In this document: positions 1 to 64,000 of the stretch, piece by piece | How positions within the stretch are numbered: the first letter of the stretch is position 1 | Layout: every line of letters begins with the position of its first letter | Assembly: GCA_964343575.1 (NCBI GenBank) | Contig: CAYFJV010000001.1 | Coordinates: 224,705 to 288,704, forward strand | Origin: an uncultured Methanosarcinales archaeon | GTDB lineage: Archaea > Nanobdellota > Nanobdellia > Woesearchaeales > GW2011-AR9 | Length of the DNA: 64,000 nucleotides | Reading direction: 5' to 3' | Made by a program: the position numbers and the translations under genes | Notes under the pieces: generated by a model | Told to the model about the DNA's origin: nothing | The model's input: the letters and a program-made list of their open reading frames with translations, nothing else | Databases searched by the model: none

Positions 1-597
1 AACATCGATTACATCTCCCCTTACTCTGAATTGTCCAGATTCTAATCCCTGGGTGTTACGCTTATACTGCATGTTGACAAGCGCCTCGATGAATTTTCTT
101 CTTCCAAATTTTTGTTTTGTTTTTATTTCAAGGGAGAGAGAGATGAAGTCGCTTGGGTTTCCTGCACCATAAATACAAGAGATGGAAGCTACGACAATAA
201 CATCATTTCGAGACAACAGTCCAGCTACTGCTTTAAGTCGCATTCTTTCAATTTCTTTGTTGACACTAGCATCTTTTTCAATGTAAGTATCAGTTGTTGG
301 GATGTAGGATTCTGGTTGATAATAATCATAATAAGAAATGAAATACTCTACTCTGTTTTCTGGGAAGAGCTCTTTGAATTCTTGGTAGAGCTGCGCTGCT
401 AAGGTTTTGTTATGTGCGAGAACTAAGGTTGGTTTTTGTACATTCTGGATGAGGTTTGCAACGGTGAAGGTTTTTCCACTTCCGGTGATTCCCAAGAGGG
501 TTTGGATAGCGTGTTTTTTGTATCCTTGGGTGAGTTTTTTGATAGCTTCTGGCTGGCCTCCTGCTGGCTTAAATTTCGAGTGAAGTTTGAATTTCAT
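1..597 (-). CDS. uvrB: Excinuclease ABC subunit B, N-terminal part (runs off window edge)
   Basis: Not in the ORF track. Manual translation from ATG 597 gives [22 protein letters not shown]...[12 protein letters not shown]...[11 protein letters not shown]...[11 protein letters not shown], which are UvrB signatures. Confidence 0.97.
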
Positions 598-758
598 GGA
601 GAAGGTTTTGTATGGGTGGTGTTTTAAAAAATCTTTCTGAGAAGTGGCCAGTGGAGCTTTTAAATGGAGAAGGGGGCTTTGTTTAAAACTATCACGTCTT
701 TAAGATTTGCTTTGTTTTTTGGGGATTTTATTTAAAAAGGAGATGATTTTGAAATAAA

Positions 759-2066
759 ATGGTTGTAGAAGGCTTAGCGCTGCTTGATGAGAAGGAGATC
801 TCATATCTTAAGTTTCGTTGTATAAGAGAAGGTACTTGGGGCAGCTATGAAAAACTAGATTTTGGGCGTTTTAGAATTAATAGAAGTTTAGAAGCAAGTA
901 TTGGCATGGGTAGCGAAGTCCAAGTAAGTTGCACTCTTTCTCAGGCATCAGAGGGAGATCTCGAGGATCTTGTTGATGCTGTTGCCCTACATCTAGGGAA
1001 AGAATACGCTCGAATGCTAACTCCTACAAGAGTTGAAGCAGGTTATAGTGGAGGTCCACGAGGAGATGGTATGCACCTACGAGGAGACCCCTTATTTGAA
1101 GTTGTGAAGGGTGTTGTTGAAAGGGCGAAAGGAAGGCACAGGCAGAGAGGTACCAGCAGCAGCCTTGTTGACCAACTGGTTGATGTAGGGATCCCAGAGG
1201 AGGTGCTCGTTGGAAACGAGGGACTTTGGGAATTGCTTGCTAAAATTGATAGAAATACTTTGCCAAGCTACAACGCAACCTACTTTGTAAGAGACAAAAG
1301 AGGAGCGCAGTGGCTTTTGAAAGTCACAAGAGATCATGGAAAAGCAAAACTTGCTGCAGGTGCAAACTATCATCTTGCGCAAGAAGGTTTAGATTTTATT
1401 GTTCCGGGAATGACTCCAGAAGCGCTTGTTGGAAATGGGTATTCTCTTCTTCTTCAAAAAAGGGTGATGGACACAAGGACAAGATCACTTGACTATTGGC
1501 TACGTACACTTGGAAAATTTCACGCGAGCGCTGGAGAAGTCTTGGAAAGAAATGGAGTTGTGGTGCCAAGAGTTATGCCCGTGCGTGATGCAGGATTAAT
1601 AGTTGATCAATGGAGAAGAACTAGAGCTGTGCATGGGCAGAGCTTTGATCTTGGAAAAATTTATGCCAGCGTTGATTATCTTCGTGATGTTAGAGGAAGA
1701 GAAAGAGGAAATACTCTTGTTATTCACAGAGATCTCAAAGCAGATAATCTTCTTGGAGCACATATGATTGATTTAGACAACATGTCTTACGGAGATCCTT
1801 GTGTTGACCTTGCTTTACTTTTCTTCAATTATGGGGTTCCTGAAAATGGTTGGGCAAGAGGTGTTCAACTTTATCTTGATGGGAAAGGATTTGTTGGTGA
1901 TCGTCTTGCTGAAACTAGAGCTCTCGTTTTTGGCGTTAAGATGGCAGCACCTTATGTCATTGCTAAAGAGATTGCAGGCTCTTCTGCTCGAAGAATGACT
2001 GAGGAAGGGGCAAGAAGAAATGCTCGTTACGGTAGGCAGCTAGGAGAATTAGAACTTGCTGCTTAA
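759..2066 (+). CDS. APH/choline-kinase-like phosphotransferase with unknown N-terminal region
   Basis: WLLK, VIHRDLKADN, IDLD and GDPCVDLA motifs in the C-terminal half. Confidence 0.75.
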   Translation: MVVEGLALLDEKEISYLKFRCIREGTWGSYEKLDFGRFRINRSLEASIGMGSEVQVSCTLSQASEGDLEDLVDAVALHLGKEYARMLTPTRVEAGYSGGPRGDGMHLRGDPLFEVVKGVVERAKGRHRQRGTSSSLVDQLVDVGIPEEVLVGNEGLWELLAKIDRNTLPSYNATYFVRDKRGAQWLLKVTRDHGKAKLAAGANYHLAQEGLDFIVPGMTPEALVGNGYSLLLQKRVMDTRTRSLDYWLRTLGKFHASAGEVLERNGVVVPRVMPVRDAGLIVDQWRRTRAVHGQSFDLGKIYASVDYLRDVRGRERGNTLVIHRDLKADNLLGAHMIDLDNMSYGDPCVDLALLFFNYGVPENGWARGVQLYLDGKGFVGDRLAETRALVFGVKMAAPYVIAKEIAGSSARRMTEEGARRNARYGRQLGELELAA

Positions 2067-2933
2067 GCTCATTATTCTCGAATTAAGGTGTAAAAATCTT
2101 TGCATGACATGGTAGTAATGGATAGAAGAAGGATTTTTAGAGAGTTTTTTTATTTGAGTGGGGGAAAATTCTTCTCTCATCTCTTGACGATGCTTGTTCC
2201 AAAGCTGACTTGCTTTTGAAAAATCTTTTTTGAGAAAAGAGTTATAGGTTTCCTCAAAGCGTGCTTCTAGTTTTGGAAGAAAACTGTTCTTTTGTTTTTC
2301 ACTATTGTTTTGCTGAGCTAACTTGAAGAAATCTGCAGAGAGCTTTTCTAACTGTGTGACTAAGTCATAGTAATCATAAGAGTGTTCTTTACCATACTTT
2401 GTGATGTGTATTGCCCTAAGACAATGATCTCTTATTTTTTTTCCGTTGTTGAAGATAAGTTGAAGATCTTTGAGATTTGTTTTTTTTTCTTTGCTCTCAG
2501 TTATGATTACTTGGATGACCTGAAAGAGTTTGATTATGAGGTTTTCAATCTCCTTTTCATCACTTTGCAGAAAGCAACGGATTCTTATGGTATGTTTTCC
2601 TTGATTCACGATCTCTAAGCCAGTGAAAGAGTTTACCACTTCCATTACCGTTTGTAAAGCGTAGCCTTTTTTGAAGGTAAGTTGGATATCGTTATAGCCT
2701 GCCTTGTAGCTTGAAGAGATAATACTTCTTAATTGTGATTTGCTAACTTTCTTTTCGAAAGTTATCTTTTTCCCTTTTTTATGGTTGCTTTCTCTTGCTT
2801 TGATTTGCAAGGTGTTGTCTTGTTCTTCAATAAAAACGTCATCTCCTACTTTGAGGTTGTGCGTCCTCACCCATTTGATAGGGAGAAAGATGGTGTTTCC
2901 TCCGAGGCCCTGTTTGATGATTTTTCTGCGCAT
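2049..2933 (-). CDS. AbrB/SpoVT-domain plus PhoU-like helical transcription regulator
   Basis: N-terminal RKIIKQG...TIFLPIKWVRTHNLKVGDDV (AbrB-like), SYKAGY motif and helical C-terminus, as in archaeal phosphate-uptake-regulator-type proteins. Confidence 0.8.
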   Translation of the reverse strand: MRRKIIKQGLGGNTIFLPIKWVRTHNLKVGDDVFIEEQDNTLQIKARESNHKKGKKITFEKKVSKSQLRSIISSSYKAGYNDIQLTFKKGYALQTVMEVVNSFTGLEIVNQGKHTIRIRCFLQSDEKEIENLIIKLFQVIQVIITESKEKKTNLKDLQLIFNNGKKIRDHCLRAIHITKYGKEHSYDYYDLVTQLEKLSADFFKLAQQNNSEKQKNSFLPKLEARFEETYNSFLKKDFSKASQLWNKHRQEMREEFSPTQIKKLSKNPSSIHYYHVMQRFLHLNSRIMSLSSKF

Positions 2934-2973
2934 GACCGTTTGTTTTTCTCATTTCTTTAAAAATACTTCTAAG

Positions 2974-3013
2974 ATTAATATTAATAATATCAATCACTCA
3001 TTTAATTTTTCTA
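2974..3013 (+). repeat. Intergenic direct repeat, copy 1
   Basis: ATTAATATTAATAATATCAATCA is an exact 23-mer shared with 4420-4442; 36/40 identity over the extended unit. Confidence 0.85.
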
Positions 3014-3092
3014 GACGGCTTCTCCAAAAAGAAATTTTTCTTCCAAGAAGAAATCAGAGATGTAAAACAGAAATAAGTATTAAGGTAAGAAA

Positions 3093-4349
3093 ATGAATGA
3101 TAATTATAAAAGAATAAGAGAAGAGCTTATTGCTTCTCTCCCAAACTATGAAAATCCTGGTCCTGATTTCGCTCAGACCATCTATCTTTGGCCAACAGCG
3201 GTTTGTCCAATTGGTTGCGACCATTGTAATTTTGCATCACCTGCAGTTTCTAAAGATCCAACAAGAAACCTTGTTGCCAAAAATCCAGAACGGGTATTGA
3301 GGTTTGTCAGTCAGACAGGGTGTCAAAAGCTTTTTATAGCAGGTGGAGGAGAACCCATGGTTGAGGCAGGTTATGTTTATGACCTTATCAAACGGGTAGA
3401 GACTTCTAGTCTTAAAGAAATTGAGTTGATCACAAGCGCCTTCTTTGGAAAAAGCATAAAGAAATGTGAGGAGGTCCTTGACTCTTTACTAAAAGCAATC
3501 CAAGATAGGGGAGACGACGTTACTCTTACTTTGCGTCTAAGTGTTGATCTCTTTCATCGAGAAAAGATTAGTTTGCTGCCTATAACACACTTATTGGAAC
3601 TCATCCAGCTTCCAAAATATTCTCAAATAAGAGTGTACATCCGCTCAGTCTTACTTGAAAATGATCTCACCATTAAAGATCTTGCTACATCTCTTGGTGC
3701 CTCCTTAGTTAAAGTCGATGATTACCTTGAAAAGATGGAGCTTCCAAACGGAAGGGAAGTGATTGTTTATTATAAAAATCTTATCATCGATGGACGTATG
3801 GAATGGGAAAAGGTTGAAAAGTTGGAGTATAAGCCAGGAGAGAAAAACAAGGCAAGTGTGTTTAAATCCCGTTTCTTAAACAAAGATGGAAAACATATCC
3901 CTGCAAGGACATATAATGGTCCTGTCGTTGAATTTCTTGATGGAGTTGCACTTTCCCTTGAACATGACTGCACAGTTAAAATTTTAGAAGGGACCTCTCC
4001 AGATAGAATACTCTCTCTTCTAGACTATGATTTTAAGGAGTGCATGGAGTACATGTACAAAGATCCACTCACCATCTTCCTGATTGAAGAAGGCCCTCAA
4101 AGACTTGCAGAATTAGTTTCTGAGTTTGATCCAAAAGCAGTGGAAATAACAGATAATACAAATCAGCTCTATTACATTGCCGATAGAATTCTCTCTACTC
4201 CTCTCAAGAGGCTAGTTACGACACTTAAAGTTTTAGAATACCACTTGACCACAGGGAGAATAAGCATCAAAGATAAAACAGAAATCAACAAACTCATCAA
4301 AAAATATCTCTCAAAAGAACAAGTTGTAGAACTTAAGCTTGTTTCTTAA
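3093..4349 (+). CDS. Radical SAM protein of unknown function
   Basis: CPIGCDHC (CX3CX2C), GGGEP and LSVDLFH motifs; no SPASM cysteines seen. Confidence 0.85.
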   Translation: MNDNYKRIREELIASLPNYENPGPDFAQTIYLWPTAVCPIGCDHCNFASPAVSKDPTRNLVAKNPERVLRFVSQTGCQKLFIAGGGEPMVEAGYVYDLIKRVETSSLKEIELITSAFFGKSIKKCEEVLDSLLKAIQDRGDDVTLTLRLSVDLFHREKISLLPITHLLELIQLPKYSQIRVYIRSVLLENDLTIKDLATSLGASLVKVDDYLEKMELPNGREVIVYYKNLIIDGRMEWEKVEKLEYKPGEKNKASVFKSRFLNKDGKHIPARTYNGPVVEFLDGVALSLEHDCTVKILEGTSPDRILSLLDYDFKECMEYMYKDPLTIFLIEEGPQRLAELVSEFDPKAVEITDNTNQLYYIADRILSTPLKRLVTTLKVLEYHLTTGRISIKDKTEINKLIKKYLSKEQVVELKLVS

Positions 4350-4419
4350 CCTTTACTTTTTTCTTTTTTGCGCGTAATCCATAATTTCTTTATTTTGGTA
4401 AGTTTAGAAAACTTTCTTT

Positions 4420-4459
4420 ATTAATATTAATAATATCAATCATCCATTTAAGATTTCTA
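4420..4459 (+). repeat. Intergenic direct repeat, copy 2
   Basis: Matches 2974-3013. Confidence 0.85.
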
Positions 4460-4505
4460 CCTAGCTGATCTTGTTAGGGGATTGTAAGGGTGTTGTTTTT
4501 GCAAA

Positions 4506-5438
4506 ATGAGACAACTAACTGGGAACTTAGAAAGAAAACCAAGCCTTGCTGTTGGTGATATTGTTTACATCACTGATGAAGAGGATTCCGATCATGGAAA
4601 ACTCTTCCTTTGTAATGTATTTCACGAAAGACCAAGAGAAGCTTGTCCCGCCTATGGTTTTCTTGAAGTTACTGGAGAAGGAAGTTCTGAGAAGTACAGG
4701 GCAGGAGTTAGGGAGATTGTTGTAGCTGAAGATGATCTTGCAGAACATGTAAAACCTATAAGTTTTCTTTCTACTTACCATCATGGGGGAGAAAGAATTT
4801 CCTATGAGAGAGCCCTTCACATGCTTGATCGTTTGGATGCGCATAAAAGATGGATAATTGAAGCACATGAACTCGGGGTTGATGCGCATTACAGAGGAAG
4901 AGAGATGGGCAACAGTGATCTGCATCTTTCTGAGCACTTTAATGGTTTTGAAGGATCTAAAAGAGCAGAGGGAACCATTCCTATATCTCAACTTGGTTCA
5001 AGTTGTACTTTACGCTATTTTCTTCGTGATGAAAGGTTTATGCGCACGAAGAGAGATAGAGAGCTTCCTGTTTCAATTGAAGCGCGAGGTCTAGCTCCAC
5101 ACCATTATCTTGGTATTGATCTGGAAGTTGAACTTCGTGGAGGGGAAGTACTTGGAACGGAGCATGTTAGAAGGATAAAAAGAGCTTATGAAGCTGTTGG
5201 TTTAGCCATTAGTGTTAATCTTTGTGCTCGGGCAAGTATTCTTCATGACCTTTCATTTCCTCACCCACGAAGTAGAAATGGGGTGAGTGTTAGATTAGCA
5301 AAAGAGGGCGATAATTTTGTTTCTCACAGGACTCTTGGTGATGCACAAAGGACACTCCTTGAAAGGCTAAAAAGGGTTGAGTTAAAGAAGGTAAAAATTA
5401 CAAGCGTTACTTTAGAAGAAATTCGAAGGGATTGGTGA
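4506..5438 (+). CDS. Hypothetical protein (ORFan-like)
   Basis: 310-aa ORF, first of three overlapping + strand ORFs; no family recognised. Confidence 0.7.
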   Translation: MRQLTGNLERKPSLAVGDIVYITDEEDSDHGKLFLCNVFHERPREACPAYGFLEVTGEGSSEKYRAGVREIVVAEDDLAEHVKPISFLSTYHHGGERISYERALHMLDRLDAHKRWIIEAHELGVDAHYRGREMGNSDLHLSEHFNGFEGSKRAEGTIPISQLGSSCTLRYFLRDERFMRTKRDRELPVSIEARGLAPHHYLGIDLEVELRGGEVLGTEHVRRIKRAYEAVGLAISVNLCARASILHDLSFPHPRSRNGVSVRLAKEGDNFVSHRTLGDAQRTLLERLKRVELKKVKITSVTLEEIRRDW

Positions 5439-7213
5439 TAGGAGTGGGAGATATCATCCGCCATTCTTTCACTGGAACACTGCGAAGTCTTGCTTGTGAG
5501 ACATCCAGTGAAGAGTTTTCAAAACTTTTTCCAAGAAGAATTGGGGAAAGACCAGAGCAAACAATAGAAGGACTCGTTGAAACTCTTGCAGAAAGAGAAG
5601 ATCCTTCTCTACTGATTGAGATGTTTGCTCATTTTTCTAGAGAAGGAGGAAAAGGAAGATTTGAATTTGATCTTTGGCCTCGCTTGTTTAGAGATTTTGA
5701 CCTTCAAAGAGAAACCTGCGCTGCAATTAGGGCTTGCGAAGGAGATAGAAAAAGAGAGAAAATTCTTTTCAGAGAAGTGCTAAGAATGCTTTACTCTGAG
5801 CGAAGAATGTTCAACTACAAACAAGATAATGACGAACCCCATGGGTATCGCTTAGGACCAAAATCAGAATGGACCCAAGGAGGAGTTTGGGCAGATGCAA
5901 GACATAGCCCTCCAAGTGAGAGAGCAGCTCATCTTATGCGCACAGTCAAATTCTTTCAAAGTAATGAAGCGCAAAAGCTCATGTCTACTTATGATTCAGG
6001 AAGATCACTTGATGCGGTTGTTGCTTGCGCTGTTGAATGGGGAGGAAGTATCTCTCAGAATCATCAAGAGAGGAATATTCCTGTAACTGTTGCGCAAGCA
6101 TTAGGGGGAGAAGCAGTTGTCTCTCTTCTCACCAGACTTAGCTCAGAGGGAAAAGATCCAACCAATCCCGCCTTTTACTTAGGAGAAGTGGCGGCTCGTT
6201 TTGGTGATGAAAGAAGAAGAGAAGCAGTAGAGTACAGTGCTGAACTTGCTCAAGCTTATCTTGAGGTTGATAAAGAAAGGAAGCGGAAGGGATATCAAGG
6301 ATCTGCCATGGACCTTCTCTTGTTTTATCTTGCAACCGCAGTTGTTCCAATAGGTAACCCTTACAGTGATGCCTATGATGCTGAATACGCGGCTGCACAC
6401 CCAAGTGCAAGACAACTTCACTTTGGAGCAAGACCTTCTGGACAAAGAGATATTGTTCCTGCACAGCAGAGGATTGAAGAAGGGTATTTTAGAAACCTTC
6501 TTTCTCTTCGAGGAGAAGTTGTTCATCTGAGTGCTTTGCACATGCCAGATCCTGCATCTTTAGAGACACTTGTAGTAGGAGTAGTTAACCTTAGTGGCCC
6601 ACTTGGAGCAAATCCTCAAGAAACGAGAAACTTTGCAAAGTTATTAGTACATTATGGAAATAGTCCTTGTGTAGATGTTGTTTCTGAACTTATCTGTGAG
6701 GAAGCAAGAGCACGTTGGAGCGAGAAGGAAGCCATTGCTGAGATCTATGAATTTCTTGGACATCCCGATGTTATGAGGGTTGCTCACCTTGATGATCCTG
6801 CTGTCGTAGATACAATGTTGACGGATAGACTTGCTCAAGATCCGCGAACTGCGATGGGATATTCTGGTATGAAAGAAGAGATTGAAAGAGACAGAAGAAG
6901 GAAAGAACATGCACTGAGAGGAAGAATTCTTTGCGAGACCTTTCCAGGTCAGGCTAGAAGATATATGGAGATGCGAAAAGATGAACTCTTAAGAGTTTTC
7001 TCACAAGAAATTTATGGAGATGCCCTTGCAAGATACGAAGAGGAGAGAGGCTTGTTACTTGAAGAAGAGAGAGCAATGCTCTTCGATGCCAAAAGAAGTA
7101 GGCTACTTCATGCACTTGGTATGAAGGTGTGTAGAGATCCAGATAATCTTAGAAGTTATATTACTAGAACTAGAGATCTTTTAGAAAGAAGTGGAGGGAC
7201 TTCTTATGGTTAG
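5432..7213 (+). CDS. Hypothetical protein, R/E-rich and helical
   Basis: 593-aa ORF overlapping both neighbours; no family recognised. Confidence 0.75.
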   Translation: MVIGVGDIIRHSFTGTLRSLACETSSEEFSKLFPRRIGERPEQTIEGLVETLAEREDPSLLIEMFAHFSREGGKGRFEFDLWPRLFRDFDLQRETCAAIRACEGDRKREKILFREVLRMLYSERRMFNYKQDNDEPHGYRLGPKSEWTQGGVWADARHSPPSERAAHLMRTVKFFQSNEAQKLMSTYDSGRSLDAVVACAVEWGGSISQNHQERNIPVTVAQALGGEAVVSLLTRLSSEGKDPTNPAFYLGEVAARFGDERRREAVEYSAELAQAYLEVDKERKRKGYQGSAMDLLLFYLATAVVPIGNPYSDAYDAEYAAAHPSARQLHFGARPSGQRDIVPAQQRIEEGYFRNLLSLRGEVVHLSALHMPDPASLETLVVGVVNLSGPLGANPQETRNFAKLLVHYGNSPCVDVVSELICEEARARWSEKEAIAEIYEFLGHPDVMRVAHLDDPAVVDTMLTDRLAQDPRTAMGYSGMKEEIERDRRRKEHALRGRILCETFPGQARRYMEMRKDELLRVFSQEIYGDALARYEEERGLLLEEERAMLFDAKRSRLLHALGMKVCRDPDNLRSYITRTRDLLERSGGTSYG

Positions 7214-8237
7214 TAAAGATGAGTTTGATCAAAGTGCCCAGGCATGGTTAGCTCTTATGGAAACAGATGAAAGAGAAGTTTCTTCTACTGCTCTTGTTCA
7301 AAGTTCGGGGGGGTCTGGAGTTATTGTTCCTCCAGAGAGAGGTTTAGTTACAACAAGTGAAGCTTTTGCCCTTTCTAGGCGAGAAGCTTACGGGGGAGTT
7401 GTTCGCCATTCGAGAGTTCCTTCCTTAAACGATCTGTACAAGCAAGTAACTGCAGATCCTAGAGAAAGAACGAAGAGAAGAAGAGAAGAACTTATTCGTT
7501 TGGCAAGAGAAACTTACGAATTGCAGAAGGTTGATGTTGGGATTGTTAGGGGAGAGTTTGAACAGTTTGAGGGAATTATTGAACGCTTAGCCAAAGAAAA
7601 ATTTGGATGGCATAGGATAGGCTATAGGATTACAAAAGAAATTCCTCGCAGTTATGGAGCTAATCCCTGGTGTTTCTGTTGTGAGATTGGCTTTAATAAT
7701 TCTCATATCTCTTCAGGACGAGGCCACTCAAGTGGAGGAGGACCACATATTACTCATCGTTTTAGCATTAGCCTTGGCGGAGAGTATAAAGTTGATTCTG
7801 AAGAGGGTGGAGATCCTGAGATGAAGGGCCAAGTTTTTTACGACTCTCTCTTAGAAGAACCTAAGACAGAAGAATACAAAGGAGAACGTCTTGGTATCTC
7901 CGAACTTGAGAAAGAATTAAAGAAACAAAAAAGGAGAAGAGGGTACTTGCTAAAGGCTCCCTTAATTTTTAGAATGGAGAGTCCAAAGTATAGAGATGGG
8001 GATGGAAATTTAAGAGATGCTAATTGGGAAAGTGTTGAAGAAGATGGTTTTGTTTACATTATGAACTTGAGAGAACATGGTGCAAGTGTTGCACACTGCG
8101 CCCTTGCACTTTTTCATTATCTAGATGGAGTTATTGCAGAGCAAGAAAGCCCAAAAACTGAAGAGCTGGCAAGAATGCTTCCTCAATATGAGCGAAGAGT
8201 AATTACTGCAAGAAGTACCGGACTTATAAGAAGGTAA
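7206..8237 (+). CDS. Hypothetical protein
   Basis: Long ORF; ATG 7206 is preceded by GGAGGG and overlaps the upstream stop. Confidence 0.7.
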   Translation: MVSKDEFDQSAQAWLALMETDEREVSSTALVQSSGGSGVIVPPERGLVTTSEAFALSRREAYGGVVRHSRVPSLNDLYKQVTADPRERTKRRREELIRLARETYELQKVDVGIVRGEFEQFEGIIERLAKEKFGWHRIGYRITKEIPRSYGANPWCFCCEIGFNNSHISSGRGHSSGGGPHITHRFSISLGGEYKVDSEEGGDPEMKGQVFYDSLLEEPKTEEYKGERLGISELEKELKKQKRRRGYLLKAPLIFRMESPKYRDGDGNLRDANWESVEEDGFVYIMNLREHGASVAHCALALFHYLDGVIAEQESPKTEELARMLPQYERRVITARSTGLIRR

Positions 8238-8255
8238 GTTACAAATACTAGGAGA

Positions 8256-8918
8256 TCAGTTGTTAACAACAAAATCTTTATCTTCTCCCCAAACTTCTTC
8301 ACGATACTGATCTCTCCCAGAATTTCCCCGGTAGTAGTTATAGCGCAGAGGATTTTTTGTATGGTAATCTTGATGATACTCTTCAGCCAAGTAAAATGGG
8401 CCCGCAGGAAGAATTTCAGTGACAATCGGAGCGCTGTATTTTTGTGATTTCTCTAAATTTGCTTTTGATTGCTCAGCAAGTTCTTTTTGCTCATCATTAT
8501 GATAATAAATTGCCGAAGTATATTGTTGTCCTTTGTCCACAAAAGATCCTTCTGCATCAGTCGGATCAATTTGTCTCCAAAAGATTTCTAGAAGATCATT
8601 GTAACTGATCATCGTTGGATCAAAATAGATCTGCACTGCTTCTCTATGTCCTGTCTCTCCGGAAGCTACCTCTTTGTAAGCAGGATTTACTTCTTCTCCA
8701 CCAGTATAACCGGAGAACACTTCTTGCACTCCATCGTAAGCTTCAAAGGCTGATTCAACACACCAAAAACATCCTCCTGCAAAGGTTGCAATTTGTAGGT
8801 TAGGGTTATCGAGTACAGAAAAATCTTTGTCTTCATTACCCCTTTTTGTAGTGATGTCACAGGAAGTTACTGCAAGTGTGAGAAGTGCAAGGATGATTAG
8901 AGAGAGCATTCTTTTCAT
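8256..8918 (-). CDS. msrA: Peptide-methionine (S)-S-oxide reductase, lipoprotein-type
   Basis: FAGGCFWC, GYTGG and AEEYHQDY motifs; N-terminal signal ending LAVTSC. Confidence 0.95.
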   Translation of the reverse strand: MKRMLSLIILALLTLAVTSCDITTKRGNEDKDFSVLDNPNLQIATFAGGCFWCVESAFEAYDGVQEVFSGYTGGEEVNPAYKEVASGETGHREAVQIYFDPTMISYNDLLEIFWRQIDPTDAEGSFVDKGQQYTSAIYYHNDEQKELAEQSKANLEKSQKYSAPIVTEILPAGPFYLAEEYHQDYHTKNPLRYNYYRGNSGRDQYREEVWGEDKDFVVNN

Positions 8919-8981
8919 GTCCTCTTTGGTGGCAAATGAGTATTTAACTTTTTCTTTGAATTTTGTGGGTAATGAAGGAGT

Positions 8982-10583
8982 TTAGTCTTTCATCTCATCA
9001 CGAAGCGCCATGCTTCTTTTCTTCCGGTTATAAGCAAGCACATACTTGTGCACACTATCTCTTATTTGTCTTATAAGAAGCATCATTGGACTGTTGTTGT
9101 TAAAGTTATAACTTTCTTTTTTTCCTGGCATGAAAATTTCTTCTTCTTGCTTTGCTAGACCAATGATTGGTATATTGACATTAAGCTTTTTGAGCTCTTT
9201 GTGTGCAGAACTCAGCTGGCCCTTCCCACCATCAATGATAATTAAGTCTGGTAGCATTTGCCCTCTTCTTAGAAGCCCAGCGTATCTTCTTTGCACCATC
9301 TCAGCCATTGCAGCAAAATCATCTTGCTCTTTTACAGTGTTAATTTGAAACCTTCTGTTCCCTGCAGGGTTTGCTCTCCCGCCAACCCATTGGGTCATAC
9401 CACCAACGATAAACTGGTCCCCTAAATTTGAGATATCAAAACACTCAATAATGTGCGGCATGTTTGGTAGATTAAGTTGCTTTTGTATCTCTTTGAGCAC
9501 ACCCCCTTCAAAGTTGAGTTTAGCATTCTTTTCTGCAAGTTGGAGAAGGGCTTTCTTCTCCCCTTTTTGCGGTTTGATGATCTTTACCTTTCTCTTGGAG
9601 AGTGCGCTGAGTGCTTTAGTTGTGAATTCTTTTATTTCTTCATGTTCTTTCTTGTTTTTCGCAAATTCTTGATTTACAATGATCTCATGTGGAACATACT
9701 TATCAGTGTAATAACTTGAGAGGAATTCTTCAAGCAGGTTCTCTTTGTAATCAAAGTAATAGTGTTTCTTCCCACTAATTACTCCTCGAGAGATTGAGAA
9801 AAGCTGGATGATAGCTTTATTCTTGTTATGCAAGATCGCAATAACATCTTGATCATAGTCTTTGATGGTATCTACCTTTTGCTTTTCTTCTAAATACTTA
9901 ATTGCTGCAATGTTATCTCTTGCTGCAATTGCTTGCTCATAAAGTTGTTTTTCGCTAGCGTTATTCATCTCTTTTTCCAGAAGCTTGAGTACTTCTTTGT
10001 TATCTCCTTTGAGAAACTTTGCGGCATGTTTTACTTGTTTTGCGTAGTCTTCTTTGCTTATTTTGTTGATGCAAGGAGCGCTGCAAATGCCCATATGATA
10101 TCTTAAGCAGGCTCGTTTGGGAAGGTTACGACAAGTTCTGATACCAAAGATTCTTGCGGCTAGACGGCGTACTTGAACACGTTCGAGTCCTCCGACGTAA
10201 GGGCCAAAAAGTTGCGCTCCTTTATGTTTGATTCTTGTGCTGTAAATTCTTGGAAACTGATCTGCGCTGAGTGCAATATAAGAATACGTCTTGCTATCTT
10301 TGAGCATAATGTTATACTGTGGGCTGTGTTTTTTGATGAGCTTGTTTTCTAGAAGAAGTGCTTCAAGCTCGTTATCTACAACAATATAATCAATGTCTGT
10401 GATGTTTTTTACAAGTACTTGTGTTTTTATCGATTGAGAACTTGGCTTTTTGTTGAAGTAAGAAGAAACTCTTTTTTTGAGGTTTTTTGCTTTTCCAACA
10501 TAGATGATCTTGTTCTCTTTATTCTTGAAAAGATAGACACCGGGTTCTTTTGGGATTTGTTGGAGAAGGGTTTTAATTTTCAT
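8982..10583 (-). CDS. uvrC: Excinuclease ABC subunit C
   Basis: PGVY...IYVGKAKNL (GIY-YIG), ECFDISN and PDLIIIDGGKGQL; no C-terminal HhH domain seen. Confidence 0.97.
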   Translation of the reverse strand: MKIKTLLQQIPKEPGVYLFKNKENKIIYVGKAKNLKKRVSSYFNKKPSSQSIKTQVLVKNITDIDYIVVDNELEALLLENKLIKKHSPQYNIMLKDSKTYSYIALSADQFPRIYSTRIKHKGAQLFGPYVGGLERVQVRRLAARIFGIRTCRNLPKRACLRYHMGICSAPCINKISKEDYAKQVKHAAKFLKGDNKEVLKLLEKEMNNASEKQLYEQAIAARDNIAAIKYLEEKQKVDTIKDYDQDVIAILHNKNKAIIQLFSISRGVISGKKHYYFDYKENLLEEFLSSYYTDKYVPHEIIVNQEFAKNKKEHEEIKEFTTKALSALSKRKVKIIKPQKGEKKALLQLAEKNAKLNFEGGVLKEIQKQLNLPNMPHIIECFDISNLGDQFIVGGMTQWVGGRANPAGNRRFQINTVKEQDDFAAMAEMVQRRYAGLLRRGQMLPDLIIIDGGKGQLSSAHKELKKLNVNIPIIGLAKQEEEIFMPGKKESYNFNNNSPMMLLIRQIRDSVHKYVLAYNRKKRSMALRDEMKD

Positions 10584-10689
10584 TACTCTATTCTTAGGAG
10601 ATTCTTTTATTTATTTATGTTTCCACAGCTCACTAAATATTCTATAAATCCCCTATAAATTTTAAAAAAGGGATCTCTCTTCCAGCACC

Positions 10690-11364
10690 ATGTTTCCTTA
10701 TGACTCTTCATTAGAAATTTTACCAAGTAATGTCTTAGTAGTAGACCGTCGTGAAGATTTGTTGGAGATCAGAGATGATAAATACAACGCAGTGCTTTGG
10801 AGGAGAGGACCTGACCCGCTCATAAGAGCATACGCTTTTGGTCTTCCGATTATACAGGTTTCAGAAGATTCGAGCGCTGCATTTCAGAGAGAGATGATGA
10901 GCATCAATTCTCGTTTTGGAAGATCTTTCTCTCCATGGTGGTTTGCAAAAAGGGCAAAAAGAAGATTCTACAAAGGAAGGGCGTCTTTTCTTGAAGAACA
11001 TAGAAAGCTCCATGCAATCATGGATCAATTACAAAACGGTAATCGAAGTATTCTCTCTGTTATGAATAGAGAAGTGACTGGCTTTAATTTCCACCAAGAT
11101 GAAGGCTTTACTCTTAACTGGACGCTTCTTGGGCCTCCTGCTCTCTGGCTTGAAGAAGAAGACACTGAAGCGATTGACGATAGATATTATGAAGCTCCAA
11201 CCTACGAAGAACTTGTTCGCCAGTTCCCAGACGATATTGTCGCAGTCTATGAAGGTTTAAACTCAGGTGATCTAGTACTTCCCCCAGAATTCTTCCCTTT
11301 CGTACATTCCAGACCAGATAGGGCAGAAGGTGTTAGAAGAGCTCTTCACCAAATCTATCTGTGA
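10690..11364 (+). CDS. DUF1826-like putative Fe(II)/2OG-dependent oxygenase fold protein
   Basis: NAVLWRR, FHQD...TLLGP..W and VHSRP...RR resemble DUF1826; HxD...H triad present. Confidence 0.6.
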   Translation: MFPYDSSLEILPSNVLVVDRREDLLEIRDDKYNAVLWRRGPDPLIRAYAFGLPIIQVSEDSSAAFQREMMSINSRFGRSFSPWWFAKRAKRRFYKGRASFLEEHRKLHAIMDQLQNGNRSILSVMNREVTGFNFHQDEGFTLNWTLLGPPALWLEEEDTEAIDDRYYEAPTYEELVRQFPDDIVAVYEGLNSGDLVLPPEFFPFVHSRPDRAEGVRRALHQIYL

Positions 11365-11371
11365 TAGGAGA

Positions 11372-14230
11372 TCACTTTTTCAACAACCTCTTCAAAAATT
11401 TCCCCGTATAGCTTGCTTTCACTTTAACAATATCCTCTGGCGTTCCTTCTGCAACAATCATACCGCCTCCATCGCCTCCTTCTGGACCCAAATCAATGAC
11501 CCAATCACATGCTTTCACTACGTCAAGGTTATGTTCAATCACATAGACAGAGTTTCCTTGATCAACAAGTCTGTTCAGAACGGTGAGGAGTTTTTTTACA
11601 TCATCAAAATGAAGCCCGGTGGTCGGTTCGTCAAGAAGATAGACTGTTTTTCCTCGCTTCATCTTCGCAAGTTCACGAGTGAGTTTAATACGCTGCGATT
11701 CTCCCCCACTTAAAGTTACTGCGCTTTGTCCAAGTTTTATGTAGCCCAAACCAACATCGTAAAGCATTTGCACCTTTCTTCGAATTGAGCTATGATTCTC
11801 AAAGAACTTAAGCGCATCTTCTACAGTCATATTAAGTACATCTGAGATAGAATGACCTTTATACTGGATGTCAAGCGTGTCTTTATTGTAACGCTTTCCT
11901 TTACAATCTTCACACTCGACATAGACATCGGGCAAGAAGTTCATCTCAATTTTAATCATACCATCTCCTGTGCAAGCTTCACATCTTCCTCCAGGCACGT
12001 TAAAAGAGAATCTTCCTTGCTGGTAGCCTCTTGCTTTTGCTTCCTTCGTATTGGCAAAGATCTTTCGAATGTCGTCGAAAATCTTAGTATAGGTTGCAGG
12101 GTTGGAACGTGGTGTTTTTCCGATTGGATCTTGATCAATAACTACTGTTTTTCTGATATCTTTAGGAACAGTGAGTGATTTGTGTTTTCCAATCTTACCG
12201 GTTGCAATCTTAAGTTTACGCTGGAGAGCTGGGATAAAAGTTTGATTCATTAATGTTGATTTTCCTGATCCAGAAACCCCTGTGATTGCGCACAAGATTC
12301 CGGTTGGCAGGGTTATGGTGACGTTCTTAAGATTGTTTTGGGTAGCCCCTTTGAGTACAATTGGCTCTTCAGTAATTTTTCTTCGCTCTTTTGGAAGCTC
12401 AATCTTTTTTCTTCCTGCCAAATAATCTCCAGTAAGACTCTTCTTGTTTTTCTTGATCTCTTCAAGAGTTCCTTTGGCAACGATGTGTCCACCATGCACT
12501 CCTGCACCAGGTCCAATGTCAATGATGTGATCCGATGCAAGCATGGTATCTTCATCGTGCTCAACTACCAGAAGCGTGTTTCCAAGGTCTCTGAGTTTGT
12601 GGAGAGTTTTGATGAGTTTCTCGTTGTCTCTTTGATGCAAACCAATGCTTGGCTCGTCTAAGACGTAAAGAACTCCCATGAGGTTTGCACCAATTTGTGT
12701 TGCAAGACGGATACGTTGCGCTTCTCCACCAGAGAGGGTTCGCGCACTTCGTGAAAGGTTAAGGTAGGAAAGTCCAACGTTGTTCAGGAAATGCAATCTG
12801 TCCTGGATCTCTTTGAGCACTTGTTTTGCTATGAACTTTTCCTTATCATTAAGATGTTTGGGAAGCTCATTGAAGAACGCTAGAGCTTTTTCAATGGAGA
12901 GATCAGTGATATCAATGATAGATTTTTGTCTTATTTTTACTGCCAAAATAGTATCTTTAAGTCTCTGTCCGTGGCACTTCTGACAACTTCGTGTTTCCAT
13001 TAAGGTTTCATACTTTGCTCTTCTGTGGTTAGAGTTGGTGTCACGGTGCAAACGCATGGTTTGCGGAATGACTCCTTCCCAACCATTGTTCATGTGCATA
13101 CTTGCTCCATTGCTCCATCTTCCTTTCAGTGATTCACTGGTTCCGTAAAGAAGCACTTCTAATTGCTTCTTGGTGAAGTCTTCTAGCGGTGTGAAAAGAT
13201 CAAACTTGTACTTTTTTCCTACAACAGCCATTTGCTGCGCACGCCACTTGAGATCCATCTTTCCGTAGACAACTAACCCCCCATCAACAATGGACTTGCT
13301 TGGATCAGGTATGAGAAGTTCGGGAGAGATTTCCATGTGCTCACCAAGACCTAGGCAAGTTGGACAGGCACCAAAAGGAGAATTAAAAGAAAACATTCTT
13401 GGCTCAAGTTGTTCAAAGACAATCTTTGGATGATTTGGACATGCTCCAAAAGTTGAGTAAGTAGTTTCTCCTGCGCCTCTTCCAATTTGTTTTTGATCCA
13501 CACGTTTGTCGGGATCCAGTATTACTAGAGTGCCTTTTCCTTTAGTAAGCGCTTGCTCTACTGCTTCAGAGAGTCTTAATCGGTTGTCATCATTAATGGT
13601 GATCCTATCAATGACTGCTTCAATCCAATGTTTTTCATAACGTTTGAGCTTTACTTCTTCTTTGATGTTCTCTAACCTGTAGATGGTTCCATCAACCCTT
13701 ACTCTTGTGAATCCGTCTTTTTGTAATTCTTCAAAGAGTTTTTCATAAGTTCCTTTGAGTCCTTTGATTAATGGTGCGAGGATGATGATATTCTTTCCTT
13801 CATCTGCCATAATGAGGGAAGTTATGTTCTCTGCAGATTGTGGATGCAATGCCTCATCACATTTAGGACAGTGAATGGTACCAACCCTTGCGTAGAGCAG
13901 ACGCAGGTAGTCATAGACTTCAGTTACCGTTCCTACTGTTGATCGCGGATTTTTACTGGTTGTCTTTTGCTCAATTGAGATTGCTGGAGAAAGCCCTTCA
14001 ATGGAATCAATATCAGGTTTGTTCATAATCCCTAAGAATTGTCTTGCGTAAGCTGAAAGAGATTCTACATATCTTCGCTGCCCTTCTGCGTAGATGGTAT
14101 CGAAGGCAAGAGATGATTTTCCGCTTCCTGAGAGGCCAGTAATTATAGTGAGTTTATTTCTAGGAATTTTGACAGAAATATTCTTGAGATTGTGCTCTCT
14201 AGCTCCCTTTACTTTGATATCATGCAGCAT
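11372..14230 (-). CDS. uvrA: Excinuclease ABC subunit A
   Basis: GAREHNLKN, two GSGKS Walker A motifs, LSGGE signatures, zinc fingers. Confidence 0.99.
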
Positions 14231-14357
14231 ATACTGAAAAATGCCTAGTTGCTTTAAAAAGGTTCTGCGGTGCTGTCCAGTGATTTATCCGGGTTATTAG
14301 TCACTTGTAAGTGATTAATTTAGAAATATTTATAAAGGGTAGAAGATAATCCTTTTT

Positions 14358-15185
14358 ATGATTCTTCCCCAGGTAGTTGAGAGAGAATTTGGAGATAGAG
14401 TTCTCTTTGAAGCAGGAAATTTTGGTTTTCCAGAAGGCTTTGTAGATAACCCCGTAAAGTACATGAGGAGTTTGGTTGAAGCGAGAACTGCTTCCCTTGT
14501 CCATAATAGTGATAGGTCTCTTGTATATAGAACAGAGCTTGCCTTAGGGAGAGATGGAAGTTCAGTGATTGTCAAAAGAAGTAAAGCAGGTACAAAATCA
14601 GTGGCAATGGGAAGAATGTCCTCTGAAGAGGCATCTCAGTCATTGGTAAGAAGGGTTAGAAACGAGATTTACACTCCAAGAAAAATTGCAGAGAGAGGTG
14701 TTGGAACAGGAGCGGAATTATTTAGAGGAGCAATTCTTGATGGTGAAGAAGCATGGCTAATTTATGAAAGCTTAGAAGGAAAAGGGGTTTTTCTTGATGA
14801 TTACATTGCAGCTCTTAGAGGTCTTAAAGATGAAAACATTAAAATGAGTATTCTTGGGAAGGCCTTAGCAACTTACTTCTCAAAACTTCATGGGAAGAAA
14901 AGAGAAGAAGGATGGTTGCATAGAGATGCAAACACAGGGAATGTTTTTCTTAGGAAAAGATTAGAAGGAGAAGATCCATCACCAATGATTGAAATAGAGG
15001 ATGTATTGTTCATAGATTGGGAACTATCTGATCACTCGGAGGGTCCAAGGGTTCTAGAACGTAAGGAAAGGCTGCAAGACATATACACACTTGCAGGCGA
15101 AACAAGAAATATTAATAATGCAGGGAAATTAGCGAAACCGGAATTTCTCTCTTTGCGGGACCAATATCTCTCTTTAATCGGATAG
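14358..15185 (+). CDS. Kinase of Kdo/WaaP/RIO/Bud32-like fold
   Basis: VIVK, NE, LHRDANTGNVF and FIDWE motifs. Confidence 0.7.
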   Translation: MILPQVVEREFGDRVLFEAGNFGFPEGFVDNPVKYMRSLVEARTASLVHNSDRSLVYRTELALGRDGSSVIVKRSKAGTKSVAMGRMSSEEASQSLVRRVRNEIYTPRKIAERGVGTGAELFRGAILDGEEAWLIYESLEGKGVFLDDYIAALRGLKDENIKMSILGKALATYFSKLHGKKREEGWLHRDANTGNVFLRKRLEGEDPSPMIEIEDVLFIDWELSDHSEGPRVLERKERLQDIYTLAGETRNINNAGKLAKPEFLSLRDQYLSLIG

Positions 15186-15220
15186 GTAAAATTATATAGC
15201 TTCTTTCTTTACTTAGCCCT

Positions 15221-15439
15221 ATGGCTCTCCAACACTTCCTTGATATTGATGAAGACGAGCTCGTTCATGAAGAAGAAATCATGAAGATGATCAAGAAAGC
15301 TTACATCAATGGAAAGAAAAAAATTGTACTTCCCTACAAAGACAAAGATGGAAATCCTATTGTTATTCGGATAAGGGGAGTTTCTGAAGAAGGCATCACT
15401 TGGCACCGTGATACTGAGGAAGATGAAGAAGAGAGTTAA
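15221..15439 (+). CDS. Small hypothetical protein
   Basis: 72-aa ORF with an upstream TATA (TTATATA) at leaderless distance. Confidence 0.6.
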   Translation: MALQHFLDIDEDELVHEEEIMKMIKKAYINGKKKIVLPYKDKDGNPIVIRIRGVSEEGITWHRDTEEDEEES

Positions 15440-15463
15440 GCAATTGTGATTGTTCTGGCTGAC

Positions 15464-15919
15464 TTAGAGAATCATTATGAGAGAGTAGCTTACCAAAAAG
15501 GCGATGCCAGCACCTACAAGTACTTCTAAAAAAGTATGACCAATCATTTCTGGGATTTCAGGAAGTTTGGTGTGATCCACTCTTTTCACATGTTTTGCAA
15601 GAGCTTTGAGATGTTTGTCTCGTGGTGCAAAAAACCAACGAACTCCCATGACATCAGCGATAGTAATTGCTGCCCAAAACATTGCAATGAAAAAAAGATT
15701 GCTTGCACCTTCTAAAAAGTAGATTGAGAATGTAACCGCCATAACTACAGCGGTGTGCGTGCTTGGCATTCCCCCATATTGTCTGTAAAGCACTTGGAAA
15801 GCGTAGTGTTTTCCTTGTATGAGCAGAATAAGACACTTAAGAAGTTGGGATGCTACAAAGGAGAGAAGAGTTGCTACGAGGATGGGATGCGTGAGAATAT
15901 CTAATGGAAATGATGACAT
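15464..15919 (-). CDS. Divergent PAP2 family (DUF212) membrane protein
   Basis: SQLLK, GGMPSTHT, DVMGVR and GHT..EV..G motifs. Confidence 0.9.
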   Translation of the reverse strand: MSSFPLDILTHPILVATLLSFVASQLLKCLILLIQGKHYAFQVLYRQYGGMPSTHTAVVMAVTFSIYFLEGASNLFFIAMFWAAITIADVMGVRWFFAPRDKHLKALAKHVKRVDHTKLPEIPEMIGHTFLEVLVGAGIAFLVSYSLIMIL

Positions 15920-15963
15920 GTTGGTTTAGAGGAGGGAGGTGGGTTATTTATATTCTGTGTTTT

Positions 15964-17415
15964 TTAATGATACAACCAATGCATCACTTTCTTCGCAAAG
16001 GGCGTCATTTTTCTTGCAAAAAAAGGTCTGAGCGTGTATTTGTTTACTCTTGTTGCCGTTGGGTAAGGATATACTTTGTTGAAGAAAGCTTTGATGTTAA
16101 GTCCTGCGCTGTTTGCTAGGATGAGTTCTTGAATTAGTTCTCCAGCATTCTTTGCTACCATGGAACCACCAAGGAGTTTGTTCTTGTGTTTTCCTTTCTT
16201 TCCCACAAAGAACTTTGTTTTCCCATACGTTGCATTATCTACAATAGCCCGGTCATCATGTTCAAAGTTGTGTGTGAAGGTTTCGTAGTTGATTTTCTTC
16301 TTCTGGAGAGTTTGTTCATTGAGACCAAAGGTTGCAATCTCTGGATCAGTAAAGGTCACCCAAGCGAAATTGTCGTAGTTGAGCTTCTTCTTTTTTGGTG
16401 AGAAAAAGTTGTTGAGAATGACACTAGCGTGTACTTCGGCAGCATGTGTGAATTGATAAGATCCCGCAACATCACCACAGGCGAGCACATTTTTGTTTGT
16501 GGTTCTCAGGTACTGATCAACTTTGAGTTTTCTCTTGGTTTGGTCAAGCTGGATACCTGCTTTCTTCAGGTTGAGTTTATCAATATTAAGTTCTCTTCCA
16601 ATGCTGACAAAGAGGGAATCGAAGTTAAGTGTGCCAGTTTTTGTTTTGTTCTTTATTTTGGTCTTTGTTGCTGTTGTGGTTGTGATCTTTGCTTTGTTCT
16701 TGGCGGTGAACTCTTGGACTTGCGTGTTAAACATCAATTTTACTCCTTCTTTTTCAAGCTGAGTTTTTAGCACTGCTACAATCTCTGGATCTTCTTTATT
16801 GAGAAAGTGTTCCCCACGAATAAGCACCGTCACTTCAGAACCTAGCCTTGCAAAGGCTTGTGAGATCTCCATACCTATTGGTCCTCCTCCAATGACCAGA
16901 AGTTTTTTTGGAAGTTTCTTAAGCTCAAAGATTGTGAGGTTTGTGTGATACCTGATTTTCTCTATTCCTTTAACTTTGAGCTGACGTGGTCTTGCACCTG
17001 TTGCGATTATGATCTTTTTTCCAAAGTATTCCTTATTATTTACAATAATGGAGTTTTTTGAATTAAATGTTGCAAAGCCAAGCTCTACATCAATACCTCG
17101 CTTTCTAAAGTGCGCTGCATTTTCATGCTTTCTAATGTACTCTCTTTTGCTATCCACATATTTTGCTACCTTTACAAGGTTCACGCTTCCTGAAACTTTA
17201 AGTCCAAAGTCTTTTGCTTGCTTTGCTGCATGAGCTATATGCGCTGCATGAATTAAAGCCTTGCTTGGTACACAACCAAAGTTGAGACAATCTCCCCCGA
17301 TGTCACGATCTTTTTTATCAATGAGAAGTACGGAGAATCCTGCTTTGTTCATGAAACTTGCAACATTAAGTCCACCAGAACCTGCACCAATAACAATGAT
17401 ATCATATTTTTTCAT
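15964..17415 (-). CDS. Class I pyridine nucleotide-disulfide oxidoreductase (Lpd/MerA-like family)
   Basis: GAGSGG, GGDCLNFGCVPSK, GGGPIG, FTDPE and YPYPT motifs. Confidence 0.92.
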   Translation of the reverse strand: MKKYDIIVIGAGSGGLNVASFMNKAGFSVLLIDKKDRDIGGDCLNFGCVPSKALIHAAHIAHAAKQAKDFGLKVSGSVNLVKVAKYVDSKREYIRKHENAAHFRKRGIDVELGFATFNSKNSIIVNNKEYFGKKIIIATGARPRQLKVKGIEKIRYHTNLTIFELKKLPKKLLVIGGGPIGMEISQAFARLGSEVTVLIRGEHFLNKEDPEIVAVLKTQLEKEGVKLMFNTQVQEFTAKNKAKITTTTATKTKIKNKTKTGTLNFDSLFVSIGRELNIDKLNLKKAGIQLDQTKRKLKVDQYLRTTNKNVLACGDVAGSYQFTHAAEVHASVILNNFFSPKKKKLNYDNFAWVTFTDPEIATFGLNEQTLQKKKINYETFTHNFEHDDRAIVDNATYGKTKFFVGKKGKHKNKLLGGSMVAKNAGELIQELILANSAGLNIKAFFNKVYPYPTATRVNKYTLRPFFARKMTPFAKKVMHWLYH

Positions 17416-17501
17416 TTGTCTGATTCTAGGAGAAGAAAAGAAGCTATTTAAGGTTTACTTTGAATGGAGAAAGAAAAAAAAGAAGAGAAAAGGAACAAAG
17501 G

Positions 17502-18530
17502 TTAGTTCATATGCTCTAAGGCAAAGTTTTGAATCACTTCTACCATTGCATCACTATGGTGTCCTTCTGGACCATGCTCTGCTCCAGGTTCAACATACCA
17601 CTCGCTCTGGATTCCTGCTGCTGTGAGCAAATCTTGCATTTCTTGAACTTCTTCTGGACGATATCTTGGATCAAGTTCTCCGTAGACAAAAAGTACTGGC
17701 CCTGGGTCACTTGCATCAACATAATTAACTGCACCGTCACGGACGGAGTTTTCATCAACGTACTTTTCATTTGCTTCTTGAATGAAACTTCTTGGACTTG
17801 TGATTGTTACGCCATCCTCGGCGAGAGTTACTTCTGTTTCCTCTGGAATTAAGGTTCCAAAGTTGTTTGCACTGTGAGCAACATAGTATTGAAAATTTCT
17901 AACATTACTATCTTTAACTGGACAATGCTCTAACCAGTCTATTTCTCCGTTAAAGTTGATGAAAGAAGTATCATAACCCCCTCTTGAGAATCCATGAAAA
18001 ACTACTTTATTAGGATCTGCACCAAAGTGTGGAGCAAGTGCTTTCATGGTAGCAGTCGCACAGGTGACATCATGGCTTGCAGAAAAGCCAAAAGGGAACT
18101 CAATTGGGCTTGATCTAAAGTTAGGAGTCACTACAACATAACCAAGGTCTGTGTAGATGTCGCGCATGATGTGCACTTTTTCTTTAGCAAAAAGATGTTC
18201 TCCACTCCCCCCATGAATAAGCATAACAATTGGAGCATTGGTGGAGTCTTCACTGTAGAAGACGTCCATGGTTGTCTTCTCATCATCAAGGTAAGGAATA
18301 TCCCAAGTAAGAAGCACCCCGTCATCTTGAACTTCTGTTTCATAATCTCCTAAGGAAAAAGTGGAGACCAAGTCATAGTTTGGATCAACATAATCTGTCG
18401 CAGAAAGACCTAATTGACTCCCACTAAGCCCTCCTAGCTCCTCTTGATTCGGGGTTTGTGAGCAAGAGCTCAGCAGCAAAGCTATAAAGAGAGAAAAAAG
18501 AAGGAAGAGAAGAGATTTGCCAAGTTTCAC
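17502..18530 (-). CDS. Lipoprotein alpha/beta hydrolase (esterase-like), paralog 1
   Basis: Lipobox LLSSC, HGG, GFSRG nucleophile elbow, G.LDP and AEHGP. Confidence 0.8.
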   Translation of the reverse strand: MKLGKSLLFLLFSLFIALLLSSCSQTPNQEELGGLSGSQLGLSATDYVDPNYDLVSTFSLGDYETEVQDDGVLLTWDIPYLDDEKTTMDVFYSEDSTNAPIVMLIHGGSGEHLFAKEKVHIMRDIYTDLGYVVVTPNFRSSPIEFPFGFSASHDVTCATATMKALAPHFGADPNKVVFHGFSRGGYDTSFINFNGEIDWLEHCPVKDSNVRNFQYYVAHSANNFGTLIPEETEVTLAEDGVTITSPRSFIQEANEKYVDENSVRDGAVNYVDASDPGPVLFVYGELDPRYRPEEVQEMQDLLTAAGIQSEWYVEPGAEHGPEGHHSDAMVEVIQNFALEHMN

Positions 18531-18531
18531 T

Positions 18532-19602
18532 TTAACCAGTTACCTCTTCTTTAAAGTCCCAAATGACTTCTTTAATCCCAATGGTTTCATGTCCTTGCGG
18601 ACCATGCTGCGCTAAAGGTTCAATGTAGAGTTGAGTTGGAATGCCCGCATCTTCTACAAATCCTCTAAATTCTTCCATCTCTTCCATTCTAAACTTTGGA
18701 TCTGCACCACCATAGATGAACTGAACCTGTGGAATATTTGCTGCGTCTTCTGCACCAATATAGTTGATAGCACCGTCTCGTGGAGCAGGATCTTCATATT
18801 TTGTTTTGAGCTCATTGAGTAGGGTGTTTGGACCAGTGATTCTTACTTCATCTTCAGCAAACTCTACTTCTTGCCCCGGTTCAAGTAAAACCCCGAGGCC
18901 ATTCCCACTATGAATGATGAAGCCTTCCACTTCACGAAAGTTGGGGTCTTGCTCTGGACAATGTTCCAACCAGTTTGTTTTATCATCAAAAAGCATACGC
19001 GAACTCACATGTGATCCAAAAGAAAAACCGTGCATAACCACTGTGTTTGGATCTGCATTGAAGTGGTGAGCAATCCCTTTTGTTGTTGCCATACTACAAG
19101 CAAGATCATGATAAGGAGAAAAACCGGTAGAAATTTTTGCTGGGTCGTAACGATAATTCATAGCAACTGCCACCACATCTGTTTGTTCTGCATAGATCTG
19201 AGCCATTACTTCAAGGTTCTTTTTCCCAGGCCCATTCTCATTCCCACCGTGTACTAAAAAAACAAGAGGAAGGGTTTGGCTGCTTTCTAAAAGCTCTTCT
19301 TTGTAGTAGACATCAAAAGTTGTAAATGAACTGTCCTTGTCACTAAAAGGAATATCTCGAAGTGCAGTAAGCCCATAAGCTAAAGACTCTTGCTCATAAT
19401 CAGTCATTGAGAAGCTGCTCACTAGATCAAAGTCAGCGCTAACATAGTTCTCAACTGCATAAATTCCTGTGTTTGGGTTCTCAGGTATGTTACTCGTATC
19501 TATTCCCTTTAGAAACTCGCTCTCAGGAGTTCTAGCGCAAGCACTTAGAAGAAGAGCAGTGAAAATAAGGAGTACAAAAGAGAGGAGTAAAATTCTTTTC
19601 AT
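18532..19602 (-). CDS. Lipoprotein alpha/beta hydrolase (esterase-like), paralog 2
   Basis: Start moved to ATG 19602 (AGGTGA SD upstream); lipobox LLSAC, HGG, GFSFG, GADP and AQHGP. Confidence 0.8.
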   Translation of the reverse strand: MKRILLLSFVLLIFTALLLSACARTPESEFLKGIDTSNIPENPNTGIYAVENYVSADFDLVSSFSMTDYEQESLAYGLTALRDIPFSDKDSSFTTFDVYYKEELLESSQTLPLVFLVHGGNENGPGKKNLEVMAQIYAEQTDVVAVAMNYRYDPAKISTGFSPYHDLACSMATTKGIAHHFNADPNTVVMHGFSFGSHVSSRMLFDDKTNWLEHCPEQDPNFREVEGFIIHSGNGLGVLLEPGQEVEFAEDEVRITGPNTLLNELKTKYEDPAPRDGAINYIGAEDAANIPQVQFIYGGADPKFRMEEMEEFRGFVEDAGIPTQLYIEPLAQHGPQGHETIGIKEVIWDFKEEVTG

Positions 19603-19705
19603 AATATCACCTTGGGCTAACATTACAAACCATTTTGCCAAAAAAGGGGCAGAGTTTATAAATTTTTCAAGTTTTTCTCTTTTTTTACTGAAATTTGTTC
19701 TTTTC

Positions 19706-20089
19706 TTAAGAGAATACTGCATAAAAAGTCAAGAGTGCAAAGGCAAACCAAATGATATAGTTTAGTGCAAGTGCTGGTTTGTCGCTGAGAAACTCTTTGC
19801 CACAGACCCTCAACAGCTTTGGAAATGAGAAGAAAGTAATTCCCATGATAAGTACCGTAAGAAAAACTACCGAAGCAATATGAGTTACAGGCACAAGTGC
19901 GAAGACGTAGTAAGCTACAACACCAGTAAACACAAGGTTTATCGCTAAAAAGAACCAATGATGTTTCACAAAAATCCAATCAGCTGCGGGCAAAAGATCT
20001 TTCTCATCTGTAGAGAAAAAAACAATTGCTTGGATAATAATAACTGTCGCAATAATAAGAGCTAAAATAGATAAGGGATCCATAAACAC
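19706..20089 (-). CDS. Small multi-pass membrane protein
   Basis: Four hydrophobic segments; GGAGGTG SD. Confidence 0.75.
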   Translation of the reverse strand: MFMDPLSILALIIATVIIIQAIVFFSTDEKDLLPAADWIFVKHHWFFLAINLVFTGVVAYYVFALVPVTHIASVVFLTVLIMGITFFSFPKLLRVCGKEFLSDKPALALNYIIWFAFALLTFYAVFS

Positions 20090-20223
20090 ACCTCCTTGAC
20101 CTGTGAAACACAGGATGCAGAGGATAGAAGGAGGATCTTTTGTTATTTAAAAGTTAGCTTTGATTAATGTTCCATTACTAGTAAATTCTGACTTCTGGCT
20201 GATTATCTTTGCTTAAATTTAGA

Positions 20224-20394
20224 CTAGTTAAAAATAGAAGATAAGAACTGATTATGTTCAGTTGCAACAAGACTTGCCTGACTGTTTTGTGGAAGTAGTG
20301 AAGAGATGAAGATCATAAGCGTAATAATGAGTGCAACAACAAGAAGGACAAGAAAATATCTTTTTACTCTCTGTTTATTCTCTTCACTCAGCAT
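20224..20394 (-). CDS. Small single-TM protein (56 aa; below ORF-track cutoff)
   Basis: Manual translation MLSEENKQRVKRYFLVLLVVALIITLMIFISSLLPQNS...; overlaps the stop of the upstream gene. Confidence 0.55.
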   Translation of the reverse strand: MLSEENKQRVKRYFLVLLVVALIITLMIFISSLLPQNSQASLVATEHNQFLSSIFN

Positions 20395-20779
20395 AAAGAG
20401 GAGAGATTGTTTTTTTCTTTTTAGTTTTTGCTCTTTTCTTCCCTGGGCTTTCTGAGGTTTTTGTTTTCACAGCTTCTTTTTCTTCTGCTTCTTCTTTGGG
20501 AGGATTCTTGAGCTTTTCCACTGTTTCTTTAAAGGCCTCAATTTGTCTTTCAGTAAGATCTTCGTACATCAAGTAAGCTTGCCTAATATTTCTTAAGAAA
20601 CGAGATTTTTCGTAAAGTGAGCGATCAATGTTAAGAAATTGAAACTTTTCTTCAGTTACTTCCTGAGAGAAAATCTTTTTCATGTGACAATCAACACACA
20701 TGGGAAACTGTCTTCCAACAAGCACCACCCAGTTGGTTCTACAAATCTTACACTTAGTTTTAAATTTTGGTCTTGGCAT
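20384..20779 (-). CDS. Putative zinc-finger protein with K/E-rich tail
   Basis: CKIC...CVDC; start moved to MPRPK to avoid overlapping the MFS gene. Confidence 0.7.
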   Translation of the reverse strand: MPRPKFKTKCKICRTNWVVLVGRQFPMCVDCHMKKIFSQEVTEEKFQFLNIDRSLYEKSRFLRNIRQAYLMYEDLTERQIEAFKETVEKLKNPPKEEAEEKEAVKTKTSESPGKKRAKTKKKKTISPLYAE

Positions 20780-20831
20780 TTGTCTTCTTTTCTCTTTGCT
20801 TACTTTGTACTGCTCGTGTGCTCTTATGTCC

Positions 20832-22052
20832 CTAAAAATGTACTTGCCTTCCTCTATGGAAATGAGAAAAGATAAGCGCAGCAATAAGGATACTCACTGC
20901 ACCTAATAGAATAGGCATTCCTATATAAAAGTTAATAGAAAAACCAGCAATAACTGGTGGCACTGCCTGTGCTAAGGAAACAACAGACTGCCGAATCCCC
21001 ATTATTTCTCCTTGATTCTCTTTGGCCACCGCTGTAGAGAGTAATGTTGAGACACTTGGCTGGGTAAAACCAAAAGCAATGGCCAAAAAAGGAATGACTG
21101 CATACATTATCCAAGCTCTGTTAAGGAAAACAAAGATAAGAATAAAGAATGCAGTTGTGATTAAGGCTCTTCTCAAGAGAAGATCAGGAGAATAGCGAGC
21201 CGAAAAAGGTCGAATTATGATTCCTTGTGCAATAGATATCCAAATGCCAATGTAAGCAAAAAGAAGACCAAGCTCTACAAGAGAGTAGGCAAACTTTTCT
21301 ACCACATAAACTTGAAAAAATTGTGTATAAAAACTCCAGCCAAAATTAAGCATAAAGACAGTGATAAGAATAACACTAACACCCTTCATAGTAAATGCTT
21401 TTTTGATATCAAAAAATCCTTGAAGCACTTTTACTTTTCCTTTGAGCTTCTTTTTGAGAGTTTCTTTGAAGTAAAAGTGGATAAAGATCATATTGATCAG
21501 CGCAACAAGTGCTGCAAAAAGGAAAGGAGTAGTTGCATTAAACCAAGATACAACACTACTATCTGCCATAACACCACCAACAAAAGGACCTAGAATAAAA
21601 CCAAGTCCAAAAGCCATTCCTAGAATTCCAAAGTTGTTTACCTTCTCTTTCTCAGTCTTACTAATATCTGCAATTGCTGAGAGTGCCACCGAGATATTTC
21701 CTCCAGTAAAACCATCGAGCATTCGACTTGCAAAAAGCATGTAGATATTAGCGTAATAGATCCCAAGTGCAAAGAGAGCATAGCCTACTGCGCTTCCAAA
21801 AAGTGAAATCACAAGTACTTTTTTTCTTCCATGTTTATCTGAGAGTTTTCCTAAAATTGGCGCTCCAATAAACTGTGAGAGCGGATAGGATGCTACCAGA
21901 AAGCCAAGAAGGATGTTTTGGAGTGCAGGATTTGCAAAACCAAAGTTGATATCTAAAAAAATAATTGGAAGGAGCGGGTATACTATCCCAATTCCTAAAA
22001 GGTCTAAAAATACTACAAAAAATAATGATGCTAGGGTTTTTCTATCTGCCAC
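20832..22052 (-). CDS. MFS transporter, TetA/DHA1-like
   Basis: GKLSDKHGRKK motif A, RMLDGFTGGN, GFILGP; about 12 TM segments. Confidence 0.93.
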   Translation of the reverse strand: MADRKTLASLFFVVFLDLLGIGIVYPLLPIIFLDINFGFANPALQNILLGFLVASYPLSQFIGAPILGKLSDKHGRKKVLVISLFGSAVGYALFALGIYYANIYMLFASRMLDGFTGGNISVALSAIADISKTEKEKVNNFGILGMAFGLGFILGPFVGGVMADSSVVSWFNATTPFLFAALVALINMIFIHFYFKETLKKKLKGKVKVLQGFFDIKKAFTMKGVSVILITVFMLNFGWSFYTQFFQVYVVEKFAYSLVELGLLFAYIGIWISIAQGIIIRPFSARYSPDLLLRRALITTAFFILIFVFLNRAWIMYAVIPFLAIAFGFTQPSVSTLLSTAVAKENQGEIMGIRQSVVSLAQAVPPVIAGFSINFYIGMPILLGAVSILIAALIFSHFHRGRQVHF

Positions 22053-22159
22053 TCATGAGTCACGGAAGAATACTCGAGGAGGGGTTTATAAATGTTGTTG
22101 CAGGAGTTTTTTTGTTTAGAGAAAGAAGTTTTTTAAAAAAGGGAGAGAAATGAGAAGCT

Positions 22160-22621
22160 ATGATCGGTTATTTTGTTACATTAACAAGTGGTAAATCTTC
22201 TAGAGAGGTTCTTTACGCAACTACAGGAGATGTTAACGATCACCTGCCTATTCATTTGGGTTTTCGAAAGGACGGGAAATTTGCGGTGAGAGTAGGAGAA
22301 CTTCTCCCTTCTGGAGTACATGTTGCGAGTATGGGTTACCTTGGAGAAGGAGAAATTGATGAAGGGCACTCTTTAGAGTTGAAATCTCGCTTAGATCTTC
22401 CTCGAGGAAGCTTATACCTAAATGGAGGAGATCGTTTAGTCAAAGGAAGAAGAGCCTCACTCAGAGATTCCCTTGATGAAACAGAAGGAAGTCTCACCTT
22501 TGCCCCACCAAAAGGAGGTCAGGAGGTACTTTCCTACCACACCTCTCAGAGGGAAGTTACAACTGAAGAGGTAAGGGAATTAGTTGCACCTTTCGTTCAA
22601 AGAGATTTTGTTTTTAGTTAG
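22160..22621 (+). CDS. Hypothetical protein (ORFan-like)
   Basis: 153-aa ORF with its own TATA (TTTTAAAA) at leaderless distance. Confidence 0.6.
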   Translation: MIGYFVTLTSGKSSREVLYATTGDVNDHLPIHLGFRKDGKFAVRVGELLPSGVHVASMGYLGEGEIDEGHSLELKSRLDLPRGSLYLNGGDRLVKGRRASLRDSLDETEGSLTFAPPKGGQEVLSYHTSQREVTTEEVRELVAPFVQRDFVFS

Positions 22622-22628
22622 TTCTTTT

Positions 22629-23231
22629 TTAGCTATAGATGGAAAACCTTGCTGGCTCACACATGACTACCATTAAAATATCTGGATTGTACACCTTTGT
22701 CTTTTCTAAAGTGTTCAAATCAGTATCTGAAGCAAGGCAACTCTTGTAAGGATGACTATGAAGCATAATGAGTGTTTCTTCATCACAAGGTTCAAAAGAG
22801 ACGTGATTAAAGGTCTGCACATGTGTTGTTGGGACATAGAGTTCATCTATGAAATAATCTCCTTGCAGGGTTTTTTCTCCAGAGAGACAAACGCTAAACT
22901 CAGTCTCTTGCGTGTTGAAATAAATGGTTTGAAGTTCATCCAAGGTTTGACTTGCAAAAATGATAGTAAACTCATCAAGCTCAATGATGTTGTTCTCTAA
23001 TGGATTTGATTCTAACTGACCACGAATGATATCTGCAATGGGAAAAGTAACAACTGTGAAAGAGAGCATCAAAAAGACCATAAGTACTCCAACAGTGAAG
23101 ATGCTTGCTCGTTTGAAGTGACGTTTCCAATGAGAAGGATGTTCTTGCTGCTCTAGTTCTTCTTGGAGATCTTTCTCTGCGTGCCTTGCAATCTCTTGAA
23201 TTAGTTGCTCATCTTCGTTTGGGTGGGACAT
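22629..23231 (-). CDS. Membrane-anchored JAB/MPN+ (JAMM) metalloprotease
   Basis: One TM, then E (TEFSVC) and HSHPYKSCLASDTD, matching HxH-x7-S-x2-D. Confidence 0.8.
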   Translation of the reverse strand: MSHPNEDEQLIQEIARHAEKDLQEELEQQEHPSHWKRHFKRASIFTVGVLMVFLMLSFTVVTFPIADIIRGQLESNPLENNIIELDEFTIIFASQTLDELQTIYFNTQETEFSVCLSGEKTLQGDYFIDELYVPTTHVQTFNHVSFEPCDEETLIMLHSHPYKSCLASDTDLNTLEKTKVYNPDILMVVMCEPARFSIYS

Positions 23232-23351
23232 CTGGCTCTTGGAAGGAAGAAGGGTTCTTAATTCTTGTTGTTTGAGCATTCTGTCCTAAGAGAGCAAAAG
23301 GCGCCTGCAAGTGAGGAAAAATATAAAAAGAAAAAAGCTGTTTTTTTTCTG

Positions 23352-24698
23352 ATGGTCAAACGATCTTTTCCTAGCAAGAAGCTCATTCTCTCTTTTAGTG
23401 ATATTGAAGCAGGAGCTGGAACTGCAACCGACGACTTCATCGAAGAAGATCTTCTTTGCCGCACCATTCGCTCACACTTTGCAGAATCTAAAAAGATGGC
23501 TGCAGATTTAATCTTTAATGGAGATACTTTTGACTACATGAAGGCGCCTTACGGAAGCAAATATCCAAGGCACATTACCGAGAAAATTTCTGTTCACAAA
23601 ACTAAGACCATCTACAAGGCGCACAAGAGATACTTCAAAGTGATGCATGATTGGCTTAAGGCAAGCCCAACTAATAGAATTATCTTCATTGTCGGGAATC
23701 ATGACTATGATTTGGTCTTCCCAAAGGTTCAAGAGCTTCTTAAAAAGCTGATCGCGGGAAGAAGCGAGGATCTTAAGAGGAGAATCCTTTTCCCTGGATT
23801 CGAGTTTAAAGATGGTTTGACTCTTATAGAACATGGCTCACAGTTAGATCACTTCTTTCAAGTAAATCCAGAGAAGTTCATTTTTTATCCAAAAGATAAA
23901 AGCAAAGAGCCTTATCTTCTTTTGCCTTGGGGTTTTAATGCCTTTTATGATCAGTATGTTCTTCTTAAGGAACATTACCCCCTATTAGAGAGAATTGTTC
24001 CTCGTCACGCAGTCTTTGGACATCTTCCTAAACATATTAAGAAAGTTTTTGTAACTGACACCATCATTTACATGATCAAATCTTTTTTCTACACCCAGTA
24101 TCGTTTCTGGGGGGATCCACTGCACCGCTTTACTTTCAAAGAGTTTAGAAATTATTTCAGAAATTTCTTTAGTAGCGAGTGGAGCGTCAAGTTTATTGAT
24201 GAAGCAAAAAAGCGCTTGCGTAAAGAAAAGATTCAAGTTATTTGTGTTGGTCATAATCATCGACCAAAGAAGGTTTACCTTGGACAAAAAATTGTTCTAA
24301 ACACTGGTTGTTGGCGTGATGAGTATATCATGGGAGATGGTTTTAACTTTCCTGCCAAGCCAAAAGTTTATGCTTACATTAAGCAAACTGCCCAGAAGGT
24401 GCTTGATGCTCGCTTAATTGAGGTTGCTTCTGAAAGACCAGGGATCACCATCGAAGACATTCGAAAAGAGATTGCTCGGGGGGACAAACAGTTCAAAAGA
24501 GTGATGCTCCTTCAAGGTAAACGAGAGAAAAATGCTCGAAAGGTAGCACAACGTGTGCATAATCGTCTGGTGAAAAGAGATAAGATGATTAAGAAGCGCC
24601 AAGCAAAGAATGAGAAGCGAGCAAGCAAACTAGCTAAAAAGCAAGAGAAACGCGCAGCTAAGTCTGCTAAGAAACAGAGTAAGAAAGAGAAGAAGTAG
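23352..24698 (+). CDS. Calcineurin-like metallophosphoesterase with Lys-rich tail
   Basis: SD.E, NGDTFD, GNHD, EHG and GHNH motifs; start moved to MVKR. Confidence 0.85.
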   Translation: MVKRSFPSKKLILSFSDIEAGAGTATDDFIEEDLLCRTIRSHFAESKKMAADLIFNGDTFDYMKAPYGSKYPRHITEKISVHKTKTIYKAHKRYFKVMHDWLKASPTNRIIFIVGNHDYDLVFPKVQELLKKLIAGRSEDLKRRILFPGFEFKDGLTLIEHGSQLDHFFQVNPEKFIFYPKDKSKEPYLLLPWGFNAFYDQYVLLKEHYPLLERIVPRHAVFGHLPKHIKKVFVTDTIIYMIKSFFYTQYRFWGDPLHRFTFKEFRNYFRNFFSSEWSVKFIDEAKKRLRKEKIQVICVGHNHRPKKVYLGQKIVLNTGCWRDEYIMGDGFNFPAKPKVYAYIKQTAQKVLDARLIEVASERPGITIEDIRKEIARGDKQFKRVMLLQGKREKNARKVAQRVHNRLVKRDKMIKKRQAKNEKRASKLAKKQEKRAAKSAKKQSKKEKK

Positions 24699-24730
24699 GG
24701 AGAGTGGGGCAAGAGCACTGCTCTTTTATG

Positions 24731-25498
24731 TTAATTTGATCTTTGCATAATGTTTTGCAAAGAAAACTCTGCAGTTGCATGATCGATTTCTACCACATCG
24801 CCGTTAGTTAAAGAAAACCAATTTTCTTCTTTAAGGTTTGGAAGCGGTACTCGCTCTGAGCTGACAATAAGGGCACTCTCACTTTTGGCAACTTGCATGG
24901 TAAAGTAGCGTGGCTCAGTCTTGTAGTAAACAAAAACATAAGATTTGGCTCGGGAAGTGATGATCAAGTTTGCTCCATAGAAGTCATCTAACTCTTTAAG
25001 TGAGAGAATGGTTGCTTCTTTGAGAGAGATTCCTTTGTCCTTTACCTTACTAAGGATTTTATAGAAAAGGGCTTCTGAATCAGTATTTCCTTTAAGCGTG
25101 AAAGATTCATGAAATTCCAACTGGTCATTAATGTGTCCGTTATGTGAGAGAAGCACAGGACCAAAGCCAGGAAGCTCATGGTAAAAGTTGTGTGTGTTCT
25201 CTGGGATCCTAGTTCCATTGGTTGCTTTTCTAACATGAAAAATCTTTACAGAAGATTGAACTTCCTTTGTTCTCTTGTATTGCTCATCTTTGTAAACTTC
25301 TTTTTCAGAACGTAGAATTTTCCACTCATCTTCTTTGTCAAGATAAGAGAGACTCCATCCTTCACTATGAAGGAAGGGATTTTGACGCTGCTCTTTACCC
25401 TCGTGACTAATTCCATTCTGATCCGCAGCCATACGTAAGATGGCGTTCGAGAGAGAAATTGGGCAAACATCACCAACTGCGAGTAACATCCGACACAT
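24731..25498 (-). CDS. Class II glutamine amidotransferase (YafJ/EgtC-like)
   Basis: MCRM N-terminal Cys, HVRKAT, HNG, TDSE and SSE motifs. Confidence 0.9.
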   Translation of the reverse strand: MCRMLLAVGDVCPISLSNAILRMAADQNGISHEGKEQRQNPFLHSEGWSLSYLDKEDEWKILRSEKEVYKDEQYKRTKEVQSSVKIFHVRKATNGTRIPENTHNFYHELPGFGPVLLSHNGHINDQLEFHESFTLKGNTDSEALFYKILSKVKDKGISLKEATILSLKELDDFYGANLIITSRAKSYVFVYYKTEPRYFTMQVAKSESALIVSSERVPLPNLKEENWFSLTNGDVVEIDHATAEFSLQNIMQRSN

Positions 25499-25584
25499 AG
25501 GAAAAAGGGAGGGATAGGTTGTATATATAGTTAATGGAATTTTCTTAAAGTATTACTTAGTGACAAAAAAAGTGGGTGAAAAAA

Positions 25585-26727
25585 TTAGGCTACTTCTTTT
25601 AAGACAAAATATTCGAGAGGATCTCCTTGAACTGCATTCAGTGTGTTTACACCCCCCCCAACAAGAAGATTGTATCGCCCAACTCTAAAATCTTTTGGAG
25701 AGAGAATTCTACCTGCCTTGATGTCTTCAGGCCCCCTATAGTGGTCAACAATTACCAAAACTTTTCCTTCGCTATAACCTAAATTATGTGGCTTTGCGTT
25801 GTTACCAAGGGAAAAGATATGATGTGCCCTTGGATCATTTGCAAACTCCCCAACACCTTGATTAATCATTCTATCCCTTAGTGTTACAATGTGCCCCTCA
25901 AGCGGAACATTAATCTCAAGACGTTCCCCATCTTCAAAGAGAAAATACTGAACCAAACCATCTACATGGATTGAACCATAACCTTTTGTCCTTCCACCAC
26001 CACCCCTGCCTTCTTTGTAGAGATTTTCTGAAGCAAAAAAACAAAAAGGAGAGTGAGGATCCTCTCCCATGGCCTTTAAACGTTCTTCCCAAGCGCATGC
26101 ATCTTCCTCTGTCTCAGTTACTAAAGTAAAACCATAAGTGTCCCAAAGCTTCAGCATTTCAGAAAATAAGTCATGTCTAAGGGAATCAAAACGATGATTA
26201 TATCTTCCTGCTTTCTCTGCAATGCTTGGAGGAATTTTTCCCCTCACAACAAGATACCTTAAACCAGTCTTACTATCCTTGATTTTATAGGTGTGCACTA
26301 TTGCAGCATAATCTCCATGATGAGAATGCTGAAATGGAGATTCAATATTTGTTATATCAACACCACTTCTTACTTGGAAAGGGAAGGGTGCAAGCCTTTC
26401 TTCAATAAATTCTTCGCTTGTTGCTCCAAATGCTCTTAGAAGATTTAGAGCAATTGGTCGAACCAAACCTTCGTTTCGCTCAATAATCCAAGGTGTTTTT
26501 CCTTCAAGAAAACCAGTTTCCTCATCTATTTGAGACACTAAACCAACCAACCTGCCATGAATTGTTGGACAAGCGTTGGAAAGAATATTTCTTGGGTCTA
26601 GAGAACGACCCCTTCTTCCTTCACCATAGCTCCAGGCAATAGCGTCTAATTCTCTTGGAGATAATCTCGCCCCTTGAACTATACTTCTTGCAAGGTCACT
26701 CATCCCTCTATGAACAATGCCATCCAC
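25585..26727 (-). CDS. Divergent RelA/SpoT-like nucleotidyltransferase-domain protein
   Basis: RGKIPPSIAEK, DTYGFTLV, GYGSIH, LEGHIVT and AHHIF occur in RelA_SpoT motif order. Confidence 0.55.
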   Translation of the reverse strand: MDGIVHRGMSDLARSIVQGARLSPRELDAIAWSYGEGRRGRSLDPRNILSNACPTIHGRLVGLVSQIDEETGFLEGKTPWIIERNEGLVRPIALNLLRAFGATSEEFIEERLAPFPFQVRSGVDITNIESPFQHSHHGDYAAIVHTYKIKDSKTGLRYLVVRGKIPPSIAEKAGRYNHRFDSLRHDLFSEMLKLWDTYGFTLVTETEEDACAWEERLKAMGEDPHSPFCFFASENLYKEGRGGGGRTKGYGSIHVDGLVQYFLFEDGERLEINVPLEGHIVTLRDRMINQGVGEFANDPRAHHIFSLGNNAKPHNLGYSEGKVLVIVDHYRGPEDIKAGRILSPKDFRVGRYNLLVGGGVNTLNAVQGDPLEYFVLKEVA

Positions 26728-26879
26728 TATCTTCTACACCCCAAGGCAAGTTCAAAAAAGAGCAAATGGAGATTTATAATCATAAGACGAACAGATTTTT
26801 GAGATTATTATAAAAATGAGGGATATTTATCTCGAGATTTAATATATGTCTTTTAAAAAAATATAGGTAGATATGCATT

Positions 26880-27476
26880 TCATATGCCCAGCTTTCTCTT
26901 GAGCTCTTTGGCTCGCTTTGGAAAATGTTGCTTGAGAAGCATAAAATTGTTCCTTGCAAGAAGGATGCTTTTCTCACAAGTAGGTGAGCAAGGAAAGTGG
27001 GAAATAAGAACTAAATCTTGTTCCCTTTGAGAAAGATCAAGGTAAGGGTCAGGATTTTCATGGGTGGGATTCGGAGAATTTCCACTAAAACTCTTCTCAA
27101 AAAATTCTGTACAACAGCCAGGATAACCAAGCAAAAGCCCTAAGGCTTGATCGTTTCCCATAAGTTCATAAAAACTTGCCAAATAGGCATCTTCCTCCTT
27201 TTTACTAAAATAATAGAAGTGTACCGCATCTCGCCTATCATGCTCTGGAATGATTATTCCTTTATTGCTGAAACTTCCAGATTCTTCATCAGAAAAAAGT
27301 ACCTTAAATTTTGATCTGGCCCAAGAGACCTTATTGAGAAGGCAGAACTTTTGAATAATTCTAAACTCCTCTTCATGAAAGCCTTGGCGAACCACTGGTT
27401 TTTTGTCTGCCAGAAGGAGAACCATCTCATCAGCTTTCATCCTAGATCCGAAGGTTTTTACCAGTTTTTCATACAT
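26880..27476 (-). CDS. DUF483-like archaeal protein
   Basis: LGLLLGYPGCC..FF and HFPCS..C..S motifs. Confidence 0.65.
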   Translation of the reverse strand: MYEKLVKTFGSRMKADEMVLLLADKKPVVRQGFHEEEFRIIQKFCLLNKVSWARSKFKVLFSDEESGSFSNKGIIIPEHDRRDAVHFYYFSKKEEDAYLASFYELMGNDQALGLLLGYPGCCTEFFEKSFSGNSPNPTHENPDPYLDLSQREQDLVLISHFPCSPTCEKSILLARNNFMLLKQHFPKRAKELKRKLGI

Positions 27477-27603
27477 AGCTAGAAAGGAGCGAAAAATGCT
27501 TTTTATGTTTTACGAGAATAAAGTGCAATGGTTAGGGTGAAAGAAGGGTAGAAGAAAGGTAGAAAAGAAGGAGAAATAAAAAGGGAAAAGAGAAGGAAGC
27601 AAT

Positions 27604-28071
27604 TTAGACAAAAAATCCTGCAAGGGCGGTGAGCACAGACATGGTCCCAAAACGAATAGAATTCCAGAGTCCATGGGCTTCATAAGTAATAAGATCACTT
27701 GCAAGAGCGTCTGTGATAAAGGTTAAACCATCTTCTGCGTAGAGCAGGTCAAGTAGAGTTTGCTCGTTAAGATAGACATCCACATCTGGATCTGCCACAG
27801 CAACACTCTCTACGCTTTCTACAGTTCCAGCTAGCACAGTTATACCAACAAGCACCTCTTCTCCAGAATCAAGAGAGATGTGTAAGTTTCCTTGGACGTT
27901 AGGATAGATTGCTGCTGCAGCCGAAGGAAGTTCAAATCCTTGGAAACCATCAAGCTCATTAGTGATATCTTCTGGAGTGAGGCCTGCAAAAACAGACATA
28001 CTTGCTAAAGATAAAAGAACAATGAGAAAAAAAGTTAGAGAGAAAAATTTTGTGAAGATTTTGCGTTTCAT
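27604..28071 (-). CDS. Secreted protein, possible SCP2-like fold; paralog of 29118-29576
   Basis: Signal peptide; DVYL.E...ITYEA.G.WN..RF shared with the paralog. Confidence 0.7.
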   Translation of the reverse strand: MKRKIFTKFFSLTFFLIVLLSLASMSVFAGLTPEDITNELDGFQGFELPSAAAAIYPNVQGNLHISLDSGEEVLVGITVLAGTVESVESVAVADPDVDVYLNEQTLLDLLYAEDGLTFITDALASDLITYEAHGLWNSIRFGTMSVLTALAGFFV

Positions 28072-28089
28072 AGTTTGGAGGAGGCGTTC

Positions 28090-29010
28090 TTAGTAGATAA
28101 AGTTTTCTTCCTTTAAACTTTTGATCGAAAGAAGACCTTGCACAATCTCTTTGTAGACCTGCCAAGCAGTTTTTTTAGTTCTCATAATTTTTTGCACGAA
28201 ATGACAGGCAAGATCATGTAATCCATTCAAGGCAGGACGTTCTTCTATAAACGCATCTTTTAAGTTTGCAATATTGTGTTGCTTGATGATGTCCATCCAA
28301 GCAAAAGAGAAAGCAAAAGCTTTAGCTTCTTCATCATGTTGGTTTGAAAGTGTTGGCGTAAGCACATGGCCAAGCTCGTGACCAAAGGTGAGTAAGACCC
28401 TTGCTAGAGGCCCGTTGCGTACGAAAATCTCTGAGAGAAGTCCATGTTTTCTCCGGTTTATGGAGAGGCCAAGGGTGTTAGCGTTTGGGGTGAGTTTTTG
28501 AAACTCTTTATCATCAAGCACGCGTACTTTGATATCTTCAGGGAAGGATGTTTGAAACATCTCTTGAAAGGCTTGCTCAACAAATTCTTCAATCTCTTCA
28601 GCTTTACCAATGAAGGCTCCGTGCATTCCTGGTTTGAGGAAGTGATCTGGTTGGAAGTGAAGCTCGGGCGAGTTAGAAGATGGGAAGTGATAAGATTCTT
28701 GTTCTTGAGTGCTGCTTGCATAGGCTGAGATTACGTTGTTTCCTGCAAATCTTTGGGTCGAGTAGGGTTCATCTTGTCTTGCTGAGAAGAGTGATGGAGA
28801 AGTGGAAGAAGAAGATGTGAAATAGGAAAAGACCCTTTGTGTTAGTCTGCCTAGGTACTCTGCGCCTTGAGAGATATAAGATGGTGTTTGAGCTGTGGCG
28901 TGAGAAGTTAACTGTGAAAGTCCTCGCTCTAATGGAGAGTAGTTTATTCTTGGTGAGTTGGCTGCAAGGAGGTTTCTAGCTCCTGCGCTATAGTGAGACA
29001 TTTGGTACAT
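28090..29010 (-). CDS. HExxH zinc metallopeptidase-like protein with low-complexity N-terminus
   Basis: HELGH followed by EEAKAFAF. Confidence 0.7.
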   Translation of the reverse strand: MYQMSHYSAGARNLLAANSPRINYSPLERGLSQLTSHATAQTPSYISQGAEYLGRLTQRVFSYFTSSSSTSPSLFSARQDEPYSTQRFAGNNVISAYASSTQEQESYHFPSSNSPELHFQPDHFLKPGMHGAFIGKAEEIEEFVEQAFQEMFQTSFPEDIKVRVLDDKEFQKLTPNANTLGLSINRRKHGLLSEIFVRNGPLARVLLTFGHELGHVLTPTLSNQHDEEAKAFAFSFAWMDIIKQHNIANLKDAFIEERPALNGLHDLACHFVQKIMRTKKTAWQVYKEIVQGLLSIKSLKEENFIY

Positions 29011-29117
29011 TGTCCTTAACTGGATAGGGAGTAGAGATTTAACTCTTATGAGAAAAAAGGAGGAAAAAAGAAAAAAAGTGAGAAAAAAAAGTCACTTGTT
29101 TATCCTTTATTACTCAC

Positions 29118-29576
29118 TTAGTGCAATTGCCAGGAGTCAAAAAGGCTAGCTGCAGCATTAAAGTTCTTCACAGCATTGAAGCGTAACTTGTTCCAAAAGC
29201 CCTTTGCTTCATAGCTAATCTCTCCTTGCTTGATTGCTTCTTTGATACTAGAGAGCCTTTGAGAAGAACTTCTAATCTCATCGATCTTTTTCTCTTCTAG
29301 ATAAACGTAGACATCAGCTTCTTCAACTTTATCAAAAGATATCTCTTTTACTTCTCCACCTTCTACTTGAACAAATACATCAACAATTTCTCCTGACTCA
29401 AGAGTCACTTGTGAAGCAATGCTTGCCTCACCGTACATCGGCCTTAGAGCAAGGGGGATTTTCGTTCCCACATAGTCTGGAGCACTTTCTTTCACATGTT
29501 CTACATCTAGGGCAAAGGCGCCTTGCAGAGCAAAGAGAAAGAGAAAGCCAACAAGGAATAGTTTTGTTATCTTCAT
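29118..29576 (-). CDS. Secreted protein, possible SCP2-like fold; paralog of 27604-28071
   Basis: Signal peptide ending AFA; YVYLEE...ISYEAKGFWNKLRF; GAGGT SD. Confidence 0.7.
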   Translation of the reverse strand: MKITKLFLVGFLFLFALQGAFALDVEHVKESAPDYVGTKIPLALRPMYGEASIASQVTLESGEIVDVFVQVEGGEVKEISFDKVEEADVYVYLEEKKIDEIRSSSQRLSSIKEAIKQGEISYEAKGFWNKLRFNAVKNFNAAASLFDSWQLH

Positions 29577-29635
29577 GTTTCTTACCTCAATGATTTTTTC
29601 TCCTTCTTTTGGAAAGAGATAGAGTTCTCTTTGGT

Positions 29636-29687
29636 GGAACGAAAGAAAAAGAATTAGAGGGACAGAGGTGAACGAAGTGGAACGAAG
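29636..29687 (-). promoter_or_regulatory. GGAAC/GTTCC box cluster A
   Basis: GGAACGAA at 29636, TGAACGAAG at 29669 and GGAACGAAG at 29679; the 14-mer GAACGAAGTGGAAC is identical to 32188-32201. Confidence 0.65.
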
Positions 29688-29746
29688 AGAAGAAAAAGGA
29701 GTAAGAAAGAGAAGAATAAAGAAAAATAAAGTTAAACGCTACGGAG

Positions 29747-30367
29747 CTATGGCGCTTCTGGAAGCTGTAAGAAGATTCTTCTGATTCTTTCTAAACCTTC
29801 TAGTATTAGTTCAAGAAGAGACTTATTTTCTTCTATCAAAGAAGCGTTCTCCTCAACCTTAGATTCTAACTCATAGACAGAGGTTGTTAACTCATCTAGA
29901 TGATGTTCAACGAGTTCATCAAACCTTCCCTCTAGTGAAGCATAAGAGTCAACACAAGACCCATATGAGCATTCATTACTTTCACACTCAAAGTTGTTTT
30001 GACAACTCTCTGCGAACCCTAGCTGAAGCTCTAAATCTCCAAAATAAGAACAGTAGAGAGAACCATCTGCTATAAGAGGATCATTTGCATCCGAGAACAC
30101 TCTTGCTCCTGAAGGCAAACAAGTACTTTGTGTGGGATCCAAGCAACCCTCTGAACAGCTTGGTCCACCGCCAGGCCCTTCACCACCAGAACTGTTAAAA
30201 ATTGATTGAGATGAGCCATTACTACTTCCACCACTACTGTTACCACTTCCCATTGAGCTAGAGTTTGAGTCGTGGTCTGCAACTGCTAAACTTAAAGAAA
30301 ACAAAAAAACAAAGAATAAAGCAGAAAGAAAGAAGAATTTCTTAGAGAATTTTTTGTTGTGTATCAT
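29747..30367 (-). CDS. Secreted protein with 8-Cys domain and C-terminal coiled coil
   Basis: Signal peptide, S/G linker, C..GC...CLP.G.R...YC...Q.....C....EC.SN.C..G.C. Confidence 0.75.
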   Translation of the reverse strand: MIHNKKFSKKFFFLSALFFVFLFSLSLAVADHDSNSSSMGSGNSSGGSSNGSSQSIFNSSGGEGPGGGPSCSEGCLDPTQSTCLPSGARVFSDANDPLIADGSLYCSYFGDLELQLGFAESCQNNFECESNECSYGSCVDSYASLEGRFDELVEHHLDELTTSVYELESKVEENASLIEENKSLLELILEGLERIRRIFLQLPEAP

Positions 30368-30429
30368 TGAAGGAAGCTGCTTCTAAAAAGATATAATACT
30401 TCTACCACAACTGGTTGGGAGTAGAGAGA

Positions 30430-31440
30430 TTAAACCTTATTCCCCAGTCTTTTCCCTTGTTTAAACTGCTTAATAGATGCAATGTCTGTGTTGAGAATTC
30501 TTCTGAGCGCTTCGTGCGTATTAAAAGCATTGTGAGGAGTGATGATCACATTGTCCATATGTAAGAGTTGATGATTCTCCTTGAGGATTTGCTCCCCATC
30601 TTTGTCACAGGTTTTTTGAAAGTGTTTTTTGAGTAATTGGGGTTCCTCTAAAAGATCACACTCATTTTCAAGCACATCAAGTGCCGCCCCAGCAATAATC
30701 TTTTTTTTGAGCGCCCAAATTAACCCAGAGGTGTCAATCAATGGCCCTCTTGCCGTGTTGATGAGAAGCGTTCCTGGTTTACAGAGAGCTAAGTTTTTCT
30801 TATTGAGCAGGTGGTGCGTGTGCGAGTTGTGTGGTGCGTGCAGACTAATGATATCTGCTTTTTTGAGTAGAGAGTTTAGTGGAAGAAGTGTTGCTCCCAC
30901 CTTCTTAGCTGCTGTTTTTGTAAGTCTTGGATCACTCACTAAGACCTTCATGCCAAAGCCTTGTGCTATTCTAATTACATTTCTTCCAATGTTTCCTGCT
31001 CCGATGATGCCTATTGTTTTTTGGTGAAGATCTACTCCTCGAAGAGTATCTTGATGAAAATCTCCTTGTTTTGTTCGATCAACCGACTGATAGACTTTTC
31101 TTGTAAGTGCAAGAAGAAGAGCAAAGGTATGTTCAGCAACCGTGTGTTCCCCATAACTTGGCACATTAGTTACCTTGATTTTTCTTCGTTTACATTCTTC
31201 TACATCAACATGATCATAGCCAGTACTTCTTGTAGTTATGAATTTGAGTTTTGGTAATTGGTCGAGAAGTTCTTTGTTGAGGGTGCAATGAATAAAAGTT
31301 GAAAGAACTTCAGTGTTTTGGTAGCGTCTTGCGTTTTTTATAGTAAGAGGATGCGTTGAGAAGGAAAGTGTATCTTTGGGAAAGGCTTTGCGAAGGAGAG
31401 TTTTTTCCCAGGCTTCAATTTCAAAGAAAGCTATTTTCAT
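30430..31440 (-). CDS. D-isomer 2-hydroxyacid dehydrogenase (D-lactate dehydrogenase-like)
   Basis: RSTGYDHVD, VAEH, GAGNIG, INTARG, LDVLE and TPHNAF motifs. Confidence 0.93.
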   Translation of the reverse strand: MKIAFFEIEAWEKTLLRKAFPKDTLSFSTHPLTIKNARRYQNTEVLSTFIHCTLNKELLDQLPKLKFITTRSTGYDHVDVEECKRRKIKVTNVPSYGEHTVAEHTFALLLALTRKVYQSVDRTKQGDFHQDTLRGVDLHQKTIGIIGAGNIGRNVIRIAQGFGMKVLVSDPRLTKTAAKKVGATLLPLNSLLKKADIISLHAPHNSHTHHLLNKKNLALCKPGTLLINTARGPLIDTSGLIWALKKKIIAGAALDVLENECDLLEEPQLLKKHFQKTCDKDGEQILKENHQLLHMDNVIITPHNAFNTHEALRRILNTDIASIKQFKQGKRLGNKV

Positions 31441-31538
31441 AACACTGCCACCGTTTTCCTTACTCTTACTGCTATATCTTGCGAGTAAAAGAAGAAAAGA
31501 AATAAAAGATTAAAAAACTATCTTAAAAGACCAGAGGC

Positions 31539-32078
31539 TTATTCTACAATGATCTCCATAGAAGCTGAGCTTAAGATACCATCAACAATATCATACTCGC
31601 CAGTTTCTGTGAAAGTCCAAGTGTAAGTCTCTCCAGGTAAAAGAACCGGACTTAAGATGTCATTGTGCAAACGAAGTCCAACAACCATTGCTTGATGCAA
31701 AGGAGGATCTTCTCTTTCGTTAACCCAAGTGATAGTATCTCCAACATTTAAGGTAAGCGTCTCAGGTACAAAACCATCATCAGTCATTTGGACAGTGAAC
31801 TCAGTTTCGTCTACGACTTCTTCTTCCTCTTCAGTGCTTTCTTCAGCTTCATCAGCAGTTTCAGTTTCTTCCTCACTTGACTCATCTTCTACTATTTCTT
31901 CCTCTTCTTCAACAGGTTCTTCTTCAGATTCCATTGCATCGTCTTCTTCAAGGACCTCATCAGTACTCTCTTCTACTTCAGCATCAGTTATTTCAACATC
32001 AGTTGCTTCTTCCCCGGAACAAGCAAAGAGAAGAAGAGCCACCATAAAAAGGGAACATAAGAATAGTATTTTTTTCAT
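31539..32078 (-). CDS. Lipoprotein with acidic stalk and cupredoxin-like domain lacking copper ligands
   Basis: Lipobox LFAC, E-rich linker, F.P..L....GDTITW.N...L.PGETY..TF...G.Y; no Cys/His in the ligand loop. Start MKKIL follows GGAGTGA. Confidence 0.8.
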   Translation of the reverse strand: MKKILFLCSLFMVALLLFACSGEEATDVEITDAEVEESTDEVLEEDDAMESEEEPVEEEEEIVEDESSEEETETADEAEESTEEEEEVVDETEFTVQMTDDGFVPETLTLNVGDTITWVNEREDPPLHQAMVVGLRLHNDILSPVLLPGETYTWTFTETGEYDIVDGILSSASMEIIVE

Positions 32079-32168
32079 TGTTATCACTCCAACAGGCCAC
32101 ATTTGAACTGAGATTCAGCTCTTTGCTTCGCCCATTTTTCTGTTTCTGGATAGAAACTAACTAAAAAT

Positions 32169-32205
32169 GCTATTTAAAGCTTTTGAGGAACGAAGTGGAA
32201 CAAAG
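32169..32205 (-). promoter_or_regulatory. TATA box plus GGAAC/GTTCC box cluster B
   Basis: TTTAAATA on the minus strand (32171-32178); GGAAC at 32187 and 32197. Confidence 0.7.
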
Positions 32206-32293
32206 CTAAGAGAAAGGGGGCTTTGAAGAGATACTTTTGGCTTCTTTCACCCTGCCCTCTGGCTTTTTGTCACTACTAAAGAATACTCAATGG

Positions 32294-32308
32294 CGAAAAA
32301 TTTAAATA
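32294..32308 (+). promoter_or_regulatory. BRE-TATA promoter with no downstream + strand CDS
   Basis: CGAAAAA-TTTAAATA matches the archaeal consensus. Confidence 0.7.
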
Positions 32309-32330
32309 GTAGCGTGGGATCTCCCAGAGT

Positions 32331-32390
32331 AACATCTATCACCTCTTTTCCCCAGCAGAGTGTCTTCGGATGCTTTGTTTGGGGTTTTTT
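32331..32390 (+). ncRNA. Candidate ~60-nt small RNA
   Basis: Promoter at about -30, 15-bp hairpin (32350-32384) with C(UUCG)G tetraloop and four G-U pairs that work only on the + strand, then T6. Confidence 0.6.
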
Positions 32391-32476
32391 ACTTTAATCT
32401 CTTAATTTCTTAGAATTTTATCTTTTTGGAGGGTTCTCTTATTAAGATTTTTTACTTTTTGCACTTTACTCCTGTC

Positions 32477-34417
32477 TTATCTCTTCCTAGCCTTTCTTCC
32501 CACACCTTGGTGGAAAAGCCACATCAAAAGGATCCCTAAGATAAATCCTTGAGTAAACCCACTAAAGAAGGTTCCAAGATCAGGTAAGAAGGCAGCGTTA
32601 ATGATGCCTTCTTCTTCAGGGAAATAAATGTCAAGATCGCTGAGCTCAAGTGCGTACTCAAGATAAAGAAGTGCAGAGTATGATGCTTCTTGCTCAGCTA
32701 AAGTTTTTGCATACTCATAATAAGAGTAACCTAAAATTGGAAAGATGCCTTCCTCAACGTTTTCAGAGATAATTCTTTCTACTGCAAGTGTTCTACTTTC
32801 AATTGAAGCATCAAAGTTTTCTGGAGTAATACCCAAAGAACTCATAACTGTACTTGCTTGCGCCTTTGCTTGCGCTGCTTGAATCAGGCAAGCAGTAAAA
32901 CTTTCTGCGTCACGCTGGGTTTCTGCAAGAGTAATCTTTTCTTTAATCTCTTCTAGCTCTATGGCAGGAAGATAAGTCTCAACATATTGAAAACGCTCCT
33001 GCGCTTCAGCAATTTTTTGGTGACAAACTAACTCTAAGTTATCATCATCTAGAAAAAAGAGTTTTCCTTCCATATCAAAAAAGTGCATCCAAGAGATCGC
33101 TGACTCAATTCTTTCTTGAGCATAGGCTAAAGTGTAGAACTGATCTTCTCCTTGCTCACTTCCCGCAAGAGAATCCAAAGTTTCTTGCGCTTCATGCAAA
33201 CGCTCTTCCACAACCATTTTGGTTTGCAAATCGGCAATGGTTTCAATTGGCTCTTTTGCAAGATCACTTGCAACTTGGTTTAGTTCTGCCTGCAGGTTAA
33301 TTATCTCTTCTGAGATCTCCTCTTGACTGAGATCGTTGATAAGGTTTATTTCGTAGCCCAGGTAAACATTGAGACCAAAACAAAAGCTTGCAGCTGAGTA
33401 GTGATCACCTTGCTCCCTTGATGTTGCAGCTGCATCTTTTCTCTCAGTAACTGCACCCTCTCTTTGCGTTGCCAGTTCTTCATCTTCCTGCGTTGTTTGT
33501 AAAAGAAGATCAAGCTCTGCTTCAAGAATATCTGAACGCTGACAAAGGAGAGTTTCCAGCTCTTGCATAATTTGTGTGTACTGCTCGTCTACAACGAACT
33601 CAATATCTGAGCTACGAAGCTCTTGGCCAGTAAGATGAAAAAGTACTTCATTCAAGTCTTTTACTTCAACTACCTCAATGCCAAAGGTGTCTACACCGTA
33701 GGCAATAAGATCGTTATAGGGGTTTGTCTCAAGAAGAGGGTTTTCATCATCTACGATGCTTTGTTCTTCTTCAATTGTTGTACTTTGCTCTTCTTCTGAG
33801 GAGCTTCCTTCAATAATAGTAAGTGGATCCTCCGTTGTGCTATCCTCTTGTTCTAAAAATTCTTCTCTTGCACCAAATGGAATTAAGACTTTGGTGAATC
33901 CCTCGCTTGCTGCAGCATCAATTTTTTCTTTAACTCCTCCAACAGGACCCACTATCCCACCAGAGTTTATTGTTCCGGTGATAGCAACTTTTTCATCATA
34001 CTCTAATTCAAGCATGCTAATGGTGGTTAATGCAGCAATAGCAGCTCCTGCACTGGGTCCACCGATAATGTTTGTGTTTGCTCGAATGGTATAGATAAAA
34101 TCATAATGTGTACAATCAAGATCAAAGTAACCACAAGCGATTTCTTTTGCATATCTTGTCGAAATTTGTGTATCTATTTTTGTAAGCGGGCTTGTGTCTA
34201 AGAAAACTCTTCCTGAACCTTCTCGAAGTTCAAGATAGAGATCTGCGGTATTTCCTTGAAAAGTACCGTCAGGCATTTCTTGCACAGCAAGGAGAGGAAG
34301 ATGGTTTATTTGATTGGTATTTGCTGCAAAAGAGAGAGGGAGAAGTGAGAGAAGAAGTAAAGTAATTATGAAGAGCGAAGAGAGACGAGAAGAAAGCGAT
34401 TTCATCTCTTGAGGCAT
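32477..34417 (-). CDS. Secreted, membrane-anchored Lon-type (S16) serine protease domain protein, no ATPase
   Basis: Signal peptide, GSGRVF, GGPSAG, TGTI, PVGGVKEK (Ser-Lys dyad) and C-terminal TM. Confidence 0.88.
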   Translation of the reverse strand: MPQEMKSLSSRLSSLFIITLLLLSLLPLSFAANTNQINHLPLLAVQEMPDGTFQGNTADLYLELREGSGRVFLDTSPLTKIDTQISTRYAKEIACGYFDLDCTHYDFIYTIRANTNIIGGPSAGAAIAALTTISMLELEYDEKVAITGTINSGGIVGPVGGVKEKIDAAASEGFTKVLIPFGAREEFLEQEDSTTEDPLTIIEGSSSEEEQSTTIEEEQSIVDDENPLLETNPYNDLIAYGVDTFGIEVVEVKDLNEVLFHLTGQELRSSDIEFVVDEQYTQIMQELETLLCQRSDILEAELDLLLQTTQEDEELATQREGAVTERKDAAATSREQGDHYSAASFCFGLNVYLGYEINLINDLSQEEISEEIINLQAELNQVASDLAKEPIETIADLQTKMVVEERLHEAQETLDSLAGSEQGEDQFYTLAYAQERIESAISWMHFFDMEGKLFFLDDDNLELVCHQKIAEAQERFQYVETYLPAIELEEIKEKITLAETQRDAESFTACLIQAAQAKAQASTVMSSLGITPENFDASIESRTLAVERIISENVEEGIFPILGYSYYEYAKTLAEQEASYSALLYLEYALELSDLDIYFPEEEGIINAAFLPDLGTFFSGFTQGFILGILLMWLFHQGVGRKARKR

Positions 34418-34624
34418 TTTTTTGGGGTTTTTAAAGCTTTGTCAAGCGCTTTGCTCCGAGAGATTGGATTTAATTGGTAGAAGGAAAGGTTCTTGTTCCT
34501 ATTCTTGACATTGTGGGAAAATCTAGAAATATTTATATAGTTTTGTCCATATTTCATATTTGTTTGTGTTTTAGAAGAATTTTGGTGGTTTTTTGGTTTT
34601 TTTGAATCAAAAGGTGAAGTACAT

Positions 34625-36505
34625 ATGAAAACAAAATATCTCATTCCATTTATGCTTGGCGTTGCCGCCTGTCCGCGAACAGATTCTGTTCCTAGCGGAG
34701 GATCAGAGACCTTGCTAGAGAATTCCTCTACCGGCTTGGACGCACTTGATCTTCAGCCACTTCTTGCAGAAAGCCCTCCTGCTCCAGAGTTTCAAGTTCC
34801 CTATCTTAAAGATTTACTAGTAGAAAATCATGGAAGCAACTACACAAATCACCTTGGTTCTCCTGTAGGAGAGTACGTTCCTCAAGCAAGTCCCCTTGCA
34901 GCAGGAGACATTGATGGGGATGGGATTGTTGAAGTGATTGCTTGTAATCTGGAGACTTATTCTGGAGAGAAAGGTTGTGTTGTTTTTGAAGCATCAGATT
35001 TTGATCTTCCTATTGATGATCAACATGCAACTTTAGAAAAACTTGTCACAGAGAGCTCAGCATCTGATACTGGTTATTGGGAAGGAGTTGGTCTTGATGG
35101 CCAGTATGATGATTTTTCAGGAGAAGTTACTTTTCTTTCCTTAACAGACCTTGATAACAATGGACATCTAGATCTTATTGTTGCTGATGCGCTCGAAGCA
35201 AAGGTGAGAGTGTACATGCAAGAAGAAGGCGGCAATTTTTCTTACTCAAGCACAAGGGCTAGTGTCCAAGTTGTGTCAATGTTAGCACTTGATTTGGATT
35301 ATGATAATGACCTTGATCTTCTCTTTACTGATAGAGGAAGTCTTCAGTTCTGGGAGAATAGAGACGGTGCGTTTCCAAATGAACAACAAACAATTGGAAG
35401 TGGAGCTGATCTTAACACCTATGCACTTGCGCTGGTAAATGGAGCAAAAGGCGAAGAAGAGAGGATTCTCGTTGATCTTGGTGCAAGTTTTGGAGAAGGA
35501 GACGTACAGATTGAAGCAACAGGAGATGGAGGTTACAGGTTTGATAGTGATCTTGGAAGCTATCAAGAAGATCCTCTTTTGTTTCCAGAAGATATGTTTT
35601 GGCAAAACTCCGGGAGTAAGCACTGTGAAGTAAACCTTCCTTGCATCCATCCTATGGGTGCTGCCTCTGGAACATTGAGAACTAACAGGGAGGGAAGTGT
35701 AGAAACAGATTTAGCTTTCTTTGTTGCAACAGAGTATCATGCGCAAGTTGCTTTTGTCTACGATCCTTCGACTGGAACATTTTCAGATAAAACTGAAGCT
35801 CTTGCTCTTAGAATTCCACCAAAGATAAGTGATCTTCCTAAGTTTGAGAGCATATTCGGTGATGCAGACATTATTCCAACAGAGTATGAAACTCTTCCTA
35901 ATCAACTTCCTTGGGGTACAGCGATTGCTGATGTCAATGGAGATGGTTATAGTGATCTTATCTTAGCAAATGGGAACACAAATGAAGATCTTAGCCAAGA
36001 CCTTTCAGAAACTGAGGCAAGAGATAGTCAAGTTCTAGTATTTTTGTATGACCCAATAGAAGATAGGTATAGGGATAGTTCTGAGGAGCTAGGAACTCTT
36101 AATCATCCAGGGGATTATTTTGGACTTTGTGTTGATGATGTTAATGGTGATGTTGTTCCGGATCTTCTTGTAGGAGGATTGAATGGAGATCTTCCAAGAG
36201 TTTTTGTAAATAGTGGCGTTCCCGGGAATCATTACTTGGCTCTAGAGCTTTTTGATGAAGGTGGACAGAGAGTTCATCCAACTGGCACAGAAATTGAAGT
36301 TCTTCTAGAAGGAAGAGACCAGCCGGAAACTTACGTTGTTGGAGGAAGCTACTCACCTAGTATGGGTTGTACCCCAAAAGCAAGCTACATTGGTCTTGGA
36401 GCAAGAGATCAAGCAGAGAAGGTCATTGTCCGTTGGTCATCGGGAGGAACACAAGAGATTGATAATCTTCCTTCTGGGCAGCAGCAGGTTTTCAGAGAGA
36501 TCTGA
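34625..36505 (+). CDS. FG-GAP/VCBS repeat plus ASPIC/UnbV-like (CRTAC1-like) lipoprotein
   Basis: GVAAC lipobox; repeated D.D/N.DG..D motifs; C-terminal GLG...V.VRWSSG. Confidence 0.8.
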   Translation: MKTKYLIPFMLGVAACPRTDSVPSGGSETLLENSSTGLDALDLQPLLAESPPAPEFQVPYLKDLLVENHGSNYTNHLGSPVGEYVPQASPLAAGDIDGDGIVEVIACNLETYSGEKGCVVFEASDFDLPIDDQHATLEKLVTESSASDTGYWEGVGLDGQYDDFSGEVTFLSLTDLDNNGHLDLIVADALEAKVRVYMQEEGGNFSYSSTRASVQVVSMLALDLDYDNDLDLLFTDRGSLQFWENRDGAFPNEQQTIGSGADLNTYALALVNGAKGEEERILVDLGASFGEGDVQIEATGDGGYRFDSDLGSYQEDPLLFPEDMFWQNSGSKHCEVNLPCIHPMGAASGTLRTNREGSVETDLAFFVATEYHAQVAFVYDPSTGTFSDKTEALALRIPPKISDLPKFESIFGDADIIPTEYETLPNQLPWGTAIADVNGDGYSDLILANGNTNEDLSQDLSETEARDSQVLVFLYDPIEDRYRDSSEELGTLNHPGDYFGLCVDDVNGDVVPDLLVGGLNGDLPRVFVNSGVPGNHYLALELFDEGGQRVHPTGTEIEVLLEGRDQPETYVVGGSYSPSMGCTPKASYIGLGARDQAEKVIVRWSSGGTQEIDNLPSGQQQVFREI

Positions 36506-36557
36506 GGGACCTTAGAAGTCTTATTGGAATATTATTAAGATTTAGAAAAGAGGTAGT

Positions 36558-38552
36558 ATGATGGTGTTGAGAGGAAGGCTTTACCTAGTGTTTATTGGAA
36601 TCCTTCTCTCTTCTTTGTTGATGGGTTCCTCTTTTGCTTCTTCTTTTGAGATTGAAGAGGGAGACTTCTCTGAAGGAATACTTATAGATCTTGTTTTTCA
36701 ACCAGGCTTTGGTTTAATTAAATCTTTAGATGCAGATGTTTTCTTAAACGCTGATGAGAATTTAACAACTAGCCAAGATCTTGCTACGTCTCATACCCTC
36801 ATTTCTTTTCTTGAAAAAAACCTTTATCTTTTTGGAGGAATTTATTGGCAGGATAATACAGGGATTAATCCAAGCACAGGTTCTTACCAGTTTGATGGCA
36901 TAGATGATGCAATTGTCTTTGATAAAAGTGCGATTGAGAGTTCGAAGTTTAACGGAGAAAACTTTACTTTTTCTTTCGCAATGCAGGCTAGTAATCTTTC
37001 GGGGAACAGGAGCATTGTTGGAACGAATACAACTAGCCTTGGTCTTAACTCTGCTTATCTTCATATTTATGTGGATGAAAGTCCAGAAAATCACCTTAGT
37101 GTTGAGATTCAAAACCTCTCGGGAGAAAGAGAAGTTTATAATACAAATTATTCTATAGAAATTGATGAAAATTATAGTGTTGTTCTTGGCATTCTCTCCG
37201 GAGGATCAAGTGATAACGATAAAGTTCAAATAAGCATTAAGAACAGTAGCGCAATCCAACATCTTCCTGCTTACGAGTTCCTGAGCAATGGTTCTTCTGG
37301 GGAAAATATCGAAGTGTACCTTGGGGCAACAGGACCCCGGGACCCAAACCAAAGTCTTTGGGAAGGAACAATTGATTATTTCCAATTCCTTTCTGATGAG
37401 AAAGAAGGAGGAGAAGTAAACGGAATCTTTAACACAAGTGAGCGAGAGGAACTTCTTAACGACCCAAGCTCATTTTTCTTTGCGGGCTACGGTGGTGAAT
37501 ACAAACAAATCTTTAATTTTAGTTCTTTAGCGAGTAGCGCAAACACAAGCTCTTGGGACTTTGTTAACATCACAAATGCTACTGACTTCTCGGGAGATAA
37601 TTTCTTTAGTCAAGATCCTTACGGAGAAAATGTTCCTTTGGAAGTAGAAGGAAGAGCAGGGCCATGTGGAGAATTAGAAAATCTAACCTTTAGTAGCTCA
37701 ACAAGGAACGATACTGTTCATACTTTCAATGAAACACTCATTGGAGAGTGTTTTGAAGCAAGACTTATCCAAGTAAAAAATAGAACTGCTTATACGGCGC
37801 TTCATTCTTTTTCTGTAAGTGGTACTGAAATTTTTAATCCAAGTATTGACTTCTTGTTCCTAAACGATAGTGCAAAAGTTGGCGATCTTCTTGTAGCTCA
37901 GTTCAATGTAAGTTCTCAAGAAGGCTTTGTGTCCTCTCTCAATGTTACCTGGTACGTGAATAACAGCAGCTATGAGAATCAATCCTTTTCTTTTGATAGT
38001 AACGAATCTTTTGTGGAGACTAACTTTTCTACAAGTAACTTTTCTGTAGGAGATAACATTAGCTTTAGCGCGCAAGCAGATATTGAAAGTTTGGTTTTTA
38101 GTGAAGTCAATGAAAGCTCATTAGTTACTCTGGAAGAAGCGAGTGAGGTTGAGGAAAGTAGTGAAGATGCAACTGTCTCTGAAGAAGGAAGCAGTACTGG
38201 TGGTGGAAGCTCTGGCGGAGGAGGAGGTTTTTATGTTGGAACGAAAGAAGAAAGAGAAGAAGTTGTTGAAGTAGATAATAGTTTAGAAGACAGTGGTGTT
38301 GATGAAGGAGTTAGTGAAGATCCTTTTGATGAACAATCTCTTGGAGAAGAGGAGGAGATCTTTGCTGCAGCTCTGGTGGAGGAGACTTTACAAGGAAAAG
38401 CAAGTGCAAATTTACAAAACAGTATCACTGGTGCAAGCATTAGCTCTCCTTTGGTCGGAGGATTTTCTTCCTTAGGTAAATTCTTCTCTATTCTTTTGTT
38501 TTTAGGAAGCTTGCTTTTTGTAGCTCATCGTTTGTATGGACCTAGTCATTAA
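36558..38552 (+). CDS. Surface glycoprotein with LamG-like domain and C-terminal anchor
   Basis: Signal peptide, YQFDG.DD, W.GTID, many N-x-S/T sequons, GGGSSGGGGG linker and C-terminal TM. Confidence 0.75.
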   Translation: MMVLRGRLYLVFIGILLSSLLMGSSFASSFEIEEGDFSEGILIDLVFQPGFGLIKSLDADVFLNADENLTTSQDLATSHTLISFLEKNLYLFGGIYWQDNTGINPSTGSYQFDGIDDAIVFDKSAIESSKFNGENFTFSFAMQASNLSGNRSIVGTNTTSLGLNSAYLHIYVDESPENHLSVEIQNLSGEREVYNTNYSIEIDENYSVVLGILSGGSSDNDKVQISIKNSSAIQHLPAYEFLSNGSSGENIEVYLGATGPRDPNQSLWEGTIDYFQFLSDEKEGGEVNGIFNTSEREELLNDPSSFFFAGYGGEYKQIFNFSSLASSANTSSWDFVNITNATDFSGDNFFSQDPYGENVPLEVEGRAGPCGELENLTFSSSTRNDTVHTFNETLIGECFEARLIQVKNRTAYTALHSFSVSGTEIFNPSIDFLFLNDSAKVGDLLVAQFNVSSQEGFVSSLNVTWYVNNSSYENQSFSFDSNESFVETNFSTSNFSVGDNISFSAQADIESLVFSEVNESSLVTLEEASEVEESSEDATVSEEGSSTGGGSSGGGGGFYVGTKEEREEVVEVDNSLEDSGVDEGVSEDPFDEQSLGEEEEIFAAALVEETLQGKASANLQNSITGASISSPLVGGFSSLGKFFSILLFLGSLLFVAHRLYGPSH

Positions 38553-38735
38553 GGGGAGGAAATGAAGTGAAGAGAAAAAACGACAAAAAGTAAACATTTT
38601 TTGATTAAAGTCTACAAAACTTGTTACAAAATGGCGATTTAAAAGAAAAATTTATATTCATTTTTCTAAAACACCTTTTGTAGCCTGTGAACCGAACAGG
38701 AGTTCAACTTAGTTTAGGCTGCATGAGGTGATAAG

Positions 38736-40325
38736 GTGCGTTGGTCTAAGCTAAGTAATGTACTTCCCTTGTTTTTCTTAGAACAAGGAGAACATGTTCT
38801 ACTCAGTAGTTATGTACTTACCAAAAACTTTCTTACCACAGTACCTGCTGAAATTCTTGAAGAAATTTCTGAAAGAAAAGTTTTGCATAGTTTTCGTTTT
38901 GCTGCGAAACATGTTCCTGCTTATGGAAAGTTTCTTACTAAACACAAGGTGAAGGCTGGCGAAGTGCATTCCATTGAGGATTTTCATCGTTTAGTTCCTT
39001 TTACTGATAAAGAAAACTACATTAAGAAATATTCTTTTGAGCAACGTTCTAAGTTTGGTCGTTTGCCTAAAACAGGTAACGTTGATGAAAGTGGAGGAAG
39101 CTCTGGTGTTGCTACTAATTGGATCCATGATTTTCACGAGGAGAGTTTGTTGTTCAAAGCAGTAAAGTTTGAAGTGAATTATGCATTTAAGCGTAATTCT
39201 AAGGATGAGTTGTTTGTTCTTAGTGGTTGGTCTTGTGGTCCTTGGGCAACCGGTGTAAAATTTTGTGAATTGATGGAGCGTTTGACCTTAGTTAAAAATA
39301 CAGGAACTGATCCAAAAGATATTGTGCGTACCCTAAAGATGTTTGGTACAAAACACCACTACTTGATTGGGGCTTACCCTCCTTTTGTGAAACAACTTAT
39401 TGATGAGTATAGTAAAGAGATTAATTGGAAAAAATATGATATTGATTTAGTGATTGGGGGAGAAGGAGTCACACTTGAATGGGTTAAGTACATGAAAAGT
39501 AAGTTGCGTAAAGGAGCGCGCATTGTTTCTTCTTATGGGGCATCTGATATTGATATCGGGGTTGGTTTTGAAACCCCTTTTGCTTTTTTTATTCGAGAAT
39601 TAATTGCTAAGAATGCAAAATTTCGAAAAGAATTGCTTGGTCGTGATGATGTTCCTATGATTTTTCAGTACAATCCTTTGATGCATTATCTTCACTCTGT
39701 AGAGCACGATGGTAAAAAAGAGTTTGAAGTAACTTTGCTTGATCGCAAAGCTGCACTTTCTAAAATTAAATATAACATCCACGATGAAGGAGAAGTTGTG
39801 AAGTACAATGAGATGCTTGCTTTGTTGAGTAAGTATTATCCTGATTTCTGGAAGAAATTTGCCTCTTCTGGTGGAGATTGGAGAGATGTTTTACACCTGC
39901 CTTTCTTATGCATCTTTGGTCGCAGTGATGGAACTTTAAGTTTTGATGGAGCAAATGTTTTTCCTCACCAAATTGAGAGTGGAATTATGGGTAAGCGAGG
40001 GCTTGGTGGTAAAACAAAGCGTTTTAAGATTGAGAAAAAGCACGATCATAAACATGATGTGCAATTTCATATCCATGTTGAGTTGCAGAGAGGACATAAG
40101 TCTTCTCGCAAGTTGGCTGGAGAGTTTGAAAAGGTTATTTTGGATGAGCTTATTTCTATTAATCCTGATTTCAAGGAATCTTACAGTAACAATAAGACTT
40201 TGAGGCCAAAGGTGAACTTGTATGTGCATGGCCACTCCTTCTTTAGTGAAGATGATAAGAAGGTGAAAAATAGTTACATTTTGAAGCAGAAAAAGGAAAA
40301 AATCAAACAAAAAGGTGGGCGATGA
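38736..40325 (+). CDS. Phenylacetate-CoA ligase (PaaK/CapK)-like adenylate-forming enzyme
   Basis: HVPAY, SGGSSG, GGEG, YGASD, KYNIHD and GRSD...GANVFP motifs; GTG start after GAGGTGA. Confidence 0.85.
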   Translation: MRWSKLSNVLPLFFLEQGEHVLLSSYVLTKNFLTTVPAEILEEISERKVLHSFRFAAKHVPAYGKFLTKHKVKAGEVHSIEDFHRLVPFTDKENYIKKYSFEQRSKFGRLPKTGNVDESGGSSGVATNWIHDFHEESLLFKAVKFEVNYAFKRNSKDELFVLSGWSCGPWATGVKFCELMERLTLVKNTGTDPKDIVRTLKMFGTKHHYLIGAYPPFVKQLIDEYSKEINWKKYDIDLVIGGEGVTLEWVKYMKSKLRKGARIVSSYGASDIDIGVGFETPFAFFIRELIAKNAKFRKELLGRDDVPMIFQYNPLMHYLHSVEHDGKKEFEVTLLDRKAALSKIKYNIHDEGEVVKYNEMLALLSKYYPDFWKKFASSGGDWRDVLHLPFLCIFGRSDGTLSFDGANVFPHQIESGIMGKRGLGGKTKRFKIEKKHDHKHDVQFHIHVELQRGHKSSRKLAGEFEKVILDELISINPDFKESYSNNKTLRPKVNLYVHGHSFFSEDDKKVKNSYILKQKKEKIKQKGGR

Positions 40326-40386
40326 TCCCAATTTGTTTAATTTTGGGCCAGAATATTTATAAATTGTCGCCATTATGGGGTAGTTA

Positions 40387-42570
40387 ATGAGTACTACAGT
40401 TAGTGAATTTGTGGGCGTTGATCCTAGAGGAGGCCTTGTTGCTTTAGTGCAAGCCGAAGATACTCAAAGATATTCTGATGTTATAGAAGAGATTGAAAGA
40501 AGAAATCGCCTGCTTTCTGTAGCTAGAGATATGGGTGTTGTCCCAGTTTTTGCAGAAGATCCCGAAGAAAGGGATGTTACTTCTCGATATTTACGAACAG
40601 CACTTTCTGTTTTCAGAGAGCTTGGAGCAAGAGAACAACCAAACGTACAAAGCGTTGATGATGTGATTAGAGCATATTGTACCATGTTTGGCGTTGAGAG
40701 AGGAAGTTTTACTGATATTGTTACAAGCAATAATGGTAATGATGATACTGCTGTTGATGCATGGGTGCACTACACTTTCTTAGAGTTTGTTCATGAATTA
40801 GTAGGGGGAAGTAAACGAGCTTTCTTTGAAAGAGTTGCTCGGGAAAGCTACACGGAAAAAAACACTTGGGGAGCAATCTCTATTGCAAGAGCTTTACCTT
40901 TACACTGGACTCTATCAAACTTAGAAGCCATCAGTAATGATGCAACCTCACTTACTCCAATAGAAGTAGATTTTTATCGAGAAGGAGCAAAGAGAGGCAT
41001 TAGAGTTAAGAGGCAAACAACTAGGAAGCATATCAAAGAACTTGTTGATGCAGTCGGACCAAAACTTGCTGGGGAAATTCTTGAAACAAGTAGGTTGTTT
41101 ACTGAAGCGGCTTACGGTGTCGCTCTTGAAGTCTTTGGTTATGAAAGAGGCGATAATGCAAGTATAAGTTATGTGGAAGATGGAGATGCGTTCTCTTATG
41201 AAGGAGTTTCTGATTCGGGTACTTTTGAGATCTCTTACCAGAGAGGATTGTTCAAAGGTCTCTGGGAGTTTATCAATGGTTTTAATCCGCTTGCACTGAG
41301 AAGAGCACTTGAGGAGCAGGCAAGGGAGAGATATGATTTACATGGAACCATTGAGAAAGGAAGGGAAGATTTGAGGGTTGCTCTTGATGCAGAAACCGTG
41401 GCTAGGAGGAGAGCTGAAGCTGGAAGACAAATGCTTAAAGATGCAACAGCAGAAGCTTTAGAGCGAGAGTTAGGAAGGCAAGAAAGACAAAGACAACTTA
41501 CTTATGATAATGCAAGTCATCACGTTTCTGGAGCGTTTAGTTCTACAGTTAGAGAATTTATGGACCTTTCTTACTCAACAATAGGAGAAAGACTCACAAG
41601 GCTTCACCAAAGAAGCCTTGCGGAAGGTAAAGAAGCTAATCTTCTTAGAGAATATTTTCTAGGTATTGAAGATGAACTCGATATTGATATTCGATGCGAG
41701 ATAGAAACAGGAGATCTTGCTGAGGCTTTGAGCGATAGGTTTAGTTTAGAAGGTGGGAGAGGAGATTCTGCTGAAGACTCTTCAGATGATGGTGGTTCAA
41801 TCTTATCCTTTTGGACAGCACAAGCACAAAGGTCATACACTTATGAGGAAGGGGTTGAACGAAACTCGAGACTTGTTGACGATCTTCGGGAGAGATATGC
41901 GGGACAAGAACAACTCCTTGATGAACTCTCAGGAATGTTTAGAGAACTTTCTCTTATTTCTAAAGTAGAAAGAAAAAGAACAAGCGCAGTTGAGGAGTTA
42001 CAAACTTCAACAAGGGAGAGCCTAGTAGGGAGGGAAGAATATAGTGTTGCAGAGTTGGTTAGAGAAGGGGCCCAAGAAGGTTTTGCTTTAAGAGGGGCAG
42101 ATGAGAGTTGTCTTCACCTTAGTTCTGAAGAAGGGATTAGAATCCGGGCAACTGCCCCGAGTTATCTCAGAGATGTTGTAAGGGACTTAGTAACAAACGG
42201 CCTAGATCATGGAGATGCAAGAAGGGTCGGGATACATGTTGCAGCGTATACTCCTGCCCTTGATGAGATTTTAGGACAAACTGTTTCTGGAGAACTTGAT
42301 CTTCAGAGACCTGCTTTCTATATTAAAGTGAGTGATGATGGGAAAGGTTTTTCCGAAAGGAAGGCTGCAGAAATGACAAGCTACATAAATTCTGCGATGA
42401 TTGATGAAGAGCCAACTTTTACTACTCGAGATGCTGGAGAAAAAGGAGGCATGGGAACTAGAAGTCTTCGAATGTTTACGCAACTTCAGGGGAGTGCAAC
42501 TGCAGTTTGTTCAGAAGAAGGAACTGGAACAGAAGTGTATCTCTTCTTTTACAAAACTGAGATGGTTTAA
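40387..42570 (+). CDS. Divergent sensor histidine kinase-like protein (HATPase_c)
   Basis: N box DLVTNGLDH, G1 VSDDGKGF, FTT, G2 GGMGT and GTGT; possible H box ASHHV after a coiled coil. Confidence 0.75.
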   Translation: MSTTVSEFVGVDPRGGLVALVQAEDTQRYSDVIEEIERRNRLLSVARDMGVVPVFAEDPEERDVTSRYLRTALSVFRELGAREQPNVQSVDDVIRAYCTMFGVERGSFTDIVTSNNGNDDTAVDAWVHYTFLEFVHELVGGSKRAFFERVARESYTEKNTWGAISIARALPLHWTLSNLEAISNDATSLTPIEVDFYREGAKRGIRVKRQTTRKHIKELVDAVGPKLAGEILETSRLFTEAAYGVALEVFGYERGDNASISYVEDGDAFSYEGVSDSGTFEISYQRGLFKGLWEFINGFNPLALRRALEEQARERYDLHGTIEKGREDLRVALDAETVARRRAEAGRQMLKDATAEALERELGRQERQRQLTYDNASHHVSGAFSSTVREFMDLSYSTIGERLTRLHQRSLAEGKEANLLREYFLGIEDELDIDIRCEIETGDLAEALSDRFSLEGGRGDSAEDSSDDGGSILSFWTAQAQRSYTYEEGVERNSRLVDDLRERYAGQEQLLDELSGMFRELSLISKVERKRTSAVEELQTSTRESLVGREEYSVAELVREGAQEGFALRGADESCLHLSSEEGIRIRATAPSYLRDVVRDLVTNGLDHGDARRVGIHVAAYTPALDEILGQTVSGELDLQRPAFYIKVSDDGKGFSERKAAEMTSYINSAMIDEEPTFTTRDAGEKGGMGTRSLRMFTQLQGSATAVCSEEGTGTEVYLFFYKTEMV

Positions 42571-42624
42571 AGAAATTAGAAAAAGAAAAAATAAGAGACA
42601 AAAAATTATCGAAGTTCAGCAGAT

Positions 42625-43413
42625 CTATCTCCTTCTCCTCTCTTCTTTCTCCCTTCTAGCGACATCCTGCCCGTAAGCTTCTGCTTCAAAGCTAGCTCTT
42701 AGAAGAGAATCATACTCTTGCTTAACTGCAATTAATTTTTCTCTCCCAGTTAAGTACTGGCTTGTACCGTTTCCAGTACTTCCATCTCGTACCCTTAATC
42801 TTAGATCAAGAGAAAGTCGAGCACCAAGTGCAGCTGGCATATCATGCCTAGCTCCCGAACCCTTCTGCCTTATTACACCAAGAAGTGGTTCTCTTCTCAA
42901 GCGAATTCTGGATCCGGTGTCATAAGGTCTAAAGGTTCTTGTAAAACGATCAAGGACAGCGACACTTCTTGGATGGTGGGAGGTGTAAAAATGAACTGCA
43001 CCGCCAACTAATTCCCTAAGGTCACGTTCCCTTGCAATTTTCGAGCAAAGGTAAAGAGAATCCCTACTGTCTCCATCATGTTTGGATTCTCGAACAAGTC
43101 TTCCAGTCCCTGCACTCGCTTCATAAGTATCTAGTCCCTCCCCAAGAGTCACCCTCTCTCTATGTTCAGCATATCTTAAATCAATATCAAGATGGAGAAG
43201 AACCTTTCGATCAGTTCTCCCTGATCCAACCTGAGCTTCGAGAAATTCCATTACTTCTCCTTGGCTCCTAAAGAACACCGGATCATCAAGGTGCACTCCA
43301 AAATGCACATCTGCCAATCCTTTAGCTCCCCCCCTTTTCTTTGTATAAAAATTCCTTAAATCTCTTATTACATCGTCTTCGTTTTCAAGAACAACTGGCA
43401 AAAATCTCTTCAT
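42625..43413 (-). CDS. Divergent CheY-like receiver-domain protein
   Basis: VVLENED, LHLDIDL, FYTS and RQKG in receiver-domain order, with insertions. Confidence 0.5.
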   Translation of the reverse strand: MKRFLPVVLENEDDVIRDLRNFYTKKRGGAKGLADVHFGVHLDDPVFFRSQGEVMEFLEAQVGSGRTDRKVLLHLDIDLRYAEHRERVTLGEGLDTYEASAGTGRLVRESKHDGDSRDSLYLCSKIARERDLRELVGGAVHFYTSHHPRSVAVLDRFTRTFRPYDTGSRIRLRREPLLGVIRQKGSGARHDMPAALGARLSLDLRLRVRDGSTGNGTSQYLTGREKLIAVKQEYDSLLRASFEAEAYGQDVARREKEERRRR

Positions 43414-43537
43414 ATTAATTCACCTTTACTCATTTAATTATTATCAATAAACACAACTCAGAACTACCTAATAAATCTTCTCTTGGATTCACTACTTTTT
43501 TGTAGTATTTTTAAATCTTTTCTTACTTTTGGTTACA

Positions 43538-43654
43538 AAAAAATTTCCAGCAGATTCAAAAAAGCTAGATTTACTGGAAATTTTTTGTTCCAAAAATGAC
43601 AGGACACGGAAGATTCTGAGGAGATATACAAGTGAGATCCAAGTGTCATTTTTG
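43538..43654. repeat. Two adjacent inverted repeats
   Basis: 13-bp arms 43538-43550/43574-43586 and 11-bp arms 43591-43601/43644-43654. Confidence 0.7.
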
Positions 43655-43695
43655 TTAGTTTTCACTCACAGATAGTTAAAAATAAGAGCGTTTTC

Positions 43696-44586
43696 TTAAC
43701 CCAATCCTAAATTAAGTAAAGATCCAGATAATTCTGCTTCACTCATTTTTCCTGTTAAAGAGAGTAAATCTTCTGCTGCCCTATCAACAAGAAAATCTCC
43801 TTGAAAGTCATAAAAAGTCATTTGATCTTCTTTCAAAGTATAAGTCAAACGATCAGTAACTGTTAGGGTACCGTAGCCCTCTGGAACAGATAAACTTTCT
43901 ACAGTAATATCTTTAAGATTAAGTGATTCATAGTCAAGATGATCAACAAGTAAACTGATTTCTCCACTTGCTAGTGCAACACCATTTACTTTCACTCGTG
44001 AAGCTGTTCCTTCTAAGCTCACCACAAACTGATCAAGAATAAGTACCCCAACAAAATTCTCTACAGTAAGATCAACATCAGCAATATCAACTTCAAGGAT
44101 ATTCTCGTCGACAACCACTGAAGATCCAAGATCTTGTGAATGCAAAGTAATCTCTTCAAGATTAATTTCTTGGGCAATGTAAGGTACCTGATCAAAACTA
44201 AGACCAAAGTCAATAAGATCGCGAGCAGCTCTTGCGACACTATCACTAGAGCTTACCGTTTCTTTCCTCGCCTTCGAAGCATCAAGTGTTGGCGAAGTTA
44301 CCGCACCAGTAATGGTTTCTGTTCCAACTGAGCGTGAATCTCTTACCGTTGGAAACTTATCGCTTTGCTCATCATCAACAACTACTTCGCGAACAGAATT
44401 ACCAGTTAGTTCTCCACCATCAACTAGGATAAGTAAAGCAAAGATAAAAAGAAGTGATACTGCAATAACAATTGTTCTTTTTCGCGAAAGACTCATCTGA
44501 TTCTTTGAATGATCTGAAGATATTCCAAAAATGTCGCTAGTTCTTTTGTTTGGAGAACAATTCACCTCTTGACTAGCCACATCCAT
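43696..44586 (-). CDS. Membrane-anchored beta-rich surface protein
   Basis: GAGGTGA SD, N-terminal TM, LTGN/ITGA motifs. Confidence 0.75.
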   Translation of the reverse strand: MDVASQEVNCSPNKRTSDIFGISSDHSKNQMSLSRKRTIVIAVSLLFIFALLILVDGGELTGNSVREVVVDDEQSDKFPTVRDSRSVGTETITGAVTSPTLDASKARKETVSSSDSVARAARDLIDFGLSFDQVPYIAQEINLEEITLHSQDLGSSVVVDENILEVDIADVDLTVENFVGVLILDQFVVSLEGTASRVKVNGVALASGEISLLVDHLDYESLNLKDITVESLSVPEGYGTLTVTDRLTYTLKEDQMTFYDFQGDFLVDRAAEDLLSLTGKMSEAELSGSLLNLGLG

Positions 44587-44795
44587 ACAATCACCTCAAA
44601 ATAACGAATGATTCGTAGACAAAACGATTTATTAACTTATCTGTTGTAAAGTACAGACAATAGACAAAAACCGAATAATTTGCGAAATTTGTTTGCATAA
44701 TGAGATAAATTCCTTCTGAGAGATTACTTTTTGTTATTTTTTGAAGAAAAGACTGATAAAGGGAAAATTTCTTCTTACAAGAAGAGGTTGATGTT

Positions 44796-45806
44796 GTGAA
44801 AAAAAAAGCTGTAGCAAAAAAAGGAGTGAAGAAGACTTCTAAAAAGAGAAAAGTAAAACTTGGTCTTGCTCTTGGTGGGGGATCAGCTAAAGGTTTTGCG
44901 CACATTGGTGTTCTCAAAGTTCTTGACAAAGCAGGTATTGTTCCAGATTATGTTGCGGGAACTTCTATGGGCGCAGCCATGGGAGCTTCTTATTGCGCAG
45001 GCATGCCACCAAAAGAATTAGAAAGAATTGTTACTACGGTCAACTGGCCAGGGCTTGTTGATTTTACCTTACCTTGGTCTGGAGTTATCAAAGGCAACAA
45101 AATTGAAGGACAACTTAGAAGAATTGTTTATGGTAAAAGTTTTGAAGAGTTGGATATCCCTTTCTCTTGCGTCTCTTACAATATTACTAAACATCAGCGA
45201 GAAATCTTTTCTGCAGGAAACTTGGTGCGAGCACTGCGAGCAAGCGTTTCAATTCCGGGCGTGTTTACACCAGTAAAAATTCGTAAAGACCTCTATGTTG
45301 ATGGAGGGATTGTTGATCCTAACCCAGTTGATATTGTGCGTGCAATGGGAGCAGACATTGTTATCTCTGTAGATTTACATAATCAAATTGATACAAAGAA
45401 GGGCCCAAAGATCAAAAAAAATACTTTTCTTAAAGGACTTAAGGATCGTTTTATTGCTGAAGAGCTTTTGATGTTTGAAAATTATATTGAGCCTAAACGT
45501 TGGCCAAATTTTATGAAAAAAATGTTTGAGAAAGGAGTAAACAAAATATTTTATCCTGCAAAAATTCTTCGGGTTGCAGGGAAACGAGAGGTTCCGCCGA
45601 TAATCACTGTTCTTCTCTCCAGTGAGAGTGTGCTTGCAGGACAGCTCTCTTACTTAAGTTCTCAAACCTCCAATGCAGAGGTAAAAATCGTTCCAGTCTT
45701 TGAGAATGTAAACTGGCAAAGTTTCGATCATGTAGAACATATGATTGCTCTTGGTGAAAAAGCCGCTAAAAAAGAATTGAGAAAAATAAGAAGGTTGTTA
45801 GCTTAA
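44796..45806 (+). CDS. Patatin-like phospholipase (RssA/NTE family)
   Basis: GGGSAKG, GTSMG and DGG motifs. Confidence 0.93.
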   Translation: MKKKAVAKKGVKKTSKKRKVKLGLALGGGSAKGFAHIGVLKVLDKAGIVPDYVAGTSMGAAMGASYCAGMPPKELERIVTTVNWPGLVDFTLPWSGVIKGNKIEGQLRRIVYGKSFEELDIPFSCVSYNITKHQREIFSAGNLVRALRASVSIPGVFTPVKIRKDLYVDGGIVDPNPVDIVRAMGADIVISVDLHNQIDTKKGPKIKKNTFLKGLKDRFIAEELLMFENYIEPKRWPNFMKKMFEKGVNKIFYPAKILRVAGKREVPPIITVLLSSESVLAGQLSYLSSQTSNAEVKIVPVFENVNWQSFDHVEHMIALGEKAAKKELRKIRRLLA

Positions 45807-45810
45807 AGGA

Positions 45811-46185
45811 CTATTGCCAGTCAAAAGAGCCCACAGGAGAATCTGTTGTTTCTGCAATTACTCTTCCTGCTAGGCCATCGTCTGCTTCTCCAAAACGTTC
45901 ATTATACTTTGCTTCAGAGAGATAAACTGGTGTTGGTTCTCCTTCAATGTTGATAACTGTACCATACATACCTTGTTTATTGCCCGTCCTATAACGAATA
46001 ATTCCATCTCGATGTCCATCTCCGTTGACATCAGAAACGATAAATACGACCTCTGGAACATACTCACTTTCAAAGAAGGCAAAGGTTGTAAGGACGCCAC
46101 TAACTCCAGCAACCGCACCACCAAGCATTGTTCCGAGTGAAGCTCCTGCCAAGAAATATCTTATTTTTTCTCCGTTTAATCTCAT
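45811..46185 (-). CDS. Small membrane-anchored protein with DxNxDG loop
   Basis: N-terminal TM; DVNGDGHRD; GGAGG SD. Confidence 0.65.
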   Translation of the reverse strand: MRLNGEKIRYFLAGASLGTMLGGAVAGVSGVLTTFAFFESEYVPEVVFIVSDVNGDGHRDGIIRYRTGNKQGMYGTVINIEGEPTPVYLSEAKYNERFGEADDGLAGRVIAETTDSPVGSFDWQ

Positions 46186-46251
46186 CCTCCTTGCAGAATG
46201 TGATTTTTATTTAACTTCTTCGCTACAAAAGAAGGAAGAATCGTGAAAAAG

Positions 46252-46704
46252 TTAAGAAAGTACTTTAATTCTTAACATTTCTTTGTACTTGACATGCAAC
46301 TTCTTTTTGTTCTTAGTTCCAACCAAGGTAATATCCTTAGCCATGGCTTTCACAGTGTATTCTTCTCCACCATACATTACTTGATCCCCTTTGTTAAAAG
46401 GAGTTTTCCTAAACAAGACAGTGGTTCGATAGATGTTCTTACCATCTTTTTTTGAGAAAAGGCTTGAAGTGATAGTGAGCTCTCCGCCAAAGCGTTGCTG
46501 CAAACGTAATCCTAAACCTCTTGTAAATTGGTTATCAGCAACATAATAGTCAAGACCATTTTTTACTTCTTTTACTTGCGCTACAGGAATCTTTGCCCTT
46601 AGAAGTTCCTTCTCTACGTAGTCCACAATTTGCTGATTTGGAAGCCGAAGCTGCAAGGTTGCTTCAAAGTAGCTTGGATGCTTCCCAGTTATGTCTCGTA
46701 CCAT
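46252..46704 (-). CDS. Short Nmd3-related protein
   Basis: YFEATLQLR, GLDYY and G..IYRTTVLFR resemble the Nmd3 core; no zinc-ribbon cysteines. Confidence 0.7.
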   Translation of the reverse strand: MVRDITGKHPSYFEATLQLRLPNQQIVDYVEKELLRAKIPVAQVKEVKNGLDYYVADNQFTRGLGLRLQQRFGGELTITSSLFSKKDGKNIYRTTVLFRKTPFNKGDQVMYGGEEYTVKAMAKDITLVGTKNKKKLHVKYKEMLRIKVLS

Positions 46705-46735
46705 TGTTCTGAGAAGAAAAAAATGATTGTGTTAC

Positions 46736-47758
46736 TTAAATGTTCGGGCGCATCTTTGTTGAAGAATAGTCTTTTGTTGTGGCAACACCACCATTGTTTA
46801 CGATATCAAAGAATTTTGGAAAGTCAATGTACTGCTTGCCTTTAAGATCTTTTCTAATAAGACAAAGCACACGACTTGGTAAGTGTTCGCTGACAATTTC
46901 ATAGTCATCAAGTTGTTTAATAAGCTCTTTTGTGAAGGCATCTACCTCTTCATGAAGGGGCATGTCTTTTCTCTCATGGTACTCTCGTGAAGCTCCCACA
47001 TGCATGTATCCTTTAACCTCAATAAAATCTGGTTTTCCAATAGAGACTAACTTTTTGTAACCTTCAACGTCAGTATCATTTAATCCTTTGATTACGGTAA
47101 GACGAATGCAAGATCTGAACCCTTTCTTATTCATGATTTCTAAACTCTTAATGAGTCTCTCGTAATAGTCAGAGAATAATGGTCGATCAATTTCTTTGAG
47201 TAATACCTTGTTTGGTGCATCAACAGAGATGTAAAACTGTGTAATGTTCTCAATCTTTTCTATTTGCTCTGGATACTGCGCGTTTGTTACAAGAAAAGTA
47301 GAGATCTTTCGTTTGTGGAACTCTTTGAGGATTTTGTTAATATCTGGGTAAGTAATAGGCTCTCCTGTAAGTGAAAGCGCAACGTGACGTACTTGTTTTA
47401 CTTGTTCAAAAAGCTTCAAGTTTGTTTTTTTGCTTCCTTGAAAACCAATGAGAAGATCGATGTGTTTTTTGATGGACTCTTCAATGATCTTTTCTGGATC
47501 ATCAATTGGTCCGTACCAAGTTTTGGAAACTGGCGCCTTTGCTCCTCGCCAACAAAAAGTACAACGGTTAGCACAGAACATACTTGTGGTCATTTGCAGA
47601 CATTGATGCGATCTGATACCATAGAATTTGAATTTATAGCAACCGCCTTCATTGCGAATCATACTTTTGGTCCAACCACATACTTTTACTGCGCTGTGGT
47701 TTCCCACCATACGGTACTGCTGCTTTTCAAGCACTTTCTTTTGATCATCACTGAGCAT
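46736..47758 (-). CDS. taw1: 4-demethylwyosine synthase (TYW1/Taw1 radical SAM)
   Basis: HSAVKVCGWT, CYK.KFYGI.SHQC, CANRCTFCWR, SLTGEP and EVKGYMHVG motifs. Confidence 0.96.
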   Translation of the reverse strand: MLSDDQKKVLEKQQYRMVGNHSAVKVCGWTKSMIRNEGGCYKFKFYGIRSHQCLQMTTSMFCANRCTFCWRGAKAPVSKTWYGPIDDPEKIIEESIKKHIDLLIGFQGSKKTNLKLFEQVKQVRHVALSLTGEPITYPDINKILKEFHKRKISTFLVTNAQYPEQIEKIENITQFYISVDAPNKVLLKEIDRPLFSDYYERLIKSLEIMNKKGFRSCIRLTVIKGLNDTDVEGYKKLVSIGKPDFIEVKGYMHVGASREYHERKDMPLHEEVDAFTKELIKQLDDYEIVSEHLPSRVLCLIRKDLKGKQYIDFPKFFDIVNNGGVATTKDYSSTKMRPNI

Positions 47759-47919
47759 TCCTCTCTTGCTTTTATGCTCATTAATAAAGCTTTTTAGGAA
47801 AGTAGAAAAGAAGTAATAAATTGGTTGTAAGTTGCTCTAAGAAGTCATACCTTCACAAGACGATAAAACTCTCTTTTTGCCTTTACACCCATGGAGCCAC
47901 CCCATCAAAAAAGAAGAAA

Positions 47920-48843
47920 CTAACAACGAGGACGTCGTATTTCTTGTACATCTGATATAGACAAAAGGTAAGCAATATCCATTACTTCTCTCATGGTTGG
48001 TCTTTCATGAGCATAAATCTTTGTCATTTTTGAAACAAGATCTCTGAGTCCCTCTTCCAATCCAGTTTCTGGCTCCCTCCATGGTCTTCTCCTATTTGCC
48101 CTTAAATCTCTACCAAGGTGGACATACTTCTCCACTGGATTTTTACCTCTCTTCAATGGGAATAAAAACCCTCCATGCTGTAAGAGATAGATTGTTGCAC
48201 CAAGCATGTAGACATCTACAGCAGCCCCTTTCCCCCCATCTGGATCAAGAATCCATTCCGGAGCTGTAAAACCTCCTGAGCCTCTAATACCGCCATCAAC
48301 AATCCCAATTGGGAGGGATGCGTCAAAATCAAAAAGTCTTACCAAACCACTTGGAGAATGAGCAATATTACCTGGTTTTATATCTCCATGAAATCTTCTT
48401 GTTTTCTCATGAACGGTGCATGATGCAAAAGAAACTCCATAAAGAATGTTTACAATGTCTGGAGTAGTAAGGTCTCCTGCTTTTGGGTGTACATGTGCAG
48501 GATCAAGCCTTTCCATAACTAGGGCCCCCTTTTTGTATGCTTCAAATCTAGGTATGTAGGGATTGTTCCCACAAGCCCTAAGAATGCTTGCCTCGACTAC
48601 TAACCTTTCTGAAGCTTCAGGCTTAGAGGGAAGAGGCATTTTCACTGCGAAAGACCTACCATCATCTCTTTTCGCTTCATACACAACAAATGATGCGCCA
48701 CGACCAAGTTCAACACCTGTTGGGGTATAGCTGAATCTGTTGGTAACAGGTTTAAGACGACCACGTGGAAGAGAGGAACTCCTTGGAACATGAGGAGTTC
48801 TAACACTAATTGCCTCTTCAAGTTGCTTTGCAGTAGCTATCAT
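47920..48843 (-). CDS. Hanks-type Ser/Thr protein kinase
   Basis: LGRGA..VVY, AVK, HGDIKPGNI, DFD, APE, DVY.LG and RP motifs. Confidence 0.9.
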   Translation of the reverse strand: MIATAKQLEEAISVRTPHVPRSSSLPRGRLKPVTNRFSYTPTGVELGRGASFVVYEAKRDDGRSFAVKMPLPSKPEASERLVVEASILRACGNNPYIPRFEAYKKGALVMERLDPAHVHPKAGDLTTPDIVNILYGVSFASCTVHEKTRRFHGDIKPGNIAHSPSGLVRLFDFDASLPIGIVDGGIRGSGGFTAPEWILDPDGGKGAAVDVYMLGATIYLLQHGGFLFPLKRGKNPVEKYVHLGRDLRANRRRPWREPETGLEEGLRDLVSKMTKIYAHERPTMREVMDIAYLLSISDVQEIRRPRC

Positions 48844-49061
48844 TAAAAAGAAATTTTAAAGGCAAATTTATAAAAGTTCTTCTATTTTTAAATTAAAAGT
48901 GACAAAAAGTAGAAAAAGGGGAGACCACCTCATGATTTGAGTCTAATATGTAGAACGATCACTTTCCCCAATTTTGTCTCTTTCCTGATTCTACAAGAAA
49001 TTCTTCTCCCCTAAAGAATGACCAGGATACATTTATAAAGGAAAGATGGAGAAAAGAAACC

Positions 49062-49292
49062 ATGGAATTTACAAAAAGAGAGAAGGTAGTACTCGGTGTT
49101 TTAGTCAGAAAAGAGCTTGAAGCAATGAAAGAAGATAGGGCAGCACTCATGCTAAGCAATGCGCCTTTTTTTGGTAAAGAAGGAAGTGACGAGAGCGATC
49201 TTGCTTTTGTCAAACAAGAACATCTCTACGAAGATTTCTTGGCAAAGCTTTTGCGAAAGCTGCACAGCAAACTCCAAGAAGGAGAAGAGTAA
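49062..49292 (+). CDS. Small hypothetical protein
   Basis: 76-aa ORF, TATA (TTTATAAA) upstream, co-oriented with pfdA. Confidence 0.65.
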   Translation: MEFTKREKVVLGVLVRKELEAMKEDRAALMLSNAPFFGKEGSDESDLAFVKQEHLYEDFLAKLLRKLHSKLQEGEE

Positions 49293-49339
49293 AAGGGGCC
49301 TGGAGAAAGGTTAGGAAAATACTGAATACTGGTGAGCAT

Positions 49340-49756
49340 ATGAATCAAGAACAACAAGCACAACTTTTAGAACTCCAACAAATGCAAGAACACATGGAAC
49401 AACTCTCTAAACAACAAGAGATGATGCAAGAGCAGCTCATGGATATTGAAATTTCTAAAAATGCAATTGTTGAGATTGGAAAAGCAAAAGTTGGTGATGA
49501 AGTCTTAACTCAACTTGCTAACGGTGTCTTTATCAAAACTGAACTTAAGGGGAATGATACTTTTGTTGTTAATGTTGGGGCAGATGCAACTGCAAGTAAA
49601 ACAGGAAAAGAGCTCATTGCTATGTATGAAGATCAGGAGAAAAGAATTATCGAGAACCTTAAACAGTTAGAAGGAGCGCTTGAACAACTAAGTTCTGTGC
49701 TCATTGAAAAGATCAGTGCTCTTGAAGGTTCTGGTGAAGAGAAAAAAGAAGAATAG
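49340..49756 (+). CDS. pfdA: Prefoldin alpha subunit
   Basis: Coiled coil - beta hairpins (GVFIK, VVNVGA) - coiled coil; directly upstream of ftsY. Confidence 0.88.
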   Translation: MNQEQQAQLLELQQMQEHMEQLSKQQEMMQEQLMDIEISKNAIVEIGKAKVGDEVLTQLANGVFIKTELKGNDTFVVNVGADATASKTGKELIAMYEDQEKRIIENLKQLEGALEQLSSVLIEKISALEGSGEEKKEE

Positions 49757-49767
49757 TTGTGATCAAA

Positions 49768-51234
49768 ATGTTTGGCAAACTCAAAGACAAACTCAAGAAA
49801 GGTTTATCCTTATTTTCTAAGAAGACTGAAGAAGAAGCTGAAGACATTCCTCAAGAAGAAGTAGAAAAGGTTCTGGAAGCTGCAAAGCAAAAGGAAGAGC
49901 AAGCAGCAAGCAAAGAAGAGAAGGTTGTTGTTGAGGATAAAAGCGAAGAGGGAGATGAGAAAGAAGCAGTCAAGGAGGAAGCAGAGTCCAAGCAAGAGAT
50001 TGTTGAGACTCCAGAGAAAGAGCTTGAGCAGGTAGAAGAGCAAGCTCCTGCCGAAGAAAAGGAAGTGGGTCCAAGTGTGCTTCCGCTCCCCGAAGTTGAA
50101 AGTGAAAAGAATGAAGATAAAGAAGCTGAGAAAAAAACAATTCACAGTGATTTAGGATTAGATCACATTAAAGCAGAGAGAGTAAAAGAAATTGAGATTA
50201 GCGAAGAACTCGTTGAGAGAGAAAAAGCTCAAATAGAAAAAGAAAAACCAGTTGTTAAGAAAAAGGAAGTTGTCCAAGAGAAAAAAGAGATCCAAAAAGA
50301 AGTAAAAAAGGTAAAGGAAGAAGTTGAGGAGACTCCTAAAAAATCTTTCTTTGGTAGAGTTCGTGAAACACTTACCACCAAAAAGATTTCTGCAGATAAG
50401 TTTGAAGAACTCTTCTGGGAGTTGGAGTTGATTCTCCTTGAGAGCAATGTTTCGGTTGAAGTTATTGAAAAGATTAAGGAAGATCTAAAAGAAGAGTTAG
50501 TAGACAAGCCACTCCCTCGAGATGTGATGGGAAAGATTCAGGAAGTGCTTGAGAACACTTTGCGTGAAATTTTAAGCATTGAACAGTATGATATTCTTGA
50601 TTTGATTGCAAAAAAGAAAGCTAATGACGAAGGAAAGCCCTTTGTGATCATGTTCTTTGGAATTAACGGAGCGGGAAAGACCACCAGCATTGCTAAGCTC
50701 ACTCATTATTTGCAAGGCAAAGAGCTGAGTGTTGTTTTAGCAGCAGGAGATACCTTTCGTGCTGCAGCAATTCAACAGCTCGAAGAACACGCAGTAAAGC
50801 TTGGCGTTAAAATGATTAAACACGACTATGGCGCAGATGCTGCAGCAGTTGCCTTTGATGCCGTACGCTTTGCTGAGAAGAATAATGTTGATGTTGTCTT
50901 AATTGATACCGCTGGTCGACTTCATAGTAACACCAACTTGATGAATGAACTTGATAAGATTAATCGTATCGCAAACCCTGATTTGAAAATTTTTGTTGGG
51001 GAGAGCATTACTGGAAATGATTGTATTGAACAGGCGCAAAAATTCAATGAGCTTGTTGATCTTGACGGAGCGATTTTAACCAAAGCAGATATTGATGAGA
51101 ATGGTGGGGCTCCACTGAGCATTGCTTATACGATTAAGAAACCAATTCTCTTTTTAGGTATGGGTCAAGAATATAAAGATCTTGAGAAGTTTGATCCAGA
51201 GTTGATTCTGAAACGGCTAGGGTTTAGTGCTTGA
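49768..51234 (+). CDS. ftsY: SRP receptor FtsY
   Basis: Acidic N-region, GINGAGKTT, DTFRAAA, DTAGR and TKAD; alternative GTG start at 49759. Confidence 0.97.
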   Translation: MFGKLKDKLKKGLSLFSKKTEEEAEDIPQEEVEKVLEAAKQKEEQAASKEEKVVVEDKSEEGDEKEAVKEEAESKQEIVETPEKELEQVEEQAPAEEKEVGPSVLPLPEVESEKNEDKEAEKKTIHSDLGLDHIKAERVKEIEISEELVEREKAQIEKEKPVVKKKEVVQEKKEIQKEVKKVKEEVEETPKKSFFGRVRETLTTKKISADKFEELFWELELILLESNVSVEVIEKIKEDLKEELVDKPLPRDVMGKIQEVLENTLREILSIEQYDILDLIAKKKANDEGKPFVIMFFGINGAGKTTSIAKLTHYLQGKELSVVLAAGDTFRAAAIQQLEEHAVKLGVKMIKHDYGADAAAVAFDAVRFAEKNNVDVVLIDTAGRLHSNTNLMNELDKINRIANPDLKIFVGESITGNDCIEQAQKFNELVDLDGAILTKADIDENGGAPLSIAYTIKKPILFLGMGQEYKDLEKFDPELILKRLGFSA

Positions 51235-51242
51235 GCCTTATT

Positions 51243-51827
51243 TCATTTCAGTTCTAAGTCAAGAATTTTTACAACCCTTGGAGAATAAAGAAAACAAACC
51301 TCTTCTCCATTCTTAGAGAGAGTGCACCCAAGTTCAAGAGGACCGATGCCCAGGTTAGGGATGATTATGGCGGTATCTTCTGTAGGTTCTTCAAAATAGA
51401 GTCCAGTGTCTTGCTCTTCTTCTGGGCAGGAGGGAACAAGCATTGCAGGAAGGTCCTCAAAGCCATGACATCTAGCGCGCCAATAAGAAGAAGAATCTGC
51501 TTCTTCTGCAACTCTGCAAGCAAGGAGATCAAGCTCTTGATAACAGCTAAAATCTATCCCACGATAATCTCTCTCCAGGGGACCTTGCCCTTGAGGCTCT
51601 GTGTAAGTAACATCTCTCACAAGACTAGCTCTTGGTGCTGTTGAACTTTGTGGCATGGGGACAGGAATTGCTTGCACTTGGATCTCGCTTTCTCTCTCTT
51701 CTTCTGCTGTCCCTGAAAAATTTCTTGATGCAGGATCCAGTCCGGTGCTAAGATCATAGTTCATCACTGCAACACCAAGAAGAGAAGAAAGAGTTGCGAT
51801 AACTGCGAGACCTGTTCTTTTAGTCAT
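51243..51827 (-). CDS. Membrane-anchored/secreted Cys-containing hypothetical protein
   Basis: N-terminal hydrophobic helix; own TATA. Confidence 0.65.
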   Translation of the reverse strand: MTKRTGLAVIATLSSLLGVAVMNYDLSTGLDPASRNFSGTAEEERESEIQVQAIPVPMPQSSTAPRASLVRDVTYTEPQGQGPLERDYRGIDFSCYQELDLLACRVAEEADSSSYWRARCHGFEDLPAMLVPSCPEEEQDTGLYFEEPTEDTAIIIPNLGIGPLELGCTLSKNGEEVCFLYSPRVVKILDLELK

Positions 51828-51880
51828 AGCCTTTCTTTTTTTCTCATTTTTTTAAAGGTTTATGAGAAGAACTATATTAT

Positions 51881-52315
51881 CTAAGGCCTATAAGTATCAC
51901 TCTCAAGTCCAGTGTCTTGATCAGTTCTTTCTGAAGAACTTCGAGGAATTAATGAACAAGGAGAAGGCATTCCAAGAGCAGATAAAAGGCCCAGAGGATC
52001 ACAAATACGTGTAGAATTTCTTGGGATATCACTACAAGAAGGAGCAGAATTGTAAGAGCAAGTAATCCAAGAAGGCTTTCCTTGTCTTGTTCCATAAGAA
52101 GGAGCTTGTAGGTTTCGATCAATCCCAATTTCTGAGGATCCAAGATGAGAAGGAGTAAAGCTATAGCCTTCTAACTCTTGAGTTTGTAAAGGGGGACTTG
52201 TTCTGGTAAGAGTCGGGTCTGCTGAATCTCTTGGACGAGGAGAAGTATCAATCCCACCCATGTACCAAGCGGCAAAGATTACACTAGCCAATCCTACAAG
52301 AGATCTTTTTCCCAT
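51881..52315 (-). CDS. Membrane-anchored/secreted Cys-containing hypothetical protein
   Basis: N-terminal hydrophobic helix; QDTGL motif shared with the neighbour. Confidence 0.6.
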   Translation of the reverse strand: MGKRSLVGLASVIFAAWYMGGIDTSPRPRDSADPTLTRTSPPLQTQELEGYSFTPSHLGSSEIGIDRNLQAPSYGTRQGKPSWITCSYNSAPSCSDIPRNSTRICDPLGLLSALGMPSPCSLIPRSSSERTDQDTGLESDTYRP

Positions 52316-52393
52316 GTCCTTTCATTTCTTTGGATACTTTAAAAAACATTACTTGACAACAGGTTTATATAAGGAATACTGTTGAGAAAGACC

Positions 52394-54151
52394 ATGGAAT
52401 TTAAGCAACTTGCGGAGCTTTACGCGCAGCTAGAAAAAACCAGTTCCGGTAATGAAATGCGAGAGATTTTAGCTGCATTTTTGAAAGAAGTAGCTGTCTC
52501 TGAAATTAGTTTGTTAAGCCACTTATGTATTGGTAAATTTGGTCCAGATTATGAAAACACCGTTCTTGGTCTAGCTGAAAAATCACTTCTCAAGGCAGTT
52601 GCAAAGGCTGCAGGTCGAAGTGATAAAGAAGTTCGTGAGCTTGCTAAGAAAAAAGGAGACCTAGGTGAGGCTGCAGCGCAAGTATTCTTGAAAAAACCAG
52701 TAACTCTTGTTCCCGTTGGAAATTTGGCTGTTGCTGAGCTGGATTCTAAGGTACGCAAGATTATAAGTATTGAAGGGAAGGGAGCACTTGCTGAGAAAGA
52801 AAAAATTGTTATGAGTATGTTTCAAAAATGTAGTTCTTTAGAGGCGAAATATTTGTCTCGGCTTTTATTGGGAACCATGCGTATTGGTGTTGCCGATATG
52901 ACTGTACTTGATGCGCTTGCTATCGCTTTTACTGGAGAGAAAAAGAATAAGAAAGAGATTGAGAAAGCCTACAACATTAATCCTGATCTTGGTGCTATCT
53001 CTGCACTTGTTGCTGAGAAGGGACTTGCGGGACTTGCTGAGGTGAAGATCGTTGTTGGACACCCAATTAAAGTAATGCTTGCACAGCGTGTCAAAAAGAT
53101 TAGTGAGATTACTGAAAAGATTCCTGGGGAAGTTGCGGTCGAAACCAAGTATGATGGCGAGCGTGTGCAGGTGCACAAGAGCAAAGAAGGGGTTGTGAAG
53201 TTGTATTCACGTCGGATGGAAGATATTACTTATCAGTATCCTGATCTTGTTGCGTATGTGCTCTCTGAGTTGAAGGGTGGAGTTAAGGATATTATCTTTG
53301 AAGGGGAAATAATTCCCTTGGGTAAGAAAGGAGAACATTTGCATTTTCAAACTCTTATGAAGCGTAAGCGTAAGACAGAGATTGAAAGGTATGCTAAAGA
53401 AATTCCAGTTGTACTTTATTGTTTTGATATTTTGTATCTTAATGGGAAGAGTTGGATGGAGAAAGATTATCCAAGTCGCTGTAAAAAGCTTGATTCAGTA
53501 TTGTCCCATGATCATCTACGTATGAGCGAGCGTATCTTTACTTCTGATATTGATAAGATTGAGGCTTTCTTTAACAATTGTATTGAAAAGGGCTATGAAG
53601 GCATTATGGCTAAATCCCAGTCTGCTGGAGATAAAGATGGAAAAGGAAAGTCCATCTATAAGGCAGGTGCTCGTGATTGGTCTTGGATCAAATGGAAAAA
53701 AGAATATATGGGAGATATCGTTGACACTTACGATTTAGTTGTTATTGGAGCATTTTATGGGAAAGGAAAACGCAGCGGGAGTTATGGGTCACTTCTTTGC
53801 GCAAGCTATAATGCAGAAGAAGATGTCTTTGAGAGTGTCTCGAAGTTGGGAACTGGTTTGACCGATAAAACACTTGCTGAGTTACCTTTGTTGCTTGATG
53901 AGCACAAGGTCGAGAAAAAACCAGCCCGGGTTGTAGTCAAAAGGGAGATGTATCCTGATGTGTGGTTTGAACCTTTTCTGGTTGTTGAAGTACTTGCTGC
54001 TGAAATCACCCGTGGGGGACTTCATTGTTGCGCTGCGATCGGGGGGAAAGGTTTGGCACTTCGTTTTCCACGTTTTATTCAGATTCGTGAAAATAAAAGT
54101 CCTGAGCAGGCAACTACTTCGGTTGAACTTGAGCAGATGTATGGGAAGTAG
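52394..54151 (+). CDS. lig: ATP-dependent DNA ligase
   Basis: KYDGERVQ, EGE, EGIMAK, WIKWK and LRFPRF motifs. Confidence 0.98.
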   Translation: MEFKQLAELYAQLEKTSSGNEMREILAAFLKEVAVSEISLLSHLCIGKFGPDYENTVLGLAEKSLLKAVAKAAGRSDKEVRELAKKKGDLGEAAAQVFLKKPVTLVPVGNLAVAELDSKVRKIISIEGKGALAEKEKIVMSMFQKCSSLEAKYLSRLLLGTMRIGVADMTVLDALAIAFTGEKKNKKEIEKAYNINPDLGAISALVAEKGLAGLAEVKIVVGHPIKVMLAQRVKKISEITEKIPGEVAVETKYDGERVQVHKSKEGVVKLYSRRMEDITYQYPDLVAYVLSELKGGVKDIIFEGEIIPLGKKGEHLHFQTLMKRKRKTEIERYAKEIPVVLYCFDILYLNGKSWMEKDYPSRCKKLDSVLSHDHLRMSERIFTSDIDKIEAFFNNCIEKGYEGIMAKSQSAGDKDGKGKSIYKAGARDWSWIKWKKEYMGDIVDTYDLVVIGAFYGKGKRSGSYGSLLCASYNAEEDVFESVSKLGTGLTDKTLAELPLLLDEHKVEKKPARVVVKREMYPDVWFEPFLVVEVLAAEITRGGLHCCAAIGGKGLALRFPRFIQIRENKSPEQATTSVELEQMYGK

Positions 54152-54203
54152 AAAAAAAAGAAAATTAATATATAATGCGGTTAGCTCAGTTACACTACAT
54201 TTC

Positions 54204-54584
54204 TTACCAAACGCAAGCTCCATTGGAGCAACCACCTTCTGTCCCATTATCATTTTCAAGACAGTTATGAGTTTGGACCATAGCTTGTTCCCCTTCATAG
54301 ACATAACCACAGGAGTATTCTACAAGTGTCTTATGATCAATGCAGTAATCTGTTACTTGATGAGTCTGCCCGTTAAGAGTCTCAACAACCATATCTCCTC
54401 TTTCTAAAAAGTTCACACCCCAATCGTTGTCAAAGCAAGATGCAACCTCTACTGGACCCCTCTGCGCTGCTAAAACGACAAAAGAGCAAAGAGCTATCAA
54501 AAGAACTGTCGCCAAGAGAAGATGTTTTTTCTCAGACATCCTCCCAAGAGTAATTCCTTTTTTTCCGAACATTTTCCATTTCAT
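54204..54584 (-). CDS. Small secreted Cys-rich protein (C.D.D.G...DYC...L.E.SC repeat)
   Basis: Signal/TM; one repeat unit shared with 54761-55867; GGAGG SD. Confidence 0.75.
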   Translation of the reverse strand: MKWKMFGKKGITLGRMSEKKHLLLATVLLIALCSFVVLAAQRGPVEVASCFDNDWGVNFLERGDMVVETLNGQTHQVTDYCIDHKTLVEYSCGYVYEGEQAMVQTHNCLENDNGTEGGCSNGACVW

Positions 54585-54686
54585 AATTTTTCCTCCGATT
54601 TAGCAGCCAATCAGAAAAGACCTGTCTTTTGAGAGGAGGCTTCTTCCCCTTTGAAAGCTGCAAATCTCAGATCACTCTTGCAGGGA

Positions 54687-54741
54687 GCTATTTAATCGCT
54701 TGGAGAAACTAAACGGAACTAAACGGAACTGAGCCGGAACT
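54687..54741 (-). promoter_or_regulatory. TATA box plus GGAAC/GTTCC box cluster C
   Basis: TTAAATA on the minus strand; GAAACT 54705 and GGAACT 54715, 54725, 54736. Confidence 0.7.
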
Positions 54742-54760
54742 TGAGAGTATTAAGAAGTAA

Positions 54761-55867
54761 CTAAGAGAAGAGATGTCTCATTAATTGGGTTATTTTCTGC
54801 CAAAAAGAAAGTTCAGGCACTTCAAGAATACAGCTATTGTTTTGGCAAATGTTTGATTGACAAGAAAGGTCATGCTCGCAAATAGCTCCACTTTCTAACT
54901 GTAAAACTAATTCCAGACTTTCTGCGCAGTAAAAACCCTGCTCCTCAACCATAACCCTAGATCCAACTGGGATGCAGCCTCCATTAACAAAACAACCATC
55001 AAGGCAAGAATGGGGGGCAAATGGAATCTCCTTGCTTGCTTCAAAGGTTTGTGAACCTAAAGCCAAAGTCACCTCTTCACCAGTTATTTCATAATCTGGA
55101 AGCTCTAACTGTTCTTCCTCCCCGAGAAGGCTTTTCCCACTTCCCTTACTCACTCCCCCACCTGCATTTTCTTCTAGAAGTAACGCGTAGTCTTCTGACA
55201 CTTCTTCTGTAGAAGAGTTCTCCCCACCCAAAAAAGTTTCATTGTAAGTTTCAGTCTCAGTTTCATTGATTTGAATTAAGCAAGCTCCAGCAGAACAACC
55301 CCAAAGACAAGAGATTTGCTTGTATTTTTCCTCTTCACAATTATACTGATAGAGGTTGAAGGCGCCATCGCAATAATCTGCAAGAAGGGAACCATTACTT
55401 AGATTGCTCTCTCCATAAAAATAATGGTCGTCCGTAGGGTCGGTATCACTACATTCTTGTACACAAGCACCATCAAAACAAGAAAGGTTCTCTCCACAAG
55501 TAAATACTCCCCAACCATAGGTGCCATTTGAACAACTAAATTCTACCAACTGGCCATCTCCCATACAATAATCTGTGCTACTGTTAGTCAAGTTACCACC
55601 CACATAAAGACTGCTTGTTCCTTGTAAGCTTAGATCTTCTCCTCCATCCGTCTCCGAGCAGAAGAGTTCTGCATCATCTTGAGGGAGATCTAATTGATAG
55701 AACTCTTCTGTGCAATAGCTAAGAAGACCTTCTTCATAACGAGTTAAGTTCTCTCCCAGAGCTAATTGTTCTACAAAGGTACAATTATATGCAGATGCCA
55801 TCAATGAAAAAAGAACTAAACAAAGAATTGTGACAAGTACAATTACTTCTTGTTTGCTTCTACTCAT
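54761..55867 (-). CDS. Secreted Cys-rich protein: two C..TD repeats, 8-Cys domain, amphipathic tail
   Basis: Signal peptide, GAGGTG SD, overlaps the regulator stop; ends SFWQKITQLMRHLFS. Confidence 0.8.
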   Translation of the reverse strand: MSRSKQEVIVLVTILCLVLFSLMASAYNCTFVEQLALGENLTRYEEGLLSYCTEEFYQLDLPQDDAELFCSETDGGEDLSLQGTSSLYVGGNLTNSSTDYCMGDGQLVEFSCSNGTYGWGVFTCGENLSCFDGACVQECSDTDPTDDHYFYGESNLSNGSLLADYCDGAFNLYQYNCEEEKYKQISCLWGCSAGACLIQINETETETYNETFLGGENSSTEEVSEDYALLLEENAGGGVSKGSGKSLLGEEEQLELPDYEITGEEVTLALGSQTFEASKEIPFAPHSCLDGCFVNGGCIPVGSRVMVEEQGFYCAESLELVLQLESGAICEHDLSCQSNICQNNSCILEVPELSFWQKITQLMRHLFS

Positions 55868-56888
55868 TTTCTCCACCTCTCTCTAAAAACCAGTTTGAAA
55901 ATTTTATCTTCCTTAACTTTCCATCCCTTATGGTCTTTACAATGTTTTTCTGCTCGAGAGTCTGTAAGTTTCTGAAAAGAGAACTCTTAGAAAGACCACT
56001 TCTATACCTTAAGGAAGTAAAAGAAAGCTCTTTTTTCTCCTCAAGAAGGGCAGTTACTATCTTCTTTTCATTCTCTCTAAGAGTCATTACAATATCATGA
56101 GCCCTTCTCCCAAGAGAGAAATGTCCTACGTCTAAGTCTTTTGAAATTTTTTTAGTGCCAAAATAGTGAGTTTTGGTTTTGCTAAACCTCCTCTTTAGAG
56201 TAAGGTAGACTTTCTGAGGTTTCAAGAATAAATAGAATAAAAAAATAAAGGATATAGAGAGTAAAGGGAGGAAGAAAGATGTTCCTCCTTCAATGACAGA
56301 GTGCTCTAATTTTAGATCCAAGAAAAGTTCTTCTCCTTGAGAAACAGTTAATTGCTCAAAGGCTAACCTATCTGATGAAAGCGCATAAACAGTGCAGCTC
56401 CCTTGCGGGACAAATTCTACTGTGAAAGAACCAAACTGGTCTGTTAATAATTCCTGCTCCTCTTGTGAATTACAATTTATTTTTACCTCGGCTCCAGAGA
56501 TTGCATTTCCCCTCTCATCTTGCACAAAACCTTGGGCACTCGCCCCAGGAGAAAGATAAATTACATGAAGAAGACTCTCTTTTGCCTTTTCAATTTCCAC
56601 CTTAGTGTAAAAATCATTTCCAGGAGTAGTTGGTTGATCAACGAATAGTTCTAGATGATTTACCCCTTCTTCTAAAAAAATCTTTAGTTTCTCTCCTTCT
56701 TCGATAAAATATCTTCTCTCATAGTCCTCTGCCTTGAGAGTTACATAAATGGAATCTAACTCTTCTAAAGTTATGCTATCAACCAAAGGGAGAACCACGT
56801 TCGCATCGGCAAAAACAAGAATAGGTAAAAAAGTACAGAAGAAAAGGGTCATCAAAACTTTTAACCATGCCACTCTTGCAGGGGACAA
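55860..56888 (-). CDS. Membrane-spanning transcription regulator 2 (beta ectodomain - TM - winged helix)
   Basis: Signal peptide, carboxypeptidase-regulatory-like G.V.D..GN.I..A...TDQFG.F, TM, then TLRENEKKIV...GLSKSSLFRNL..LE.KNIV. Start uncertain (56888, 56873 or 56852). Confidence 0.85.
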   Translation of the reverse strand: MSPARVAWLKVLMTLFFCTFLPILVFADANVVLPLVDSITLEELDSIYVTLKAEDYERRYFIEEGEKLKIFLEEGVNHLELFVDQPTTPGNDFYTKVEIEKAKESLLHVIYLSPGASAQGFVQDERGNAISGAEVKINCNSQEEQELLTDQFGSFTVEFVPQGSCTVYALSSDRLAFEQLTVSQGEELFLDLKLEHSVIEGGTSFFLPLLSISFIFLFYLFLKPQKVYLTLKRRFSKTKTHYFGTKKISKDLDVGHFSLGRRAHDIVMTLRENEKKIVTALLEEKKELSFTSLRYRSGLSKSSLFRNLQTLEQKNIVKTIRDGKLRKIKFSNWFLERGGENE

Positions 56889-56949
56889 AAAAAGGAATTA
56901 TTTATAATATCTGCTGTTTTTTAAAAAAAAAATCAGGAGGAGGGCAAAT

Positions 56950-57873
56950 TTATCGTAAAATTGTCTCTTTCTGAGGGTGAAAAAAATTTTTTAGCCACTC
57001 CAAAGTTTCAGATAGACCCTTCTTCTCTTTCACAACTTCAATGATACTTGCATCGCTGATTTCTAACTTTGCACAAACACCGCCCTGACAGGAATTACTT
57101 AAACATTCATAGTCAGAACTACAAGAAGTTTCTCCCAGTTTTTGTGTGCTAAGCGTTAAAGAACTTGAACAAAATTTTGGACTTCCTTCTATAATCCTAG
57201 ACCCAACTGGTAAACAAACCCCCTCAACAGTACAACCAGAGCAGGCTTCTTCTCTTGGTTCAGTAATCTCTAAAGATTCTTCAAAAGGTTCTTCGGCAGG
57301 AGTTGGTACAGTAACTTGTTCTTCAATGAAAGGAAGAGAATCTTCTGATTCCTTGTCTTCTTGTTCTGAAGTGCTTTTTGGAGGTGTACCTTGCTTTGGT
57401 TCAAAACCCCCACCAGTAAATGCGGTAACACTTGCTTGGTTTGGATCAAATCCGGAGGAGAAATCAACTAGTAAAGTGAAATCTTCCCCAGCGATTGTTA
57501 TTGCAAAAGGATAGTTGAGAAACTCAGTAAGATCACCAACGTAGGAAACAGAAAGATCTTGAACGGGGGCGCTAGAAAGTTGGAATGCCTGTAATTGTAA
57601 ATAGATAAAATCATCTCTTAATGTAAACTGTTCTAAAGAATAAGCCCTTAGCTCATCATCTTCTCCAAAAAAGGCCAAGGTAGTTCCAAGCGACCATTGC
57701 ACCTCTTCAAAACAGGAATCTTGGTTAACTAGTGAACCAGCTTCAGTTACATCTACATCGCAGATATCTCCTGCTAAGACGCCCACACTAGTAATACTTA
57801 TGAAGAACAAAGCTACAAGAAGGACGAAGCTTGTTCTTTCTTTCTTCCTTTGTGTTTTTGATTTATGTATCAT
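56950..57873 (-). CDS. Secreted protein with C-terminal 8-Cys domain and amphipathic tail
   Basis: ATGA overlap with the regulator 1 stop; CSGC...CLPVGSR...FC...Q...C..DYECLSNSC.GGVC. Confidence 0.8.
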   Translation of the reverse strand: MIHKSKTQRKKERTSFVLLVALFFISITSVGVLAGDICDVDVTEAGSLVNQDSCFEEVQWSLGTTLAFFGEDDELRAYSLEQFTLRDDFIYLQLQAFQLSSAPVQDLSVSYVGDLTEFLNYPFAITIAGEDFTLLVDFSSGFDPNQASVTAFTGGGFEPKQGTPPKSTSEQEDKESEDSLPFIEEQVTVPTPAEEPFEESLEITEPREEACSGCTVEGVCLPVGSRIIEGSPKFCSSSLTLSTQKLGETSCSSDYECLSNSCQGGVCAKLEISDASIIEVVKEKKGLSETLEWLKNFFHPQKETILR

Positions 57874-58901
57874 TTTTCTAAAAACCATTCAGTTAGTTGT
57901 ATTCTTTTAACTCTTCCTTCAAATCGAGTTGATATAATATTTTTTTCCTCTAAAGATTTTATGTTTCTAAACAAAGCTCCTTTTGAGATGCCTGTTTTGT
58001 AATGAATCTTTGAGAGGTGAATTGGCTCTTTTTGTTCTATAAGGAAAAGCACTATCTTTTTCTCGTTAGCCCTCAGAGTTCTTAAGATATCTTTTCCTCT
58101 TTGAGCCAAGGGTCTCTCTTGATGATTCTTTTTCTTTTCTTTATTATGTTCTGTATCTTTTAATTCCAAGCCCACTTTACTATTTTTCTTATGAGGCTTG
58201 TTCTCCTTCTCTAGCTTATTGCTTTTTTTCCTTTGGTAAAGGATAGTTCCTGCTACAATTATTCCGAAGGGCAAGAGCAAAAAGAGAGAGAGAGGGTTTT
58301 TCTCTTGAGGGATTACTCTTGTTCCTTCCAATTTTACTTCAATATTTTTTTCTTCTCCTTGCTTTGTTTCAAAGTCTACAACTCCTATCTCATTACCAAA
58401 AGCAGCAAAAACTCTGCAGTTTCCTTCAGGAACAGCTTCCAAGGAAAAAGCGCCAAATTGATCTGTTTTTTCAGGGAAGTTTAGGTCGAATGGCCCAGAG
58501 CAGGAAAAATCTAACTCTGCGCTTGCAATATTGTTCTCTAACTCATCTTTAACAAAACCTTGAAGGCTTGCCACTGGATAAAGATAGGCAAAAAGTGCTT
58601 TATGTTCTGCGCTGTTTATCTGTATTGAGAGCTCCCCGTAATAATCTGCTCCGGGAGTGTTACTTTGATCCACAAAAAGAGCAATATCTTGGTTCTTAGG
58701 ATCTACTTGGATGCCTAGCTCTTTATCTGCCTCCACATAGTACTGCGCCTGAGCACCATTTGTATCAACTTTTACAAAAACATCTGAGATTTGTTCTTTT
58801 GTAAAAGCATCAAGTAAGGTGATGCTTAGCTCAGTTTGATCCTGAGCGAGTACTAATGGAAGGCAGAAGAGGAAGACAATGATGAGCACAATTTTATTCA
58901 T
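57870..58901 (-). CDS. Membrane-spanning transcription regulator 1 (beta ectodomain - TM - winged helix)
   Basis: Paralog of 55860-56888 (LFVDQ..TPG.D.Y, QGFV.DE, TDQFG, TLRANEKKIV, GISKGALFRNI..LE.KNII, WFLE). Confidence 0.87.
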   Translation of the reverse strand: MNKIVLIIVFLFCLPLVLAQDQTELSITLLDAFTKEQISDVFVKVDTNGAQAQYYVEADKELGIQVDPKNQDIALFVDQSNTPGADYYGELSIQINSAEHKALFAYLYPVASLQGFVKDELENNIASAELDFSCSGPFDLNFPEKTDQFGAFSLEAVPEGNCRVFAAFGNEIGVVDFETKQGEEKNIEVKLEGTRVIPQEKNPLSLFLLLPFGIIVAGTILYQRKKSNKLEKENKPHKKNSKVGLELKDTEHNKEKKKNHQERPLAQRGKDILRTLRANEKKIVLFLIEQKEPIHLSKIHYKTGISKGALFRNIKSLEEKNIISTRFEGRVKRIQLTEWFLEK

Positions 58902-58995
58902 AGTTCTTCTTCTGCTTTTCTTTAACTTAATTAACTTTGCGAGTAGATTTACTCATAAATAAGCAAATTTGAGAGTCTGATAAAGCAAATGAAAT

Positions 58996-59097
58996 GTCAG
59001 GAAGGAAGGCGGGAAACCAAAAGAGGCGTTGTGTTTTTATGCAACAGGGGGTGTGGGAAAGGATTCCCGCCAAGCCTTCCATTAACATGTGTTTGTT
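58996..59097 (-). ncRNA. Candidate structured RNA (sRNA or long leader); strand inferred from promoter
   Basis: GC-rich nested stems 59000-59005/59075-59080, 59008-59015/59064-59071 and 59028-59031/59042-59045, downstream of GGAAC-box promoter D. Confidence 0.45.
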
Positions 59098-59110
59098 GAA
59101 GTTTTCTAAA

Positions 59111-59150
59111 GCGGAACGATACTTAATTATTGGGCGGAACGATGGTGAAT
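59111..59150 (-). promoter_or_regulatory. TATA-like element plus GGAAC/GTTCC box cluster D
   Basis: GCGGAACGAT direct repeat at 59111 and 59134 flanking ACTTAATTAT; TGAAT at 59146. Confidence 0.65.
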
Positions 59151-59191
59151 AAAGGAAAAAGTAATAAATAAGCTATTATCAGTGGTGAATC

Positions 59192-59446
59192 ATGAGTTCA
59201 GGCAGGGAGCGAGAAAGACTATGGGTCTACAAAGGGAGGACAGAACTTCCTGAGGGAACTGTTTTCTTGCTAGAGAGAGATTTTCTTGAACAAGCAGGGG
59301 CTCTGAGAGAAGTTGGTGTCCCACCAAGAGATAGTGTAGGAACAGGTGCTTGTTTACTTTATGCTAGCCAAGAAGAGATCAAAGCAGGAAGGAGATCCCT
59401 AGGTAGAGGAGTGAGAACTTTTTATTTCACGGGAGAAGAGGAGTGA
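59192..59446 (+). CDS. Small hypothetical protein
   Basis: 84-aa R/G/E-rich ORF; GGTGA upstream. Confidence 0.55.
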   Translation: MSSGRERERLWVYKGRTELPEGTVFLLERDFLEQAGALREVGVPPRDSVGTGACLLYASQEEIKAGRRSLGRGVRTFYFTGEEE

Positions 59447-59514
59447 TCTTTCCTGAGAAAAACTTGTTTCTATAAGCAGAAGCTTTTTAAAGCGCGCCTT
59501 CGGATCTCTTTTAA

Positions 59515-61887
59515 ATGGTTGAGTTGATTATCACCGAGAAACCAAGCTCGGCAAGAAAGGTTGCTGCTGCTCTTGCAGATGGGAAACCAATTCAAAAAAA
59601 GGGGAGTAAACAAGCTTCTTACTTTGAGTTAACTCATAACGGGAAAGACATTTTCGTTACCTCAGCAGTTGGCCACCTTTATGGTTTAGCTGAAATTGGT
59701 AATTCAAACTGGGGATATCCTGTTTTTGAGATTCAATGGCAAGCATCAAACAAAGGATCAAAGGAGCTTAAGTATGTTGGTGAGTATATTAAAACCATTG
59801 AAATGCTTTCTAAGAAAGCAGATGAGTTCACTATTGCATGCGACTATGATGTAGAAGGAGAAGTTATTGGTTTGAATGTTGTACGTTTTGCTTGTAAACA
59901 AAAAGATGCAAACCGAATGAAGTTTTCTACCTTAACTAAAGGTGATTTAGTGAAGTCTTATGAGAACAAGATGAAGCACCTTGACTGGGGACAAGCTTAC
60001 GCAGGTGAGACTCGCCACAAGTTAGATTGGTTCTATGGAATTAATCTGAGTAGGGCACTTACTGGAGCGGTAAAAGCTGCTGGAAGTTTTAAAGTGATGA
60101 GTGCTGGTCGAGTGCAGGGACCTGCTTTGAAATTACTTGTTGATCGTGAGCGTCAAATTCAATCGTTCAAACCAGAGCCTTTCTGGCAGATTAGTTTGAA
60201 TGGAAAGTATGCTGGACCTGGAAGTGGTGGTTCTGGGGCAGGAGTGGAGGCTTGGCACAAAGCAGATAAGATCTTTGATAAGCAAGAAGCGGAGCGCGCA
60301 TTTACTGCTGCATCTTCGGCTAAGGAAGCAAAGGTAACTGAAATCAAACGTGCAAAGAGAAATCAGCGTCCGCCAACACCATTTAACTTAACTGATTTGC
60401 AATCAGAATCTTATGGACAGTTTAAAATCACACCAAAAGAAACACTTGCCTTAGCGCAGAGTTTGTATTTAGCTGGAGTTACTTCTTATCCACGTACTTC
60501 TTCACAGCAGCTTGATCCTAAATTAGGTTTTAAGAAAATCTTGCAGGATCTCAGTCGAAATCCACAGTACGAAATGCTTGCAAAGAAGTTGCTTGGCAAA
60601 GGGAGTTTGAAACCAAACAATGGGAAGAAAAGTGACCCTGCACACCCGGCAATTTATCCTACTGGACAGGTTCCTTCTGGACTTAAACCACGTGAACAAA
60701 AAGTCTATGATTTAATTGTTAAACGATTTATGGCAACCTTTGCTGACGCGGCAGTTCGTGAGACTATGACTGTTTCTCTTGATGCGAACGGCGAGCCTTT
60801 TATCGCAAAAGGGACACGAACTATTGAAGAGAATTGGCATGTGTTCTACAAGCCTTATGTACGACTTGAGGAAGTAAGTCTACCAGATATGAAAGAAGGT
60901 GGTGTTGTGGGTTCACTTAAGGTTGAGAAGCATGATAAAGAAACACAGCCACCAAAGCGTTACAATCAATCAAGTATCATTAAGGAACTTGAGAAGCGTA
61001 ACTTGGGGACTAAGGCAACTCGAGCAGACATTCTTGATCGTTTGTTTAAGCGAGGTTATGTTGAAGGAGTAAAAATTACTGTTTCTAAATTTGGTATGGA
61101 GACCATTGGTATCTTAGAGAAGTTTGCTCCAACCATTATTGATGAGAAGTTGACTAGTGATTTTGAAGAATCTATGGAAAAGATTCGCCAAGGTAAAGAG
61201 AAAGAAGAGAAGGTTCTTGATAAGGCAAAGAAATTTTTGATGGGACTTCTTGGTGATTTTAAGAAAAAAGAAGCTGAGATTGGAAAGGAGATCATTGGCT
61301 CTATTCGTGATACTCGTGATGCAGCAAACTATATGGGAAAATGTCCTGTGTGTAAAGAAGGTCGTTTAATGTCTCGAATGGGAAAGTTTGGAAGGTTTAT
61401 TGCTTGCGACAAATATCCTGATTGTAAAACCACTTTTAATGTTCCAAAATCTGGGAAGTTAGTGTTTACCGGGCAAACTGATGAAGAAGGCTATTCTATT
61501 TTAGAGATTGGTACAGGTCGGCGTAAGACTCAGTTTAGTTTGAAGTCACAGATGGCTACCCGTGGAGGTGAAGCTGTTGCTAAGAAGGACGTTGAGGAGG
61601 AGAAGAAGTATCCTGAGCAAAATATGACTTGCCCTACTTGTGGGAAGGGTAAGATGGTACTTCGTAAGAGCGTGTATGGAGAGTTCTTAGGCTGTAACAA
61701 TTATCCAAAGTGTCAGACAATGATGCGTATTGTAGAAGGTAAGGTTGATGTAGACAAACCGATTGTTCGTGATCCTTCTAAGAAAAAGAGTGTGAAACGT
61801 AAGAAAGCTGTAAAGAAAAAGAAAACAGTGAAAAGAAAAACAACTAAGAGGAAGGTTGCTAAAAAGAAGGCGACTGCGAAAAAATGA
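59515..61887 (+). CDS. topA: DNA topoisomerase I (type IA)
   Basis: TEKPS, VGHL, DYDVEGE, SAGRVQ, SYPRT, AHPAI, GTKATR, zinc ribbons and Lys-rich tail. Confidence 0.98.
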   Translation: MVELIITEKPSSARKVAAALADGKPIQKKGSKQASYFELTHNGKDIFVTSAVGHLYGLAEIGNSNWGYPVFEIQWQASNKGSKELKYVGEYIKTIEMLSKKADEFTIACDYDVEGEVIGLNVVRFACKQKDANRMKFSTLTKGDLVKSYENKMKHLDWGQAYAGETRHKLDWFYGINLSRALTGAVKAAGSFKVMSAGRVQGPALKLLVDRERQIQSFKPEPFWQISLNGKYAGPGSGGSGAGVEAWHKADKIFDKQEAERAFTAASSAKEAKVTEIKRAKRNQRPPTPFNLTDLQSESYGQFKITPKETLALAQSLYLAGVTSYPRTSSQQLDPKLGFKKILQDLSRNPQYEMLAKKLLGKGSLKPNNGKKSDPAHPAIYPTGQVPSGLKPREQKVYDLIVKRFMATFADAAVRETMTVSLDANGEPFIAKGTRTIEENWHVFYKPYVRLEEVSLPDMKEGGVVGSLKVEKHDKETQPPKRYNQSSIIKELEKRNLGTKATRADILDRLFKRGYVEGVKITVSKFGMETIGILEKFAPTIIDEKLTSDFEESMEKIRQGKEKEEKVLDKAKKFLMGLLGDFKKKEAEIGKEIIGSIRDTRDAANYMGKCPVCKEGRLMSRMGKFGRFIACDKYPDCKTTFNVPKSGKLVFTGQTDEEGYSILEIGTGRRKTQFSLKSQMATRGGEAVAKKDVEEEKKYPEQNMTCPTCGKGKMVLRKSVYGEFLGCNNYPKCQTMMRIVEGKVDVDKPIVRDPSKKKSVKRKKAVKKKKTVKRKTTKRKVAKKKATAKK

Positions 61888-62648
61888 GTTTAGCAATCAT
61901 TGGAATTGGTCTTTGTAATGAAAAAGATATCACTGTTCGTGGACTTGAGTTGGTGCGTGGAGCTGATGTGGTGTATCTGGAGAATTATACTTCGCTTTTA
62001 CAGTGTTCTGTTTCTGATCTTGAAGAGTTTTATGGAAAAAAAATTATTCTCTCTGATCGAGCTATGAGTGAGCAAGGTGTTGGGAAGATCCTTGATGAAG
62101 CGGTTTCTAGGAAAGTTGTGTTTTTAGTTATTGGGGATGGTATGAGTGCAACCACACATTCTGACATTTGGAAAGAGGCAGTTGAGAAGGAAGTTAGTGT
62201 GGAGGTTGTTGGTAATGCGTCTGTTTTGACTGCAGTTGGCATTACTGGTCTGCAACTCTATAAGTTTGGGAAGACCACAAGCATTCCTTACTTGGATGAG
62301 CATCCTGAGCTTGTTACTCCTTACATGGTGCTTGCTGAGAATTTGAAAATGGACTTGCATACTTTATGTTTGCTTGATATCAAGGCTGATGTTGGGCGCT
62401 TTATGACCGTTGCTGAAGGAATTACTGTGCTTGAAGATATTGAGAAGCGTGAAGGTGGAGGAATTGTTTCTGATGATTTGTTTGTAGTTGCTTGTGCTCG
62501 ATTAGGTTGCTCTGATTTTGTTGTAAGGAGTGGTCGCTTGGCTGATGTCAAGAAGATTGATTTTGGTAAACAACCGCATTGTTTGATTATCCCTGGAAAG
62601 ATGCATTTCTTAGAAGAAGAAATTTTAGAAGTGCATAATAAGAGATAA
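61884..62648 (+). CDS. dph5: Diphthine synthase
   Basis: [24 protein letters not shown] and HTLCLLDI motifs. Confidence 0.97.
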
Positions 62649-62680
62649 GTTTAAATTCTCTGTTTGTTCTTGGTTTTTTG

Positions 62681-63016
62681 ATGACAGAACAAATTAGTTA
62701 TGATGATTTTAGAAAGGTCGATCTTAGAATTGGCAGCATTGTTAAAGTAGAAGATTTTCCCGAAGCTCGTAAGCCAGCGTATAAACTGGAGATTGACCTT
62801 GGTGAATTAGGAGTTAAGAAATCAAGTGCGCAGATTACTGCAGAGTATAACAAAGAAGAACTGCTTGGCAAGCAAGTTATTTGTGTAGTAAATTTTCCTA
62901 AAAAACAAATTGGTCCTTTAATGTCCGAGGTCCTGACTACTGGCTTTGATGGTGAGCAAGGGGTTGTGATCGCTACCGTTGATAAGAAAGTTGAGAATGG
63001 GAAAAGGTTGTATTGA
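62681..63016 (+). CDS. csaA: CsaA-type tRNA-binding protein/chaperone
   Basis: [22 protein letters not shown] and VVNFP.KQIG..MSEVL motifs. Confidence 0.92.
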
Positions 63017-63042
63017 GCTTAGCCTTAAGATGGGGGGTAAGA

Positions 63043-63072
63043 TTTAAATAAACTGGTATCTTTTGGTATCTT
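63043..63072 (+). promoter_or_regulatory. TA promoter with tandem operator
   Basis: TTTAAATA at 63043-63050, then TGGTATCTT twice (63054, 63064) abutting the ATG. Confidence 0.7.
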
Positions 63073-63318
63073 ATGAACACACAAGTTAATGTAAGGTTAC
63101 CAGAAGAATTTCTTTCTAAAGCAGAGAAATACGCTTCTAAAAATGGTTTTGGAAATGTCCAAGAATTGATCAAAGAAGCACTTCGCGAAAAGATTTTCAG
63201 TGAAGTTTCTTTACCTAAGGAAGAGATTATGCTTGTTAAAAAGCTGCTTAAGGTAAGTAGGGAACGAAATCTTTTCGGAACTGAAGAAGAACTTTTTAAG
63301 AAACTTAAGAAAAAATAG
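63073..63318 (+). CDS. Ribbon-helix-helix (CopG-like) antitoxin candidate
   Basis: QVNVRLPEE...GF.NVQELIKEALRE. Confidence 0.8.
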   Translation: MNTQVNVRLPEEFLSKAEKYASKNGFGNVQELIKEALREKIFSEVSLPKEEIMLVKKLLKVSRERNLFGTEEELFKKLKKK

Positions 63319-63323
63319 TTCTT

Positions 63324-63626
63324 ATGAATTATTTTCTTAAGCCAACTCATTTCTTTCTTGAGCAACTGGAAGCTTTGGATAATAAAACAATAAGAATTCT
63401 TGAGAGAAAGTTTATACTTCTAAAAGAGAATCCCTTCCGGTTTAAGAGGATTAAAGGATTTGATCTCCTACTCTTTAGAGTTCGTTTCGAGGATAAGCGT
63501 AAGGAAAAAAGAGTAATTTATTTAGTTAATGGAAGAGAAGTAGAACTCTTGTGTATTCTTGACAGAGACAAAGAGTATAAAGATCTCAGAAGATATTTGA
63601 GAAATCTAAAGAATTACAAAACTTGA
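63324..63626 (+). CDS. RelE/ParE-like toxin candidate
   Basis: Basic 100-aa protein, NP.R.K.I.G...FRVR....RVIY....V.L..I.DR...Y pattern, directly after the RHH gene. Confidence 0.75.
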   Translation: MNYFLKPTHFFLEQLEALDNKTIRILERKFILLKENPFRFKRIKGFDLLLFRVRFEDKRKEKRVIYLVNGREVELLCILDRDKEYKDLRRYLRNLKNYKT

Positions 63627-64000
63627 TTATAGTCCATCACAAAGGCAGCTTGGATCGGGGCAGTTTTTTCATAGAGATATACGAGAGTTCTTTTCTGTGG
63701 ATCAAGCATCATATTCTTGAACTGTTCTCTTTTTTGCATACTCATTTTGTTTAAGTCTCTGCTGCCACCTGCCGCGGATTCGTAAACCATTTGCTGTACT
63801 GATTCTCTGGCTTCTGCATTGGACATTAATCCTTTATCACTTCTTTCTTGTGTTTGTTGCTTGTTTGACTGGTAAGCTTCGATTGCCTCGGGCGAGTTTG
63901 AATTTCTTGCAAAACTGTATTGTCCCGTTCCTTGTTGAAAAGGGTCTGCAAGTGAAGGGTTGAAGTAAGCAAGAGAGTTCTCATTGTAATCTGTGTGCGT
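63614..64000 (-). CDS. C-terminal part of a hypothetical protein (start outside window)
   Basis: Frame is open from 64000 to the stop at 63614 (THTDYNENSLAYF...YNQVL). Confidence 0.6.
   Translation of the reverse strand, partial: THTDYNENSLAYFNPSLADPFQQGTGQYSFARNSNSPEAIEAYQSNKQQTQERSDKGLMSNAEARESVQQMVYESAAGGSRDLNKMSMQKREQFKNMMLDPQKRTLVYLYEKTAPIQAAFVMDYNQVL

What the first reader, a model, noticed from the sequence alone, without database searches (positions are those of the whole stretch)
32294..32390. Candidate ~60-nt sRNA with a 5' seed complementary to Shine-Dalgarno plus start codon
Seen: consensus BRE-TATA, predicted TSS near 32331, unpaired AACAUCUAUCACCUCUUUU, a 15-bp UUCG hairpin with + strand G-U pairs, and U6, with no + strand CDS downstream. 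The seed's complement is GAGGUGAUAG-AUG. It pairs 9/9 with the SD region at 38725-38733 and 8/8 with those of the 19602 and 44586 genes. Established: AUCACCUC resembles the 16S rRNA anti-SD tail. Inference: an anti-SD-mimic RNA that could silence SD-led mRNAs while sparing leaderless ones. It is divergent from GGAAC cluster B.
Basis: partly seen in the sequence, partly recalled or inferred. Interest (0 to 1): 0.75.

Follow-up and report, generated by a model that had tools for sequence, protein, structure and literature searches.

The report
Conserved archaeal small RNA mimicking 16S tail
This is a real, strongly conserved small RNA gene of Woesearchaeota-type archaea, also carried by their tailed viruses, whose exposed 5' end repeats the ribosome's anti-Shine-Dalgarno tail and so probably interferes with translation start sites.

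Summary
Window 32331-32390 (+) encodes a ~60-nt RNA: BRE/TATA 22 nt upstream, a 19-nt open 5' segment, a 15-bp UUCG hairpin and U6. No Rfam family matches it. A covariance model finds it in 133 of 151 genomes of the order and in 27 of 35 genomes of other orders of the class. AUCACCUCUUU(U)UCCC is invariant. The stem covaries (12 of 13 pairs) and G-U pairs mark the + strand. A minus-strand peptide is refuted. New findings:
- a paralogue with two CACCUC motifs, divergent from the rio1/KH(Dim2-like) operon;
- conserved convergence with a Lon_C protease gene;
- tandem copies in other families;
- copies between the terminase and portal genes of tailed viruses.

Function is inferred only. The best reading (about 0.45) is an anti-SD mimic that pairs with GAGGUG-type ribosome-binding sites. 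Rivals are a mimic of the uncleaved 16S 3' end that engages maturation factors, and a cis-acting leader. Target statistics were inconclusive, and no RNA data could be obtained.

The parts
32271..32290 (+). Conserved promoter-upstream element CACTACT-N4-AATACTCAA, a likely transcription-factor site
   Evidence: Aligned on the TSS, 41 distinct family loci give the consensus CACTACT..AATACTAAA..ACCGAAA..TTTATATA, whether or not the minus-strand ORF is open. It is unique in G000 in combination with a TATA box.
32293..32300 (+). BRE-like purine-rich element GCGAAAAA
   Evidence: Read. A CGAAA/CCAAA-type element lies directly 5' of the TATA box in 35 of 41 family loci.
32301..32308 (+). TATA box TTTAAATA
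   Evidence: Read. A TTWAWAWA octamer ends 22-23 nt before AACATC in 37 of 41 family loci, 21 nt in 1, and none was found in 3.
32331..32349 (+). Single-stranded 5' segment AACAUCUAUCACCUCUUUU; AUCACCUC is identical to the 16S 3' tail
   Evidence: Unpaired in the MFE and centroid folds. BLAST conservation starts at 32330/32331. CATCTATCACCTCTTTT is invariant in the family, and ATCACCTCTTT(T)TCCC across the class. The 16S tail of relatives is GGATCACCTCCT.
32350..32384 (+). Hairpin: CCCC/GGGG base, variable upper stem, UUCG loop
   Evidence: Fold. In alignment A4, 99.5% of cells pair and 11 of 13 pairs show compensatory change. In A5 the figures are 95.3% and 12 of 13, with 0 of 500 shuffles reaching these values; slid controls pair 28-61%. 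G-U versus A-C: 51:0 and 90:15.
32385..32390 (+). U6 tract, the presumed archaeal termination signal and 3' end
   Evidence: GGG(G)TTT or longer follows the stem in all matches.
32331..32390 (+). The whole predicted small RNA ('sRNA-A'), about 60 nt
   Evidence: Covariance models R1 and R2 match 32331-32387 at 49.9 bits, E 2.4e-10. It is the only strong copy in G000.
32477..34417 (-). Context: convergent gene for a secreted or membrane Lon_C (S16) protease, the conserved neighbour of the sRNA
   Evidence: Pfam PF05362, E 9.6e-11. Homologues lie convergent to the sRNA in 27 of 37 loci and in 26 of the 36 loci from the order.

Best explanation
Window 32331-32390 (+) is the gene of a stand-alone small RNA of about 60 nt. 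It belongs to an undescribed family conserved throughout Woesearchaeota/Pacearchaeota-type (Nanoarchaeia) archaea and also carried by their tailed viruses. A strong BRE/TATA promoter with its own upstream operator starts transcription at AACAUC. A covarying UUCG hairpin plus a U-tract ends and stabilises the RNA, and leaves about 19 nt open at the 5' end. That open segment carries AUCACCUC, the same letters as the 16S rRNA 3' tail (the anti-Shine-Dalgarno sequence), followed by a U-run. The most likely mechanism is that the RNA acts in trans as a competitor of the 16S tail. It would pair with GAGGUG(AU)-type Shine-Dalgarno regions (in this family also with a start codon 2 nt downstream) and so mask ribosome-binding sites of SD-led cistrons, while leaderless mRNAs are untouched. 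The U-run may add pairing to A-rich sequence 5' of the SD, or bind the Sm-like protein. Shown: the gene, its strand, structure, conservation, paralogue, synteny and viral copies. Inferred: transcription start and end, trans action, and the targets.
For: - Independent gene: the promoter sits at a fixed distance in 37 of 41 family loci. Conservation begins exactly at the predicted TSS. A terminator-like hairpin and U-run lie on the + strand. In most cellular loci no ORF follows: 35 of 47 have none within 60 nt.
- Structure and strand: 12 of 13 pairs show compensatory changes and 95-99% of cells pair. G-U versus A-C pairs are 51:0 and 90:15.
- Breadth: 133 of 151 genomes of the order, and 133 of 151 in a phylum-wide sample, including 27 of 35 genomes from other orders. 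Named records are Woesearchaeota, Pacearchaeota and Nanoarchaeota MAGs.
- The anti-SD letters are the invariant core, ATCACCTCTTT(T)TCCC. They equal the 16S tail.
- A paralogue in the same genome carries CACCUC twice in its open 5' end and is conserved in at least 10 family genomes. That marks CACCUC as the working motif.
- In G000 about 13 of 41 complements of 10 nt or more lie at real-looking RBSs.
- The computed duplex with a GAGGUGAU-AG-AUG site is -24.5 kcal/mol, against -13.1 for the 16S tail.
- Many genes look leaderless, with a T/A-rich peak about 30 nt before starts. An SD-specific regulator would therefore discriminate between gene classes.
- Archaeal precedent: M. mazei sRNA154 and sRNA41 mask RBSs (passages of PMC5867862).
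- Tailed viruses carry the RNA, as expected for a translation-control device.
- An Sm-like protein gene is present in G000.
Against: - No expression data exist, so the TSS and 3' end are inferred.
- No conserved extended target: GAGGTGATAGATG occurs in 56 of 61 family genomes and almost always only in the sRNA gene itself.
- Duplex energies to start regions (137 at -16 kcal/mol or lower) fall within the range of shuffled pyrimidine-rich seeds (34-146), in a test biased in favour of the real seed.
- Complements of 8 nt or more in the window are not enriched.
- Only about 65-70 of roughly 1200 genes have a GAGGTG at RBS distance. Sequence 5' of these SDs is only 32-48% A, so the invariant U-run is not explained by pairing.
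- The start-codon complement is not conserved outside the family.
- The core plus U-run resembles the uncleaved pre-16S junction GGAUCACCUCCUUUUUUU equally well. One paralogue sits beside rio1/Dim2-like genes.
- In several viruses the element abuts the AUG of an SD-less portal gene, which fits a cis role.
Confidence: 0.45

Rival explanations
1. Mimic of the immature 16S 3' end. The RNA imitates the uncleaved junction of pre-16S rRNA (AUCACCUC(C)+U-run, then a hairpin). It would engage what binds that junction: the KH protein Dim2/Pno1, the endonuclease Nob1 and the Rio1 ATPase, or the SD-like element of the pre-16S leader. It would thus act in, or regulate, the last step of small-subunit maturation rather than mRNA translation.
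For: - All 17 family 16S trailers read GGATCACCTCCTTT..., mostly followed by a small hairpin. The sRNA core is AUCACCUC+U5+hairpin.
- The paralogue sRNA-B shares one TATA box, in divergent orientation, with the rio1 (PF01163) and KH/arCOG04150 (TIGR03665, KRR1-type KH) operon.
- rio1 lies beside sRNA-B in 7 of 11 family loci. A model hit lies divergently upstream of rio1 in 11 of 30 loci from 30 families.
- Family pre-16S leaders carry a conserved (G)AGGTGATCC complementary to the tail in 22 of 23 cases, a possible RNA partner.
- Archaeal Nob1 cleaves D-site sequences even in artificial hairpin contexts (passages of PMC3326319).
- Rio1, Nob1 and Pno1/Dim2 act together at the 3' end of the small-subunit rRNA (abstract of PMC4231747).
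- The invariant U-run and class-wide, housekeeping-like conservation fit this reading better than a regulon does.
Against: - The sRNA has CCUCU, not CCUCC.
- sRNA-B lacks AUCA, and its first motif is followed by A's.
- The hairpin lies 3' of the motif, whereas in 16S helix 45 lies 5' of it.
- Synteny may simply be inherited. The main copy sits beside a Lon_C protease gene, not beside rio1. In other orders the neighbours are S24e/S27ae, ScpA or Memo genes.
- Binding of archaeal Dim2 to the tail is recalled, not tested here.
- It is unclear why tailed viruses would carry such a mimic.
Confidence: 0.22
2. Cis-acting leader or ribosome-binding module. The element works on the transcript that carries it, or on the 30S subunit directly, for instance as an SD-independent initiation or attenuation module in front of a gene. 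The stand-alone cellular copies would then be the same module used as a free ribosome- or factor-binding RNA.
For: - In 6 viral contigs it lies between the terminase large-subunit and portal genes on their strand.
- In L316/L329, L321/L325 and L326-L328 the portal AUG follows the element by 6-7 nt. That portal gene has no SD, although 29 of 46 viral ORFs do.
- Where the element lies about 300 nt away (L317), the portal gene has its own GAGGTGA.
- L330 keeps CCACCUC...UUUCAUAUUC-AUG without the hairpin.
- The tail UUUAUAAUCA after the stem is partly conserved in both cells and viruses.
- In many copies only 3-4 U follow the stem, a weak terminator.
Against: - In cells, 35 of 47 loci have no ORF of 60 codons or more starting within 60 nt, and some that do overlap a real gene on the other strand.
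- In the family the next gene is convergent, and its stop codon lies 5-90 nt away.
- An anti-SD sequence cannot pair with the ribosome's own anti-SD.
- No complementary accessible rRNA site was found. The best is AAGAGGUGG inside 16S at -16 to -17 kcal/mol.
- The viral copies may simply be captured sRNA genes placed in an intergenic gap.
Confidence: 0.12
3. Local antisense or terminator role. The RNA (or its read-through) acts on the convergent Lon_C protease mRNA, whose 3' UTR probably runs through the sRNA gene, or the hairpin simply terminates that gene.
For: - Convergent protease homologues occur in 27 of 37 loci and in 26 of the 36 order loci.
- In some genomes the protease stop codon lies within 5 nt of the sRNA's U-run.
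- On the minus strand no T-run follows the hairpin until past the sRNA, so an overlap of the transcripts is likely.
Against: - A cis-antisense pair needs no sequence conservation, yet 16-24 nt are invariant across families.
- Copies exist without this neighbour: beside rio1, in other orders and in viruses.
- The hairpin is followed by U's only on the + strand, and its G-U pairs would be A-C mismatches on the protease strand.
Confidence: 0.06
4. Minus-strand reading. The conserved block is the Shine-Dalgarno sequence and start codon of a small peptide gene downstream of the protease gene.
For: On the minus strand the block reads hairpin-AAAAGAGGUGAU-AG-AUG, an ideal RBS spacing. A subset of 13 loci has a 21-aa ORF with a similar C-terminus.
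Against: - Across 41 distinct family loci the ORF is 1-52 aa long, and 19 are 7 aa or shorter.
- The apparent peptide similarity (IYK, PFG) is the reverse reading of the TATA box and BRE. The DNA elements stay conserved where the ORF is broken.
- Conservation covers the part 5' of the AUG, not the 'coding' part.
- The G-U bias marks the + strand.
- Outside the family the AUG is not conserved.
Confidence: 0.02

Closest known systems
Archaeal RBS-masking sRNAs of Methanosarcina mazei (sRNA154, sRNA41)
   Same: An intergenic, independently transcribed archaeal sRNA with anti-RBS sequence, proposed to repress translation by masking ribosome-binding sites, including sites inside polycistronic mRNAs (passages of the review PMC5867862).
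   Different: Those are genus-level, condition-specific regulators with identified targets. This RNA has no sequence relation to them in any search here, no Rfam hit and no identified target. It is invariant over a whole class, copies the 16S tail letter for letter, has tandem and paralogous forms, and occurs in viruses.
Bacterial sRNAs with anti-SD or C-rich motifs (e.g. rhizobial NfeR1, staphylococcal RsaE/IsrR type)
   Same: Short pyrimidine-rich motifs resembling the anti-SD lie in open regions, sometimes in several copies, and pair with the SD regions of many mRNAs. The architecture is a seed plus a terminator hairpin. Basis: search listings and abstracts; the details of the motifs are recalled.
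   Different: Different domain of life, an archaeal BRE/TATA promoter, no Hfq, and an 8-nt exact identity with the 16S tail followed by an invariant U-run. No homology.
The 3' end of pre-16S rRNA (Nob1 site D) with its binders Dim2/Pno1 and Rio1
   Same: The sequence AUCACCUC followed by a U-run and a hairpin matches the family's 16S-trailer junction. A paralogue is linked to the rio1 and KH genes. Nob1 cleaves short D-site substrates (PMC3326319 passages).
   Different: It is a separate 60-nt transcript, not part of the rRNA operon. It reads CCUCU instead of CCUCC, and the helix lies on the other side of the motif. No binding was tested.
Virus-encoded modulators of SD/anti-SD recognition (phage ribosomal protein bS21)
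   Same: A virus-carried copy of a host component that acts at the 16S 3' tail or in initiation (title and abstract of PMC9723584; abstracts of PMC7797042 and PMC9976891 on bS21 and the tail).
   Different: That is a protein of bacterial ribosomes. Here it is an RNA in archaeal viruses, and its action is unknown.

Membership tests
Any Rfam 15 family | Match to a curated covariance model at its gathering score | tested here: not met
   There were 0 matches in the whole window at gathering thresholds. In 32050-32550 at E up to 10 only 5 weak chance hits appeared, and none overlaps 32331-32390.
C/D box sRNA | C box RUGAUGA near the 5' end and D box CUGA near the 3' end, with a terminal stem or K-turn | tested here: not met
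   Neither box is present in 32331-32390 (read). There is no snoRNA-clan hit on the element.
tRNA / tmRNA / split tRNA half | Cloverleaf or half-molecule detectable by ARAGORN | tested here: not met
   ARAGORN found 0 genes in the window.
Trans-acting RBS-masking sRNA (functional class) | Independent transcription unit with its own promoter and terminator | tested here: met
   By sequence only: BRE/TATA 22-23 nt upstream in 37 of 41 family loci, and a hairpin plus U-run. No RNA data.
Trans-acting RBS-masking sRNA (functional class) | Conserved, accessible seed complementary to ribosome-binding sites | tested here: met
   The open 5' segment is invariant. Its complement GAGGUGAU is the SD type seen at about 65-70 RBS-like sites in G000.
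Trans-acting RBS-masking sRNA (functional class) | Specific or enriched targets and a measurable effect on their translation | tested here: inconclusive
   There is no enrichment over shuffles and no conserved 13-nt target. The effect on translation is not testable with these tools.
Protein-sponge RNA (CsrB-like class) | Several copies of one short open motif per transcript | tested here: inconclusive
   sRNA-B has two CACCUC motifs. Tandem units occur in other families. The window's RNA has one motif, and no binding protein is known.
Intrinsic terminator or 3' UTR of the neighbouring gene | Hairpin and U-run on the strand of, and directly after, a coding gene | tested here: not met
   Both flanking genes are on the minus strand. 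The U-run and the G-U pairs are on the + strand.
Leader peptide or small ORF on the minus strand | Conserved open reading frame after the SD and AUG | tested here: not met
   ORF length is 1-52 aa, and 19 of 41 are 7 aa or shorter. DNA-level promoter conservation explains the residual similarity.
Viral attachment site (attP/attB in an RNA gene) | Identical core shared by virus and host gene, next to an integrase | not tested
   The viral copies lie between the terminase and portal genes and differ in the stem by paired changes, which speaks against a simple att core. Integrase genes and host junctions were not searched.

The most novel reading that the evidence does not exclude
Woesearchaeota/Pacearchaeota and their tailed viruses share a portable RNA copy of the 16S rRNA 3' tail. 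Supplied in trans, it sets how much of the cell's initiation runs through Shine-Dalgarno pairing rather than through leaderless starts. It could also couple this to the last step of 30S maturation through Rio1/Dim2. Viruses would use their own copy to redirect host translation late in infection. That would be a global RNA-level switch of initiation mode, with no described counterpart in archaea.
Probability: 0.25. Interest if true: 0.88.

Novelty: new variant of a known kind. Interest (0 to 1): 0.72.

Why it matters
DPANN archaea are mostly uncultivated and have minimal genomes, and almost nothing is known about their RNA regulators. This is a short RNA with a 16-nt invariant core, kept in most of the genomes sampled across a whole class and copied by their viruses. 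It is therefore likely to do something central. Because its invariant letters are those of the anti-Shine-Dalgarno tail, it bears on an open question in archaeal translation: how cells balance SD-led and leaderless initiation. If the rival reading holds, it bears on how the 16S 3' end is matured. The family is sharply defined by a covariance model, a promoter, a paralogue and viral homologues. It can be tested directly in metatranscriptomes and with simple in vitro assays, and it should be added to RNA family databases so that these loci stop being annotated as empty spacers.

Tried and rejected
- Rfam at gathering and at permissive thresholds gave nothing on the element. ARAGORN found no tRNA.
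- Public sequencing runs: no RNA holder was listed and no run of any kind was listed for window:30400-35400. Read laying could therefore not be used.
- Earlier findings of this scan: three look-ups, nothing returned.
- Literature: full-text searches on DPANN/small RNA/anti-SD, archaeal anti-SD mimics, and Woesearchaeota/Nanoarchaeota non-coding RNA found no description of this RNA. These cover only the held open-access and bioRxiv library.
- MAFFT plus RNAalifold on unstructured alignment A1 gave a poor consensus. It was replaced by a hand-given structure on 7 equal-length sequences and model-based realignment.
- Longest exact complements in G000: nothing above 12 nt apart from the gene itself.
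- Duplex-energy target ranking was not better than shuffles.
- A-run 5' of SDs as an explanation for the U-run: not supported.
- Host-type versus virus-type SD contrast: RBS-like GGAGG:GAGGTG is 159:70 in G000 and 26:4 in 9 viral loci. This is suggestive only, because the hosts differ and the counts include false starts.
- Complementarity to rRNA operon sequence: only modest sites.
- Pfam Zn_ribbon_NOB1 did not ring even in the control genomes, so it is uninformative.
- A viral scan for the sRNA-B motif gave one GC-rich match without promoter or hairpin, judged unrelated.
- Two of the 11 viral pattern matches (L304/L309, the same sequence) lack a convincing hairpin and were not counted as copies.
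- Considered and dropped: fragmented 16S rRNA, because the 16S of relatives has a normal tail; H/ACA RNA, because there is no ACA box or pocket (read); bidirectional terminator, because no T-run follows on the minus strand.
Full report
**What is there.**
- In window 32293-32390 the + strand reads GCGAAAAA-TTTAAATA, then 22 nt, then AACATCTATCACCTCTTTT, then the hairpin CCCCAGCAGAGTGTC-TTCG-GATGCTTTGTTTGGGG, then TTTTTT.
- The element lies in a 374-nt spacer between two minus-strand genes. These are a cupredoxin-like lipoprotein gene (31539-32102) and a Lon_C (S16) protease gene with a signal peptide and a C-terminal membrane anchor (32477-34417).
- ViennaRNA leaves the first 19 nt open and folds a 15-bp hairpin with a UUCG loop: -26.1 kcal/mol, z -2.41, 3 of 200 shuffles fold as well.
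- The simple terminator scan calls the hairpin and T-run on the + strand.
- No Rfam family matches and there is no tRNA.

**It is conserved, and conservation starts at the predicted 5' end.**
- A BLAST of 32280-32400 against 40 relatives gave matches that begin at query position 51-52, which is window 32330/32331. The 50 nt upstream match only as generic promoter words.
- In 8, and then 26, fetched loci the same picture holds. There is a CGAAA..TTTAWATA promoter, a non-conserved spacer, an invariant CATCTATCACCTCTTTT, a stem of changing sequence, mostly a UUCG loop, and GGGG plus a T-run.
- Among 41 distinct loci of the family, a TATA-like octamer ends 22-23 nt before AACATC in 37, 21 nt before it in 1, and was not found in 3.
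- A further upstream element, CACTACT-N5-AATACTAAA (window 32271-32290), is conserved as DNA. In G000 it is unique to this promoter, which suggests regulated transcription.

**Structure and strand.**
- A covariance model was built from 7 equal-length sequences with a hand-given structure, then rebuilt from 29 aligned matches.
- On those 29 sequences, 99.5% of cells pair and 11 of 13 pairs show changes on both sides.
- On 58 more diverse matches the figures are 95.3% and 12 of 13. None of 500 shuffles reaches these values, and slid controls pair only 28-61%.
- These alignments are fitted to the model, which favours the structure. The compensatory changes are nevertheless plain in the raw sequences.
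- G-U/U-G pairs number 51 against 0 A-C/C-A pairs in A4, and 90 against 15 in A5. The folded RNA is therefore the + strand.

**The minus-strand alternative fails.**
- Read on the minus strand, the block looks like hairpin-AAAAGAGGUGAU-AG-AUG, an ideal RBS.
- The ORF from that AUG is 1-52 aa long in the 41 family loci, and 19 are 7 aa or shorter.
- The residual similarity of the longer ORFs (..IYK.FG..) is the reverse reading of the TATA box and BRE. Those DNA elements persist where the ORF is broken.
- Outside the family the AUG complement is not conserved.

**Range.**
- Model R2 finds the RNA in 133 of 151 genomes sampled from the order, and in 104 of 116 high-quality ones. These span well over 100 families, with 1-3 copies per genome. 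Three of the genomes (G135, G144, G155) are unpublished; without them the tally is 130 of 148.
- A phylum-wide sample gave 133 of 151, including 27 of 35 genomes from other orders of the same class.
It returned MAGs titled Candidatus Woesearchaeota, Pacearchaeota, Nanoarchaeota/Nanobdellota or 'archaeon'. It also returned a series labelled 'uncultured Methanosarcinales' and one labelled 'Chlamydiae', which I take to be labelling or binning problems but did not check.
- Across the class the invariant core is AUCACCUCUUU(U)UCCC. The CAUCU in front of it is family-level only.
- In many families two units stand in tandem 2-20 nt apart, and the promoter can lie 75-125 nt upstream.

**Relation to the ribosome.**
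- G000 has no assembled 16S.
- In relatives the 16S ends in GGATCACCTCCT, so AUCACCUC is an exact 8-nt copy of the tail.
- The family's 16S trailers continue with a T-run (GGATCACCTCCTTTTTTT..., all 17 trailers seen), often followed by a small hairpin.
- Of 23 pre-16S leaders, 22 carry a conserved hairpin followed by (G)AGGTGATCC, which is complementary to the tail.
- The sRNA thus resembles both the mature anti-SD and the uncleaved 3' junction of pre-16S.

**A paralogue, and two conserved neighbourhoods.**
- Scanning all of G000 with R2 gave one strong hit (the window's) and a weak one (E 0.03) at C2:164547-164600(-).
- The weak hit proves to be a second sRNA gene. It has a TATA box 22 nt upstream, then AACACCUCAAAACCACCUCUCUUUCCUCAG, a UUCG hairpin, CUGAGG and a U-run. 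It has two CACCUC motifs.
- This paralogue is conserved with its promoter in at least 10 family genomes.
- It is divergent from, and shares a single TATA box with, an operon of Rio1 kinase (PF01163) and the universal archaeal KH protein arCOG04150 (TIGR03665, KRR1-type second KH domain; the Dim2/Pno1 homologue by my recollection). DnaG lies on the other side.
- rio1 lies beside sRNA-B in 7 of 11 family loci.
- In 30 rio1 loci from 30 families of the order, 11 have a model hit (E < 0.01) divergently upstream.
- The window's type instead sits convergent to the Lon_C protease gene in 27 of 37 loci. That count includes the window's own locus, one duplicate locus and one locus from unpublished G135; without them it is 24 of 34.
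- By tblastn, 26 of the 36 loci from the order have the protease, 4 have rio1, and none of 20 loci from other orders has either.
- In those other orders the neighbours are S24e/S27ae genes (6 of 20), ScpA (5) and Memo-like genes (3).
- No single neighbour is universal.

**Viruses.**
- The same pattern matched 11 IMG/VR contigs. Nine of these are convincing model hits with a hairpin.
- With longer flanks, six contigs (L314, L316, L317, L318, L321, L323) place the element between a terminase large-subunit gene and a portal (plus Mu-F) gene, on the strand of those genes.
- The same contigs carry HK97/SU10-type capsid, tail-tube and family-B DNA polymerase genes. They are tailed archaeal viruses or proviruses.
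- Relatives found through the portal protein also carry the element directly 5' of the portal start. L330 is a variant that keeps CCACCUC...UUUCAUAUUC-AUG without the hairpin.
- In several contigs the portal AUG follows the element by 6-7 nt and has no SD, whereas 29 of 46 viral ORFs have GGAGG-type SDs.
- One viral copy (L316/L329) is nearly identical in its 5' part to the window's family type.

**Targets.**
- In G000 the longest exact complement outside the gene itself is 12 nt.
- GAGGTGATAGATG occurs in 56 of 61 family genomes, and nearly always only as the sRNA gene itself.
- Of 41 complements of 10 nt or more, about 13 sit at convincing RBSs. Four others are the codons of a K-R-G-[DEV] (Lys-Arg-Gly then Asp, Glu or Val) motif at the N-termini of very large secreted proteins.
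- Duplex energies to start regions (137 sites at -16 kcal/mol or lower) lie within the range of ten shuffled seeds (34-146), in a test biased towards the real seed.
- In the window, complements of 8 nt or more number 50, against 41.6 +/- 18 for shuffles.
- My crude gene calls suggest that only about 12% of genes have GGTG within 25 nt of the first start. They also show a T/A-rich peak about 30 nt upstream, that is, many leaderless mRNAs. About 65-70 sites have GAGGTG at RBS distance.
- The sequence 5' of these SDs is not an A-run.
- The computed duplex with an ideal site (AAAGAGGUGAUAGAUG) is -24.5 kcal/mol, against -13.1 for the 16S tail. With a viral-type UAGGAGGAAAA site the values are -7.5 against -9.9.

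**Interpretation.**
- Firmly shown: this is a gene for a small structured RNA, with its strand, its family, a paralogue, its neighbourhoods and viral homologues.
- Its action is inferred. I commit to an anti-SD mimic that pairs with GAGGUG-type ribosome-binding sites (0.45). The reasons are these:
  - The only class-wide invariant open sequence is the anti-SD.
  - The paralogue doubles exactly that motif.
  - Archaeal RBS-masking sRNAs are known (PMC5867862 passages).
  - Viruses have an obvious use for such a device.
- Against this reading stand the lack of any statistical target signal, the unexplained U-run, the rio1/KH linkage and the cis-like viral arrangement.
- The main rival (0.22) is a mimic of the uncleaved 16S 3' end that acts on Dim2/Nob1/Rio1 or on the leader's SD-like element. 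Nob1 accepts short D-site substrates (PMC3326319 passages), and Rio1, Nob1 and Pno1 act together (PMC4231747 abstract).
- A cis-acting or ribosome-binding module (0.12), a local antisense role on the protease mRNA (0.06) and the minus-strand peptide (0.02) follow.

**Novelty.**
- The RNA is not in Rfam 15.
- It was not found in the held literature.
- It does not appear in this scan's earlier notes.
- In kind it is closest to known anti-RBS sRNAs, but it differs in four ways: class-wide invariance, exact tail mimicry, tandem and paralogous forms, and viral carriage. I therefore rate it a new variant of a known kind.

Noticed in passing
G000:C2:164547-164600 (-), = L119:1572-1625 (outside the window): Second, paralogous small-RNA gene with two CACCUC motifs in its open 5' end. 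It shares one TATA box, in divergent orientation, with the rio1 / KH(arCOG04150) operon, and DnaG lies on the other side.
   Followed up: yes
L030, L031, L032, L280-L302 (16S loci of family genomes): Pre-16S 5' leaders carry a conserved hairpin (GCTCAA..TTGAGT) followed by (G)AGGTGATCC, complementary to the 16S 3' tail, in 22 of 23 leaders. Trailers start with a T-run. This suggests the anti-SD is paired within the precursor.
   Followed up: partly
L314, L316-L318, L321, L323, L325-L331 (IMG/VR contigs): Tailed archaeal virus contigs (terminase, portal+MuF, SU10/HK97 capsid, tail tube, PolB) carry the sRNA element between the terminase and portal genes. The portal gene often lacks an SD, while most other viral genes have GGAGGA-type SDs.
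   Followed up: partly
window 32188-32201 and 29670-29683 (+): Exact 14-mer GAACGAAGTGGAAC occurs twice (chance expectation 0.36 at up to 2 mismatches). The first copy lies just upstream of the minus-strand TATA of the cupredoxin gene.
   Followed up: partly
window 34380-34460 (-) and genome-wide: The Lon_C protease gene appears leaderless. TTTAAAAA lies 22 nt before the ATG at 34405, so the true start is probably there rather than at 34417. Genome-wide there is a T/A-rich peak about 30 nt before crude start codons.
   Followed up: partly
G000:C2:138627, C1:163657, C1:158915, C1:44456: Very large ORFs (692-1835 codons) have N-termini with K-R-G-[DEV] followed by a hydrophobic stretch, like class III (pilin-type) signal peptides. 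The AAA-AGA-GGT-GA codons happen to be complementary to the sRNA core.
   Followed up: no
L029:2975-3200 (G040, downstream of 16S): The tRNA-Ala gene in the 16S-23S spacer seems to carry two insertions (introns). One of them contains AAAAAAGAGGTGTGG.
   Followed up: no
L067:2248-3060 and L083:1-1335: SMC-family genes interrupted by an intein with a LAGLIDADG homing endonuclease lie next to the sRNA in two genomes of other orders. One viral portal gene (L318:4260-6725) also has a Hint/intein-like C-terminal part.
   Followed up: no
table (16S loci of the family): Several 16S genes are 90-160 nt longer than the 1478-position model (for example 1632 nt in G013 and 1625 nt in G281). Many 16S matches stop at model position 828, partly at contig ends, which hints at insertions or introns in 16S.
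   Followed up: no

Follow-up and report, generated by a model that had tools for sequence, protein, structure and literature searches.

The 64,000-nucleotide stretch of DNA analysed here (the window), which comes from a Woesearchaeota-type DPANN archaeon, encodes two paralogous winged helix-turn-helix (wHTH) proteins, A1 and A2, which probably act as transmembrane transcription regulators that control adjacent surface-protein promoters. In the mechanism we propose, A1, A2 and a third paralogue, A3, would be single-pass transmembrane regulators. The extracellular portion would make up the N-terminal two-thirds of the protein and fold into two β-sandwich domains, of which one holds an invariant pair of Cys; on the cytoplasmic side, a flexible Lys-rich linker of 35–60 residues would end in the C-terminal winged helix. 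For several A proteins, the winged helix is predicted to recognise direct GTTCC(R) repeats on either side of the TATA box in an adjacent promoter. In the majority of relatives, two such boxes, one helical turn apart, would be read upstream of the TATA box, and a third 23 nt further on, between TATA box and start site. Via these boxes, A would control the gene adjoining its own, i.e. the downstream secreted surface protein in relatives; in this genome, small Cys-rich proteins that are secreted and leader RNAs that fold into hairpins are the putative targets, and the B gene that follows each A gene would be translationally coupled to it. As box 3 lies between TATA box and start site, we lean slightly towards repression as the sign of regulation. 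Sensing of the envelope or of host contact, as suggested in the initial annotation, would be pure conjecture.

All features of the window described in the following are located on the minus strand. A1 (57870–58901, 343 aa) comprises a signal peptide, two β-sandwich ectodomains, a transmembrane (TM) helix, a Lys-rich linker, and a C-terminal wHTH domain. Its paralogue A2 (55860–56873) shares 32% identity over 342 columns (E = 1e-57); the GTG start was taken for A2, and the ORF listing holds an alternative TTG start at 56888. Pfam matches for A2 were CarboxypepD_reg (34.4 bits, cut-off 32.3) and HTH_IclR (24.0 bits, cut-off 22), and the MarR family PF01047 scored 23.2 bits in A1, under the cut-off of 24.6, and 15.5 bits in A2. 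The AlphaFold2 model of A1 (pLDDT 87.6) shows an N-terminal helix (2–17), β-domains at 23–93 and 101–190, the membrane helix at 203–227, and a disordered segment at 230–259 (pLDDT < 50). Right after this linker, the wHTH domain (267–341) is modelled as four short helices plus a wing of two strands. Dimerising N- and C-terminal helices around the wHTH, as in MarR, are absent from the A1 model. Residues 261–343 superpose on TFIIE-alpha (5gpy_A; Z 11.9, rmsd 2.9, 82 aa), MarR of M. mazei (3s2w_A; Z 10.8), the HpaR–DNA complex (7el3_B; Z 10.6), and RosR (6qfd_B; Z 10.3). The sequence profile of the A wHTH matches the wHTH of Csa3-type regulators at 8.4e-8, with weaker matches to NolR and LrpA, and the ectodomain fold of A1 matches the SpaA pilin (5j4m, 2.9e-7) and SlaB (8qox_B, 1.6e-4). 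In the family alignment, the TM segment is hydrophobic in 20 out of 20 members and followed by a Lys/Arg-rich stretch, the ectodomain pair Cys134/Cys162 is invariant, and the wHTH is the most conserved portion. The proposal that A1 and A2 are paralogues from one family of membrane-anchored wHTH proteins is borne out; the missing MarR-type dimerising helices and Pfam scores close to or under the cut-offs count against the regulator reading.

Each A gene overlaps with a gene for a secreted protein. B1 (56950–57873, 307 aa) starts with the ATG inside ATGA, giving a 4-nt overlap with A1. Its N-terminal domain is of unknown family; behind it come an acidic linker, an 8-Cys module, and an amphipathic helix. 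B2 (54761–55867), with the start region ATGAGTAG, overlaps A2 by 8 nt and contains two N-terminal Cys-rich repeats of the type found in C (see below), a linker, the 8-Cys module, and a tail. Similarity between B1 and B2 is restricted to the C-terminal ~100 aa (35%, E = 7e-11), in which eight Cys are followed by an amphipathic tail (hydrophobic moment 0.57–0.73) in both proteins. The model of B1 assigns pLDDT 94–96 to the module (~208–270), which precedes a helix at 274–298, and low confidence to the N-terminal part. A common module on differing N-termini, together with the two overlaps, is confirmed. C (54204–54584, 126 aa) is a small secreted or anchored protein with a single Cys-rich domain at aa ~45–125. 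This domain is present in 34 of the 151 genomes of the order, in proteins of 118–1272 aa that are mostly encoded remote from A.

Relatives conserve the combination of A and a secreted protein encoded downstream. The A family comprises 360 clusters (E ≤ 1e-30), carries no family name, and is nearly confined to the Woesearchaeota-type order. Among 46 A loci whose flank could be read, 25 have a neighbour with the same C-terminal 8-Cys module; of 20 fetched loci that lack the module, 12 encode a different large secreted protein downstream. A3 is encoded elsewhere in the same genome, which thereby holds three different A–B pairs. Conversely, the module is not limited to partners of A: 47 of its 62 copies outside this genome are located away from any A match. 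It is found on surface proteins as diverse as S_layer_C, CARDB, DsbA, and LamG carriers. A fourth module protein of this genome (29747..30367) has neither an adjacent A gene nor a GTTCC box. For B1 and B2, Pfam gave no match at E ≤ 1, and hence none to PF05124 (S-layer like family, outer domain) either; B3, the partner at the third locus, matches PF05124 with 30 bits (cut-off 23.9) and is one of 15 such proteins among 76 module-bearing proteins examined. The A1-B1-A2-B2-C locus is an insert peculiar to the species; a genome of the same genus (G001) carries unrelated genes in the interval bounded by the same two genes, ligase and topoisomerase.

GTTCCG boxes bracket the locus, in agreement with the initial annotation, and the TATA-like elements next to them suggest that they are part of promoters driving C and a hairpin RNA. 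In the first region, P1, the TATA-like element TTAAGTAT (59119..59126) is flanked on both sides by GTTC, with one GTTCCGC box upstream (59134..59140) and a second one (59111..59117) between this element and the expected start site. The two GTTCCG copies span 59112–59140, and their box-to-box spacing of 23 nt is the same as in five other genomes (G211, G074, G089, G026, and G288). A degenerate box 0, ATTCACC (59144..59150), is found 10 nt upstream of the first P1 box and occupies the box-1 position of the three-box geometry known from other genomes. P1 aligns with a paralogous promoter at another locus (L001). Downstream of P1, a leader or small RNA (58986..59095) is predicted to form a long hairpin of −32.9 kcal/mol (z −3.35; none of 200 shuffles reached this value), for which a search of Rfam matched no family. 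The paralogous hairpin element of L001 keeps the pairing and differs in stem sequence and reading frame.

In the second region, P2, tandem boxes GTTCCGG, GTTCCGT, GTTCCGT, and GTTTCTCC (54702..54740) follow each other with a spacing of 11, 10, and 10 nt, including three exact GTTCCG copies at 54714–54740. A putative TATA-like element, ATTAAATAG (54688..54696), is located 5 nt after the last box. The 12-mer CCTGCAAGAGTG occurs just twice in the genome, once ending in the GTG taken as start of A2 (56871..56882) and once in the leader of C (54673..54684). Genome-wide, there are 171 GTTCCG sites in 1.21 Mb, and at least two on the same strand within 35 nt are found only in the P1 and P2 intergenic regions. 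Same-strand GTTCC clusters of at least three are limited to two, P2 being one of them. The motif TTAAG[TC][AT]T has 293 sites in the genome; five are flanked by GTTC on both sides, and four of these five fall at the two A loci.

Across the 151 genomes, we addressed the pattern GTTCC-N4-6-GTTCC-N17-19-GTTCC, with the TATA box between boxes 2 and 3. There are 17 exact matches compared to 26 for a reversed-pattern control, so that the raw count is not above control and only the location of the matches is telling. Thirteen of the 17 begin 0–80 nt past the stop codon of an A-family gene, three behind long forms and ten behind short forms of 227–335 aa. Among the remaining matches, one precedes an A gene by 465 nt, and another is located 2 kb downstream of a short form. 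The three-box layout is likewise present at G211, G288, G264, and G300. In the genome under study, the strict pattern has no match, and since A and B overlap, there is no boxed promoter between them. Recognisable boxes are also missing at several A loci, e.g. L052, L053, and L055. For the weaker motif, counts stay at chance level: the 4-nt core GTTC occurs eight times in the same geometry against a simulated mean of 3.4, and arbitrary 5-mer triples in this geometry are common.

The type of box follows the recognition helix of the adjacent A protein. All ten loci with GTTCC-type boxes have a recognition helix of the form [SAP]K..L[FHS]R, and all five loci with GGGCA-type boxes have IPRT[ST][LM]AR[IV]L. 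G300 holds both kinds of helix, each adjoining its own box type. The recognition helix of A2, GLSKSSLFRNL, is identical in the G211 homologue, where the adjacent candidate operator consists of three copies of GTTCCGC. On a quick tree, about two changes suffice for each box type, i.e. the agreement spans few independent events. Based on this agreement and the placement of 13 out of 17 elements behind A genes, the GTTCC repeats are very probably operators of the A proteins, as had been suggested, with binding predicted from sequence.

All evidence connecting boxes and A genes would fit equally well if A were a latent factor, with a signal at the ectodomain inducing cleavage within the membrane or close to it, after which the wHTH would be set free as a soluble domain and bind the GTTCC boxes. 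Regulated proteolysis is seen for membrane-bound factors in other systems, and the long, disordered Lys-rich linker (230–259) between TM helix and wHTH is in keeping with such a scheme. Still, it appears unlikely, as no protease gene is conserved at the A loci examined, direct repeats suit subunits held in parallel, and an operator right after the A stop codon in 13 of 17 cases is better suited to action in cis at the membrane. A second alternative, that the boxes are read by a regulator encoded elsewhere while the wHTH of A binds other DNA, RNA, or protein, draws on the predicted nature of A-box binding, the raw three-box count that does not exceed the reversed control, and the A loci without boxes. 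We regard it as quite improbable because it leaves unexplained both the 13 of 17 elements that start 0–80 nt past an A-family stop and the match of box type and adjacent helix type, even within G300; moreover, no DNA-binding gene besides A recurs at the A loci examined. Very doubtful is a chiefly structural role of A as a stalk in the membrane to which the secreted neighbour is fastened at the surface, in the manner of SlaB and SlaA, with an accessory, non-regulatory wHTH. In its favour, the ectodomain resembles the tandem β-sandwich stalks of SpaA and SlaB, B3 and many other module-bearing proteins carry an S_layer_C domain, and A and B overlap by 4 and 8 nt, overlap being frequent for genes of complex partners. 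Against it, conservation within A is highest in the wHTH, short forms have a reduced ectodomain and yet retain TM helix and wHTH, boxes accompany the A gene, and the A model has no SlaB-like coiled coil.

The transmembrane regulator may be extended to a bolder model, which we put forward very tentatively: each cassette would be a self-contained, cis-acting contact switch. The secreted partner would use either its conserved Cys module or its amphipathic tail to dock on the A ectodomain, with its variable N-terminal domains reading differing outside ligands, for example a host surface; small secreted Cys-rich proteins and hairpin RNAs would be among the outputs. Being made last and next to the membrane, the DNA-binding domain would leave the ribosome within reach of the operator that follows its own stop codon. 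Such a switch would explain the strict operator position as well as the domain order, which is reversed in comparison to ToxR.

Several known systems share features with A–B. SlaB consists of a β-sandwich stalk followed by a coiled coil and, at the C-terminus, a membrane anchor, and is not known to have a cytoplasmic DNA-binding domain. SlaA–SlaB of Sulfolobales and A–B both pair a membrane-anchored β-sandwich stalk with a large secreted surface protein encoded by an adjacent gene, albeit in a different gene order, and this genome has three different pairs. An S-layer anchor of the SlaB type was considered for A and rejected, given a match of just 1.6e-4, the lack of a coiled coil, and a cytoplasmic wHTH of 80 aa. 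A stalk role and a regulator role of A are mutually compatible. Csa3-type and MarR/ArsR-type archaeal regulators have the wHTH fold and sequence profile in common with A; they are soluble and contain a ligand-binding (CARF) or dimerising domain, whereas A has neither and instead features a TM helix and an ectodomain. In ArnR, the HTH is N-terminal, the membrane helices are C-terminal, and no large ectodomain is known; by this description, ArnR and ArnR1 are set apart from A in domain order, in addition to lineage. Both are membrane-bound regulators of archaellum and pili genes in Sulfolobus acidocaldarius, according to the consulted part of the source (PMC6396743), and resemble A as archaeal, membrane-anchored one-component regulators with surface-structure genes as targets, which for A are predicted.

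ToxR–ToxS and TcpP–TcpH of Vibrio cholerae are single-pass systems with a cytoplasmic winged helix and an outside sensor domain, and, as predicted for A–B, the next, co-transcribed gene encodes an extracytoplasmic partner. ToxR binds several direct repeats near the promoter (consulted parts of PMC10629549 and PMC13042144), as predicted for the A boxes. Unlike the sites of ToxR and TcpP, the A boxes flank the TATA box of an archaeal promoter. A is not homologous to ToxR, TcpP, or CadC: neither A1 nor A2 has a Trans_reg_C match in Pfam at E ≤ 1, and the DNA-binding domain is C-terminal, in reversed order. Moreover, the secreted B proteins with their variable domains are unrelated to ToxS and TcpH, which are small membrane proteins; A–B gene order is as in the ToxR family, with 4- and 8-nt overlaps, and binding between partner and sensor is hypothetical here.

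The initial annotation had referred to a candidate new system. This is an overstatement, since transmembrane transcription regulators are a described class, with 1,384 members in 367 of 404 archaeal species and single-pass forms as the commonest type (56%), as stated in the consulted sections of the census by Demey et al. 2023 (PMC10269533). A fits the class definition given there, i.e. a TM region together with a DNA-binding domain, both predicted, and what stands of the earlier claim is that A represents a variant of this class. For regulation from within the membrane, the operator-like boxes adjoining the A gene give an indirect indication. The same sections make no mention of DPANN, and the nine supplement files have no entry for Nanoarchaeota, Woesearchae, or CarboxypepD_reg, so the census seems to omit this lineage. 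Nor do these sections describe an operator, partner, or ectodomain for an A-like family. A adds a type-I topology to the transmembrane regulators, with the sensor first and the DNA-binding domain last.

The position of the candidate operator directly past the regulator stop codon (13 out of 17) bears on how a membrane-bound factor finds its DNA. DPANN archaea cannot so far be cultured by themselves, and their way of life is believed to depend on contact with other cells. To our knowledge, hardly anything has been learned of how Woesearchaeota and other DPANN regulate their genes. The present data provide a concrete candidate regulator–operator pair for Woesearchaeota, consisting of an 80-residue domain and a 40-bp three-box site whose boxes surround the TATA box at defined spacing. 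This candidate operator adjoins the surface-protein genes that are most likely relevant to cell contact, and A together with its boxes would be a first testable gene switch for this archaeal group.

A DNA ligase gene (52382-54151, plus strand) and a topoisomerase I gene (59515-61887, plus strand) flank a block of five genes on the minus strand. As read from the sequence, these encode A1 (57870-58901) and A2 (55860-56873), two paralogous membrane-anchored winged helix-turn-helix (wHTH) proteins, B1 (56950-57873) and B2 (54761-55867), their secreted partners, and C (54204-54584), a small Cys-rich protein. The gene overlaps of 4 and 8 nt proposed in the initial annotation are borne out by the window sequence, the stop of A1 and the start of B1 both lying inside ATGA, and those of A2 and B2 inside ATGAGTAG. 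The genome measures 1.21 Mb on 6 contigs, and homologues of B are labelled Candidatus Woesearchaeota or Nanoarchaeota in the sources. In a genome of the same genus (G001) the ligase and topoisomerase genes stand 3.5 kb apart with unrelated genes inside. The A–B locus is a variable insert, and the gap between ligase and topoisomerase a hotspot for variable cargo.

Several further features of this region were recorded. Judged by eye, radical-SAM, kinase-like, CYTH and HD genes occupy the place of the A–B block in G001 (L060, G001:C4:10700-14700). An open frame of 84 aa (59192-59446, plus strand) between P1, the predicted boxed promoter upstream of A1, and the topoisomerase gene may be no gene; it has no match in Pfam or PADLOC, and a search of 25 relatives did not find it. 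The 12-mer CCTGCAAGAGTG has only two copies in the genome, both on the minus strand of the window: one (56871-56882) ends at the putative GTG start of A2, the other (54673-54684) lies within the leader of C. A tRNA search of the window found none.

Aligned end to end, A1 and A2 share 32% of their residues (E = 1e-57). In Pfam, A resembles CarboxypepD_reg in one domain and the IclR/MarR/TrmB winged helices in another, with scores over the cut-offs for A2 and just under them for A1. An AlphaFold2 model, built on an alignment of 100 family members, is confident (pLDDT 87.6) and comprises an N-terminal hydrophobic helix, i.e. the signal peptide (residues 2-17), two beta-sandwich domains (23-93 and 101-190), a membrane helix (203-227), a disordered Lys-rich stretch (230-259) and a winged helix of four helices and two strands (267-341). 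A structural comparison pairs the second of the two beta domains with carboxypeptidases N and D, through their transthyretin-like domain (Z 10.4-10.8). Taken as a whole, the ectodomain is reminiscent of the stalks that Gram-positive pilins build from tandem domains and, less strongly, of SlaB. Fold matches of the C-terminal domain are winged helices that bind DNA, among them TFIIE-alpha (Z 11.9), MarR proteins (Z 10-11), the HpaR–DNA complex (Z 10.6) and RosR (Z 10.3), and in sequence the domain matches the wHTH of Csa3-type regulators (8.4e-8). Conservation across the family is highest in the winged helix, and two ectodomain Cys residues are invariant. By the positive-inside rule, with a Lys-rich stretch following the membrane helix and the Cys pair preceding it, the winged helix would lie in the cytoplasm. 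A defence or phage origin of the locus was discarded, as PADLOC matches only the wHTH part of CARF/Csa3 profiles.

The layout had been likened to ToxR–ToxS with reversed domain order. This parallel holds at the level of logic, in that a transmembrane transcription regulator is encoded together with a partner outside the cytoplasm, and does not extend to family membership: A has a different type of winged helix and carries its domains in the opposite order, and thus does not belong to the ToxR family. Transmembrane transcription regulators are common in archaea, as described in a census that, in its accessible part, does not appear to include this lineage (PMC10269533). The regulator class is therefore already known, while literature searches returned no description of the A family itself. 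It is likewise absent from the accessible parts of Makarova et al. 2014 (PMC4158269) and of a Nanobdellota preprint (10.64898/2026.05.13.725050), and its sole name in any source is "uncharacterized membrane protein".

A profile search over 1.84 billion representatives returned 1760 A-family proteins at E<=1e-3, 618 at E<=1e-10 and 360 at E<=1e-30; the best 150 matches are almost all full length (300-430 aa). Within the sample of the order Woesearchaeales, 51 of 151 genomes have a match at E<=1e-10, full length in 33 genomes as the table was read. The phylum sample gave matches in 34 of 201 genomes at E<=1e-25, 33 of them within the order and the remaining one a partial match in the same class. 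Distribution is patchy, with a match in 3 of 22 genomes of the same family and none in two genomes of the same genus (89% and 77% complete). The genome of the window holds a third pair, A3 (2510-3700) and B3 (3754-5703), on locus L001 (G000:C1:81000-89000), where the third locus as a whole spans 1940-6470. On a quick tree, from which rows with an envelope below 250 aa were omitted, A1, A2 and A3 cluster with the proteins of G211 and G300:C28 (support 100), so that the three copies are probably a lineage-specific expansion. A also has a shorter sister form of 227-335 aa, built from a signal peptide, a single beta domain, a membrane helix and a wHTH, which matches the A profile at 1e-10 to 5e-24. 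It is single-copy in 26 of the 151 genomes and was not found in the genome of the window. At the short-form loci (L068-L079, e.g. L071 3235-3915, minus strand) a three-box promoter comes next. After it lie the gene for a helical secreted protein of 300-550 aa, which lacks Cys and has an RLLQLQ-like motif, and, in third place, a lipoprotein-like open frame of 62-87 aa ending in VE[IL]GE[ML]I.

The proposal that the partners carry the same eight-Cys module behind different N-termini proved correct, as B1 and B2 are alike only over their last ~100 residues (35%, E = 7e-11), a stretch composed of the module and an amphipathic helix. B3 combines the module with a DsbA/thioredoxin domain and an S_layer_C domain, and a fourth module-bearing protein (window 29747-30367) has no A alongside. 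C is similar to the Cys-rich repeats in the N-terminal part of B2 (E = 2e-4). This ~80-aa domain, not covered by Pfam, appears in 34 of the 151 genomes of the order (one of them, G144, unpublished), in proteins of up to 1272 aa, and is a widespread building block of the order's surface proteins. For the eight-Cys module, Pfam offers only a weak resemblance to the EB module (E 0.013-0.028), a profile search of the PDB nothing under E 0.1, and the protein atlas a best score of 0.88, under the useful range. In the B1 model the N-terminal half is of low confidence, and a fold search gave only Z <4, the best hit for the module being a 31-residue knottin-type peptide (Z 3.5). A complex prediction for the A1 ectodomain (19-202) with the C-terminal module of B1, run without controls, scored 0.00 against a mark of 0.32, which speaks neither for nor against their binding.

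The order sample holds 38 A places outside this genome, which were checked on fetched DNA. A module-bearing gene lies directly downstream at 12 (three in tandem in G059; G135 and G155, unpublished genomes, were judged from coordinates alone) and directly upstream at one (G139); a contig end cuts off the flank at 4, and no module is found beside A at 21, including G038, which keeps the partner tail only. In other genera of the same family, both full-length homologues examined (G020 and G016) have the module downstream, as do all 7 further loci fetched from the best phylum-sample matches, two of these with one extra secreted gene between. Counting the three pairs of this genome, 25 of 46 A loci with a readable flank have a module-bearing neighbour. 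Among the 20 fetched loci that lack the module, 10 encode another signal-peptide protein of at least 450 aa within 400 nt downstream and 2 have such a protein slightly farther away; smaller secreted or membrane proteins occur at 5, and nothing clear at 3. By their C-terminal ends, partners at some of these loci (L028, L029, L043; L033, L042, L045, L046) fall into other classes, one with PPxxPE-like ends and another with ..KPWY... Conversely, the module is present in 48 of the 151 genomes, and 47 of its 62 places outside this genome are away from any A match; it terminates proteins with S_layer_C, CARDB, DsbA, LamG, MG2, Kazal and other domains. The proposed pairing of A with a module-bearing partner thus stands for 25 of the 46 loci, whereas its specificity does not: the module, much wider than A and found at the end of many surface-protein types, is a general C-terminal module of the order's surface proteins and no mark of A partners. 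A recurrent third small-protein component was rejected, since small secreted proteins near three loci show no detectable likeness. Upstream of A in G020 (L022 5600-5720) and G016 (L024 8880-9010), an apparent intron-bearing tRNA gene was seen by eye on the opposite strand.

The hexamer GTTCCG occurs 171 times in the genome and forms same-strand clusters within 35 nt only at 54714-54740 and 59112-59140. P1 reads ATTCACC-3-GTTCCGC-7-TTAAGTAT-1-GTTCCGC, and three promoters of similar build are found at the third locus (L001 about 1942-1990, 5735-5770 and 6260-6300), each with its own box variant: GTTCACC three times; GTTCTCC and GTTCTCTC; and GTTCCAGC twice with GTTCGC. The first stands before a hairpin RNA and a 96-aa lipoprotein-like open frame, the second before a 139-aa secreted Cys protein and the third before a 49-aa open frame with CxxC and CxC motifs (about 6316-6465). 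GTTC flanks TTAAG[TC][AT]T on both sides at five sites in the genome, four of which are P1 and the three third-locus promoters; the fifth (G000:C1:539731, minus strand) lies away from the A loci and looks different. The GTTC core alone in three-box geometry has 8 occurrences where simulation gave a mean of 3.4, a statistic that did not hold up, and generic 5-mer triples are common in this geometry.

P1 and the first third-locus promoter align position by position from the boxes across the TATA element into the beginning of the hairpin. The hairpin after P1 has a z of -3.35 and its counterpart at the third locus -1.07; in G162, for the hairpin past a boxed promoter that lies upstream of A, the value is -2.82. 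Four more long leaders, chosen by eye, gave -5.59, -6.32, -3.74 and -0.88. Between the two copies in this genome pairing is kept while stem sequences and open frames differ, so that the conserved unit is an RNA or DNA structure, not a protein. A TATA-like element stands 21 nt ahead of the A1 start codon, which suggests that P1 may yield a separate short RNA. Rfam gave no gathering-level match in the window and only chance-level ones in 58850-59600, and L001 and L051 had no match at E<=0.01.

In other genomes the boxed element is found directly past the A stop, where the promoter of the following gene would lie (G074, G089, G026, G162, G211, G288, G264 and, as the variant CGTCCCG, G300:C28). 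Where three boxes are present (G211, G288, G074, G089, G026), the spacer from the GTTCC of box 2 to that of box 3 is 18 nt. A strict search of the 151 genomes for GTTCC-N4-6-GTTCC-N17-19-GTTCC gave 17 matches against 26 for the reversed control, and the number of matches alone is therefore uninformative. Their positions relative to A-family genes are non-random: 3 of the 17 lie directly past long-form A genes, and 10 of 12 other fetched ones begin 0-80 nt past the stop of a short form. One is found 465 nt upstream of an A gene, one 2 kb downstream of a short form, and the match in G151 has no family member within the 3.6 kb fetched. By eye, the spacer holds an AT-rich, TATA-like stretch in 16 of the 17, the match in G133 being without one.

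At five loci (G020, G016, G157, G300:C13 and G301) GGGCA-type repeats replace the GTTCC boxes past the A stop. All five A proteins carry IPRT[ST][LM]AR[IV]L in the recognition helix, and all 10 at GTTCC-type loci carry [SAP]K..L[FHS]R; G300 encodes one A of each helix type, each adjoining its own box type. As each label requires about two changes on the quick tree, the match between helix and box is one of linked inheritance and comes from few events instead of many independent ones. A2 has a recognition helix identical to that of the G211 protein, whose putative operator is GTTCCGC three times over, the same heptamer as in P1. The A–B intergenic regions of the GGGCA-type group (L022 6800-6920, L024 7640-7760, L049, L063 3768-3870 and L066) show (T)TGGGCA(C/T/G) repeats directly past the A stop and an CTTCCCACTCAA-like element immediately before the TATA box.

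Because A is the only recurrent DNA-binding gene at these loci and the element stands at its 3′ end, A is taken as the reader of the boxes, an assignment we regard as fairly probable. One helical turn separates box 1 from box 2, the pair ending 5-7 nt ahead of the TATA element, and box 3 would sit past the TATA box but ahead of the expected start site. The next gene in G074 has its ATG 21 nt past the TATA element, for which reason its transcript is predicted to be leaderless. In archaeal promoters, a protein at the position of box 3 would hinder polymerase recruitment, and we therefore lean towards repression as the sign of regulation by A. Activation through the upstream boxes is the somewhat less likely alternative, and P2, the predicted boxed promoter of C, has four upstream boxes and none downstream. 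The direct repeats would suit parallel subunits held by the membrane. An operator just past the regulator's stop would likewise suit action in cis, on a locus that may be tethered at the membrane by co-translational insertion of A.
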